From Lytechinus pictus (taxonomy: Eukaryota), in NCBI RefSeq assembly GCF_037042905.1, contig NC_087252.1:1180001-1244000 (forward strand): a stretch of 64,000 nucleotides of DNA, given 5' to 3'. A program made the translations under genes and the position numbers. Shown piece by piece: positions 1 through 64,000 of this stretch (positions are counted from its first letter, which is position 1; every line of letters begins with the position of its first letter). The notes below the pieces were generated by a model. That model did not search any database, was not told the origin of the DNA, and was given only the letters and a program-made list of their open reading frames with translations.

Positions 1-534
1 ACCTTACTTAATAAAACTAAAACATGACAGAACTTGAACATTCAAAATATATACTTTTTTCTGGTGGGTTGACCAAGGAGATATCACTCCTTGGGTTGAC
101 AAACCTTTGAGTACCACTGTACATGTAATAAATATACATGTATATAAGCGTACCACAGACACATTTTCGTGCCAATATTGCACTTGTTATACAATCGCAA
201 TAATTCATTTTTCTTATGCAGGCTTACGAGTGGATCAAAATTAGGTTAATTTCCCGACGAGGGGCACTCGGCGGATTTTGAACGGGAAGGGGTATGCGCG
301 GTCCCAAAGTCTGAAACCACACCCTTGCGGAACTGGACTTGCTTTGAAATGAGGAGCTTAAGAACAATATAGCCCTCTGCAAACGGGGGTGATTGGGGAC
401 TGGAATTTAACATGAAGAGAACTTCAAGAACTGACTCAATTTGATGGGGGCGGGGAGAATGGTTTCGTCAATGAAAAAGGGTGAAAACGATCTCCCTGGT
501 AGTTGCTTGCGAGCCGTGGAAAGGGGTCCTTTAA

Positions 535-2277
535 GCTGTGGCCACATCCCGTCGTACTTGCACGTGCGCGCAGTCTACGTGCGAAAACGTGGGCAAAAAT
601 CGGGAAACTCGTACGTCACGCACGTGGTGAGTACCGACTCGGTACGGATTTGGCAGTGCGCAGACACGACGCAGAACTTTTAGTGCAGGAGGAACTTTCG
701 CTGCGTGCAGGCTACGTTCGAGCTACGGATTTGCCCCACGTGCGCGCACGCACGCCCTCGGTACTGCAAAAGTACGCACAACGCACCGAATCCGTGAGAC
801 TTTTTAGATATTCGCCGCGGCCACTTCCTGTACCGAAGGTGCACTTAGCAAGTGCGCGTTGCCGCACGGATAATTGCGTGACCCGTGCTACTCGGCACTT
901 TCCCAATGTAATTATTCAAATGAACGTGAAGAACTCACGTGCTCGTGCGGAGTAAGCATGTGATCAGCACTTACAACGCACGTCGTGCTCAAATATAAAC
1001 AAGAAAACACAAAGTCATATTCTATTACCATGTTCCACATAATGACCTTATTCTTATTTATTCACACACTATATAATACATTAATTTCATGAACTATGTC
1101 TAAAGTTCATTATCATGAGTGCTTGAAGAGTTGTAGAATGTAAACAAATGCAATCGAATCGTGTATCATGAGTTCAAACAAAGACAGTGTATTAGTCCGC
1201 CAAATAAAACAAAAAAAGAATTAAAAAAAATGATTTTTCATAGATTTCTATGAAATGAGATAATGCTTATTACGAGTTCCTGCGTTCACACAACGAGATC
1301 CTGCCATTGATATATAGTCAATATCATACTGACTATATATCAATGGTGTAGATACTTTCAATGTTTCAGGAGTCACCGCGCCTTGGAACCTGGACTGAAA
1401 CTCGCCATCACTCTTCGCTTTTTGGCAACGGGAAGCAAGTCCATTGCGTATGACTTCCGGGTGGCACACAATCACACGTAGACAATTCCTTCTTTTTTCT
1501 AAAAGGAAAGGCAATCCCCCTCCCCATAATGGAGAATATAAGTTTTAATTGGCATTATAATTGGAGTTAGTTTTGCCCAAACCTTTCTAATAGTACATGG
1601 ACCTTTTCTATTCAAGAAGGATTGCTTCAAAACTGTCAATATTCTTTATTACAAAATTGAGGAGTTAGAAGTAGCGAATGAAATAATTGTTTATAACACG
1701 TCAAGTAATATTTGCCGTCCAAGTTATCGATGTTAATAAAGGTGCCACGTCTTGCTCATGCCCTGTCACTTGAAGCTGCTCTGCCAGTATCAAAAGTATT
1801 TGGAGTCTCTGTGGTAGAAGAGGCGGCATTTTGAAGGACGTCAGAAGATCAATCTCTATAAATATACCCCACCACATGGGGGGGGGGGGGGCTTACGTTC
1901 ATCGCAAGTGCATGCAGTTGCAACCTGCGCGTAAGTAAGAACGGCGTACGTGAGCAGCACGTGTAAGTACGGCCTCCATTCCAAAATGTGTCGAACGCAC
2001 GGAGATCGTACGTTGTAAGCAGGTACAACCTTGGGTACAACTCACTCCACACGTGCGCGACGTACATTGCACGCAATCGCTCACTGCAAGGCGTGACACG
2101 CGGGCAGCGCACGCACTACGTACTTACACCTTGCGTAGTCGTACGAGTGACGTGCGTCGACGCACTTGCTCCCTGCGTTCGCGACTTTTCCCTACGTTTT
2201 CAGAAAAACGCAGCGACCGTAGCCTCTCCCAAAAAACGTACGGCCAAAAAAACCGTACGGCGGCTTGTGACCAGGGC
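535..2277 (+). mobile_element. Non-autonomous PIF/Harbinger DNA transposon (internal deletion derivative)
   Basis: Imperfect TIRs GCTGTGGCCACATCCCGTCGTAC and GTACGGCGGCTTGTGACCAGGGC. TTAA on both flanks (531-534, 2278-2281). CpG-rich CACGTG/CGTACG subterminal repeats. Internal transposase remnant. Confidence 0.75.
1383..1472 (+). pseudogene. Harbinger (HARBI1-like) transposase fragment
   Basis: Manual translation gives LEPGLKLAITLRFLATGSKSIAYDFRVAHN, matching the LAITLRFLATG..Y..LAY.FRV motif of the Harbinger transposase HTH region. Not in the ORF track. Confidence 0.8.
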
Positions 2278-2365
2278 TTAAGGGCCGCACATACCCGTTC
2301 TGCGGTTATTACGTGAGTGCCCACCACCGGCCCATTAATTCCTGGCCAAACTGAATGAGATTTAC

Positions 2366-2550
2366 CTGCAACCAAAATGTTCCGGGGCGGGGTTCGATCC
2401 TATAAAAGATGGCTCAATCTGCGGGTTACAATAATGCAATCGAAAAGTATTAATGATATTCCAGCCGACTTGATCGAGGAGCTTCAAACACAATTGACTC
2501 GATTCCCAGACATCAACCTTGCAGGGAGTAGAGTCCAGCTTCATGTGACC
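2366..2550 (-). other. Candidate isolated exon, product unknown
   Basis: Minus strand reads attattgtAG|GGTCACATG...GGTTGCAG|GTAAAT. 185 bp with one open frame (GHMKLDSTPCKV...EHFGC). No recognised homology. Confidence 0.25.
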
Positions 2551-3434
2551 CTACAATAATGTTAATGGCTGCTTTATAGTCTTTCCATTTTCTTGTAGGT
2601 CCATATATTGTCCTCCAAACGACGTCCGAAACTGGTCAGAGAGGTATTAAAAGTTGGCCGTGGACGCTTTTAAAACGCATCAATTCACGATGATTGGCTA
2701 TACGCTCTCTGTTTATTGTAGGTCTATACATATTTATCGTCAGTGCTTTGTAAGTATTGACAGTCATAGTATTTATATTTGATAGCACAATGAGTAGATC
2801 TTTGATCTTTCGATTTAGTAGGTCACATAACAGTGTTAACGATTCCACTTTACTATTGCGAAATGGGGAAGGTTTGCTGACGCCTTTTTTTTTGGGGGGG
2901 GGGGGCATGTCATTTTTTTATCGAGACAAAATGCCAAATAGTTTTGACTGATGACCCTTTTTTTGTTTGCTTGTCTAAATTCAAAACCACATTCGAACCC
3001 CTTCCTTGATATCCCTGGCTATGGAGTTGACTAAATAGCTAGGTTATCAAAGTTCCAATTGACTCGGGTGATGAGAGGAACCTATTGCAATCGGTTGTAC
3101 ACTTTTGCAGTTCGTTTTTGTTGTCTATGGATGTTTTCTTTTCTGTCATAAATGAAAAGCATGATCAAACAAGCCATTCGCAAAAGAAAAATAACTTGAA
3201 CGCACTCAACGTACGTGACAGTGAACAACCGTGAATATACATGCAAGCCCTTCATACGTGTCATAATAAATAAGCTTTGCTAGCACGAAGGGGCCCAGGA
3301 CAGGCAGCACAAATTTGGCTATTAAATTAATCCAGATATCATCAATTATTAGGCAGCATAAATTTGATTACCAGTATTAGTGGTGTAATGAGCCGAATAT
3401 TTTGAGCGGGCCAGATATGGCCTAAAGGGAAAAA

Positions 3435-4141
3435 TTGAGTATCTGAAAATAAAAACGGCCCAAGTCCAAATTTTGGCGAAATTGAGTTAAATATGGAAAA
3501 TTGTTCTTTATAAAATGACTCATCTTGTGTATAAATGATAAATCTAAAATCATCTCAGAAATGCCTTAAATAAAGGAGGAAAATCTGGTATGAATGTAAG
3601 AAAAGCCCAAGTCCTGGGAGCCGTTTCATAAAGCTGTTCATAAGTTAAGAGCGACTTTAAGAACGACTGGTGAACCTTTCTTACGCGCTAAACCATCGCC
3701 AAGAACATTTTGGTGCACACCATTTACCACAAGAAAGGATCACCAGTCGTTCTTAAAGTCGCTCTTAACTTACGAACAGCTTATGAAACACCCACCAGGA
3801 CTTGGGCTTTTCTTACATTCATTTCATAGCGCCCTCTCTTATTACATCTACTACTTATTACAGAAGTCGAACAGTCTAATATGTATATGAATGTAAGAAT
3901 GACCCAAGTCCATATGAATCTATAAACGACCCAAGTCCACCAGACAAAGGGCCCCGCCCACAATTAACATGAATATTAACATGATTAATGTTCATAAAAA
4001 ATGTACACTTAAATTTGTTTTAGATGTTCTCTGATAGCTTATGGCTAAATATACTTTAATTGCCCAAATTTAAAAAATAACAATTTTTCTCTCGAAATGG
4101 CCTCCTATGGACGTGGGCCTTTTTTGTATTCATATACTCAA
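3435..4141. mobile_element. MITE with ~33-bp TIRs and CCCAAGTCC subterminal repeats
   Basis: TTGAGTATCTGAAAATAAAAACGGCCCAAGTCC pairs with GGACGTGGGCCTTTTTTGTATTCATATACTCAA. Confidence 0.65.
3617..3795. mobile_element. Foldback MITE inserted at CWG
   Basis: Near-perfect ~60-bp inverted arms (TAAGTTAAGAGCGACTTTAAGAACGACTGGTGA and its complement). Flanks are CTG and CAG. Confidence 0.8.
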
Positions 4142-4625
4142 TTTATAGAAGAAAAAAAAGTAGCGAAGGCGAAGTAAGCGAGCAAAAATTTCGACCTTTC
4201 ATTACAAAATTTAATTTTTTTGACATAACATACAGAAAACGATATCATATTTTACTTTCCTCTCTTTCCTTTTGTTTCCTCAGTTTTCTCTTTTTTTGTC
4301 ATGAAAAATGGGGGAGGGGCAAGCGTCACCAACCATCCCCCCCCCCCTCCCCTATCTGTACTGCACTGATCAGTATCCTTTTAGCCAAACGATCACCCAA
4401 CGTAGGCTAAATAAAATGTTGCAGAACCCTCGAGAATTGAAATCAACTTATAAAAATTAATATTCTCCCCATCCCTCTTAAGAATTCAACTGAATTTTCG
4501 AATTCATAACGTTTGCGATGAAGTAATTTGCTTTTCTTCTTCTCCTTTATTTTTGTTTGAAATAAATTCTGAATTTATGTGCTTATTCATTTTGCTTTCA
4601 ATCATTGATTTCAATGTTTTCTTTC

Positions 4626-5754
4626 ATGAAACAATTTACATTCGATCATGATTGGTCTGTCCCGAAATGATAGATCAAATTTGATAATTGTAATTCAACA
4701 TATGATTTCGGAGAGGAAAAAATCAATCAATCGACATGATCTCACAATGTAAATTTGCAATCAATAATTGCTTGTAAGACTTTATAAGTACGTTATTAAA
4801 AGATTCCCCCAAACACCTTGCAGTGTTCTTAACAAACAAAAATGACAAAATGCAGGGCCCTATGAACGATTTTTGAAGAGGGATGCTGGTTTTGAAAAAA
4901 AACCGGTAATCAAAAATAAACCTTTCGCTTATAGTTTTAGCATACCAATCTGATTTCCAGGAGGTGCTGCCTATGAGAGTGAATAAAACACGTAGCACCT
5001 CCAGACAAATCTTAGGGGTGCTTCATCAACCCCCACCCCTAATTAAACACCCCTGTTTCCCTGGCCCATGAAAAAAAAATGGTATAATGGCATACCAAAT
5101 GCTAAATAATAAGTAGACAAACTGGTTGTAGACAAAATGTAGGATTAGACCAAAACAAGTTAGACCAAGCGGGTATAGATCAAATGGCACTTTACCTAAA
5201 AACGTAAACGAGACATCGAGACGAATGGGATGAGTATTTAGAGACTAAACAGGATATCATTACCTCAGCGAACCTTCGACAAAGTTTACCTCCATAATAA
5301 ACTCTATGAGAAAGTAAACAAACGTACATAAAAATTATCATAAACACTAAACTGAGAACGACAAGGTCAATTTCTCACCGTGTACATATCACTCTTGATC
5401 AGCATGTGAAGAGCTTAACTCCAAAAGGGGATTAATCCACTTTTGACCAAACTCGACCAAATGCAAATATTTGTATGTTAGACGTTGGAATAAAATGCAC
5501 CATATCGCGTTTGAAAATATTTGGGGGAAGGTTGGCAAGAAATGATTACAAATTTGAGTTTTATTTATAAAAAGGAGGCAAATCAAAAACAGCTTTATTC
5601 CAAAGCGAGCTTTAAGTTAATTTTACCACTTACTTACAATTACCACATACCTACACGTACCTACAATGAAACAATTTGCATTCGATCATGATTGGTCTGT
5701 CCTGAAACGATAGATCAAATTTCATTATTGTAATTCAACGTATGATTTCGGAGA
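4626..5754 (+). repeat. Pair of ~89-bp direct repeats (4626-4714, 5666-5754)
   Basis: ATGAAACAATTT(A/G)CATTCGATCATGATTGGTCTGTCC...TATGATTTCGGAGA occurs twice, 1040 bp apart, with about six substitutions. Confidence 0.85.
4853..5070. mobile_element. hAT-like MITE, same family as 34662-34842
   Basis: Ends CAGGGCCC and GGCCCATG. Shares internal CAGGAGGTGCTGCCTATG with the 34662 copy. Confidence 0.6.
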
Positions 5755-7154
5755 AATTCAATTCAGATTTTAAGTTCTAGTCATGTTGTCGATACAACCA
5801 CAGCCGGCTCGCCCCCCCCCCCCTTGAGAGGCACAATTAAAATTTGTATTGTAAAAATGCCGTTAAAACACAACTGTGCCCCCCCCCCCCCCCCTGAAAG
5901 TGAGGACTTTTTTTCTTGTTTCTTTTTTTTTACTTGTCTATTTTTTTTGTTGACGAAATGTACTTAATTTTTGGTTAAATTTTTTTTTGGCTTGTCAAAT
6001 TTTTCCTCGGGAAAATGTGCCCCCCACCCCCTTTGGGGGCAAAATCCTGGATACAACTTCACGTCATCAGTGCAAAGTTTGAGATAAACGATAGATTTGC
6101 GCTATTATTATGAGGAAGTCAGGGCAGATGATAAAACATTACATCCAAAATATTAAAATTTGTTTCTCTTGGCTCGCCGAGCATTGTATAGTTGTCAAGA
6201 TATTCAGCATGAAGAAGTGTATTTTGTGGTGAGGTCAAATAATATGAGCACAACTGTACATGTTTATAGACACTCGAAGAAAAAATATATATTTTAGGCT
6301 GGTTAAAACATAAACCTACTAACTGCTGGTTAAATGAAATGTCAAACGAATGGAGAGTTATTTTATTAACCAACAACCGGTTAGAGTGTATACCCCCCCC
6401 CCCCCCCCGACAGAAGGGCGTTTTATCTTTCAGGTGCACCATGGGAACACTGCATGGGGTGTATTTTATTTCATTCGTTCGTTTTTATGTTCCAGTTAGG
6501 CACTATTGTTTCATTAAAAAAAAAATCAAACATTCATATTGATTGATTTCTATACTAAATAAGTCGAAAGGGGGCGTTTGAAATACTGTATCCAAGCAGC
6601 TTCCACGGAGTGGCATTAACGCATTCTTGGTTGTATACGGTACAGACCAAACAAACTCAATCTTCGATTTTCGATCATTTTTAAACGCCCTCTACCATGT
6701 CTACGTTGATATTCGCATGATCTCATACCTATAAACTGGAACTAGAGGAGTCTATAACTTATTATGGAAAGTTAAGTATAGATATGAATTTACCGATATT
6801 ATGATCATGATATTAAATCCGAATTAAATCTTAGTCATTTTCACACCGAAACTTGGACATCGATGCAAACTAGTTGTTATTTTTCATTATTCATTCATTA
6901 TATCATCGTTATTCTTTTATTCATTCATTAAATTCTTTATGAATTTATTTTCCTAATTAAATAAATTCAATTAATTCATAGATTCACCCATCCATCTATT
7001 TTATTCATTCATAATTCATTGTCAATTTGTTCACCCAGTCTCAAAGAGTTGCGTCTTGAAAGCACCCTCTCTTTTTGTTGCGATTAACAACAAATGAAAA
7101 GTCGGTGCACAGCTTTGTAGTTAGTCCTTAGTTTTACTCAATCTTTTTTCTGAT

Positions 7155-7561
7155 TTTTTTTCTGACTTATGATTTTCATTACAGATTGAGAATGCAATTT
7201 TAAACACATAGGAGTAATGCCGAAAATTTGATTACAAATTGTAATTTCCTCCTATTAAAGCCTCTTTATTTACTATCTATTGTCCACGGCGGACTATTTT
7301 GCATATTAATGAGTCAGAAAGAAGAGGATCGAGGGTATTTGAATTCCAGGTCATCGTGACTTAGCCGTGAACCAGAATAGCCTGGTGGTTAAGTCGCTGC
7401 CCGGAAAGCAGTAGATGGCTGGTTCGAATCCCATTGGTTCCAATTTTTTCTGACTTATGATTTTCATTACAGATCGAGCATGCGATCTTAAACACATATA
7501 GGAGTAGTGCCGAAAATTTGTTTACATATTGTGATTTCCTCCTATTAAAGCCTCTTTATTT
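7155..7561 (+). repeat. A-B-A element: ~117-bp direct repeats flanking a tRNA-like sequence
   Basis: TTTTTTCTGACTTATGATTTTCATTACAGAT...CCTCCTATTAAAGCCTCTTTATTT at 7155-7271 and 7444-7561. Confidence 0.8.
7369..7440 (+). pseudogene. tRNA-like sequence (pseudo-tRNA or SINE head)
   Basis: Acceptor-like stem GAACCA/TGGTTC, A box TAGCCTGGTGG, anticodon arm CTGC-CCGGAAA-GCAG (no U33), B box GGTTCGAATCC. Confidence 0.6.
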
Positions 7562-9145
7562 GCTCCCAGACGAACGTTTGTCCTGAAGTCGTGATACCTA
7601 ATATCAATGCATGATTCGTGTCACGATGTAAACCGTGGTCTAAATCGTAGAGTAATCGTAGCGATCGTATCAGATCGTATCAGATCGTATCTGATCGTAT
7701 TAGATCTTGAGGTCAGTCGTGGCAACCGTATTGATTGTAGAAAAAAAAGTAGGACTGCTCCAAAAATTTCGCGATCAGCAACGAAAGTACAATCATAACG
7801 GATCGCACGAAAGCGGGAACAAGGTATAAAGGATATGACAAAGATGTGATTTATCTTATGAAATAAATTGCAAATTCGACCTTTTTTATGATAGATACAT
7901 TACAAATGTTCACATTATTTTTATATGGTGCCGTTTAAAAAAGAATATCTGTGTTGTTGTTTTCCTTGTTGTTGTTTTTGTTGATAAAACCAATTCTCAA
8001 GCACAGAATGATCGAAGAATTATAACCTTTATCTGTACGTAGCTTCGTGATATTCAATCACTAAATTTGTAACATAAGTGCTCAAATCTTTTGGGGTTTG
8101 TTTTCTTTTAGAATAACGGTTCAAAAACCAAAAGTTTTGATGGCCACTACATTAAAGGGGGCTTTCACGATTGCTATTGCAATCGTTTGCGTTCATTAGA
8201 TCACAATATTATTGTTGCGCACAATCGAAACGGTTGTAAGCAGTCATACCACGGTTACCACCAGTGTAAAAGGGGCTTTGAATGAGACATGATAGTAACC
8301 AACTATTAGTATATTGGCAAGCTTCAGATGGGCTTTAAATATCTGTACGTTTCTGTGCAGTGTGCGAATGAAAGGTTGCCCCCTGCTTTTTAATGATGTG
8401 TTCTCGGGGATGCACGGTCGATTACACCTATATTTTCAGAGTGAAGGGGGAAAATAATCCTAGTTTTCCCTAACATACTCTAATGAGCACAAAAAGAACA
8501 CATCCATGCGCAAACCAAACCATCACGACATCTTATTAATTTGGTTCTTCTTGATGTATTCACTGATTTCAAATCCCCAATCTCCCATAACAGATTCCAA
8601 GGTCTCTTGTTAACCATTCCTTCGTGACGTGTTGCCAGTCTCTTGATTTATCCTGATGCCTTAAAAGTGTCGGACTGGTACTTAGATTGTCATGATAGGT
8701 TTTTAATAGTGCTTCCCACTTCGCCCGCTTTCAGCCTCCAAGAATAGGCTCGGATGACTGGAAGGAAACACGAACGGACGATTTAAAGAGCCATACACTT
8801 CATGGATGTAATTTCTGAAGGTTTCCATCATCAGGACCAACATGCAAACGAAATAATACATGGTGTACCATGAAACCACTACATGTACTTGGTGAAATGC
8901 ATGGTGAGATATTTGATCTAATCATGTCGACATAATAGCCTTGTCACGGCATGTCGACATGTTTTGACACATAGAACTTTAACTTGTCAACATAGCGAGA
9001 TACGTTATCTTGCCGAGTCGACTAATAAGTACGCCGCCGTCATGGTGGGTAACGTATCTACTATATCTCGTCCTGTCGACAAAAATCGATTTATAAGTCG
9101 ACTTGGCAAGATACATATCTAGGACTAAACATGATAAGTCGACTA

Positions 9146-9309
9146 ATGCTGTAGTTACATTTACCGTACGGTGTCCGCACTGTGAGTCGAAAACAGCTTT
9201 TTACGGATTTTCATACGAACCACATACAGGAAGCTGGTACAAAAATGATAAAAAACGGCCGTTTTCGACTCACCGTACGGCCATCTTAGGCCCGATGTGA
9301 TTGCGCCAT
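9146..9309. mobile_element. Harbinger-like MITE inside a GTCGAC-rich repeat (~8920-9390)
   Basis: Ends ATGCTGTAGTTACAT and ATGTGATTGCGCCAT with TA flanks. A related right end occurs at ~36940-37012. Confidence 0.55.
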
Positions 9310-11649
9310 TAGCAGGATAATGTATATCGCCATGATTGTCGACACAGTAACGCAATCCAGTCGACATTGTATGATTTTATATCTTGCCATCTAATCAATT
9401 AGGTATGTTGCTTTAAATTACCTGTAGAAATGTTGTGTAAATAACCGACTAAAACTTCATGTTCCTATTGTAGTAACTACCTGTGTTGACCAAGAAGGAT
9501 TATGATTTAACGGGCCGTTTGTTAGCTACAATAGTTCGTGTTGAAATCACGTTTGTCACTCGGTCGGATGTTGGTGTGATGTTTATTTTAGAACATGTAC
9601 GTAAATGGTGAGAAGAATGCATCTAGTTTGAGGCTGCAAAGTATAGAGTAATCCTGTTCATTGTTCACTGGCGGACCCAGGTTTCGTGGAGGTGGGGGGC
9701 AGAAAATATTGTACCAATTACTATTTTTTTTTAAATCGCCAAGCCCTCCTTTTTTTTCTTTTGCATGAACTGCCCAAACTCTCGCAAAAATGATACAAGC
9801 AGCCCCCCTAAAAATAAATAATAGGGATGTATGAGCCCCTTTTCGTCTCCATATAGGCATAGAATGATATCAGCGGATTTCCCAAGGGGCGGCCCAGGGG
9901 CGGCACATCCGCAATATCCACCATACATGTGCAACAATAATGGTAAAATATGTCTTTATCTTGTGCACTGGGCTCATTTGTCATCTGGGGCCAGACGACC
10001 CTGTCATAGCTGATTCAGGGGGGGGGGCATTCCGTCGGGAACGCCGCCCATTTTAGATACACCAAGAGTTACGTAATTGATGCACAATACTCAGTAACGT
10101 AATGACGAAAGCATTTTCACATGTTAGAGGGGGCCAGATATGGCGAATTGAACAAAATTCCTTTACAAAAAATATGCCATAAAGGGAAGTGGGCGAGCAA
10201 AAAAAATGTGAGCCTTTGATACAAAAATCAAATCTTGTGATAGATTTTTGAAGTAATATTCATTACAATATTTACATTATATAAACCACGTTTCACAATT
10301 TTCTTTTCCTTCCCCCTTTTCTCGTATTCAATGGACGTAAAAAGTTAGGGGCCAATTGCCCCAAGCCCCCTACCTCCATACCAGTGGGTCTACCAATAAA
10401 GCTTGAATGTTTGCTTTACATGTAATTTTGTCTTTAGCAACAAATCAAATTATGGTGTTCTCTTGGAAGTATATACGGTATCTCGGTTTTAAGTGGAAAA
10501 TACAAAATGTCAAATAGTGCTCACTGCTGAGCTTTAATGCAAATTCCATGAATAATTATTAGTTTAATGTTTGATGAGAAAGCATCCCCACCTGAATCAC
10601 ATCAACCATGTCAACGCAAATCTAGAGCTCGTCTTCATGATTTGTATGAAGGAAAAGAAAAGAGAAACGGGCTGTATTTGATATTTGTAATTGGTTTTCG
10701 CACTTCAACGTTATGAAACCCCTGGGGCCTGCTATTTTGTCAACAATCTTACGGTGTATAGGCTTTCTCCCCATTCTCTTCTAAATCTTTTCCCTTCCTT
10801 TATATTGTAGTCTTTCCAAGACATTGCAAGTTAAACTAACGAACCAATAGCTTTAGGCGATCATTATATCCGATGAAAATGGCGTTCTAAACCTGCACTA
10901 GGTAGCCAGAGAGGGGGTTAACGACGGCAATTTTGTTAAGGAAATGGCGGTTTGAATGGAGACGCCTCTAGTTCCCTTCTTCGAGGAACTTCTAATTGCT
11001 TTGTGATAATTCTATCACGTGGTTTGGTGACAGGACTGGAGGAGGGGGAGACGACCGAAGTATGACGTAATTTGGTTCCTCAAAATTGAAAAATGTAGGG
11101 TATTACAAAAAATATACCGGATCGAATCATACCTCTTCCCTTGATCATACACATCTTTCTTCTTTCTTAATATCTTTACCCCCTTTTACTAACTTGAAAA
11201 AATCATAACCTATCCCCCCTTACGCCTCCCCCTGATGGACGGCAGAAACTTTTATCATCGTGGTCATATCTTCATCCCACTACACAATGCTCATTCCTAA
11301 TTATAGGCCTAATACCTTCCTATATATTCATCTGCGGCGATGGGGGGGGGGGGGCTGATCGTGTTTATGGGACAGGTGGTATCGCCCCCCCCCCTCCCCC
11401 CACCCAGAGGGACAAAAAATCTTACGAAATCGCTGCATATGAATGCTATTATGACTTTAAAAAAAATGACCTCTGCTTACCGATAGCTTGTGGTTTTATA
11501 CTTGGGAGGGGTCGTATACAGAATCTCCCCCAAATTTTCATAATATTGAGTTTTTTAAGAGGCCATGCTCTATAAAATGCATTTTTCAAAATGATACTAT
11601 TTCGAGAAATTTCGATGTACCAATGCAGTCACCATATATATAAATAAGC

Positions 11650-12057
11650 CATGCAACTTGTAGAGCTCTGTTCACAACAATGTAATCACCATGCACTTGG
11701 AGTGCTTCGTGAATTTTCAATCTCTTCTTGTCGTTGTGACTACTGACAAAGTGTGTATTTATTTTGTCTTGAAATCTGACATATTGCTTCCAAAAGCCCT
11801 TCAGAATGTTCAGGTACCGAGGATGTATATCCCATCATTAACGGATGAGTCTGTGATACAAAACAAGGCAAGGATCATCCAGAAACCTTATACTGAGCAT
11901 TACTACAAAAGGGGGTATTAAATCACGCAATCGTGGCAGTACCACGACTAAAGATCTTCATGACTTTACTCATGCAGTACTCAAGTGAAGTGCCCTTTTT
12001 CCTTCTCGTTGCAGCTTTGTATTTAATGTCATCATCTAAGGTGATTTGCATCTTCAT
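11650..12057 (-). pseudogene. Possible degenerate B-box (TRIM-like) remnant
   Basis: Across frameshifts and stops: ITLDDDIKYKAATRRKK..EYC / HEDL*SWYCHDCVI / P.C, resembling B-box Cys/His spacing. Confidence 0.25.
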
Positions 12058-12069
12058 GGCTATTGCCTA

Positions 12070-12256
12070 CACTGTTAAAAACGACATTAAAAAAAATAAG
12101 TATGTGGGTTAAACATGTCACTTTAACATTATTTAAAGTTTTAATCAAGTTGTTTTAACAGTTTAACAATTGAAAAATAAAGATAATTGTTTGATAGTTT
12201 AGATAACATATTTTTGGAGTAAGGGGCTTAAACTTTCAAACAACGATTTTACAGTG
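12070..12256. mobile_element. MITE with CACTGT termini and TA TSD
   Basis: ta-CACTGTTAAAAAC...GATTTTACAGTG-ta. Related AACAATTGTTT-rich copies at ~49150-49370, ~54620-54845 and 56952-57170. Confidence 0.7.
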
Positions 12257-12383
12257 TAGGCCTCCTATGACTTGAAAGAGGAGGGGGAGGGTGAAACTGA
12301 AGAAAATAGTAAGTAGGGGCGACGCTGAAGGGGGCAGGGGAGTCTGTGAGAAAATGGAGAAATGAGACTGAAAGGCATGTAAA

Positions 12384-12600
12384 GGTTTTGTGGCTCAGTG
12401 GATAAGTCTTAGGACTTTGTACCACAAGATCCGGGGTTCAAATCCCATCGCAGCACTAGCGTCCTTTGGCAAGGCGTTAATCTAGATTTGTAAATTGATA
12501 TCCGGTTCCGTGAATGCTCGAGCGCCCGATAAAGCCGTGCTAAAGCCAGGGTAATAGTAGGCCCTATGAAGCGCCTAGCGCTGTACATGTATGTTGCATT
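12384..12600 (+). mobile_element. tRNA-derived SINE
   Basis: A box TGGCTCAGTGG, B box GGTTCAAATCC, core GTCCTTTGGCAAGGC. The 3' part GCTAAAGCCAGGGTAATA is shared with the copy at 62557-62735. Confidence 0.75.
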
Positions 12601-13018
12601 ATGAAAAGGGAGAGTTTCATCGTTTCAGTTCTCTAGTACCCTTTATCATTTAATTGCGAACAATGGCAGCATTTTGAGGTCGTCGTCCCCGCGTCCCATC
12701 GTACTTCACTTACACCCCTCCCCCCCGATTTCGTATATTGTCATTATTTCGTTTGGTCTTTTTCACTGCAAATACCGGTAAACCTAAGTAGGTTTGGGTC
12801 TAATTTTATGATACCAGGGTTATCCTTCTTCAGGCCGAACACATTTAGTCTAAAATTAATTGGGTCTAACTGGTTATATGTGAAACAACAAAGCTAGGTC
12901 ATCTCGCCAATTGAACTACTGCAATGTTTGAATTTGTATGATTATACAGTAAAAAAGACACTCAATCTCAGTCGAGCGCATGATATGTTTTATACATTAA
13001 TAATATTACGCTGGTTAA

Positions 13019-13405
13019 AGGGGATGTTCAACCTGAAGAAAAAGTAATAAACAATATTGGTGCAGGTTTGAGGAAAATCCGTTAAAGATAAAGAAAGTTA
13101 TAAGAACTTTAAGTTTTGGATTTGTAACGTCATAAACAAGCAGCTGCCAAAAAACATTTGTCTATTGATATACAAAAAGCACAGTAAAAGCCATTTTTAA
13201 TTTTCTGAGAAAATGAATTTTCATTGATTTTTTTTACCATTCGGTATGTAGGATACTGCTCGCATATGACTTCATCCACAAATCCAAAACTTAAAATTCT
13301 AATAACTTTCTTAATCTTTAACGGATTTTCCTAAAACCTTCGCCAATGTTTTTATTTTTTTCTGCTATTTTTACAACAAACTTTTCTTCAGGTTAAACTT
13401 CCCCT
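13019..13405. mobile_element. Complete Kolobok-like MITE, origin of the tandem array
   Basis: ttaa-AGGGGATGTTCAACCTGAAGAAAA...TTTTCTTCAGGTTAAACTTCCCCT-ttaa. TTAA TSD, purine-initial termini, long imperfect inverted arms. Confidence 0.8.
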
Positions 13406-16400
13406 TTAAATCTTTTTAAAAACATGATGATAAGTTCCACGAATGACTTTAAGTATTCCAAAGTACGACAGGCTTTATTTTGAGATTATATTATCGTTTA
13501 TGATTTTATATCTATGTTTTGGAGCCACACGCATGTACTAAAAAAACTGTATTGACGAAGACAGCGAATATAAAGTCAATTAAAAATCATTAAATCTCAG
13601 TTTTATGATTACAATCATTTTAATGTTTATTTCATTTTTCTTTTGTAATATTTTGTTGATGTCCCTTTGATATTTTCCACAGATATTGGTAATGTTGGGT
13701 AAATTTTTCGTATATCTTGTTATGTTTGCCCATGAAAACAAAGTATAGGAATATATGTATCAAATTGTTGTACCGTAAATTCAGTCAGTGTTTGAGTGCT
13801 AATTTTCATCCGAAAGATGCCATAAATATTGTAATCATGGTAATCAATGTCATATAGTGTAGTAGGTTTCACAGTGCATCAATAATCAATGTCCTTTAAA
13901 AAAACTGAAAAGGGTGTTTTAATAAAAACAAAAAAAAAGTTAGCTTGCCTTCTAAGCTGTAGTTGCACATCCATGCTCTAGACTGTACCAAAATTATTGG
14001 AAGCCAACAATGTCAAAAGTTTTTCTTGTCAAATTACTAAGACCCTTTTCATGTTTTATTGGTAAAGAACTGTTGTTTATGTAATTCTACCAGATTTATT
14101 TTATCACAAATTTGGATGTGAAATTAGGTGCTGATAATTTAATTTATTCCTTTCAGCTTGTAGGACACATTTGGCTCCCCATAATAATCATAAATTTGAA
14201 CCACAGTTTAAGCTTGACCTGGGTACAGAATACGGACTAAAAACATACACACTACTAACGTATTTCTAGCTAGGAATGTAGAAGAATTAACTTTGACGAA
14301 AATCCGTTAAAGATAAAGAAAGTTATAAGAGTTTTAAGTTTTGGATTTGTAACGTCATAAACAAGCAGCTGCCAAAAAACATTTGTCTATTGATATACAA
14401 AAAGCACAGTAAAAGCCATTTTTAATTTTCTGAGAAAATGAATTTTCATTGATTTTTTTTACCATTCGGTATGTAGGAATACTGCTCGCATATGACTTCA
14501 TCCAATCCAAAACTTAAAATTCTAATAACTTTCTTAATCTTTAACAGATTTTTCTCAAACCTTCGCCAATTTTTTGTTATTTTTTTTGCTATTTTTACAA
14601 CAACTTTTGTTCAGGTTAAACTTCCCCTTAAATTTTTTTGAAAACATGATGATAAGTTCCACGAATGACTTTAAGTATTCCGAAGTACGACAGGCCTCAT
14701 GTTGACATTTGTTATCGTGTATGATTTAATATGTCTATGTTTTGGAGCCACACGAATGTACTAAAAAAAACTGTATTGACGAAGACAGCAAATATAAAGT
14801 CAATTAATAATTATTAAATCTCAGTTTTATGATTACAATCATTTTTAATGTTTATTTCATTTTTCTTTTGTAATATTTTGTCGATATCCTATTGATGTTT
14901 TCCTCAGATATTGTTAATGTTGGGTAATTTTTGTTTATATCTTGTTATGTTTGCCCATGAAAATATAGGAATATATGCCTTCAACTGTTGTACCGTAAAT
15001 TCAGTCAGTGTTTGAGTACTAATTTTCATCTGAGAGGTGACATAATTATTATAATCAATTTCCTACCCAAAAAATGAAAAGGGTGTTTTAATAAAAAAAA
15101 AAAAAAAGTTAGCTTGCCTTCTAAGCTGTAGTTGCACATCCATGCTCTAGACTGTACCAAAATTATTGGAAGCCAACAATGTCAAAAGTTTTTCTTGTCA
15201 AATTACTAAGACCCTTTTCATGTGTTAATGGTAAAGAACTGTTGTTTATGTAATTCTACCAGATTTATTTTATCACAAATTTGGATGTGAAATTAGGTGC
15301 TGATAATTTAATTTATTCCTTTCAGCTTGTAGGACACATTTGGCTCCCCATAATAATCATAAATTTGAACCACAGTTTAAGCTTGACCTGGGTACAGAAT
15401 ACGGACTAAAAACATACACACTACTAACGTATTTCTAGCTAGGAATGTAGAAGAATTAACTTTGACGAAAATCCGTTAAAGATAAAGAAAGTTATAAGAG
15501 TTTTAAGTTTTGGATTTGTAACGTCATAAACAAGCAGCTGCCAAAAAACATTTGTCTATTGATATACAAAAAGCACAGTAAAAGCCATTTTTAATTTTCT
15601 GAGAAAATGAATTTTCATTGATTTTTTTTACCATTCGGTATGTAGGAATACTGCTCGCATATGACTTCATCCAATCCAAAACTTAAAATTCTAATAACTT
15701 TCTTAATCTTTAACAGATTTTTCTCAAACCTTCGCCAATTTTTTGTTATTTTTTTTGCTATTTTTACAACAACTTTTGTTCAGGTTAAACTTCCCCTTAA
15801 ATTTTTTTGAAAACATGATGATAAGTTCCACGAATGACTTTAAGTATTCCGAAGTACGACAGGCCTCATGTTGACATTTGTTATCGTGTATGATTTAATA
15901 TGTCTATGTTTTGGAGCCACACGAATGTACTAAAAAAAACTGTATTGACGAAGACAGCAAATATAAAGTCAATTAATAATTATTAAATCTCAGTTTTATG
16001 ATTACAATCATTTTTAATGTTTATTTCATTTTTCTTTTGTAATATTTTGTCGATATCCTATTGATGTTTTCCTCAGATATTGTTAATGTTGGGTAATTTT
16101 TGTTTATATCTTGTTATGTTTGCCCATGAAAATATAGGAATATATGCCTTAAACTGTTGTACCGTAAATTCAGTCAGTGTTTGAGTACTAATTTTCATCT
16201 GAGAGGTGACATAATTATTATAATCAATTTCCTACCCAAAAAATGAAAAGGGTGTTTTAATAAAATAAAAAAAAAGTTAGCTTGCCTTCTAAGCTGTAGT
16301 TGCACATCCATGCTCTAGACTGTACCAAAATTATTGGAAGCCAACAATGTCAAAAGTTTTTCTTGTCAAATTACTAAGACCCTTTTCATGTGTTAATGGT

Positions 16401-19400
16401 AAAGAACTGTTGTTTATGTAATTCTACCAGATTTATTTTATCACAAATTTGGATGTGAAATTAGGTGCTGATAATTTAATTTATTCCTTTCAGCTTGTAG
16501 GACACATTTGGCTCCCCATAATAATCATAAATTTGAACCACAGTTTAAGCTTGACCTGGGTACAGAATACGGACTAAAAACTTACACACTACTAACGTAT
16601 TTCTAGCTAGGAATGTAGAATAATTAACTTTGACGAAAATCCGTTAATTTAAAAGAAAAAGAAAGTTATAAGAATTTTAAGTTATGGATTTGTAACGTCA
16701 TAAACAAGCAGCTGCCAAAAAACATTTGTCTATTGATATACAAAAAGCACAGTAAAAGCCATTTTCAATTTTCTGAGAAAATGAATTTTCATTGATTTTT
16801 TTTTACCATTCGGTATGTAGGAATGCGGCTCGCCTATGACTTTATCCAATCCAAAACTTAAAATTCTAATAACTTTCTTAATCTTTAACGGATTTTCCTT
16901 AAACCTTCGCCAATGTTTTATTATTTTTTTGCTATTTTTACAACAACTTTTGTTCAGGTTAAACTTCCCCTTAATTTTGTTTGAAAACATGATGATAAGT
17001 TCCACGAATGACTTTAAGTATTCCAAAGTACGACAGGCCTCATGTTGACATTTGTTATCGTGTATGATTTAATAGGTCTATGTTTTGGAGCCACAATCAT
17101 GTACTAAAAAAACTGTATTGACGAAGACAGCAAATATAAAGTCAATTAATAATTATTAAATCTCAGTTTTATGATTACAATCATTTTTAATGTTTATTTC
17201 ATTTTTCTTTTGTAATATTTTGTCGATATCCTATTGATGTTTTCCTCAGATATTGTTGATGTTGTGTAATTTTGTTTATATCTTGTTATGTTTGCCCATG
17301 AAAATGTTGGAATATATGCCTTAAACTGTTGTACCGTAAATTCAGTCAGTGTTTGAGTACTAATTTTCATCTGAGAGGTGACATAATTATTATAATCAAT
17401 TTCCTATCAAAAAAATGGAAAGGGTGTTTTAATAAAAACAAAAAAAAAGTTAGCTTGCCTTCTAAGATGTAGTTGCAAATCCATGCTCTAGACTGTACCA
17501 AAATTATTGGAAGCCAACAATGTCAAAAGTTTTTTCTTGTCAATTTACTAAGACCCTTTTCATGTTTTAATAGTAAGTACTGTTGTTTATGTAATTCTAC
17601 CAGATTTATTTTATCACAAATTTGGATGTGAAATTAGGTGCTAATAATTTAATTTATTCCTTTCAGCTTGTAGGACACATTTGGTTCCCCATAATAATAA
17701 TAAATTTGAACCACAGTTTAAGCTCGACCCGGGTACAGAATACGGACTAAAAACTTACACACTACTAACGTATTTCTAGCTAGGAATGTAGAAGAATTAA
17801 CTTTGACGAAAATCCGTTAAAGATAAAGAAAGTTATAAGAGTTTTAAGTTTTGGATTTGTAACGTCATAAACAAGCAGCTGCCAACAAATTTTGTCTATT
17901 GATATACAAAAAGCACAGTAAAAGCCATTTTTAATTTTCAGAGAAAATGAATTTTCATTGATTTTTTTTTACCATTCGGTATGTAGGAATACTGCTCGCA
18001 TATGACTTCATCCAATCCAAAACTTAAAATTCTAATAACTTTCTTAATCTTTAACAGATTTTTCTCAAACCTTCGCCAATGTTTTATTTTTTTTTTTGCT
18101 ATTTTTACAACAACTTTTCTTCAGGTTAAACTTCCCCTTAATTTTTTTGAAAACATGATGATAAGTTCCACGAACGACTTTAAGTATTCCCAAGTACGAC
18201 AGGCCTCATGTTGACATTTGTTATCGTGTATGATTTAATATGTCTATGTTTTGGAGCCACACGAATGTACTAAAAAAACTGTATTGACGAAGACAGCAAA
18301 TATAAAGTCAATTAATAATTATTAAATCTCAGTTTTATGATTACAATCATTTTTAATGTTTATTTCATTTTTCTTTTGTAATATTTTGTCGATATCCTAT
18401 TGATGTTTTCCTCAGATATTGGTGATGTTGGGTAATTTTGTTTATATCTTGTTATGTTTGCCCATGAAAATATAGGAATATATGCCGTAAACTGTTGTAC
18501 CGTAAATTCAGTCAGTGTTTGAGTACTAATTTTCATCTGAGAGGTGACATAATTATTATAATCAATTTCCTATCAAAAAACTGAAAAGGGTGTTTTAATA
18601 AAAAACAAAAAGGTTAGCTTGCCTTCTAAGCTGTAGTTGCAAATCCATGCTCTAGACTATACCAAAATTATTGGAAGCCAACAATGTCAAAAGTTTTTTC
18701 TTGTCAATTTACTAAGACCCTTTTCATGTTTTAATGGTAAAGTACTGTTGTTTATGTAATTCTACCAGACTTATTTTATCACAAATTTGGATGTGAAATT
18801 AGGTGCTGATAATTTAATTTATTCCTTTCAGCTTGTAGGACACATTTGGTTCCCCATAATAATAATAAATTTGAACCACAGTTTAAGCTCGAACCGGGTA
18901 CAGAATACGGACTAAAAACTTACACACTACTAACGTATTTCTAGCTAGGAATGTAGAATAATTAACTTTGACGAAAATCCGTTAATTTAAAAGAAAAAGA
19001 AAGTTATAAGAATTTTAAGTTATGGATTTGTAACGTCATAAACAAGCAGCTGCCAAAAAACATTTGTCTATTGATATACAAAAAGCACAGTAAAAGCCAT
19101 TTTTAATTTTCTGAGAAAATGAATTTTCATTGATTTTTTTTTACCATTCGGTATGTAGGAATACTGCTCGCATATCACTTCATCCAATCCAAAACTTAAA
19201 ATTCTAATAACTTTCTTAATCTTTAACAGATTTTTCTCGAACCTTCGCCAATGTTTTATTATTGTTTTGCTATTTTTACAACAAATTTTTCTTCAGGTTA
19301 AACTCCCCCTTTAAATCTTTTCAAAAACATGATGATAAGTTCCACGAATGACTTTAAGTATTCCAAAGTACGACAGGCTTTATTTTGACATTTGTTATCG

Positions 19401-22400
19401 TGTATGATTTAATATGTCTATGTTTTGGAGCCACAATCATGTACTAAAAAAATGTATTGAGGAAGACAGCGAATATAAAGTCAATTAATGATTATTTAAT
19501 CTCAGTTTTATGATTACAATCATTTTTAATGTTTATTTTATTTTTCTTTTGTAATATTTTGTAGATGTCCTTTTGATGTTTTCCACAGATATTGGTAATG
19601 TTGCGTAAATTTTTCTTATATCTTGTTGTGTTTGCCTTTGAAAAAAAATATAGGAATATATGTCTCAAATTGTTATGCCGTAAATTCAGTCAGTGTTTGA
19701 GTACTAATTTTCATCTGAAAGATGCCATAGATATTGTAATCAATGTCATATAGTGTAGTAGGTTTCACAGTACATCAATTATCAATGTCCTATAAAAAAA
19801 AAAAAACTTAAAAGGGTGATTTAATAAAAACCAAAAAAAAGTTAGCTTGGCTTCTGAACTCTAGTTGCAAACCCATGCTCTTTGTCTCTACCAAAATTAT
19901 GGAAAGCCAACAATGTCAAAAGTTTTTATTGTCAAATTACTGAGACCCTTTTCATGTTTTAATGGTAAAGTACTGTTGTTTATGTAATTCTACCAGACTT
20001 ATTTTATCACAAATTTGGATGTGAAATTAAGTGCTAATAATTTAATTAATTCCTTTCAGCTTGTAGGACACATTTGGCTCCCCATAATAATCATAAATTT
20101 GAACCACAGTTTAAGCTTGACCTGGGTACAGAATACGGACTAAAAACTTACACACTACTAACGTATTTCTAGCTAGGAATGTAGAATAATTAACTTTGAC
20201 GAAAATCCGTTAAAGATAAAGAAAGTTATAAGAATTTTAAGTTATGGATTTGTAACGTCATAAACAAGCAGCTGCCAAAAAACATTTGTCTATTGATATA
20301 CAAAAAGCACAGTAAAAGCCATTTTCAATTTTCTGAGAAAATGAATTTTCATTGATTTTTTTTACCATTCGGTATGTAGGAATGCGGCTCGCGTATGACT
20401 TCATCCAATCCAAAACTTAAAATTCTAATAACTTTCTTAATCTTTAACGGATTTTCCTTAAACCTTCGCCAATGTTTTATTATTTTTTTTGCTATTTTTA
20501 CAACAACTTTTGTTCAGGTTAAACTTCCCCTTAATTTTTTTTGAAAACATGATGATAAGTTCCACGAAAGACTTTAAGTATTCCAAAGTACGACAGGCCT
20601 CATGTTGACATTTGTTATCGTGTATGATTTATTTGTCTATGTTTTGGAGCCACAAGCATGTACTAAAAAACTGTATTGAGGAAGACAGCGAATATAAAGT
20701 CAATTGATAATTATTAAATCTCAGTTTTATGATTACAATCATTTTTAATGTTTATTTTATTTTTCTTTTGTAATATTTTGTCGATGTCTCTTTGATGTTT
20801 TCCACAGATATTGGTAATGTTGGGTAAATTTTTCGTATATCTTGTTTTGTTTGCTCATGAAAAAAAGTATAGGAATGAATGTATCAAATTGTTGTACCGT
20901 AAATTCAGTCAGTGATTGAGTGCTAATTTTCATCCGAAAGATGCCATAAATATTGTAATCATGGTAATCAATGTCATATAGTGTAGTAGGTTTCACAGTA
21001 CATCAATAATCAATTTCCTATCAAAATACTGAAAAGGGTGTTTTAATAAAAACAAAAAAGTTAGCTTGCCTTCTAAGCTGTAGTTGCAAATCCATGCTCT
21101 AGTCTCTACCAAAATTATTGGAAGCCAACAATGTCAAAAGTTTTTTCTTGTCAATTTACTAAGATCCTTGTCATGTTTTAATGGTAAAGTACTGTTGTTT
21201 ATGTAATTCTACCAGACTTATTTTATCACAAATTTGGATGTGAAATTAAGTGCAAATAATTTAATTAATTCCTTTCAGCTTGTAGGACATATTTGGCTCC
21301 CCATAATAATCATAAATTTGAACCACAGTTTAAGCTTGACCTGGGTACAGAATACGGACTAAAAACTTACTCACTACTAACGTATTTCTAGCTAGGAATG
21401 TAGAATAATTAACTTTGACGAAAATCCGTTAAAGATAAAGAAAGTTATAAGAGTTTTAAGTTATGGATTTGTAACGTCATAAACAAGCAGCTGCCAAAAA
21501 ACATTTGTCTATTGATATACAAAAAGCACAGTAGAAGCCATTTTCAATTTTCTGAGAAAATGAATTTTCATTGAATTTTTTTACCATTCGGTATGTAGGA
21601 ATACTGCTCGCATATGACTTCATCCAATCCAAAACTTAAAATTCTAATAACTTTCTTAATCTTTCACAGATTTTTCTCAAACCTTCGCCAATGTTTTATT
21701 TTTTTTTTTGCTATTTTTACAACAACTTTTGTTCAGGTTAAACTTCCCCTTAATTTTTTTTGAAAACATGATGATAAGTTCCATGAACGACTTTAAGTAT
21801 TCCGAAGTACGACAGGCCTCATGTTGACATTTGTTATCGTGTATGATTTAATATGTCTATGTTTTGGAGCCACACGAATGTACTAAAAAAACTGTATTGA
21901 CGAAGACAGCAAATATAAAGTCAATTAATAATTATTAAATCTCAGTTTTATGATTACAATCATTTTTAATGTTTATTTCATTTTTCTTTTGTAATATTTT
22001 GTCGATATCCTATTGATGTTTTCCTCAGATATTGGTGATGTTGGGTAATTTTGTTTATATCTTGTTATGTTTGCCCATGAAAATATAGGAATATATGCCG
22101 TAAACTGTTGTACCGTAAATTCAGTCAGTGTTTGAGTACTAATTTTCATCTGAGAGGTGACATAATTATTATAATCAATTTCCTATAAAAAAACTGAAAA
22201 GGGTGTTTTAATAAAAAACAAAAAGGTTAGCTTGCCTTCTAAGATGTAGTTGCAAATCCATGCTCTAGACTATACCAAAATTATTGGAAGCCAACAATGT
22301 CAAAAGTTTTTTCTTGTCAATTTACTAAGACCCTTTTCATGTTTTAATGGTAAAGTACTGTTGTTTATGTAATTCTACCAGACTTATTTTATCACAAATT

Positions 22401-25400
22401 TGGATGTGAAATTAGGTGCTGATAATTTAATTTATTCCTTTCAGCTTGTAGGACACATTTGGTTCCCCATAATAATAATAAATTTGAACCACAGTTTAAG
22501 CTCGACCCGGGTACAGAATACGGACTAAAAACTTACACACTACTAACGTATTTCTAGCTAGGAATGTAGAATAATTAACTTTGACGAAAATCCGTTAATT
22601 TAAAAGAAAAAGAAAGTTATAAGAATTTTAAGTTATGGATTTGTAACGTCATAAACAAGCAGCTGCCAAAAAACATTTGTCTATTGATATACAAAAAGCA
22701 CAGTAAAAGCCATTTTTAATTTTCTGAGAAAATGAATTTTCATTGATTTTTTTTTACCATTCGGTATGTAGGAATACTGCTCGCATATCACTTCATCCAA
22801 TCCAAAACTTAAAATTCTAATAACTTTCTTAATCTTTAACAGATTTTTCTCGAACCTTCGCCAATGTTTTATTATTGTTTTGCTATTTTTACAACAAATT
22901 TTTCTTCAGGTTAAACTCCCCCTTTAAATCTTTTCAAAAACATGATGATAAGTTCCACGAATGACTTTAAGTATTCCAAAGTACGACAGGCTTTATTTTG
23001 ACATTTGTTATCGTGTATGATTTAATATGTCTATGTTTTGGAGCCACAATCATGTACTAAAAAACTGTATTGAGGAAGACAGCGAATATAAAGTCAATTA
23101 ATGATTATTTAATCTCAGTTTTATGATTACAATCATTTTTAATGTTTATTTTATTTTTCTTTTGTAATATTTTGTAGATGTCCTTTTGATGTTTTCCACA
23201 GATATTGGTAATGTTGCGTAAATTTTTCTTATATCTTGTTGTGTTTGCCTTTGAAAAAAAATATAGGAATATATGTCTCAAATTGTTATGCCGTAAATTC
23301 AGTCAGTGTTTGAGTACTAATTTTCATCTGAAAGATGCCATAGATATTGTAATCAATGTCATATAGTGTAGTAGGTTTCACAGTACATCAATTATCAATG
23401 TCCTATAAAAAAAAAAAAACTTAAAAGGGTGATTTAATAAAAACCAAAAAAAGTTAGCTTGGCTTCTGAACTCTAGTTGCAAACCCATGCTCTTTGTCTC
23501 TACCAAAATTATGGAAAGCCAACAATGTCAAAAGTTTTTATTGTCAAATTACTGAGACCCTTTTCATGTTTTAATGGTAAAGTACTGTTGTTTATGTAAT
23601 TCTACCAGACTTATTTTATCACAAATTTGGATGTGAAATTAAGTGCTAATAATTTAATTAATTCCTTTCAGCTTGTAGGACACATTTGGCTCCCCATAAT
23701 AATCATAAATTTGAACCACAGTTTAAGCTTGACCTGGGTACAGAATACGGACTAAAAACTTACACACTACTAACGTATTTCTAGCTAGGAATGTAGAATA
23801 ATTAACTTTGACGAAAATCCGTTAAAGATAAAGAAAGTTATAAGAATTTTAAGTTATGGATTTGTAACGTCATAAACAAGCAGCTGCCAAAAAACATTTG
23901 TCTATTGATATACAAAAAGCACAGTAAAAGCCATTTTCAATTTTCTGAGAAAATGAATTTTCATTGATTTTTTTTACCATTCGGTATGTAGGAATGCGGC
24001 TCGCGTATGACTTCATCCAATCCAAAACTTAAAATTCTAATAACTTTCTTAATCTTTAACGGATTTTCCTTAAACCTTCGCCAATGTTTTATTATTTTTT
24101 TTGCTATTTTTACAACAACTTTTGTTCAGGTTAAACTTCCCCTTAATTTTTTTTGAAAACATGATGATAAGTTCCACGAAAGACTTTAAGTATTCCAAAG
24201 TACGACAGGCCTCATGTTGACATTTGTTATCGTGTATGATTTATTTGTCTATGTTTTGGAGCCACAAGCATGTACTAAAAAACTGTATTGAGGAAGACAG
24301 CGAATATAAAGTCAATTGATAATTATTAAATCTCAGTTTTATGATTACAATCATTTTTAATGTTTATTTTATTTTTCTTTTGTAATATTTTGTCGATGTC
24401 TCTTTGATGTTTTCCACAGATATTGGTAATGTTGGGTAAATTTTTCGTATATCTTGTTTTGTTTGCTCATGAAAAAAAAGTATAGGAATGAATGTATCAA
24501 ATTGTTGTACCGTAAATTCAGTCAGTGATTGAGTGCTAATTTTCATCCGAAAGATGCCATAAATATTGTAATCATGGTAATCAATGTCATATAGTGTAGT
24601 AGGTTTCACAGTACATCAATAATCAATTTCCTATCAAAATACTGAAAAGGGTGTTTTAATAAAAACAAAAAAGTTAGCTTGCCTTCTAAGCTGTAGTTGC
24701 AAATCCATGCTCTAGTCTCTATCAAAATTATTGGAAGCCAACAATGTCAAAAGTTTTTTCTTGTCAATTTACTAAGATCCTTTTCATGTTTTAATGGTAA
24801 AGTACTGTTGTTTATGTAATTCTACCAGACTTATTTTATCACAAATTTGGATGTGAAATTAAGTGCAAATAATTTAATTAATTCCTTTCAGCTTGTAGGA
24901 CACATTTGGCTCCCCATAATAATCATAAATTTGAACCACAGTTTAAGCTTGACCTGGGTACAGAATACGGACTAAAAACTTACTCACTACTAACGTATTT
25001 CTAGCTAGGAATGTAGAATAATTAACTTTGACGAAAATCCGTTAAAGATAAAGAAAGTTATAAGAGTTTTAAGTTATGGATTTGTAACGTCATAAACAAG
25101 CAGCTGCCAAAAAACATTTGTCTATTGATATACAAAAAGCACAGTAGAAGCCATTTTCAATTTTCTGAGAAAATGAATTTTCATTGAATTTTTTTACCAT
25201 TCGGTATGTAGGAATACTGCTCGCATATGACTTCATCCAATCCGAAACTTAAAATTCTAATAACTTTCTTAATCTTTCACAGATTTTTCTCAAACCTTCG
25301 CCAATGTTTTATTTTTTTTTTTGCTATTTTTACAACAACTTTTGTTCAGGTTAAACTTCCCCTTAATTTTTTTTGAAAACATGATGATAAGTTCCATGAA

Positions 25401-27210
25401 CGACTTTAAGTATTCCGAAGTACGACAGGCCTCATGTTGACATTTGTTATCGTGTATGATTTAATATGTCTATGTTTTGGAGCCACACGAATGTACTAAA
25501 AAAACTGTATTGACGAAGACAGCAAATATAAAGTCAATTAATAATTATTAAATCTCAGTTTTATGATTACAATCATTTTTAATGTTTATTTCATTTTTCT
25601 TTTGTAATATTTTGTCGATATCCTATTGATGTTTTCCTCAGATATTGGTGATGTTGGGTAATTTTGTTTATATCTTGTTATGTTTGCCCATGAAAATGTA
25701 GGAATATATGCCTTAAACTGTTGTATCGTAAATTCAGTCAGTGTTTGAGTACTAATTTTCATCTGAGAGGTGACATAATTATTATAATCAATTTCCTATC
25801 AAAATACTGAAAAGGGTGTTTTAATAAAAACAAAAAGGTTAGCTTGCCTTCTAAGATGTAGTTGCAACTCCATGCTCTAGACTGTACCATAATTATTGGA
25901 AGTCAACAATGTCAAAAGTTTTTCTTGTCAATTTACTAAGACTCTTTTCATGTTTTAATGGTAAAGTACTGTTGTTTATGTAATTCTACCAGATTTATTT
26001 TATCACAAATTTGGATGTGAAATTAGGTGCTGATAATTTAATTTATTCCTTTCAGCTTGTAGGACATATTTGGCTCCCCATAATAATCATAAATTTGAAC
26101 CACAGTTTAAGCTTGACCTGGGTACAGAATACGGACTAAAAACTTACACACTACTGACGTATTTCTAGCTAGGAATGTAGAAGAATTAACTTTGACGAAA
26201 ATAAAGATAAAGAAAGTTATAAAAATTTTAAGTTTTGGATTTGTAACTTCATTAACAAGCAGCTGCCAAAAAACATTTGTCTATTGATGTACAAAAAGCA
26301 CAGTAAAAGCCATTTTCAATTTTCTGAGAAAATGAATTTTCATTGATTTTTTCCATTCGGTATATAGGAATGCTGCTCGCATATGAGTTCATCCAATCCA
26401 AAACTTAAAATTCGAATAACTTTCTTAATCTTTAACGGATTTTCCTCAAACCTTCGCCAATGTTTTATTATTTTTTCTGCTATTTTTACAACAACTTTTC
26501 TTCAGGTTAAACTTCCCCTTAAATTTTTTTGAAAACATGATGATAAGTTCCACGAATGACTTTAAGTATTCCAAAGTACGACAGGCTTTATTTTGAGATT
26601 TTATTATCGTTTATGATTTTATATCTATGTTTTGGAGCCACACGCATGTACTAAAAAAATGTATTGACGAAGACAGCGAATATAAAGTCAATTAATAATC
26701 ATTACATCTCAGTTTTATGATTACAATCATTTTAATGTTTATTTCATTTTTCTTTTGTAATATTTTGTTGATGTCCCTTTGATATTTTCCACAGATATTG
26801 GTAATGTTGGGTAAATTTTTCGTATATCTTGTTATGTTTGCCCATGAAAAAAAAGTATAGGAATATATGTATCAAATTGTTGTACCGTAAATTCAGTCAG
26901 TGTTTGAGTGCTAATTTTCACCTGAAAGATGCCATAAATATTGTAATCATGGTAATCAATGTCATATAGTGTAGTAGGTTTCACAGTGCATCAATAATCA
27001 ATGTCCTTTAAAAAAAACTGAAAAGGGTGTTTTAATAAAAAACAAAAAAGTTAGCTTGCATTCTAAGCTGTAGTTGCAAATCCACGCTCTAGACTGTACC
27101 ATAATTATTGGAAGCCAACAATGTCAAAAGTTTTTCTTGTCAAATTACTAAGACCCTTTTCATGTTTTAATGGTAAAGAACTGTTGTTTATGTAATTCTA
27201 CCAGACTTCT

Positions 27211-27744
27211 CCCGATACTCCCCTTCTAGCATACCGACGCCCACCGAATCTCAGGGACCTCATTGTTCGTGCTGAAGTGCCCTCCCTCACTAACCATTCT
27301 TCTCCCATACAGCATGGCACCTTCAAATGCACCAGCAACAGGTGCATCATATGTGAAATACACCTTCACGAGGGCGATACTTTCACCAGCAACTCTACCA
27401 GCCTGTCTCACCAAATCAAGGGCAACATCACATGCACTACCACTAATGTTGTATATCTCATCACTTGCAGAGTTTGTAGGGTACAATACATAGGGGAAAC
27501 CAAGACCACACTCAAGAAACGATTCTACGGGCACAGATCCACCGTCAACACAGCAAAGCTGGACACTCCAGTTGGCCGCCATTTTAACCTCCCCAACCAC
27601 TCCATCACTGACATGATGCTACAGGGCATCGAATCTTTAGGTACCCGTCCTGACTCAGTCCGTACTAGCAGGGAGAAGCTCTGGATGAGACGACTTCGCA
27701 CCACCCAACCTCATGGCCTGAACATCCAAGAGGGGAACGACTGA
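27211..27744 (+). CDS. C-terminal part of Penelope pol: linker, Zn knuckle, GIY-YIG endonuclease (no true start codon)
   Basis: Frame extends upstream of the track ORF as PDTPLLAYRRPPNLRDLIVRAEV, then CTSNRCIIC, VVYLITCRVCRVQYIGET, RFYGHR, PVGRHFN..H, REKLW, PHGLN. No internal stops. Confidence 0.9.
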   Translation, partial: PDTPLLAYRRPPNLRDLIVRAEVPSLTNHSSPIQHGTFKCTSNRCIICEIHLHEGDTFTSNSTSLSHQIKGNITCTTTNVVYLITCRVCRVQYIGETKTTLKKRFYGHRSTVNTAKLDTPVGRHFNLPNHSITDMMLQGIESLGTRPDSVRTSREKLWMRRLRTTQPHGLNIQEGND

Positions 27745-28657
27745 TTTTTCTTTCCTATCCACTTTCAATTTATATATACATATAATTTTTCCCCTCAGCT
27801 CTTTTGAATAGTTACATTATAGTTTCTTACTCTACTTTCCTCCCATATCTCATACAAGCTCAGCTCCAATTTTTCCTTCCTTATTCAGGCGATATAATAA
27901 TAATTATATATATATATATATATATTTGTTTTTTCTCCACTCACCTCTTTTAGATTTACCACATTTGCTTATTTACATGTATACTATGGTTTCTTCATAA
28001 TACACCCCCTCTCTTCTATATTTGCTTTTACCTTTTTAGGCAATTTGCTTCCTCTTTTTCACATATACAGAATTTTTTTTCTTTCCTACTATATAGTCTT
28101 ATGTTTTTTCCCGTCACACCTAGCGGATTACCATATCAGTTACACCATATGTGTATATATTTATATATTTTTTCATATACATTTCTTTTTTGGATATATT
28201 TATATACATATCACTTATAGATACATATTTACACTTACCTTCTTCTCTTAGTTTGTTTAATGCTTTATCATATATACTTATATGTCTTTTGCACATTATC
28301 AGTTGTTCCCCATTCTTTTTCTTCTTTTTCCCCCCCACTCTTATGCACCAGTTTATTAAGCCTTTCTTTGTAACCTGTTTGACCCACCTCTCACTAATTC
28401 TCTAGTTATTCATCCCTCTATCACTGTTTTGTTCCAGATCCTGTTTGATGTTGCCTGCCTCATTATCTTAATCCCTCTTGGCCTTACTTACACTAACTTC
28501 CCTTTGTGTCTGCCTACTCCTTTTCTTTCATCCCCTTCACTAACCTGATTGGTCTTCTCTACTCACTAATGCCCCTTTTGTCTCCTTGTTTCTAGTGTTG
28601 CTGTAGCTTGTTTGTGGTCTATATTATGGTTGTTCCACTTTATATGTTTGTCATTTT

Positions 28658-28696
28658 GCCTCCGACGAAGATTCTGCTAGGATCGAAAGCTTAGGC
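28658..28696 (+). ncRNA. Minimal type I hammerhead ribozyme-like motif, variant core
   Basis: Stem I GCCT/AGGC, core CCGACGA plus an extra A, stem II GATTCT-gct-AGGATC, GAAA, palindromic stem III AAGCTT. Located at the 3' end of a Penelope element, where such motifs are known. Confidence 0.7.
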
Positions 28697-30887
28697 CCCT
28701 TTTTGACTTTAGACTTATTTTATCACAAATTTGGATGTGAAATTAGGTGCTGATAATTTAATTTATTCCTTTCAGCTTGTAGGACACATTTGGCTCCCCA
28801 TAATAATCATAATTTTGAACCACAGTTTAAGCTCGACCTGGGTACAGAATACGTACTAAAAACTTACACACTATACTAACGTATTTCTAGCTAGGAATGT
28901 AGAAGAATTAACTTTGACGAAAATCCGTTAAAGATAAAGAAAGTTATAAGAATTTTAAGTTATGGATTTGTAACGTCATAAACAAGCAGCTGCCAAAAAA
29001 CATTTGTCTATTGATATACAAAAAGCACAGTAAAAGCCATTTTCAATTTTCTGAGAAAATGAATTTTCATTGATTTTTTTTTACCATTCGGTATGTAGGA
29101 ATGCGGCTCGCGTATGACTTCATCCAATCCAAAACTTAAAATTATAATAACTTTCTTAATCTTTAACGGATTTTCCTCAAACCTTCGCCAATGTTTTATT
29201 TTTTTTTTTTGCTATTTTTACAACAACTTTTGTTCAGGTTAAACTTCCCCTTAATTTTTTTTGAAAACATGATAATAAGTTCCACGAATGACTTTAAGTA
29301 TTCCGAAGTACGACAGGCCTCATGTTGACATTTGTTATCGTGTATGATTTAATATGTCTATGTTTTGGAGCCACAAGCATGTACTAAAAAAACTGTATTG
29401 ACGAAGGCAGCGAATATAAAGTCAATTAATAATCATTAAATCTCAGTCTTATGATTACAATCATTTTTAATGTTTATTTCATTTTTCTTTTGTAATATTT
29501 TGTCGATATCCTATTGATGTTTTCCTCAGATATTGGTGATGTTGGGTAATTTTGTTTATATCTTGTTATGTTTGCCCATGAAAATGTAGGAATATATGCC
29601 TTAAACTGTTGTATCGTAAATTCAGTCAGTGTTTGAGTACTAATTTTCATCTGAGAGGTGACATAATTATTATCATCAATTTCCTATCAAAATACTGAAA
29701 AGGGTCTTTTAATAAAAACAAAAAGGTTAGCTTGCCTTCTAAGATGTAGTTGCAACTCCATGCTCTAGACTGTACCAAAATTATTGGAAGTCAACAATGT
29801 CAAAAGTTTTTTCTTGTCAAATTACTGAGATCCTTTTCACGTTTTATTGGTAAAGAACTGTTGTTTATGTAATTCTACCAGATTTATTTTATCACAAATT
29901 TGGATGTGAAATTAGGTGCTGATAATTTAATTTATTCCTTTCAGCTTGTAGGACACATTTGGCTCCCCATAATAATCATAAATTTGAACCACAGTTTAAG
30001 CTTGACCTGGGTACAGAAAATGGACTAAAAACTTACACACTACTGACGTATTTCTAGCTAGGAATGTAGAAGAATTAACTTTGACGAAAATAAAGATAAA
30101 GAAAGTTATAAAAATTTTAAGTTTTGGATTTGTAACTTCATTAACAAGCAGCTGCCAAAAAACATTTGTCTATTGATGTACAAAAAGCACAGTAAAAGCC
30201 ATTTTCAATTTTCTGAGAAAATGAATTTTCATTGATTTTTTCCATTCGGTATATAGGAATGCTGCTCGCATATGAGTTCATCCAATCCAAAACTTAAAAT
30301 TCGAATAACTTTCTTAATCTTTAACGGATTTTCCTCAAACCTTCGCCAATGTTTTATTATTTTTTCTGCTATTTTTACAACAACTTTTGTTCAGGTTAAA
30401 CTTCCCCTTAAATTTTTTTGAAAACATGATGATAAGTTCCACGAATGACTTTAAGTATTCCAAAGTACGACAGGCTTTATTTTGAGATTTTATTATCGTT
30501 TATGATTTTATATCTATGTTTTGGAGCCACACGCATGTACTAAAAAAATGTATTGACGAAGACAGCGAATATAAAGTCAATCAATAATCATTACATCTCA
30601 GTTTTATGATTACAATCATTTTAATGTTTATTTCATTTTTCTTTTGTAATATTTTGTTGATGTCCCTTTGATATTTTCCACAGATATTGGTAATGTTGGG
30701 TAAATTTTTCGTATATCTTGTTATGTTTGCCCATGAAAAAAAAGTATAGGAATATATGTATCAAATTGTTGTACCGTAAATTCAGTCAGTGTTTGAGTGC
30801 TAATTTTCATCTGAAAGATGCCATAAATATTGTAATCATGGTAATCAATGTCATATAGTGTAGTAGGTTTCACAGTGCATCAATAAT

Positions 30888-33255
30888 CAGGGGCGGAAAT
30901 CTCTCGCAAAGGGTAGGGGGGACACAGGGGCGGATCCAGCCTTCGCCAATAGGGGGGACGGAAATTTGTTTCAGCCATATTTTCCCCGATCGGCAGCTCG
31001 AAGATGATTTTTGTTTGTTTCTTAGAAGGGGTAGTCCTCATAAGTCACTTCTGAGCTTCATTCTTATGAATTAATATACAATATCATAATCCTTATTTAT
31101 ATGGTGTGAGCGCGAAGCGCGAGCAAATTTTTTGGAAATTTTATGTATTTTTTCCTAAAATTTGAACTGATTCTGGGAAATGTTTTTATCCTGAAAAAGA
31201 TGTGTATCCAACTTAATAATTACCACGAACGCAAAGCGCGAGCATAAATGAACTGATGGAAAAGATACCTGTTAAATTAGCATTTAACAATCAAATAATG
31301 CGAGCGCGAAGCGCGAGCTGATTTTTTTTTACATTTTCACCTAAAGAATGGAAATTCTAAGCACTTTTTTGTAACTCAAGCAGAAAAGGTATAAAAATAA
31401 GCAATTAATGCGAGCGCGAAGCGCGAGCGGAAAATTTCGAGATTTAGTCCAATAATATTTACGAACGAGACACTCTATTCATGTTTTGTAAATCCTGAAA
31501 AGGATGAGTATCAATAATGCGAGCAGAAAATGTTTATATACGTTTTGAACTGGTACCTGTTGAAAAGGTACGTGGTAAGTACTGCTTGCACTTAGCCATG
31601 AAGGCGTTACATAATTCAACAATCTAAAAATGCGAGCGCGAAGCGCGAGCTGAAAAATTTTGAACTTTCTAAAGAAAGAATGGAAAATTTTAATCAGTTT
31701 TTGTAATCGTGAACAGGATAGCTATATAATATAACGATTGATGCGAGCGCGAAGCGCGAGCAGAAAAAAAAATCGAGATTTAGACCTAAAAATTGGCCAC
31801 TCTGTTCATGTTTTGTAAATCATCAAAAGGATGAGTAATATGGGGTCTTCCTACATTAATAATGCGAGCACAAAGCGCGAGCAGAAAATTTTAGATATTG
31901 TGATCGGAAACTGGATAATGATTTAAATTAGAGAACAAGTTGAGTATCTGAATAAACATGCGCGAGCGTGTTTCATATTTAGACCTAGAACCTAGGCATT
32001 TTAAATACAACTTTAATGATGAAAATCATGAAACTTTGATATTCCGATCTGAAAAAAGAGTCAATTTCAGCTTTATATTTCACGCACTTTGTAGAAAAAT
32101 TTTAAGGTGGATATGGATCGCACTTAACAATTATTATTACTTTGAGTTTTGACATAGGACCGGGACATCCTTACGACATGTCATCATATGAAAATGATGA
32201 CTATCTTCCTATTCCTCTTGTTAAGCGCGAGATGAAACAAAAGGGACAATTTAATTACTAAATTAATATATTTATTAATGCCTAATGAGGGCGCGAAATC
32301 TGATGATATCATGGCATAAAAACTGGACATTTCACTTTTGTGAGTATGAATAGGATGCATCAGTTAATATATTTTTAACCATTAATGCGAGCGCAAATCG
32401 CGAGCTAAAATTTTTGATAAACTGTCATGAAAGGGGATTTTAAGTATTTTGTTGTATAATCAATATTGAAACATTCATATCACTCGCCAATCAAAATGCG
32501 GGCCGCGCGCTAGCTGATACGTCTTGACAATCAGACCTGAAGAGGGATATTTTGAAAACTTTATGGAATACACGAAAATAATAGGTACCTGATAAATCAA
32601 AATTTGCGAGCGCGCAGTGCAAGCAGCAAATGTTAACATTCAGACCATAAAACTGACATTTTACAGAGCACTTTTTAAAAACCAATTTGTAAATTGCACA
32701 AAATAATGAAAGTTTGATTTCCGAGGTGAAATATGTTTTGTATATTGACTTCCAAACTTGATATTCGAACTCCATATTGAACAAGATATGTAAATCACCT
32801 AACAGGCAATGCGAGCGCGAAGCGCGATCGAAAATTTTATATAGTGGCACGAAAGATTCTTTTTATTTTCCAAGTCTTCCCCTCATCTGATTTTATGCAC
32901 TCGTCGTCCTTCTCTTCTTTTTCTCATTTCCCCTCCTTTTTTCCTTCTTTCTTTCCCTTTTTTTATTTTTTTGCTCCGCCAAGAGGGGGGGGGGGGGCGG
33001 GCCCCTCGGCCCCCTGGATCCGCCTATGGGGACAAGGGGCGGGAAAATTTGACAAGCAAAAAAAAAGGTTATCATCGCCAAAGTAAGGTCATCTCGTCCC
33101 AAAATACATGTTTTATTTCGATTAAGAATGATGTATTTCTTACCATCATATAAAAAGACCAAAATAGTAGGGGGGACATTTGATATTGTGTCCCCCCTAC
33201 TATTTTGAGTAGGGGGGACACGTCCCCCCTGTCCCCCCTGGGATTTCCGCCCATG
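30888..33255. mobile_element. hAT-like non-autonomous element with 8-bp TSD
   Basis: TIRs CAGGGGCGGAAATC and GATTTCCGCCCATG. Exact TSD TCAATAAT (30880-30887, 33256-33263). Empty site in the sister unit near 26990. Confidence 0.92.
30925..33028. mobile_element. Nested hAT-like element with degenerate internal ~110-120 bp repeats
   Basis: TIRs CAGGGGCGGATCCAG and CTGGATCCGCCTATG, GGGACA on both flanks, about ten copies of GCGAGCGCGAAGCGCGAGC or variants. Confidence 0.8.
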
Positions 33256-34661
33256 TCAATAATCAATGTCCTTTAAAAAAAACTGAAAAGGGTGTTTTAA
33301 TAAAAAACAAAAAAGTTAGCTTGCATTCTAAGCTGTAGTTGCAAATCCACGCTCTAGACTGTACCATAATTATTGGAAGCCAACAATGTCAAAAGTTTTT
33401 CTTGTCAAATTACTAAGACCCTTTTCATGTTTTAATGGTAAAGAACTGTTGTTTATGTAATTCTACCAGACTTATTTTATCACAAATTTGGATGTGAAAT
33501 TAGGTGCTGATAATTTAATTTATTCCTTTCAGCTTGTAGGACACATTTGGCTCCTCATAATAATCATAATTTTGAACCACAGTTTAAGCTCGACCTGGGT
33601 ACAGAATACGTACTAAAAACTTACACACTACTAACGTATTTCTAGCTAGGAATGTAGAAGAATTAACTTTGACGAAAATCCGTTAAAGATAAAGAAAGTT
33701 ATAAGAATTTTAAGTTATGGATTTGTAACGTCATAAACAAGCAGCTGCCAAAAAACATTTGTCTATTGATATACAAAAAGCACAGTAAAAGCCATTTTCA
33801 ATTTTCTGAGAAAATGAATTTTCATTGATTTTTTTTTTACCATTCGGTATGTAGGAATGCGGCTCGCGTATGACTTCATCCAATCCAAAACTTAAAATTA
33901 TAATAACTTTCTTAATCTTTAACGGATTTTCCTCAAACCTTCGCCAATGTTTTATTTTTTTTTTTTGCTATTTTTACAACAACTTTTGTTCAGGTTAAAC
34001 TTCCCCTTAATTTTTTTTGAAAACATGATAATAAGTTCCACGAATGACTTTAAGTATTCCGAAGTACGACAGGCCTCATGTTGACATTTGTTATCGTGTA
34101 TGATTTAATATGTCTATGTTTTGGAGCCACAAGCATGTACTAAAAAAACTGTATTGACGAAGGCAGCGAATATAAAGTCAATTAATAATCATTAAATCTC
34201 AGTCTTATGATTACAATCATTTTTAATGTTTATTTCATTTTTCTTTTGTAATATTTTGTCGATATCCTATTGATGTTTTCCTCAGATATTGGTAATGTTG
34301 GGTAATTTTTTCTTATATCTTGTTATGTTTGCCCATGAAAAAAATATAGGAATATATGTCTCAAATTAATGTACCGTAAATTCAGTCAGTGTTTGAATGC
34401 TAATTTTCATCTGAAAGATGCCATGAATATTGTAATCAATGTCATATAGTGTAGTAGGTTTCACGGTACACCGGTAATCCATGTCCTATCAAAAAAAACT
34501 GAAAAGGGTGTTCAAATGAAAACAAAAAAATTAGCTTGCTTTCTGAACTCTAGTTGCAAACCCATGCTCTTAGTCTGTGCCAAAATTATAGGAAGCCAAC
34601 AATGTCAAAAGTTTTTCTTGTCAATTTACTGAGACCCTTTCATGTTTTAATGGTGAAGAAC

Positions 34662-34842
34662 CAGGGACCTGGGAACGTTTTTACTGGGGTGCTGATGTAA
34701 ATTGTTGACAAGCAAAAAAATAAAGTGTAGGTCGTTTTTGTTACATTTCTCCATTTTGTCAAACCGTCCAGAATTTCAGGAGGTGCTGCCTATGGAGAAT
34801 AATACACGCAGCACCCCAACACTCCCGCTTCCCAAGCCCGTG
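34662..34842. mobile_element. hAT-like MITE in the last array unit
   Basis: Ends CAGGGACCTGGGAA and TTCCCAAGCCCGTG. Degenerate 8-bp TSD TGAAGAAC/TCAAGAAT. Unit sequence resumes after it. Confidence 0.7.
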
Positions 34843-37469
34843 TCAAGAATTACTGTTCTTTACGCAATTCTAACTACATTTTTTTTCACAAATTTGGATG
34901 TGAAAGGTGCTGATAATCTAATTGATTCCTTGACACATTTGGCTTCCAATAATAAGACCAGATGAATACGGAATATCTGGAGATCCCAGAGAAAACTTTA
35001 TTCAGTGTGCCTTATTGGTCTTTGGAGTGAAATGAGTTCTGATACGAAGCTGAAACCAACTGAATAACTTTTTGAATGATGCTATTCTAACCCTCCTTAA
35101 TCGCCTTCTCAAATTCAAATGATCGCAAACGAGTCTGAAGCTGATGTTTACCTGGTATCTTTATGATTCTATTCAGTCCTTAATCCCTCTATTTTCAATA
35201 AAGAATAAGGATACGTTTGATTTAAATAGCTTGGTCGTTATCTGTCGCGTGAATAAACGCTTTACAATTATATCTTGGCAACATCTCTTGTTCCGATTGG
35301 GCACTTTGGTATCGATCAGTAATATCGATTAGGGAAGGAGTTGACAGTTGGCAATGCGCACGTTTACTCCACAGGAGAATGAGATTTAATTAAACTTTCC
35401 TTCTGAAAATAAAAACAGCGTGGTTATACTGAAAGCAAAAATGGACATCCGTATTTTAACGCCAAATATCATCTTTGAGTAAGGGTATAACATTAAGACT
35501 CATCCCATTGCAATTTTTTATTTATATGACTAAATACTATATAGTCTTGATTGGATGTTAGTAATTACATTTCCTAACCAGCCTTTTCTTCAGTCCATTT
35601 CACACGCTCATAATCATACCAAATCTAGCTCTGACAACTTATGATGAAAATATGTCTTGTAATAAATTGAAAGAGATATATAATAAATTTGAATTTGGAT
35701 TTCGAAAAAGGTATTAACCCCATGGCAGCCCAAAGCTAAATTGGGTGGAATTTACATCACATGATGATAATATAATACAACAAATAAATCAATAATATGC
35801 ATATAAAAATCGTAACATCTTCAAGTAATAACTTACGATTGGTGAAAGGAAGGAGAAAGAAAGAAATCCAGAAAAAGGAGATGAGATTGAGCAAATCTGT
35901 TTAAAGTTACTGGGACAAAATTCACGGAAAGTCATACTAAGTTAACTTGTTAATTTGATTCGGCTGTTTCATAACATGACGTATTTCAAATTAGTTTCAT
36001 ACTTTTTCTTTAACGATTTCTAATTTGACTTTACCTTTAAAGATACCTCCGCCAATATCGACGTATCAATCATCATCTTTCACTACATTGACAATGACCT
36101 TTGACCTCTTACATGGTCGCCCAGGTGGTAATATCAGAAAGGGAGAAATTCATGAAATATTAACATTTGATGACAGACATTTATTGACATTCGAAGATTC
36201 GAGTTTATTTTGCTTATAATAGAACCGCGCTACACCTTATTTTTCATTCCAAATACCGAGATCCAGTAAAATAATAAACCAGATACTGAGGTATTGTATA
36301 TCAGTTTGGGACTTTTAATAGAATGATTTATGTATAAAGAGATTCCCTCGCATGCACAAGTGTCTTAACTTTTTTTTTCTTTAAGTTAATGCCCATTTAG
36401 CTCTCTCTCTCTTTCTCTAAAAAAAAATAGATCTGAGCCACACTGTTAGAAAATTTATCCTTAAAATAAAAGAAGTTCCTGCAGCAGAGTCTCGAGAACA
36501 CCTGTAGTCTTAATACCAGATTGCGTAATCTTACATTATATCATTTAAAATTACAGGAAATTGGTATTTGGTGTATGAAACCTTACAAATTTCTTGTAAT
36601 AAAACACCCTTTTCCCCTTTTTAAACAGACCTGTTCTGTTAAATTGCAGAAAAATTCCTGTTTTATGAATTTACAGAATGATTCTGTTATTGCTTTCTGC
36701 AAAATCTTCCTTTTTCCTGTAAAATCAGGGGTTTGACAAAATATTGTTTGACAAAATCCTGATCATCTGCTGTGTGTTACATAATTATTAAAGACTTAAT
36801 GCTCCTCTTTAAAAAAATCCATGATTTTACAGCTTTCTACTGGCTTCTTAGTGTACGCCCTCTCTGGAAGAAAAATATATAATCCTTCAGTCCCATTTCC
36901 CCCACTGTCGCCCTTTTATCTGATTTTATTCAAACCCCATGTATGTCGCTGGTAAGAACGGCTATTTTCGACTCGCTGTACGGCGACCGTAGGGGAAATG
37001 TGACTGCGCCATTCATACATTAGAGAGAGAATCAGTAGTCGGGAAGCCAATGTTGTGTTATTCACTATTGAGAAACATATATTTTAATTGAAGTAAACAA
37101 CCATTTTCTTAGAACATGGGCCCGTATTCCATAAACGAGATAAGCATGCTTAAGTCAAAAATCTAAGCATTTTGTCTTATTTTCTGTCTAAGACAAAATT
37201 CTTAGCCAAAACGCGTATTCCATAAAGAATTGGCTAAGAATTTTGTCTTAGAATTTGGCTAAGAGGTTTTGCGCGACTAAGACAGATATAGGATGAATGG
37301 CTAAGTAACTTTTCTAAAAATTGCAGAGTCTGTATTTCATAAATACAACATGGCTAAGAATTTAGCCCTAACTTTAAGACAGGTGTGAGTTGTCTTAATT
37401 GCTTTAAGACAACCTGGTTTAAATCCAACAAATCATGGCCAATTTTTTTTTAGAATTTATACCTATATT

Positions 37470-38830
37470 GCATTTCGAGCTACTTCCTCAGTTTTTAACC
37501 GATTTTCATGAAATTTGGAACACACATTGGTCTTAAAGTAAGGAGGTGTGAGAAATTTTTTTTTTGCTTTTTCAGAAATTGTGTTGCCATGGTAACAGTA
37601 TATTATGGCCAAAATTTAAAATTTAAATTACTTCATCAGTTTTCTACCAATTCTCATGAAAGTTGGCTCACACATTGGATTTGAGGAAAAGATGTGCAAG
37701 ACACAATTTTGCATGTGTTGGAAATTGTGTTGCCATGGTAACAGTATATTATCTTGCTATTCCAACTACTTCCTCAGTTTTTAACCAATTCTCATGAAAT
37801 GTGGCACAAACATTAGTCTTGATGTGAAGATGTGCAAAACATATTTTATGCCTATATAAAAAAAAAATGCGTTGCCATGGTAACAACATATTAAATAACG
37901 AAAATTAGGTGAAAAATTTGTGGTTTTAACAAGTTTATAATATTTCAACCACTTCTCATGATGTTTGCCACAAACATAAGTCTTGAGGTAAAGATGTGCA
38001 AGACACATTTTCGCATGTGTCGGAAATTGTGTTGCCATGGTAACGGTATATTAGGGCAAAAATTATGTAAAAATCTTGCAGTTCCAACGACTTCTTCAGT
38101 TTTTAATCAATTCTCATGAAATGTGGCACAAACGTTAGTCTTGATTTGAAGATGTGCAAAGTATATTTTATGCCTCTATAAAAAATTGCGTTGCCATGGC
38201 AACAAATAAAATAACAAAAATTAGATGAAAATCTTGTGATTTGAATTACTTCATCAGTTTTCAACTGGTCAATTCTCCTAAAATGTTGGCGCACACAATA
38301 GTCTTGAGTTGAAGATGTCTAAGATATACTTTTGCCTGTATCAGATTCGGGTTGCTATGGTAACATATTATATAACGAAAATAAGGTGAAAATCTTGTAG
38401 TTCGAACTCCTTCATCTTTTTTCAACCAATGCTCATGAAATTTGGCACACACAATAGTCTTGAGTTGAAGATGTGCAAGACTATTTTTGCCTGTATCAGA
38501 AATCGTGTTGCCAAGGTAACAACATATTATATAAAGAAATTAGGTGAAAATCTTGTGGTTTGAATCCCTTTATCAGTTTTACCAATTCTTATAAAAGTTG
38601 GCTCACAAATTGATTTTGAGGTGTAGATCTGCAAGACATATATTGGAAAATGTGTTGCCATAATAACAGCATATCAGATCAATAAATGTGTAAACAGCAT
38701 GATGTGTATTGAACTACTTCTTCATTTTATGACATTGGCCTATATGTCCATGAAATGTAGGTTTTGAGCTAAAATAATCTGCAAGACACATTTTCTCATT
38801 CATCAAAATATGTGTTTGTATGATAACTAC
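37470..38830 (+). repeat. Degenerate ~140-160 bp tandem repeat, about 9 units
   Basis: Recurring ACTTC(C/A)TCAGTTTT...TCATGAAA..TGGCACA...AAGATGTGCAAGAC...GTTGCCATGGTAAC. Confidence 0.85.
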
Positions 38831-38879
38831 ATGTATACGCCAAAAAAAGATTAAGACAATGGTCAATGCTAACTTTTGT

Positions 38880-40300
38880 TTGGCTACATAGAGAACTACA
38901 TGTAGCTGAGGGCTTAGTTCTAGTTTTTTTTTTTTTTTTTTTTTTTGGGGGGGGGGGGGGGCTAGACCTCAAGATTTCGAACTACAGCCCCTAGTTTAGA
39001 TCTAAGCCTAGATCAAGATCCTTTAGTCCTAGAAATAATCAAATGCTAGATCCCTAGCCTACTTCCTTTCTCAGGCCTAACGTTAGATGAGTAGAACTAG
39101 ACTAGATCTAGCCTACATTTACTATTTTTAGATTTAGAATCTACATTGAGATAGAGTCTACAAGTCTCTAGATCTAGACCTATTACTATGACCCTATGTA
39201 CACCTAGATTGGTATAGTTCTAGATCTAGATAGGGTCTAACTTTTAGTCTAAGTGAGTAAGTCATTTAGTCTAGATCTAGGCCTAGGTTAGAGATTTCTA
39301 GATCAAACAGTAGACTAGATCAGCCAGTCCTAACGTTAGGGCTACCGGATAGGCTAGAAATAGAATCTAGAATGAATAGAAGAAAGCACAGGCTAGGCCG
39401 CCTAGGCCCTAGATCTAAATTCTTATAGGATAAATCTAGGCCCTAGGCCTAGTCTAGACTGAGCTGTTGCCAGTGTTGGTCTAGGTTTAGGCCTGTTTTC
39501 TAGTCCTGGAAACCTAGATCTAAACAAGTCCTCAAAATGTATAAAATAAAAACTCCAAACGAACAGATGGACCTAAAAAAAGCAGGAGTAGATCTAGATA
39601 GATGTCTTACTGCGGCAGCCCGAACACGTACTGTGACTGTGTCTAAAGACGTCGTGTCGAGGTCCCCGGGGCAAGATAGATGTCTAGACTACTACTAGGA
39701 CTAGATCTAACTTTAGGCATAGTTGGCAAGCAATGCGTAGCGATAGATCTAGCACTGTTGACAGGAATAACCGTCGTTTCTGGGGATTTATTTAAAAGTT
39801 TCTGACATTTACTGTCATATCACATTGGTGAGACTAGGCCAAAGTAACGTTAGATTGTTTAGTGTCGTACTCGTAATAGCGGAACAACCAAAATACAGTC
39901 GGAGACTGAAGCTTTTGGTCTAAGTCAGATCTATTCTAGACCTACATGTAGATCTAGATAGATCTATCCCTGTCTTAAGGCTAAGCCAGGCTAAGTCCTG
40001 CATGTTCTAGGCCTAGACCAATACTAATATAGGTCTATCGTTAGATCTAGGCCTAGGCCTATGTAGCTTCAGTCTCAGTTGCTCCACTACGGCACTAGAC
40101 TAACAAAGTTACGTTTTGCTTCAGCCTTCAGGAAAGTAAAAAGTAAAAACAATGTTCAATTCTCCTCCAAACAGACGGATATTAGTTGTAGATCTTGGGC
40201 CTAGGCTAGATCTAGGCCTAATGTTAGACCCAAGACTAGTCTCAAAAGTTACAAATGTTTTCCCTTAGACCCTAGGTCTACTTCAACTGAAGTAGAATAA
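38880..40300. other. Island of TA-flanked short palindromes
   Basis: By eye, at least a dozen TAGATCTA, about six TAGGCCTA, several TAACGTTA and TACATGTA, and many TAGACTA/TAGTCTA, with no periodicity. Confidence 0.85.
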
Positions 40301-41482
40301 AGATGTCGAGAGGAATCTATTCCATTTAGATTTTGACAAACAATACATGAAAAGTAATGAATGGGACTGATACATAAAAAACTGTGCAAGTCACTCTGTT
40401 TGGGATTGAAATGTTTTGGTAATTAAAAATATATAGATAATCTGAATAAAAAATTCTTACCATATATGGGTGATGAATGCTCTTCTTCTACTACAATAGT
40501 TGTAATTAGTTTCAATAAAATCAAACTTGTTAAGAAAAAACAACTTCAATGACATTTTTGCTATTTTGTTGCAGTCACCCCTGCAGCAGTTTAGAAGGTC
40601 ATAGGATTTGACTTTGAGACTTTGGCTTAGCCATATCGTCTGACTTGAGACAAATGTCTTAAAGTTTATAGAATATCCTTAGGGAAGATTTCTTAGACAA
40701 GCAAAATGCTAAGACAAATTGCTAAGACTTAAGCAAAAAGCTTATCTTGTTTATGGAATACGGGCCCTGAAGCCATATACATCTATATACATTTTAAACA
40801 TTTCCGGCTTGTAGAAGATTTTCCGCCTTTCATTACATCTCTCATCCTTGCAAATAATTTGTGCCCACACGAATAAATCTAGATAATGAGGCTATAAATA
40901 CTTTTAATTACCAATGTTCGTCAATTGAATAAAATACCCTGTATATAAAAAGCCAACAATTTCAAGTGATCCGAATATAGACATCTTTATTTTGTTTGCA
41001 GCGCACCCCTCGCGATTGGCTTTGTCAACAAAAGAAGACAACTCGGAAAAATTGACTTATTTCGCCTTCAAATCACATGACCATTCATGCGCGGACAATA
41101 GGGGGTACATTAGTGAACACACGACAAAATTAGTATCTGATGAGTGGATTAATTGAATGGAATTGTTACATACTTGTCTGGACACTAATCCACTTGAAAT
41201 ACAGAAGGCTGGCCTCCAGGTCTGATGCAAGTATTGAGATGTTTTTAGATCATGTCAAAAAGAATAAAGAGGATTAATAATTGAAGTATTGTTCACTTTT
41301 TGTTAACGCCTCAGACAAGAAAATCGAATGATTTGATCTATAGAGCGCATACCAGTCTAGTCAAACAATCGTTTAGCGAATTTAAAGGGCTTCTTAAAAT
41401 GTGTGTTTATTTGAAAATGGGACTTTAATTAGGATCTTGAGAGGTGTTCATTCACCAATACTATCGTAATCATCATAGGAAA

Positions 41483-41597
41483 CATGACCCCTTCCCTACC
41501 ACGCCGAGGAACCATGACCCCTTCCCCACCACGCCGAGGAACCATGACCCCTTCCACTCCACGCCGAGGAACCATGACCTCTTCCCCACCACGCCGA
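41483..41597 (+). repeat. 30-bp minisatellite, about 4 copies
   Basis: CATGACCCCTTCCCCACCACGCCGAGGAAC repeated with minor variants. Confidence 0.95.
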
Positions 41598-41694
41598 AGC
41601 CCTCAAAGATCCAATGTAGTAGGAAAAAAACACACAGGCTCACTTCATGATTTTAATCATTTTATTGAAAATAAACTCACCATAAAACCCATTC

Positions 41695-42075
41695 TCATCA
41701 TCATCATCACCATCATCACCGTCATTTTCATCTTCGTGACTATTATTATTATCATCCCCATCATGATCCTCACCACCACCACCACCACCATCACCATCAT
41801 CACCATCATCATCATCACCACCACCACCACCACCACCATCACCATCATCACCATCATCATCATCACCACCACCACCACCACCACCACCACCATCATCACC
41901 ATCACCATCATCACCATCATCATCATCATCACCATCACCATCATCACCATCATCATCATCATCATCATCATCACCATCACCATCATCACCATCATCATCA
42001 TCACCATCATCATCATCACCATCATCATCATCGTATCATCATCGCACCGTCATAAACCTTGTCACCATCACCACT
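41695..42075. repeat. Compound (CAT/CAC)n microsatellite
   Basis: Directly visible. Accounts for the poly-I/T and poly-M/V ORFs. Confidence 0.97.
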
Positions 42076-45000
42076 TCATTGTGCAATTTTGTGCAAACCG
42101 CCTCATTACATTTTATCTTCAACATTAACTTGGGTTAGTTTTTGTATATTAAATTGTCCTTTGTTATTTAATGTTACTTTTACGTGCTATTCATCTATTG
42201 GGAGAAAATCTCAAGTTTGGTACAAATACCATCACTAATCATGCAAATATCATTTTGAAAATACTCAAGGCAAACGAATGGTCCCTTCATTATTTTAAGA
42301 GAAATTAGAATCGCTCTTTAATCTAGTCGTCAACTGTCCATATTTGAGTGTTTGAGTGAATATCATTATCGATTTGTCTACCTTTACACATTGTATGATT
42401 GAATAGAGACGCATATCCTATATAATGAATTATAATTGATTTGGGGATGCATGTCGATATGTTATTGGATGTCCACTATTAAATGAGACTGTAACGCATT
42501 GCTTACACATAATGGGCTTGAGGCCATGAAGCCCACCCCCCCCATAAAAAATTAACCATCAACATGATCAAAAATAAAGAGAAAAAGACAATAAAGTAAG
42601 AGAAGTGAATAAATATAATATTATTTCCTGAATGTCATGTCAACATTTGTCACAAAATGACACATTTGTATTTAAAAGGTCGAAAGTTTTGCTCGCTCGC
42701 AGTTTTTTGTTTTTGGTTTTTAGACATTTGCCCACTACGCCATGTCTCATTGGCCCCTCATATCTTTTTATCATTACGCTACTGATGTTAAAAGGAGTGT
42801 AGTTATGAACAAAATTAGATCCTCCGTTTCCATTAAATTTTTATGCTACTTTTGTTATCCATACTTCATTTCATTTTTTTTGTAAACAAATCAAACAATT
42901 AGTTGACAAATACACGGCTAATGAAATAAAAATCGGGGTGAGTAGATGAAAATTCTACCTAATTCTAACTAATTAATGTTATTTTATAGTAGGTTTTTTT
43001 TTTTCTTTCTTCGCAGTTTTTTCTCGATGGTAGTATTCTGTCATTTGAATTTTCTTGAAATCCGGACAATATCTCCTCCCTTTTTCATGTTTGTAGAAGC
43101 TCATGTTCGAAGTATGCATATAATAAGTTGCATCAAATCAAAGAGGAGGGGTTTTATCTCTGGGAATACTTTCATTGCTGCAATTTTTTTGACTAGATGA
43201 AAGCACAACGGCCATGATAGATGAAGGTTATACCATTAACGACATGGTTGCCAAAGTAACCATAATTACGATCTTGTGCAACGGGGACCAGGTGGTTTTT
43301 TTTTATTCTCATTACAATTTTTTCGGGATTCTGACCATTTTACTGTTTCAATCTTGACAAGAGTAATGCTGCCACCCCAGGCCACCGGGATCTAACTAGT
43401 GTTCCTATCCCTAATTATTTTTTAAAGATATATTTTTCTTTAATTCCTTTTTATAGTTCATCAATATAATCAATAATTAATACAAGAAATCCGGCAATGT
43501 AGTCATTGTGCAATCATGTGATTACTTCGCCGTACGTATACTTTTTTTTGCTGGGGGCGCAGGACGCGTAAACTTTTTCAAAAAATAAGTCGAAAGCGAG
43601 GGAGCAAAGCGACCGAACTTTCATAGGGGCGCTTTTGCATTTTTTGTAATGTGAAGTTGCATACCTTGATGAATTTTGTGAGAATTTTCTGTTAAAAATA
43701 TAAGTTTTCAAAATGTCTGGGGGAGAGCAACTGCCCCCCCCCCCTCCCGTTGCGTACGGCCATGTGTGATTAAGATTCCTATGTAATCTATTAAAAAAAT
43801 GAAGACAAATAAAGGAAAGTGCAGGCCCATGAATGGGTGTTGAAAACTAAAAACAATGTTATGCAAATCAGCTTAAACCAAACAGGAATTCTATAACTTA
43901 ACAAATAAATGTATTTCGGAACCACTCTGCTTGCGAGAGGTATGAGAGGGTTCGGTGTAGCCTAATAAAAATACACAACTGCACGATAGTATAACATATA
44001 AAGCCCGTTAAAACTGTAATGCCTTGAATTATTTCTTTGAAAAATATTTCAATTGTCTTTTAACTAGCTGATTGACTTTTTTTCCATGAAGCCTAAGGAT
44101 TTAAAGTGCCATCATTTATTATTTTTCATGGGTAAGGGAATCCTTTTCGACGAAATCGACAGCTGTGAACAAAATACTTTAGCATCCATTATTCTTCTAA
44201 TATACGCATACCCTTGACGCCAGATGTACATGTTGAAATAGTGTCAATTACTGAACATACAAATATAGGCCTACATTCTATTTGTCAATATTACAATCCA
44301 ACAAAAGTCATAACTACCCGTCCATGCCATCTCACCCTAGGGGCATTATGAAATAATAATAATACAAAAAATAGGGGCACAGCATTGCGCATGAGGGAAA
44401 ATTTCTAAAAAGTTGAATTTCTAAAAAGTTGGCGCTTATTTGGCTTATAAAATAAAAAAACTTGTAATGTGATAAATTTTGACAAATTTGTCACCAAATT
44501 ATATCGTATTTTCACCGTTTTCTTTTCCTTTCATTTTCTCTGTCTTTTTTTTCCTTTTTTTTTGTTTTTTGGTCGAGCAACCTTTTTTTCAGAGGGGGAT
44601 TTCAAGAACCCCCAAGCCTCCACCCCAGTCATTACGCCAGTGCCCCATCCGATCACGTGATCAAAGTTGAGACCGGTGAAATCAGGAGGACCATTTTGAC
44701 GAACAAACGAAGAGAGATGTCCGATCAATGTGCAGTGGGCGAGAAAATGCTCCGACTTGTTGTCAAAAAGAGCCCCTTTTCATTGAGATAACAAAAGGAA
44801 CAACCAAGGGACAGCCGTATAACGGGAAGTCTGCTTTAGCCATGTTAGCGAAGTCTTGTGCTCGCTTCGGTTCTTAAGAGCGATCCCGAGAGGAGTTGTT
44901 ACGCGAGGACGAAATCATTTTCATTAATCATCCTCGTATCGGATTCATGTCAAATATACGCGAACGTGTGCAAACCAAGGCGGTATCCTTCGCGGAATAC

Positions 45001-46844
45001 ATTAATTTTTTGCGATCATTTTCAGAGACACCTTTTGATCTTCCAACGAAAAATTGGAACTGGAGAGATGTGATTGTAGATTGGATCATATTTCATTTAT
45101 AGCATCTGCGCTCTTCCGCGGGAGAAAATTGTATGCGTTTGATTTAAAAGAGAAACAAACTGAAGTGGCTGATCGGACACTGGTATTTTAAATTAACAAA
45201 ATCTTCATGTGCTGAAGGAGTGTTGCAAACGCAGATTGTATTTTATTTTGAGCAACCGAGACTTGGGAACTAAACGATTTTCTTTTTCCGAGCCTTTTGA
45301 TTATAACTGATGTGATTAATGTGATACCTTGTCCCACCTTGTTCATTTCTGGAAATTATATACCGTGCATTGAGATTCAGTTGTCGGAAAGATTTCGTGA
45401 TTGGATTTGCATACGAGGTAAGTGTTAAATCGAGATTTAAATCGGAAATAATTATGTCACACCCCATCCCTTTTATAGTGTAAAACAGACTTCCTAATTT
45501 TGCTATTTTGCTTATATCTTTTTCAAATGTAACTTATTATGTTTTTACCTCTTGAAAATACTAATGTAACTTTGGAAGCTTCGAACTTAGATGACGAGTG
45601 ATATTAACGAAAACATGCGTTTTAAAATATCATATATATGAATGAGAAACTGATGAGATAGCAAACAGAAGTAATTATGAATGATATACATGTTTAAAAA
45701 TTCTAAGATCTGTGGCGATTATTCATTGAAATTACTTATAAGATTAATATAGATGAAGGATGATATACCATTGAAACCTGGTGGATTGCATTTTATTACG
45801 AATCCAAAACAGGGTCGAAATTCAAATATAATGGGATCCAAAATCACCCTTTTACATCGTGTACGTATCATCCGGATATATTTTAAATTAGTTCATAATC
45901 CAAGAAATTTGAATTATGGTGAAGCTTGACTGATGTTGTTAATTTTGTAGCCTAATTATCAGTGATCGGGCAGCATGTTAACCTTAAAGTTGCATAACCG
46001 GGGGCGGCACTCGGCATGGGCAGTCGCTATTTCTGAATATAGGGGGAGGATAGAAAAATGAAGAAAAGAGAAGAGAGAATAATTATCATAGTTACAAGAA
46101 GAATGATTTCATACATCAAAACAGTCTATTTCTTAGATTGTATTCAGCATATTTAGACACAAACACCCAAATGACATTATCAGTTCCAATGAGATTGTAA
46201 GCTCTTCCTTTTTTATCCCAAATAATCGCAGATAGAGATATTTCTTCATTTGAAATTGAGTGATAAAAGGACGTTCTTTGTCATACATGTATATCATTCT
46301 CAACAGTGTTCATACTTGATACATTTTAATAGTTTATCTCCATGATCTGTACGTAATGTATATTTTTCTCAAATTTAAATAAATGGAATATAACTTGTGT
46401 AATGTTGGCATTTTTGTTCATAATATGATTGATGCACGTTCGAAATGAAACATGAAAATAGTAAGGTAACGCCATTAACACCGGTGTGAGAGTTAAGCCA
46501 ATGTTGATTGGCTGCAACGTTGAAACGATTCCGTGAAATATATTCAAATTCCATTCAATCGCAATAAATTGGATTAGTGAATTAAATCACCCTGAAGGGA
46601 AGTGTTTGTCTCGCACATGAATGAGTAAAGAAGGGCATTGCCTTTGAGGAATGGAAATGTGACGATCCCTCATCGATTGAATCCGAGTTGATTAACTATG
46701 CTATTATCACATATTTATTGTTTGACACATGTCATGAATTTCACTCTTAATTAAACTCCTTTACTGCCTTTGACATATTATGTTAAATTCTGATGGGACG
46801 AGATAGCCTTGTAGAGATGATAAAAGGAATGTTGGATCGAAGAA

Positions 46845-47257
46845 TCATTCATTGTTATATATGTTATGCTGTGGTTGTGGTTTTGCATTGGGTATATCAG
46901 AAGGAGGGTACATGGTATAGGTGCTTGGATGTACCCCGCCCAATACGGCACCACTGGGCATCGTGGCAAGGCGAACGGGGAGATTGGGGTATATGCGCGG
47001 TGCGGTACCGACCATGCGCTGTTCAGGGGAGCGTTTCCTCAATATTTTCATCCGACAAGTTGTCAGATCTGACATCTTTCCATAATTTTGATTGGCTGAG
47101 AGGCACTGTTCCTATGGTAACTGTCGGATAAAATGGGACTTGTCGGATAAAACGTCCGACAAGTCCTTTCATGAAATGCCCCCCCAGTTAGACGTATCGA
47201 GAAGTTGGCTAGGATCATGAGGATGATCTCCAGAACCACGCCCAAGTAATTACTTCC
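46845..47257 (-). pseudogene. Possible membrane-protein C-terminal frame interrupted by a MITE
   Basis: Removing 47027-47184 and one TSD joins GSNYLGVVLEIILMILANFSIRLT in frame to EQRMVGTAPRIYPNLP...YPPSDIPNAKPQPQHNIYNNE*. Confidence 0.4.
47027..47184. mobile_element. MITE with CAG TSD
   Basis: cag-GGGAGCGTTTC...GAAATGCCCCCC-cag. A diverged second copy lies at 54238-54393. Confidence 0.8.
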
Positions 47258-47459
47258 CTACATTGCTATGGATGAACTTGGCAAAGGCGAGGAAGAGGAA
47301 TGAGCTCAAGGGTCAAACCCCAACCGAATTTCCAGGTTGAATGTTTAAAGAGTGAGAGGGCCATCTATCTAGCCACCTCTGAGCCGAGAACCACGCCCAG
47401 ATTAAAGGAGCGGATTTATCTAGAGGCGTGGAATAAAACCATCACCATATCATCTATAG

Positions 47460-47724
47460 CACTGGCATACTAACAGATGAGGTACTCAGGGGCTATGGAC
47501 CCCAAAAAGTTTTCACGACCAAAAAAAAAAGAACATGAAAGAAAACGAGAGAAAAGGGGAGAAATATGCATGATATTACTCTTTGAACAGTATGTCAAAA
47601 TCTATCACAAAATCAGATTTTTGTATTAAAATGGTTACTTTTGTTCACTCGCTTCAGCTTTCAATAATTGTTTGCCCCATATGCCCTATCGTACCCGCTC
47701 AGAATTCGGGCCATTACGCTACTG
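47460..47724. mobile_element. hAT-like MITE
   Basis: Ends CACTGGCATA and TACGCTACTG. Imperfect 8-bp TSD ATCTATAG/ATCTACAA. Relative at ~42510-42784. Confidence 0.6.
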
Positions 47725-48149
47725 ATCTACAAGATCCTTTTGTAGATTTATTTTTTCATTTTCATTTTTGTTTTTTTTTTTTGGGGGGGTCTTTATTGTG
47801 TCATTTTCTCAAAATATATAATCGCTACCCAGAGGGAAAATGACTTTTTAAGACAGTACAAAAGTTTGTAGATTTTTCTTATTATTTTGGAGGGTTGACG
47901 TTAATGAGGGATTATGGTAGGAATGATGACCCCTTTCTTTTTTATTTGCTTGTCAAAAAATATTGACGGGGAAACCGCATATGTCATGAATGAGGTGACT
48001 TTTAATTGACCTCTGTCTGGCTCTCAGATTTTTAAAGGAAAAAGTGGGCCCCTTTTTTAGGGGGTGGCTCCTTCTCAAGGGGAGCCTGGATCCACCATTA
48101 GTTCCTCTTTTAAATAATCTTTCATTCCTAGGAGCATTTCCTTTCAAAT

Positions 48150-48402
48150 CAGTAGCGAAATGAGCCAAACAAATTTGAGGGGGCTAGATTTGGCGTATTG
48201 GGCGGAATTTATTAAAAGTTGCAAACAAGCGAAGTGAACGATCAAAAATTTACAAATACCCTAATTTTGTGATAGATTTTGACATAATATTCAGAAATAA
48301 TATTATATTTCAACCCTTATCTCTTTCCTTTTTTCTTGGTCGTGAAGATTTTTAGGGGGCAAGCGCCCCAGCCCCCCCCCCCCCCCCATATGTACGCCAC
48401 TG
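48150..48402. mobile_element. hAT-like MITE
   Basis: Ends CAGTAGCGAA and TACGCCACTG. 8-bp TSD TTTCAAAT/TTTAAAAT. Confidence 0.7.
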
Positions 48403-51399
48403 TTTAAAATTAAGATTAATGCCTGCAAGTGAATACTGTTATCATGATAGTATTTTCGACTCATTGCTTGGCGGTTAAAACAAATCTGGGCAGTTGCAAA
48501 TAAATTATCGTTACCCCAGTCGTTTTATTTTTCATCCTTGATTTACAATTGGAAATATCTCAGTTTCATTGCAGTGACGTCTTTGTAACGATTTTCTATC
48601 CCAAGAGGTTTTGAAATCTTGATAAGATGAAATCAAGAAACAAGAAGACAATAGAGTGATTGCCAAACGGCGGAGAAAATCGCCTTGGGGAAATTATATA
48701 GAATGTTCAAACAATTACCACATTGAAAGAGTTATTAGTCATGTTAGTGTGTGTGCATGACCGTTTCAATTCTTTTGTCGCCATTCTTGCTTCCAAATTC
48801 TATGAAATCATCTACTTCTTGCACTTATTTTTTCCTGGGGGAGCTCGTTCGAAAACGAATCGCATCAGATTAGATTAGAGGTTCAACAAGTATTTATTGT
48901 GAAGATATTAGACAAAATGCTTTGGAATTATCCAAGAAAGCAAACATTTCTATTTTTTGGGGTGGGGTATTTGACTTCAATCTTCGTAGGCCTGAAAAAC
49001 AACATTTGGAATGTCAGCGATTATCATGATAAAGCACATTTCAGAAAATAATGTGAATATGGGCAACCTATTGCACCCACGAATCGTATTAAATGGGTCG
49101 TCCGCCATTTTGTTTTAGAATGAACTAAGAGTAAAGTTTCAATGAAAAAAAACGTTTTGTATTTAACATGTTTAATGATGTCTATAATTTTGTACGATAT
49201 AACGAGGTTTGAATTTAGACTCTTAAACAAGTTGTGTTCAAACAACTTGCTTTTTAAAAAGTTTAAGCAATTGTTAAAAAGTTCAAACAACTTGTTTATA
49301 AGTATAATAGTTGTGATAGTGACTGGCTTTAAAAACATGCTTGAAATTTTAAACAATGTTTTTCGATCAAATCAACTAAAAAGTGAATTAAGGTAGATTA
49401 CCACTTTGGTTTACAAAATGTTCTGTTTTCCGCTTGATCTCATCCTGTCTTTCCCTTGTTGGTCTACAACCATTATGTCTATTATCCAGTTGGTCTAATT
49501 GACCATGTATTATTTTTATTTTCTAATTTCCATATAGGCTACACCCATATTGTCGAGTATCCACTCGGACAATGACTAGATGAATTATTGATGAGGCAAA
49601 TAGTCACTTGACAAAAAACGAAAAGGTGGAAAGAAATTGAAATATATATGACTACTGAGAACTAGTGAGACCTACTGGTAATTGGATCATATTGATAGCG
49701 TATAGACGAAGTTGATTTAGCTATAATGCTGTTAGATGATTCGAGAATTAGACCATTTGCAAGTAGGTCATCGGAATAAAGAGGTGTACTTTTCATGTCT
49801 CTTATTTGCCATTGTGAGCAAACTAGTATTAAGTGACTATTTACTCTCATGCTTCTAACACTTTAGAACGGTACTCGAACCATTTAAAAGTAAATAAATG
49901 AATACGTAAATTAAAATTCGTAGAAGTAGACTCTAATGTCTCCAGGGTACCAGTCTATTCTGACTGTTGTTTGGCAAAATTTATATGATTCTGTCTTTGA
50001 TACTTATCTTATCATGTCTATAGAAAAGTTCTTGCCCAGTTCATTCCTGTATAATAATCAGGGCCGGCCAGAATATTTTGACTGGGGTGGCTAGAAGACA
50101 TGAAGATGACGTCATATTTATTTCTGTTGGATTATAGAGATATTACTATAGAGTTATATAGAGTTACACCACCCAAATACTCTTGTCTTTCTTTCTTCAT
50201 TTTTATTCCATGATTCTATCCCATTTCTGGGTTCGCCACTTGCCGCCACGCCCCCCCCCCCCCCCCGATAAAACCGCCCCTTCCTATTCCGACTGGCATA
50301 TGACTGGTACTATTCTCAGTTTGACAAATATATTTTGTCATTTCCATGGAAACATTTATTCTTTAGCTCCTTCCTGCTATCTGTAATGGTTGTGGTCCGA
50401 CTCGAATCAATTAACAAAATCTCGTCAAGTCAACAAGCAAACCCTCAGTGTAAATACCTGGTAATGTCAAGGGATCTCATTCTCAGCCAATTTCGGTTCA
50501 ATAAGAATTCACGGACACAAACTCATCTTTATGTCAATTTTCGCAGTGAGTTAATATTTACACAGCATTCATAGATCGCAACCGTTTCGTTCTATTCATA
50601 TTCATTTTCAAACCGCAGATTAACGAGGACAAAAGGCGTTAAGATTGTGGAGACACACGCGAAATACCACGCTGAAAATGATCAAAAATACATTGACCAT
50701 AATCACGCATCTTGGTTTTATAGGAAAGGGGTTAATTCTCTCCCAGGCGTAAAAGTATTGGCGAATGCCAGTGACGTTCTAATAAATTAAATTCACAATA
50801 AAGCAACTAAAAGAAACAGAAAACAAAATTTGAGTAAAGATAGAAAATAGATTGATATAAACATTGGGTATGCGACCCCGTCGTAGGCATGGCAAAGATA
50901 ATATTTCAAAATTATATATGTGTAAATCAACGTAGCGACTGTTTATTTAGTCTAATCGATAAACATGTATCTCATCCGTGACGAAGAGATGAGTGATGAC
51001 GATAAACGCGAGGATATGTGTCGGCGTTCAGGCGGGACGAGATTTTTTTTTTTTAATCGCAGGCGGGACAGGCTTGTTGTCAAACAGACAGGACAACAAA
51101 TCTATTATTGTAAATTATTAGTTCATTCATAATGATCAGAATTCATTTCTCTGCGCGAGTGTGATTTGGTGTCACGGAACTCAGTTACAATAACTTTACT
51201 ATTGCCCGGTACGTAATAACCCAAGCGCTGGATAGTGATAGTGGATAGTTGTATGTGCGTTGGATCTTTCTGGATTGATGCTGGAAAAGGGGCGACTGCA
51301 AAACAGTATTTGATCGAAGAGAGTGAGTAATTTGTTTGTGGAAGAGTTGTCATCTTAATTAGAAGTTGTCATTGAAATTGTAATGTTAATTTAAGATAT

Positions 51400-51605
51400 T
51401 TATTTCCAGGGACCTCGGGGAAGAACAGATGGGCTATATTAATAGCCCATCTGAAACGAGTCATCCCTACGATATGTATAAGTTTTATATGTTGTTTTAT
51501 ATTCATTATTTATGTTATGATTCTGTTATACTAATTTGATCTTACAATGTATATTTTGTTTATATTTATATATTTTTTAACGTGAATAAACCAAACCAAC
51601 CAAAA
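51400..51605 (+). mobile_element. Probable LINE 3' UTR and tail
   Basis: 12-bp perfect hairpin CAGATGGGCTAT/ATAGCCCATCTG, T-rich tract, then AATAAA and (CCAA)n tail. Confidence 0.4.
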
Positions 51606-52398
51606 AATCTAGAAGTTTCTATCCAAGTTAGCCTTTTGTTTTTCTCTAGCATGAGGATATAAGTTCAGCCTATATATTCAGCAAAATAAATAAACATTTT
51701 CATATTTTTCGTATTGCACTCGAAAAAGTGTGTGATAATGTAACATGAAGTGCATGAGCTTGATCTAGGATCCAGATTTGAGAACAAAAAGGAAAGATCA
51801 TCCCTGACATTTGGTCACTTTTTTCGAAAAAAAAAATTGGTTTCCGTCCTCAGAATACTTACTCACGAATGCCCTATTTAGATTCGTATTTTACTTTCAC
51901 GAAGTATGTTATGCATGCATCATTATTTATGCTTAAGTTTTCCTTCTTATCTGCATATGCTACACTTCTCTGTTCAATATCACTTTACACGGTGAAAAAA
52001 AGTAAACAGTGGCGGGGGGGGTCATTTCAGAGCCCCACTGCAAAAATAAACCAATTATCATCATAATTTCCAGTAAAAGGGGCATTACCACATTGGACCA
52101 CAGTATTTGTAAACAGATTTGTGTTTTAAGATTAACACATTCATGCGTCCACTGATCAGGGAATAATTTGTGATTGTTCCAAGAAAATTTCTGATAATTT
52201 ATCTTTTCTTGGACCTTTAGTATACTACTCTTTTAAAATAAATTTGAAGAAAAAAAAAACAATTTCACCCCCATCATCCCCGGGATTTTCGAGAAATAAT
52301 TCGCCTATAATAAGAGATCATTAAGATAGTCCTCATCCATGAATTAATGAAAGGAGTATTAGATCCGCCAATAAAACAACTAGTCACTATCATCCCTG

Positions 52399-52543
52399 AG
52401 ACCCGTTGCACAAACAGTTGAGTTTAAACACAACTCAAGAAATCAAGCACAAGTCCCTAGTACGCGCATTCCATTGGTTAAAAATCAAGTTGATTTTGAT
52501 TGTTTTTATTTTGTTTGATCGCAACTCTTTGTGCAACCGACCC
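52399..52543. mobile_element. MITE with CTG TSD
   Basis: ctg-AGACCCGTTGCACAAA...TTTGTGCAACCGACCC-ctg. Confidence 0.7.
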
Positions 52544-52884
52544 CTGGTCATCGAAGCCGCCTCAATGAGATTTATATTGGCAACGCAATAAAATCCAAGT
52601 CAGCTTGAGAGGAGGATGTATACCGGCTTAATTATCGTTTATTCGTAAAATATTAGGTACTCGCCGGGAAACAGGAAATTGTTATTTATCCTGTGAATAA
52701 AATCAATATATCGCTGTCAACTGCGATCATTATCAAGTGCCGTATTTGGATCGCTGTCATTAATATGGTTAATTTACTGCTAAATATTGCCATGATCAAG
52801 AATGCTGGTTCGCGTATAGTGCAGTCACACTCGCGTTACCGACTCCAGACCGAGTAGAGAGCATATCCCGGTTTATTTTCATTT

Positions 52885-53288
52885 GGACTAATGCCGATTC
52901 GCCCAATTACCAACTCGTCTACTATCATTTGGTCTACCATCAGTTCGTCCACTATCCACATGGTCTAATCAACATTCCGTCCACTCACCATTTTGTCTAA
53001 TAACCAGTTGGTCCAATGGCCATTTAGTCCATATACCATTTGGTCTAAATGGATTAAGTGTTAATTGGGCGAAATGAATGAAAAGAAAATAGGTATTAGA
53101 CCAAATGGTTATTAGACGAAATGGTCATAGACGAACTGGAGATTAGACGCAGTGATTATCGGACCAAATGGTTACTGGACTAATGGTTGTTAGACGGAAC
53201 GTTGATGGACGGAATGGCATAAGACTAAATGAAGGTAGACCGTGTGCTGAGTGGACGAGTTGGGAATAGGCGAAGTTGCAATTTACCC
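52885..53288. mobile_element. Foldback element built of ~15-bp TAGACCAAATGG-like repeats in opposed arms
   Basis: Left arm TTGGTCTA/TCGTCCA repeats, right arm TAGACCAA/TGGACGA repeats. Related fragments at ~5100-5200, ~12780-12920, ~49460-49840. Confidence 0.7.
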
Positions 53289-53914
53289 ATTTCAATTGAC
53301 ACCCCATTTGAGTCGGATACCTGGTGACATTGTAAGCACTCTAATTAAATTGTTGTGTGAACGCGTTTAAAGCTCATGACTTACATGACTTGGTATATAT
53401 GAGGCAGGTTTATTGATTGGTGGTAATTCTGCCCTAATTGTGATTTATTCGCTTTGTTATGCTCCTTCAGAAACAAGGTTGTTTTGACGACATGTGCCAT
53501 GATTCTTGACATTGGTCGCAATCCAGAATATTAAAGTACGGCAATATATCTTTGTTTTCTATTTTACAGTATGCGAGTTTTCGCTCAGGGAATCGCGAGG
53601 CATTCAAGAACAGAGAAAATGTATTGTCAAACTGTCAAATGCCAATCATTACAAACTACAACCAAGAAGTCTTTGTCGAAAGTTGTTGAATCGAAAGGGC
53701 ATCGTAGTCCTTTATTGGGGACAAACGACATTAATTTCAAATTATTCGTCATCTCTGAAACTTAGCACGAAACAATTGCTGTTCCGGTTCACCAATTTTC
53801 GACAAAGACCTCCCAGCTGTTCAATACATTTACTGTGTTCTTGAATACGTCATGCATCACGTGAGCAAAACCCCCTGATTACGCAACGAATTATCAACAT
53901 GCAAATCGAAAATA

Positions 53915-54167
53915 AACTCTGTAAAAATATTGGGTAAAATTGTTACCACGAGGGTAATTATAATGTGTCCAACCAATTTGAGGAAGTATTTTACCCAATG
54001 CGGAAAGCATATTGTCCAGTAAGATTAAAAAATAAGCAACAATTACTTTAGAATGGGTAAAATTTCCATCACACTGGATAAATGAAAATACCCATAAGAA
54101 ATACCCAATGTTGGTTGGACACATAGACCCTCATGGAGCACTTTTACCCAATATTTTTTTTAGAGTA
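53915..54167. mobile_element. MITE with TTGGGTAA/TTACCCAA repeats
   Basis: ACTCTGTAAAAATATTGGGTAAAA pairs with TTTTACCCAATATTTTTTTTAGAGT. Related to 57500-57728. Confidence 0.7.
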
Positions 54168-54237
54168 CATGTCCATTCCCTCTGTCGATCTGACAAAATT
54201 TTATGCCAGGTCAGACTTGATCGAAACGGTAGTCCCG

Positions 54238-54393
54238 GGGAGCAGTTCGTGCACTTTTTTCGTCTGACAAGCTGACAGATCTGACATCCCTTGAATTTGA
54301 TTGGCTGAAAAGCACTATTACCATGGCAACTGTCCGTTAAACCAGGACATGTCTGATAAAAACGGCTGACAAATCCTTTGACTATACGCACCC
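54238..54393. mobile_element. MITE, same family as 47027-47184
   Basis: Shares CAGATCTGACATC and TTTGATTGGCTGA. Flanks CCG and CTG. Confidence 0.7.
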
Positions 54394-56951
54394 CTGAAGG
54401 ACGGTGGCTCGTGAAAGTTGTCAGCACTGGCAAATTCGGTGACGTCCTTTGATTTGATTTAGCTGGGAGGCACTCATCTCTTATTGTTACCATGGTATTT
54501 GAGAGAGAATGATAACTTGTCAAGCTTCATGATGTAGCATCGGAGACTGGGGAGTGTTTCATGAAAAAAAATAATTAAAAACAATATGAAAGGACTTGCC
54601 GGACGTTTCATAACCTACTAAAAATGTTGTTTAATATTTTATACAGCGTTGTGTACAATATAAACCTTAAGAGTAGTTTAACAGTCTAAACAATCATGCT
54701 TAATTTATAGACAATTATATATTAATAGTCAAACCTTGTTGGTTAAGATTTTAAACAATTGTTTAGACCGTTTAAGCAACTAATATAAGGTTCTAATATA
54801 TAGCAAACAGCGTTAAAAAAAATAAACCAACTTTTTTTCTGTGTAGACAAATATTTTCGTTGCTGTGGTTAGAGCATGAGCCTGGTTAGAAATGTTAAAG
54901 ATAAGGATTCGATCCCCGAAATGGCATCTATGCCCTTTTGCGGGGCATTTATCTATAAATGAAAATGATAAATTTGACATGATGATGATTTAGTGTCGGT
55001 GTATGTACGTGCTTAATAGGTCCTTGAAAATCTCTACCAGATAAATACGATCTAATCCGGTGCTCGGTTCTCAGCCAGTTTCTGATGGATTTTAGCACTG
55101 CCTTATTAACTCATGATTTGATTACTCACAAGGATAACTGCTAATCAAATAACATAATTAAATTACTCGAGTCCTTCATTAATAATTATTAGATGAGTTT
55201 AGGCGGATCATGACAGACTAATTATTCTACCGCCGGTGGACAAATATTTGCTCGATGTTGCCTCAATTACCGTTTACTATTTTTTCGTAGGGGCGGCCCC
55301 CTTTTCTCTCGAAAAACTTGACTTTAAATCAATATTAAACAGGACCGATATTTAATGTTTTATTTTATACCGTCTTTATTCTCATATACCGTCTATACAC
55401 CTCATTCAACGGTTAATGATAATCCAGAGAAGACGATACGGTGCAATGAAAAAGAATTTCAAAGAAAGAAAAGACTCCTGCAAAATAAAGCAACATAGAA
55501 TACATTTCAAGTAATAAAAAACGAAGTACTATGTCTTGGCCATTAAGTATTTTAAGGTAAAATATGATACAAACTAGAAAACGATTCATTACTTTGACAA
55601 TGGGAGGTGTGGCGTTATTATCAACACATCAAAGCTGAGCTCACATTTTGATTTGCTTCAAACATGGGTTACATTAGCTTCAGAATTCAAGGCCATCTAT
55701 TCGATAAAAAGCAAGCTGATCTTGAACTTGAACTAGAAACCCACAGTGTCAAAGATCGTAATCTATGATGCTGAATAAGAACCCAGGATGGTCTTCTAAT
55801 CATACACATCGACCCATCGGCCAAAACTAGCTAAATACTCAAAGAATTATTGGGGCAACCGAAAACAAATTAATCGAATGCCGCGGGATATACATCTGTA
55901 TTGAAAAGGAAATCGATTTGGGGATTATAGAGGATTAAAAAGGTGCTTTGTTCGCGCCACAATGTAACCAGACACCAAATTATCAAAGGATGTAATTTTG
56001 TTCAGTTACTGAAGTTCCATCAACGCGTGCGCTATAAGAAATCGATGTATTATTACTCGCTGTTTGAACCATGATTATACATGTAGATGGTATCTCCATG
56101 TTTGCATTTTTAAGCAATTGTTAGTCGAAGAAAGAAAAAAAGGCCGGTCAAACATATGAGAAGGGTAGCCGTTGGACCCTTTTGAATGCTTTATTTATAT
56201 ACATTTTGTTTAATTAATAGAACTATTTCAAATGAATTTAGTTAATGACTGTCCACTTTTGAAGTACTTTCATTAGTTTTTTCCCTTTTTTACATCGATG
56301 ATATTGTAAAATCCCAAAATGAATTTAAGCCTCCAAACTCAATCGAAATTGATATTCATACAAAACTCTCATAAAAGCATAACAATGTAAGAATAGCATT
56401 CTCGAGGCTTGCATCAGTAGCCCTGATTACATCGTAAGCAGCTATCTATTAAAATGTACATGTTCAATGATTGTTTGTTTGTCTGGATTTTTGTTTGTTT
56501 TTGTTCAAATACACGATGATAATAGACCCGTTTCCTGGTATTGTTGGATATGGCAGCGAAGGTTCTGTTAGCTTACCCTTATTGTTTATTACTTCATATT
56601 CACAAACCAATAAATTTGCCACCACGCTGCCTCGACTGTCATTATTAGACCGTGAATGAGGTCGTGCATATTTAATCATTCATCTAAATAAAACAAAAAA
56701 ATATTTGAACGATTTTGATTCACTCCGCAATGTGGTAGAAAACATACTTTGATGATTATAATGACGTAACAAAAAACATGCAGGCTGGGGCGCATGGGCG
56801 GTGCGATGGAGGGGCAAGGGACGACCGACCTCATGATTTTTAAAGGAGTGAAAAGGGAGGAAAACGAAGAAATGGTAGGGAGAAGGGGAATTAAAAAAAA
56901 CAAGAAGAGTATAAAAACGAAAGGTAGACTTATGCGTCTTGTAATGTTATA

Positions 56952-57170
56952 CACAATAAAAACGATGTTTCAAAATTTAAACAACGCTGTTTATTATAAA
57001 CCTTACAAAATTTGTATCTCTTATTTATTGAGAGTTAAATATTCAAATTTGAACTTTGCTGTTTACGATTTAATAGATTTCAAGCAATTGTTTAAACTGT
57101 TTAAACAACTATTGTAATGTTCATATAGTAAATAACGTTGTATAAAATTCTAAACAGCGTGTTTCTTGTG
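56952..57170. mobile_element. MITE with CAC...GTG termini and TA TSD
   Basis: ta-CACAATAAAAACG...GTGTTTCTTGTG-ta. Confidence 0.6.
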
Positions 57171-57499
57171 TAGTACACCTGTTATTCAACTCAGAAATAA
57201 CATGACGTCATTGTTAAGTCGTCTTCCCCCCCCCCCTCCCCCATAAAAACTTCCTACTGCCTCCCCCTGCTCACAAAATGGCAATGAATGGTGGCTAACC
57301 ATGCATACGTATCATTAAGGAGCTTCAAACAGACCATTTATTAGCAATTTGTAGATGTTTGATTCATGTGAATGTCAGAACCAAAAAAAATATTGCGAAA
57401 CCTCATGGTTCTCTTTCAATGAACGTGTACAAAACGTGAAAATCATCATCTACTGTTTTTGTTCATGGTCAGCCCACACCCCTCGGTATAATGTCATTA

Positions 57500-57728
57500 C
57501 ACTCTCAAAATAGTTGGGCAAATTGTGTCCAACTTTTAAACAACCCTGGACAACATACTGTCCACACAACTATTGGTTAAATTCTGCCCAAATCGGGTAA
57601 TAGAAAATAATAATTGGGTAATAAATTTGCTCAATTGGATAATAATTGCCCAGAATGTATATATATATATTTACCAACATACATTACCCAACACAGTGGA
57701 CAGTATGTTACCCAACATTTAAAGAGTG
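57500..57728. mobile_element. MITE with CACTCT termini and TA TSD
   Basis: ta-CACTCTCAAAATAGTTGGG...CCCAACATTTAAAGAGTG-ta. Confidence 0.7.
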
Positions 57729-58124
57729 TATCAATATGTTTGATTTTGATTGTTTTATCCTTTTCTTCAAGGATACTAGTAATTATTGATAATTCGACTA
57801 AGTCCTTTACTAAGTCCTTTACTAAGTATTGACGTACGTCAAAAAACAGACTGAACGCAATATAGAAATTGAAATCATTTGAAATTGACAATATAGGATT
57901 ACTTCAAATTTTTGTGTGGCAGGCATTGATACTCTATATACATGATATAGTCTGCATCTTTGAGTGTTCTGGCGCCAAACTAATGCCAGGGAATCGTCAT
58001 CAATCAAAGTCTATATCTCAACCAACATCACATTTCTGCGAACTTCTCCGAAATATTCCGGCTTTTCATACCAGAACCATGATAAACGGTAGACAGGTCG
58101 AGGGACCGGGGGTGACCTAGAAGC

Positions 58125-58555
58125 ACAAAATCACATTAACTGTGGAAAGATGTGATTCACACTGGTAAAATATTTCACTTTTAAAGGAACAATTACAGTA
58201 TGAATGGGGTTCAATTGTGTCTACATACTATAGTTGGCGCTGTGAAAATATGATGCACATATTTGATAATGTGTAGAGGGTATTTTCACACTGTGGACAC
58301 ATCGATAGTATCACCGTTCACAGTGTGTTCAGAGTGCGCTTACAGTGTGTTCACGTAGATGGTATGTGAAGATGATATTCACACTGGTAAAATGCTCAAA
58401 TTTAACAGTGTGAGAATAATTGTAACCCTGTCCACGCCTCGATAGTGTGACCGTCCACAGTGTGTTCAGATATTGGACTATGTGAATATGTGATTCACAG
58501 TTTTAAAATGCCCAAATCTTACTGTGTGAAGGTGACTTCACATTTTGTTCCACTC
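58125..58555. repeat. Degenerate repeat of CACACTG/CAGTGTG motifs, probably a MITE body
   Basis: ATTCACACTGGTAAAAT, CGATAGT and CACAGTGTGTTCA recur. Confidence 0.55.
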
Positions 58556-59778
58556 TTGAACCATGGAACATCATTCTTTCCAGTGAGGAGGGGGGGGCAC
58601 ATTCTCATTGTGCCAAAACACTTAACCCCCCCCCCTCCAGCTTCTTGTACCTCCAAAATAATTCAGACAGTTTATTGTTTATTCGTCACCATGCCAACGC
58701 TTCATTCGCGATGTTAGTTGTGCTTGATTAGCCTAAATACCCCGATGCCGTCACGTAAACATGCGAATTCATTGCTAAGATGAAATAGATGGAGAGAACC
58801 TTTTTTTTTGCAAAGCAGATTTAGCATTTTCACAGCAGGTCATCGGATTTAGTTTATTCTTTCTTTGGCTCACACGACCTAAAAAAAACGTTAGGTGGGG
58901 TTGTTGATTAACGATGGGGGTACAGTGGTCATGGTGGTAGACTAGAAAATGGCTGAAGTGAAGATTTGACACCTCCTTTTACGTGATCATAGACCTCATT
59001 ACACTTTTATATTCATTCATTGGATGTGACTCAGATGACATGTTTCTGCAGTTTACATCGTGCAGCCAAATAAAACCGACATTATTGAATATTCGAAGAC
59101 AACTGTTTTAACTTAATACCGCGATTCATAGAGCAGTTTTATCAATAATTTTCAACTTAATTCAATTTCATCCCTCATCATGAAATATAAAAATAAAAAC
59201 ATAATCATGAACATAATCAAGGAATTAAATAATAGTTAAAAGTAAAAATATTGGGAAAAAGGGAACGCAACATAAAAAATACATTCTCATAATATCTATG
59301 ACATAGCATAACCAGATAATTTTAGGTAAGATTTTTTGAAGGATATTTTCTTTAAAACCTCGGCAAAGGCTGATTGAAATATATATCGAAGACTTTCTAA
59401 ACAAAATTCGGTTTCAACATGATACTTCTTACCAGTAGCATGCTCTAATATGTACAGTCTAATCGGCGAAAGACCGCAAAACCTACTTCAGACCGATCAA
59501 ATATAACACGTTAATACCAATGACTTACCATCGGTCCGGTTTGAGTCGGTTATATTGGTGTGACTGTAATTTATTACGGATACCTGCCCCTCGGGTCGAG
59601 TGTTTTTTAACTGTAATTTTCTTAAAAGTCAAACGCTTTGATATTGTTATTTTTAAGGAGTACTAAAATAGTCAATATCCGACCGATGCCTTAAATTTAA
59701 TTTGATATAGGTCATATTTTGACGAGAAGATGACTTAAGCTACCATGGCTACAATTACACCAATGGAATCTACTCCTG

Positions 59779-59922
59779 GGGCTCGTTTAAAACTGTTGTA
59801 ACTTTTTCATTACGGCAACTACCATGGCAACAGAGCTAAGCATCCAATCAAAATCAAGGTTTCCGTGGTAGTTGCCATAATGGCAAAGTTATAACAGTTG
59901 TAACTCTTTATAAAACGGGTCC
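59779..59922. mobile_element. MITE with CTG TSD
   Basis: ctg-GGGCTCGTTTAAAA...TATAAAACGGGTCC-ctg, with internal inverted arms GGCAACTACCATGG and CCGTGGTAGTTGCC. Confidence 0.75.
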
Positions 59923-60869
59923 CTGGTATTACATATACGTTGGTTTCAATGGTGTCATAATCAACGGAAGGTTTCATTGATGTTAGTGTATCATTATCTG
60001 ACGTCATATATGTAAATAGCAGAAGGATTCTATTGATCTGGTGTTGCAGGAGGTTGTCCTGACATTTCTGTAAATGCAACTGAAACAAGCAGATTGAAAG
60101 TAATTTCATGAGTTTGGCGTTTCATCGTCTCGAATGAGGTTGTCATGGTTTAATTAATTACGTTGGTTTAGTGCTCTTTTGTTTGGGATGGGGTAGAATA
60201 TTCCTTGTTTATTCATAGTTCAAAACATAGAACGAATTTTCTTCTCATGACGGTACTTAAAAACGGCAATATTCGAGGCATAAAAGATCGCTGATTGAAC
60301 TTCTTAGAGTGAAAACTAAGAGAGATTTGAATTTCGAGGGTCACAAAACTCACAATGTTGAGATGTGGGCCCCCTGCCCTGCCTCCTGGGTATGTCTAAA
60401 TTATTCATGATTTATATTTTCTTCATACTCCTTGTTTTGCTGGTTGTTTTCATGATTGGAGTTTTCTTAATAATAATTCGTAATTTTGGCTCAGCTGGCA
60501 TCCATTTTGTTAAACATTATACTCTCTTAGACAGTGATGGATCGGTATTTTTGTAGGAGTGATAGTATAACATCTGCACTGCCGCTTCAAATGAAGTTTC
60601 TAAAAGTTTGAACTCCCGTTTCGTGTATAGCAATAAAAATACTCTTGTCAGACACATGTACGAATTAACCGGGGGCAATAATTCACTTATTGAATACGTA
60701 TTTATCTTTTCAATCTTTGGTTTTGGTTTCCTATGACACTATCAAACAAGGAGAACACTTTCATTTAAAAAATCAAGTCACCCCTACAACAAATTGGAAA
60801 ATGGTAATTCCACATGTTCACAGGGGAAATAAAACTAAGTGTTACACTAAATATTATTAATGATGAAAC

Positions 60870-61380
60870 ATGAAACATTGGACATTCTATACAGCAAAAT
60901 ATACAACTTCAAAAATAATATTGGATCACTAAAACCCAATCAATTATAACAGATAAAGAAAATCATAAGATGAAAGCAGTTATGAAAGGCAACCTAACAA
61001 AACATTATATTTGAATCATAACTATTCTATCTACATGATCTACCCAAATTGTTAAAAATGAAATATTTGGCATTCTATAAAGTAAAATACAAAATTAAGA
61101 CATAATATTTGAACACAAAAGCCATATCAATTATCCTGAATAAAAAATAAGAATTATAGGATAGACATGATAGATCTGTAAGAATATAGCTGCAGTTATG
61201 AAAGAGAACAAATCAGCATTACACATTATATTTCAACCATAAATAACTATCTACCCAAAACGATAAAAATGAAATATTGGACATTCCATATTAGAGTACG
61301 ATACAAAATTTCAAAAATATTATTGAATCGCTAAAGCCATATCAATTTTCCTGATTATTAAGAAAATCATAAGATGAATG
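60870..61380 (+). repeat. Old ~190-210 bp tandem repeat, about 2.6 copies
   Basis: ATGAAA(C/T)ATT..(A/G)CATTC starts at ~60870, 61058, 61269. GCAGTTATGAAAG and ATCTACCCAAA are shared. Confidence 0.75.
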
Positions 61381-61449
61381 TTGTGAGAATAGCTTCAGTT
61401 ATACTTATGATAGGCAACTGATTGGCATAAAACATACGTGTTTTTAAGA

Positions 61450-62300
61450 TGTTGTTTATTGAATTCATTCAACACATCAATACAATATATATTTTTCTGA
61501 ATAACATAATACATATAAAATATATCCGAGTAACAAAAATACAAATAAAATATACATTAGTTGTTCCATCATTCATTGATTTGATCAAAAGAAATATCTG
61601 TAAGTATTATACATAAGTTAACATGGTTAATAATAGTCTATATATTTACATCAAACTGATTTGTAATATGAAACTCATATTATGTTTTACATTGTACTGA
61701 ATGAATACGTTTCAGGAACCATTTATATACGATATACTCAAATGCTACAGTCACGATAACGAAACCGATTCCCAACCGACCGATAATATGTCATTGGTAA
61801 TAACGTAATAGCTTTGATCGGACTGGAGCCGGTCTCACTGATGTGACAGTGCATCGATTCCATGTTCGAGCATTCTGTATGTCCTAATGAATTAGGTTTA
61901 ATGCATCTCATGAAAGGGTTGTACAGCAATTGTAGTTTACAAATGCATCAATCAAAAGTAAGCGCTTTCTTGTCGATCGTAAACAAGGAACAAGGAACAA
62001 ACAATGAGGGAAAATATATAGATATATATACATTATACATACCATGCATTCATTATCATCTTTAAGGGGGTAAACATCGTCCAATTTACCCAAATCCATC
62101 TCATTATAGTTTATCTTAACAAAATAAGAATCAATCTTAATTGAAGTTTCATATTGGTTCTTTATATCAGGAGTTCCAACATGTTTATCTTGGAGAAATT
62201 AATCAGACCATCGCTGATTAAAATTATCTAATCAATTTCTGCTACATTTCAAGGACAAAGTAAGTAACTCAATATTCAATAATATTATTTGAACAGACAA
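61450..62300 (-). mobile_element. Possible highly degenerate LINE ORF2 3' end
   Basis: ORF 61908-62099 (LGKLDDVYP....ECMVC.........HCLFLVPCLRSTRKRLL) loosely follows a LINE C-terminal CCHC motif. AATAAA on the minus strand near 61456-61461. Confidence 0.3.
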
Positions 62301-62556
62301 ATATTAACAGACACATAAGTTTATATTTATATCATGTATATAGAGGTTATTTTTTTACTAATTCGTTTGCTACTTGTTTATGTATACATCTCGAAAGTTG
62401 TTATATTTCTTTATCAAATCGTGGTCCATCCAACGTCGTAAAGCGTTTGTTTGGCTTCAATTTCTTATGATTATCATAATTATACCGTGAAATATATGCA
62501 CTACTCAAAATTCAATGACCCACAGTCATTTCCAGCTAGATACCCTTGCCCATGGA

Positions 62557-62735
62557 TAATAATAATAATAATAATAGTCAGTTCTTGTATAGCGCATAAC
62601 ACATTATAAATAACGTCTCTATGCGCTTCCAAAGGACTTGGATATTATTACCCTGGCTTTAGCCCCGCAGCCTTTTACAGCGCTGGGGCATTTCAAGGAA
62701 TAAATTCCTGCCAGGTACCCATTCACCTCACCTGG
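62557..62735 (-). mobile_element. 5'-truncated SINE with (ATT)n tail
   Basis: Minus strand has AATGGGTACC core, GCTAAAGCCAGGGTAATA, GCGCTATACAAG and (TAT)n. Homologous to the 12384 SINE. Confidence 0.8.
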
Positions 62736-64000
62736 ATACGGTTGTTGTTGTTTTTATTCATTTTGTTCTTTTTTCTGTTGCCATGGTTTTTTTTTTCAAT
62801 TAATAATCCATCTCCCTGGCCAATCTTATTCCACTTCCGCCATTATCATGATTATTTCATTTTGTTTCTGATTTACTTTGCAAGATGTAATGGAGTTAAA
62901 CCATTATCGTATACTGACTTGCTTTTATAATTTACGTATTTTTGCTTGTACAGTTTTATTTTTCTATCTGAATCATTTACCTTGTAAAGGCACGCTATTA
63001 GCTCTTGAATTTTGAAAACGATTTTAATGAAGCACATGTACTGCAACAGATTGGGCCAGAAATAAGAAATCAATGAGTACATTCTATATACAATTAGAAT
63101 GTCTGAAATAAAAGTCGTTTCGAACAAAAATAACAGAAAATACGTTTTCCTTTTGAAATTTAATACAATTACGATCACTTTTTGTGTGTGGAAAGTGTGA
63201 TTGATTTATATATATATATATATATATATATACAAGACGATAATGAAAACATTCACTACACTGAGCAAAATCATAGGCTTCCTTAGGGATGTCTAATATA
63301 CTTACATTGAACTACATATTAACTAATATATACATGTAATTGCATTATAAAATACATGTAAATAATATTCACATACGGATAAATGTATTACAAGCAAAGT
63401 AAAACATGCGACATATAACAATATCAAAGTATACATGAAGGGGGTCAGCACATGCACCCACCCCTTCCCCCAGATCCAGGGATATCTGTCTGTTGCATTT
63501 GATTCCCTACCCCCCCCCCCCCACCCATCAACTTTTCATGCTTTGAAATGTCCACGCTGTCTATCACGCATCTTGTCTAGTATGAACAAGAGAAATAAGA
63601 ATGTAAATTTGTATCAAGTATAATTATCTTTAGAATGCCCACTGCCCTCTAGCGCACCTTCCTTCAAAAGACGCTGGTTTTAATTGATCTTGATGCTATC
63701 AGTCAATTGCACTTGTTAAAAGGTATAAAGCGAGGAAGGGAAAATATTGATTTGCCATTTTTAAAAATAATCCATCGACCCTTTTTGCCGTCCTTTTAAA
63801 TCTGGTTTGCTAATGGAGCCTATTAATCATAGCAAATTGAGTATTTGTGTTTATATCTTTAAGGGGGTTGACGTTCTCCATCACTAAGTTATTGAACGTT
63901 ATTTGAGTGAAATTTGTACGTGTTGTTGTTGTTTAAAATTCCCGTCGGAAACAGGACAGTATTTTGATATGATTAATGAAAAAAAAATGTGAGAGCGCAG

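Follow-up and report, generated by a model that had tools for sequence, protein, structure and literature searches.

The window, which is the whole 64-kb stretch of DNA analysed here, contains a transposon-like element, referred to below as the carrier, that is composed of two arms, a satellite and a field of short TA-anchored words (Table 1). The carrier is bounded by 28-bp inverted repeats (37118-37145 and 40740-40767) that are 96% complementary, and it is read with a 3-bp target, ATG on the left and CTG on the right. The left arm features a perfect 23-bp hairpin at 37187-37252. The ~158-bp units of the satellite contain a conserved palindrome, GTTGCCATGGTAAC, which we take to resemble an RFX X-box. 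No ORF of at least 100 aa is present in the carrier, and no transposase or Myb/SANT ORF was identified within it. The available portions of PMC4482050 describe NuwaI, of the PIF/Harbinger (PHIS) superfamily, with which the carrier shares short inverted repeats starting with G and a CTG to the right of both copies, as for a CWG target; no empty site was seen. The carrier differs from NuwaI in being non-autonomous, in its ATG left target, in the absence of a transposase or Myb/SANT ORF and in holding a satellite and a word field as cargo. The 64-kb window holds no second copy of the carrier, of the field or of the short element within the field.

Table 1. Coordinates of the carrier, its parts and associated features in the window
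Feature	Coordinates	Strand	Remarks
Non-autonomous TIR element, Harbinger/NuwaI-like (carrier)	37119..40766		3.65 kb, 3-bp target reading
Left arm	37119..37455		sub-terminal CTAAG/TAAGAC repeats
Nine diverged ~158 bp units	37465..38840	+	satellite within carrier
TA-anchored word field	38828..40280		chains of up to five words, 6-bp register
T23-G15 run	38924..38961	+	inside field, at left edge
78-nt segment	39608..39685	+	12-bp direct repeat at bounds; absent from near-identical copy (X1, X2, X23)
High-copy short element, internally deleted copy	39760..39920	+	ends TA-GAC...GTC-TA
Right arm	40281..40766		common to other subfamilies with different interior
MITE	56950..57172		ends TA-CAC...GTG-TA; older second copy near 54614-54845

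Between 38880 and 40300 there are 25 palindromic TA-NNNN-TA words, made up of 14 TAGATCTA, six TAGGCCTA, three TAACGTTA and two TACATGTA; the other 12 of the 16 palindromic words of this form have a count of zero there. The first-pass annotation had described a dense field of such palindromes, and this is borne out by 1000 dinucleotide shuffles of the same interval, which gave 1.16 on average and never more than 6. Its placing of the field inside an element with terminal inverted repeats also stands in that the 28-bp arms are real, whereas the limits had to be redrawn to ~38828 and ~40280. Moving the start to 38820 adds one TACATGTA, for 26 exact words in all, a density of ~18 per kb. The extended field contains these 26 exact and 18 one-mismatch 8-mers (0.25 and 3.0 in shuffles) as well as 11 7-mers, and the words cover 383 of its 1481 bases. 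The 7-mers include the reverse-complement pairs TAGACTA/TAGTCTA and TAGGCTA/TAGCCTA. The first of these pairs had also been singled out earlier, and as a class TAG[AT]CTA is enriched (7 against 1.11 in dinucleotide shuffles, maximum 6), but neither TAGACTA (4, shuffle maximum 4) nor TAGTCTA (3, shuffle maximum 5) alone exceeds its shuffle maximum. The excess is seen for the TA-N4-TA class, with 55 in the field against 17.8 in shuffles, and not for TA-N3-TA (18 against 17.7) or TA-N2-TA (7 against 17.9).

The field is the only part of the carrier with exact words, since none occurs in 37100-38799 or 40300-40800, and the satellite and arms beside it offer 131 TA sites without one. Units 1-8 of the satellite lack an exact word, and unit 9 ends with a single TACATGTA at 38828. 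TAGATCTA is absent from the remaining 62.6 kb of the window. In 38 kb of background (1-13000, 34600-37118, 40768-41440 and 42100-64000), TACATGTA occurs nine times against 0.87 expected, including two close pairs (120/135 and 63331/63353), TAGGCCTA occurs twice against 0.26 expected, and both TAGATCTA and TAACGTTA have a count of zero, so the word spectrum of the field is unlike that of its surroundings. As regards a possible CpG island or methylation effect, the CpG observed/expected ratio is 0.45, or 0.28 after masking, but TpG and CpA are not raised.

Rfam returned four matches to the sequence, every one far below the gathering score, and a sigma-70 promoter scan, a model that is not relevant to an animal, predicted no promoters. 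The viral collection gave 10 matches to a 15-mer and the metagenomes gave 35 matches to the right inverted repeat, none of them with a field or an extended match; the longest of these matches is 25 nt and the best E value is 0.005. One scan of a prokaryote collection gave two matches, and further collection scans gave none. Literature searches covered the words, Tc1 and lancelet footprints, urchin open-chromatin motifs, and urchin and amphioxus indels; among the matches listed, which lean towards open access, the titles and abstract openings contain no account of such fields, and keyword look-ups within some of these papers gave nothing relevant either.

Four of the 24 listed public sequencing runs (X1, X2, X10 and X23) were compared with 38965-41440. 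A near-identical copy (~99%) of the carrier with its field is present in X1 and X2 at another locus. The X1 pieces exhibit two substitutions and no gap over 39021-39348, nine gap letters without a substitution over 39350-39503, and 10 substitutions with 20 gap letters over 39763-40769; by arithmetic, six of these 20 letters are extra in the window and 14 are extra in the other copy. One X1 contig follows the carrier to 40769 and then enters a different flank, where CTG again lies on the right, and the depth of both X1 and X2 is about zero beyond 40790. The flank change and the loss of depth show that the carrier occupies two or more loci. In X23, RNA reads have the variants of the other copy (12/12 at 39561 and 25/26 at 40678) at a depth of ~5-25 over the field copy, which indicates low-level transcription; neither their starts nor their ends pile up. 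GT-starting motifs near 39609 and 39828 might suggest a first exon, but this reading gained no support, since 15 of the 24 joint rows include no GT..AG joint and starts do not accumulate. X10 holds the right flank of the window with 22 substitutions and 37 gap letters in 570, and its relatives of the field are older, with ~85-94% identity and many gaps. Right-arm pieces begin at 40289-40313 in X1, X2 and X10, and X1 has a loose end before 40313.

Of the differences between the two young copies, only the 78-nt segment could be read clearly, and it is not a footprint; its absence is read from a joint that leads from 39577 to 39674 with 14 letters between. The segment is CpG-rich, and in X1 one portion of it, with a loose end at 39635, matches a different repeat. 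Among 12 of the 159 indel rows, none has an exact word that one copy contains and another lacks. A 6-letter gap directly after TA at 39503, weakly supported by one X10 contig and one X23 read, does not spell an exact word. The near-identical field at another locus means that the field predates the last move of the carrier and was inherited as cargo. The pile of words was thus complete in an ancestor, and the carrier has since taken it to at least two loci, which removes the ground for the earlier view of the present locus as an insertion hotspot. The field is most likely neutral cargo. As cargo, its density informs on the ancestral donor site and not on the present location.

Within the field lies a copy of a short element found at very high depth in X10: two bins reach 141,231 and 63,904, compared with 42 for the flank, although these depths are not copy numbers. 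Matches to it are bounded by TA on both sides. The last two letters of the loose-end consensus to the left of 39760 are TA in X2 (13 contigs), X10 (68 contigs) and X23 (306 reads), the three runs with such a row; apart from this TA the consensus is mixed, with an agreement of 0.42-0.45. On the other side, matches end behind the TA at 39921-39922 (6 in X2, 49 in X10 and 236 in X23; agreement 0.38-0.5). Joints connect both ends of the short element in all four runs. The left TA reads TT in the window copy; position 39759 is A in X10 (26 contigs, 9456/9456 depth) and T in the window and the X1 copy. The inverted terminus is only 3 bp (GAC/GTC), the fold z is -1.08, and a small hairpin is present at 39896-39908. 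Because it has no long terminal inverted repeat, the short element is not Tc1-like in build. Its ends had no matches in the viral and prokaryote collections, and the available portions of PMC5753468 and PMC4455052 give no terminal sequences that classify it.

Two bases kept from each GAC..GTC end give TAGATCTA, and three bases of one end give TAGACTA or TAGTCTA; the field has 37 exact 8- and 7-mers, of which these three words make up 21. The match to the commonest word could be due to chance, at about 1 in 16 given two terminal bases and inverted ends. The TAACGTTA at 39845, inside the short element, is ambiguous, as the family consensus already has AACGTA in a by-eye alignment. Source elements with termini matching the words had been anticipated, and the search for them succeeded in part: GA..TC ends are found in the short element and CA..TG ends in the MITE, but for GG..CC and AC..GT the seven rows inspected in the 64-kb window yielded no confirmed element. 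Two of these rows are chance pairs in the field, two lie in a 16-bp repeat array, one lies in a foldback, one is a weak 4.6-kb pair and one is the CAC MITE. Judged by its terminal sequence, the MITE is a possible source of the CATG word. CAC...GTG ends may, however, belong to a superfamily that leaves none of its own bases behind.

TACATGTA is an excision product of Tc1/Tc3, and Tc1-type elements had been proposed as sources of the words. In the accessible text of PMC6943129, a Tc1/mariner footprint is made of 2-4 bases from the start or end of the element, flanked by TA on both sides, and that of PMC12632400 gives +4, TATGTA/TACATA, as the usual C. elegans Tc1 footprint. The field is similar in its order of TA, terminal bases and TA, with the added bases lying between two TA without dependence on the flanking sequence, and its 7-mers form reverse-complement pairs like the two footprints of Sleeping Beauty in the same portion of PMC6943129. 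The main product here is instead +6 (a self-complementary 4-mer, or 2+2 bases), the field stacks four families of words, and the +4 forms are not enriched in the field, nor in the background (13 and 9 against 14.6 each). Since the candidate source, with only 3 bp inverted, lacks the terminal inverted repeat of Tc1/mariner, the field is not classed as Tc1 footprints, and the proposal of Tc1-type sources is not supported. Non-autonomous Cryptons, as described in the available parts of PMC3212892, PMC8969392 and PMC13465315, recall the short element: they have no TIR of any length, every copy is flanked on either side by an identical short direct repeat, and hairpins lie near the ends. They differ in that their repeat is 4-6 bp and not the 2 bp (TA) seen here; no recombinase gene was seen, and those parts of the three papers do not describe Cryptons as leaving footprints.

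The arrangement of the words bears directly on how the field was built. Words are chained through shared TA, as with five words at 40030-40061 or the overlapping words of TAGATCTAGGCCTAGGCCTA at 40042-40061. A degenerate hexamer microsatellite (TAGATC/TAGGCC), grown by slippage and then point-mutated, would account for the 6-bp spacing that dominates successive TA gaps (n=53) and for the one perfect repeat, TAGGCCTAGGCCTA at 40048, and at the settings tried the counts of 26 exact and 18 one-mismatch words came out closer in the slippage runs than in the insertion runs. It is nevertheless very improbable. Among 16 in-register neighbour pairs (at most one mismatch), 13 differ and three are possibly the same word, one of them letter-identical; several pairs differ at 3-4 of the 4 core bases, the 14 exact TAGATCTA never stand next to each other, and TRF detected no array over the field. 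Simulated slippage produced 0.84-0.89 same-word pairs, and none of 150 runs in each of three settings (0/450) fell to 3/16 or below. Simulated independent insertion at TA produced 0.35-0.38 same-word pairs, with P 0.05-0.12 for 3/16 or fewer, so that the observed share is close to the lower limit of what the insertion runs allow. Because neighbouring words are mostly different, slippage is rejected and independent insertion at TA fits, in agreement with the first-pass annotation. The identity of a word is also independent of its flanks (9/26 fold-back-compatible against 9.6 permuted), which rules out fold-back copying of the flanks. None of the 26 words has flanking direct repeats of 4, 5, 8, 9 or 10 bp, and P-like scars with their own target duplication (4-10 bp flanking repeats) are ruled out with them. 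From flank independence and the missing flanking repeats, the unit of change is best read as TA to TA-word-TA, and the field is very probably a pile of fixed-word insertions anchored at TA.

Such insertions could also be made without a transposon, if host repair or replication placed fixed words at TA, for example by end joining at TA/CTAG breaks that adds a self-complementary 4-mer. This is considered rather unlikely, even though all four cores are palindromic, two of the four words are without a confirmed source element and no transposase was found. To our knowledge, no repair enzyme adds such words; only 4 of the 16 palindromic cores are in use, the flank independence described above means that the words were not copied from neighbouring DNA, and a TA-flanked element with fitting ends exists. 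A selected cluster of protein-binding palindromes, a promoter or enhancer captured or used by the carrier, would be consistent with the sharp borders of the field and with its ~99% conservation in a copy transcribed at a low level in X23. That conservation equals the conservation of the arm and so reflects recent copying, the four cores are unrelated with only the TA frame in common, and the X23 reads lack a pile-up at starts or ends. Older relatives also differ by many gaps, with 157 gap letters per 162 substitutions (0.97) in eight field pieces against 21 per 75 (0.28) in four arm pieces; these ratios come from 8 + 4 of the 24 displayed pieces, which are not independent, and the gap excess of the field pieces is weak since the sole flank piece has a still higher ratio, 37 per 22. 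Taken together, a protein-binding cluster is improbable. The T23-G15 run at the left edge could point to an assembly or library artefact, but the field is found nearly letter for letter in three independent runs (X1, X2 and X23), which refutes an artefact for 38965-40769 and leaves it a negligible probability overall.

Returning to TA-anchored insertion, we lean towards reading the words as excision scars. Elements that target TA would have inserted and then excised, leaving 2+2 or 3 terminal bases, and each such event would turn TA into TA-GATC-TA, TA-GGCC-TA, TA-ACGT-TA or TA-CATG-TA, or into a form one base shorter. The commonest words would come from the TA-GAC...GTC-TA family, a candidate that still has a copy in the field, and naming such a family for the commonest word opens the claim to tests by allele comparison. 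The context of the chains suggests how the targets may have been chosen. C precedes the chain in 17/27 cases and G follows in 14/27, against 0.13-0.15 for background TA; together 31 of the 54 chain flanks are C-before or G-after, and the field contains 50 CTAG. Uniform targeting did not reach 31/54 in any of 120 simulations in each of three settings, whereas 2.5-69% of runs did so when each side was given a 2- to 4-fold preference and 100-150 events were simulated, under a simple C-TA-G model that assumes a background-like starting sequence. The density of TA in the field is only ~1.4 times that outside (166 in 1481 against 1825 in 21900), and added TA alone is therefore too little to explain the confinement of the words. 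Self-reinforcement through added TA alone, as first proposed, gives way to a C-TA-G target preference, which fits better in these simulations. GATC and GGCC words begin with G and end with C, and the preferred C-TA-G context is thereby rebuilt. Under the simple model, a TA preceded by C and followed by G would be the preferred target, and scars that rebuild both sides would draw further scars.

A more specific version is offered tentatively and may well not hold: an abundant GAC...GTC family without long inverted repeats would prefer C-TA-G and leave TAGATCTA, TAGACTA or TAGTCTA, and its fields would be autocatalytic, about half scars, and spread by other transposons. If so, each scar would double its own preferred target, with 100-150 events in the best-fitting runs, and the element families that had visited a given piece of DNA could be read from its word spectrum. 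Excision traces are normally too scattered for counting. Should the words be scars, the field would provide a countable record, per family, of insert-and-leave cycles, and would exemplify a source of short insertions that build new non-coding DNA.

The near-identical copy (39021-40769) was found with the same variants in runs under two organism labels, A and B, and runs labelled C contain the flank of the window but only older relatives of the field. This split could be explained by labelling, run type, filtering or horizontal transfer. Elsewhere in the window, a tandem array occupies 13015-34600, with at least 14 copies of units of ~1.17-1.23 kb at 89-99% identity, and it starts from a TTAA-flanked inverted-repeat element at 13015-13409. 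Inside the array, a stop-free frame of 182 codons on the + strand (27196-27744) presumably resembles the GIY-YIG endonuclease end of a Penelope-type retroelement. Nested inverted-repeat elements are present at 3432-4144 and 47500-48358, the former with a foldback at 3590-3822 and the latter with the nested arm pair 47500-48358 / 47584-48293. In the region 41477-42043, a 350-bp trinucleotide array comes after four 30-bp repeats.
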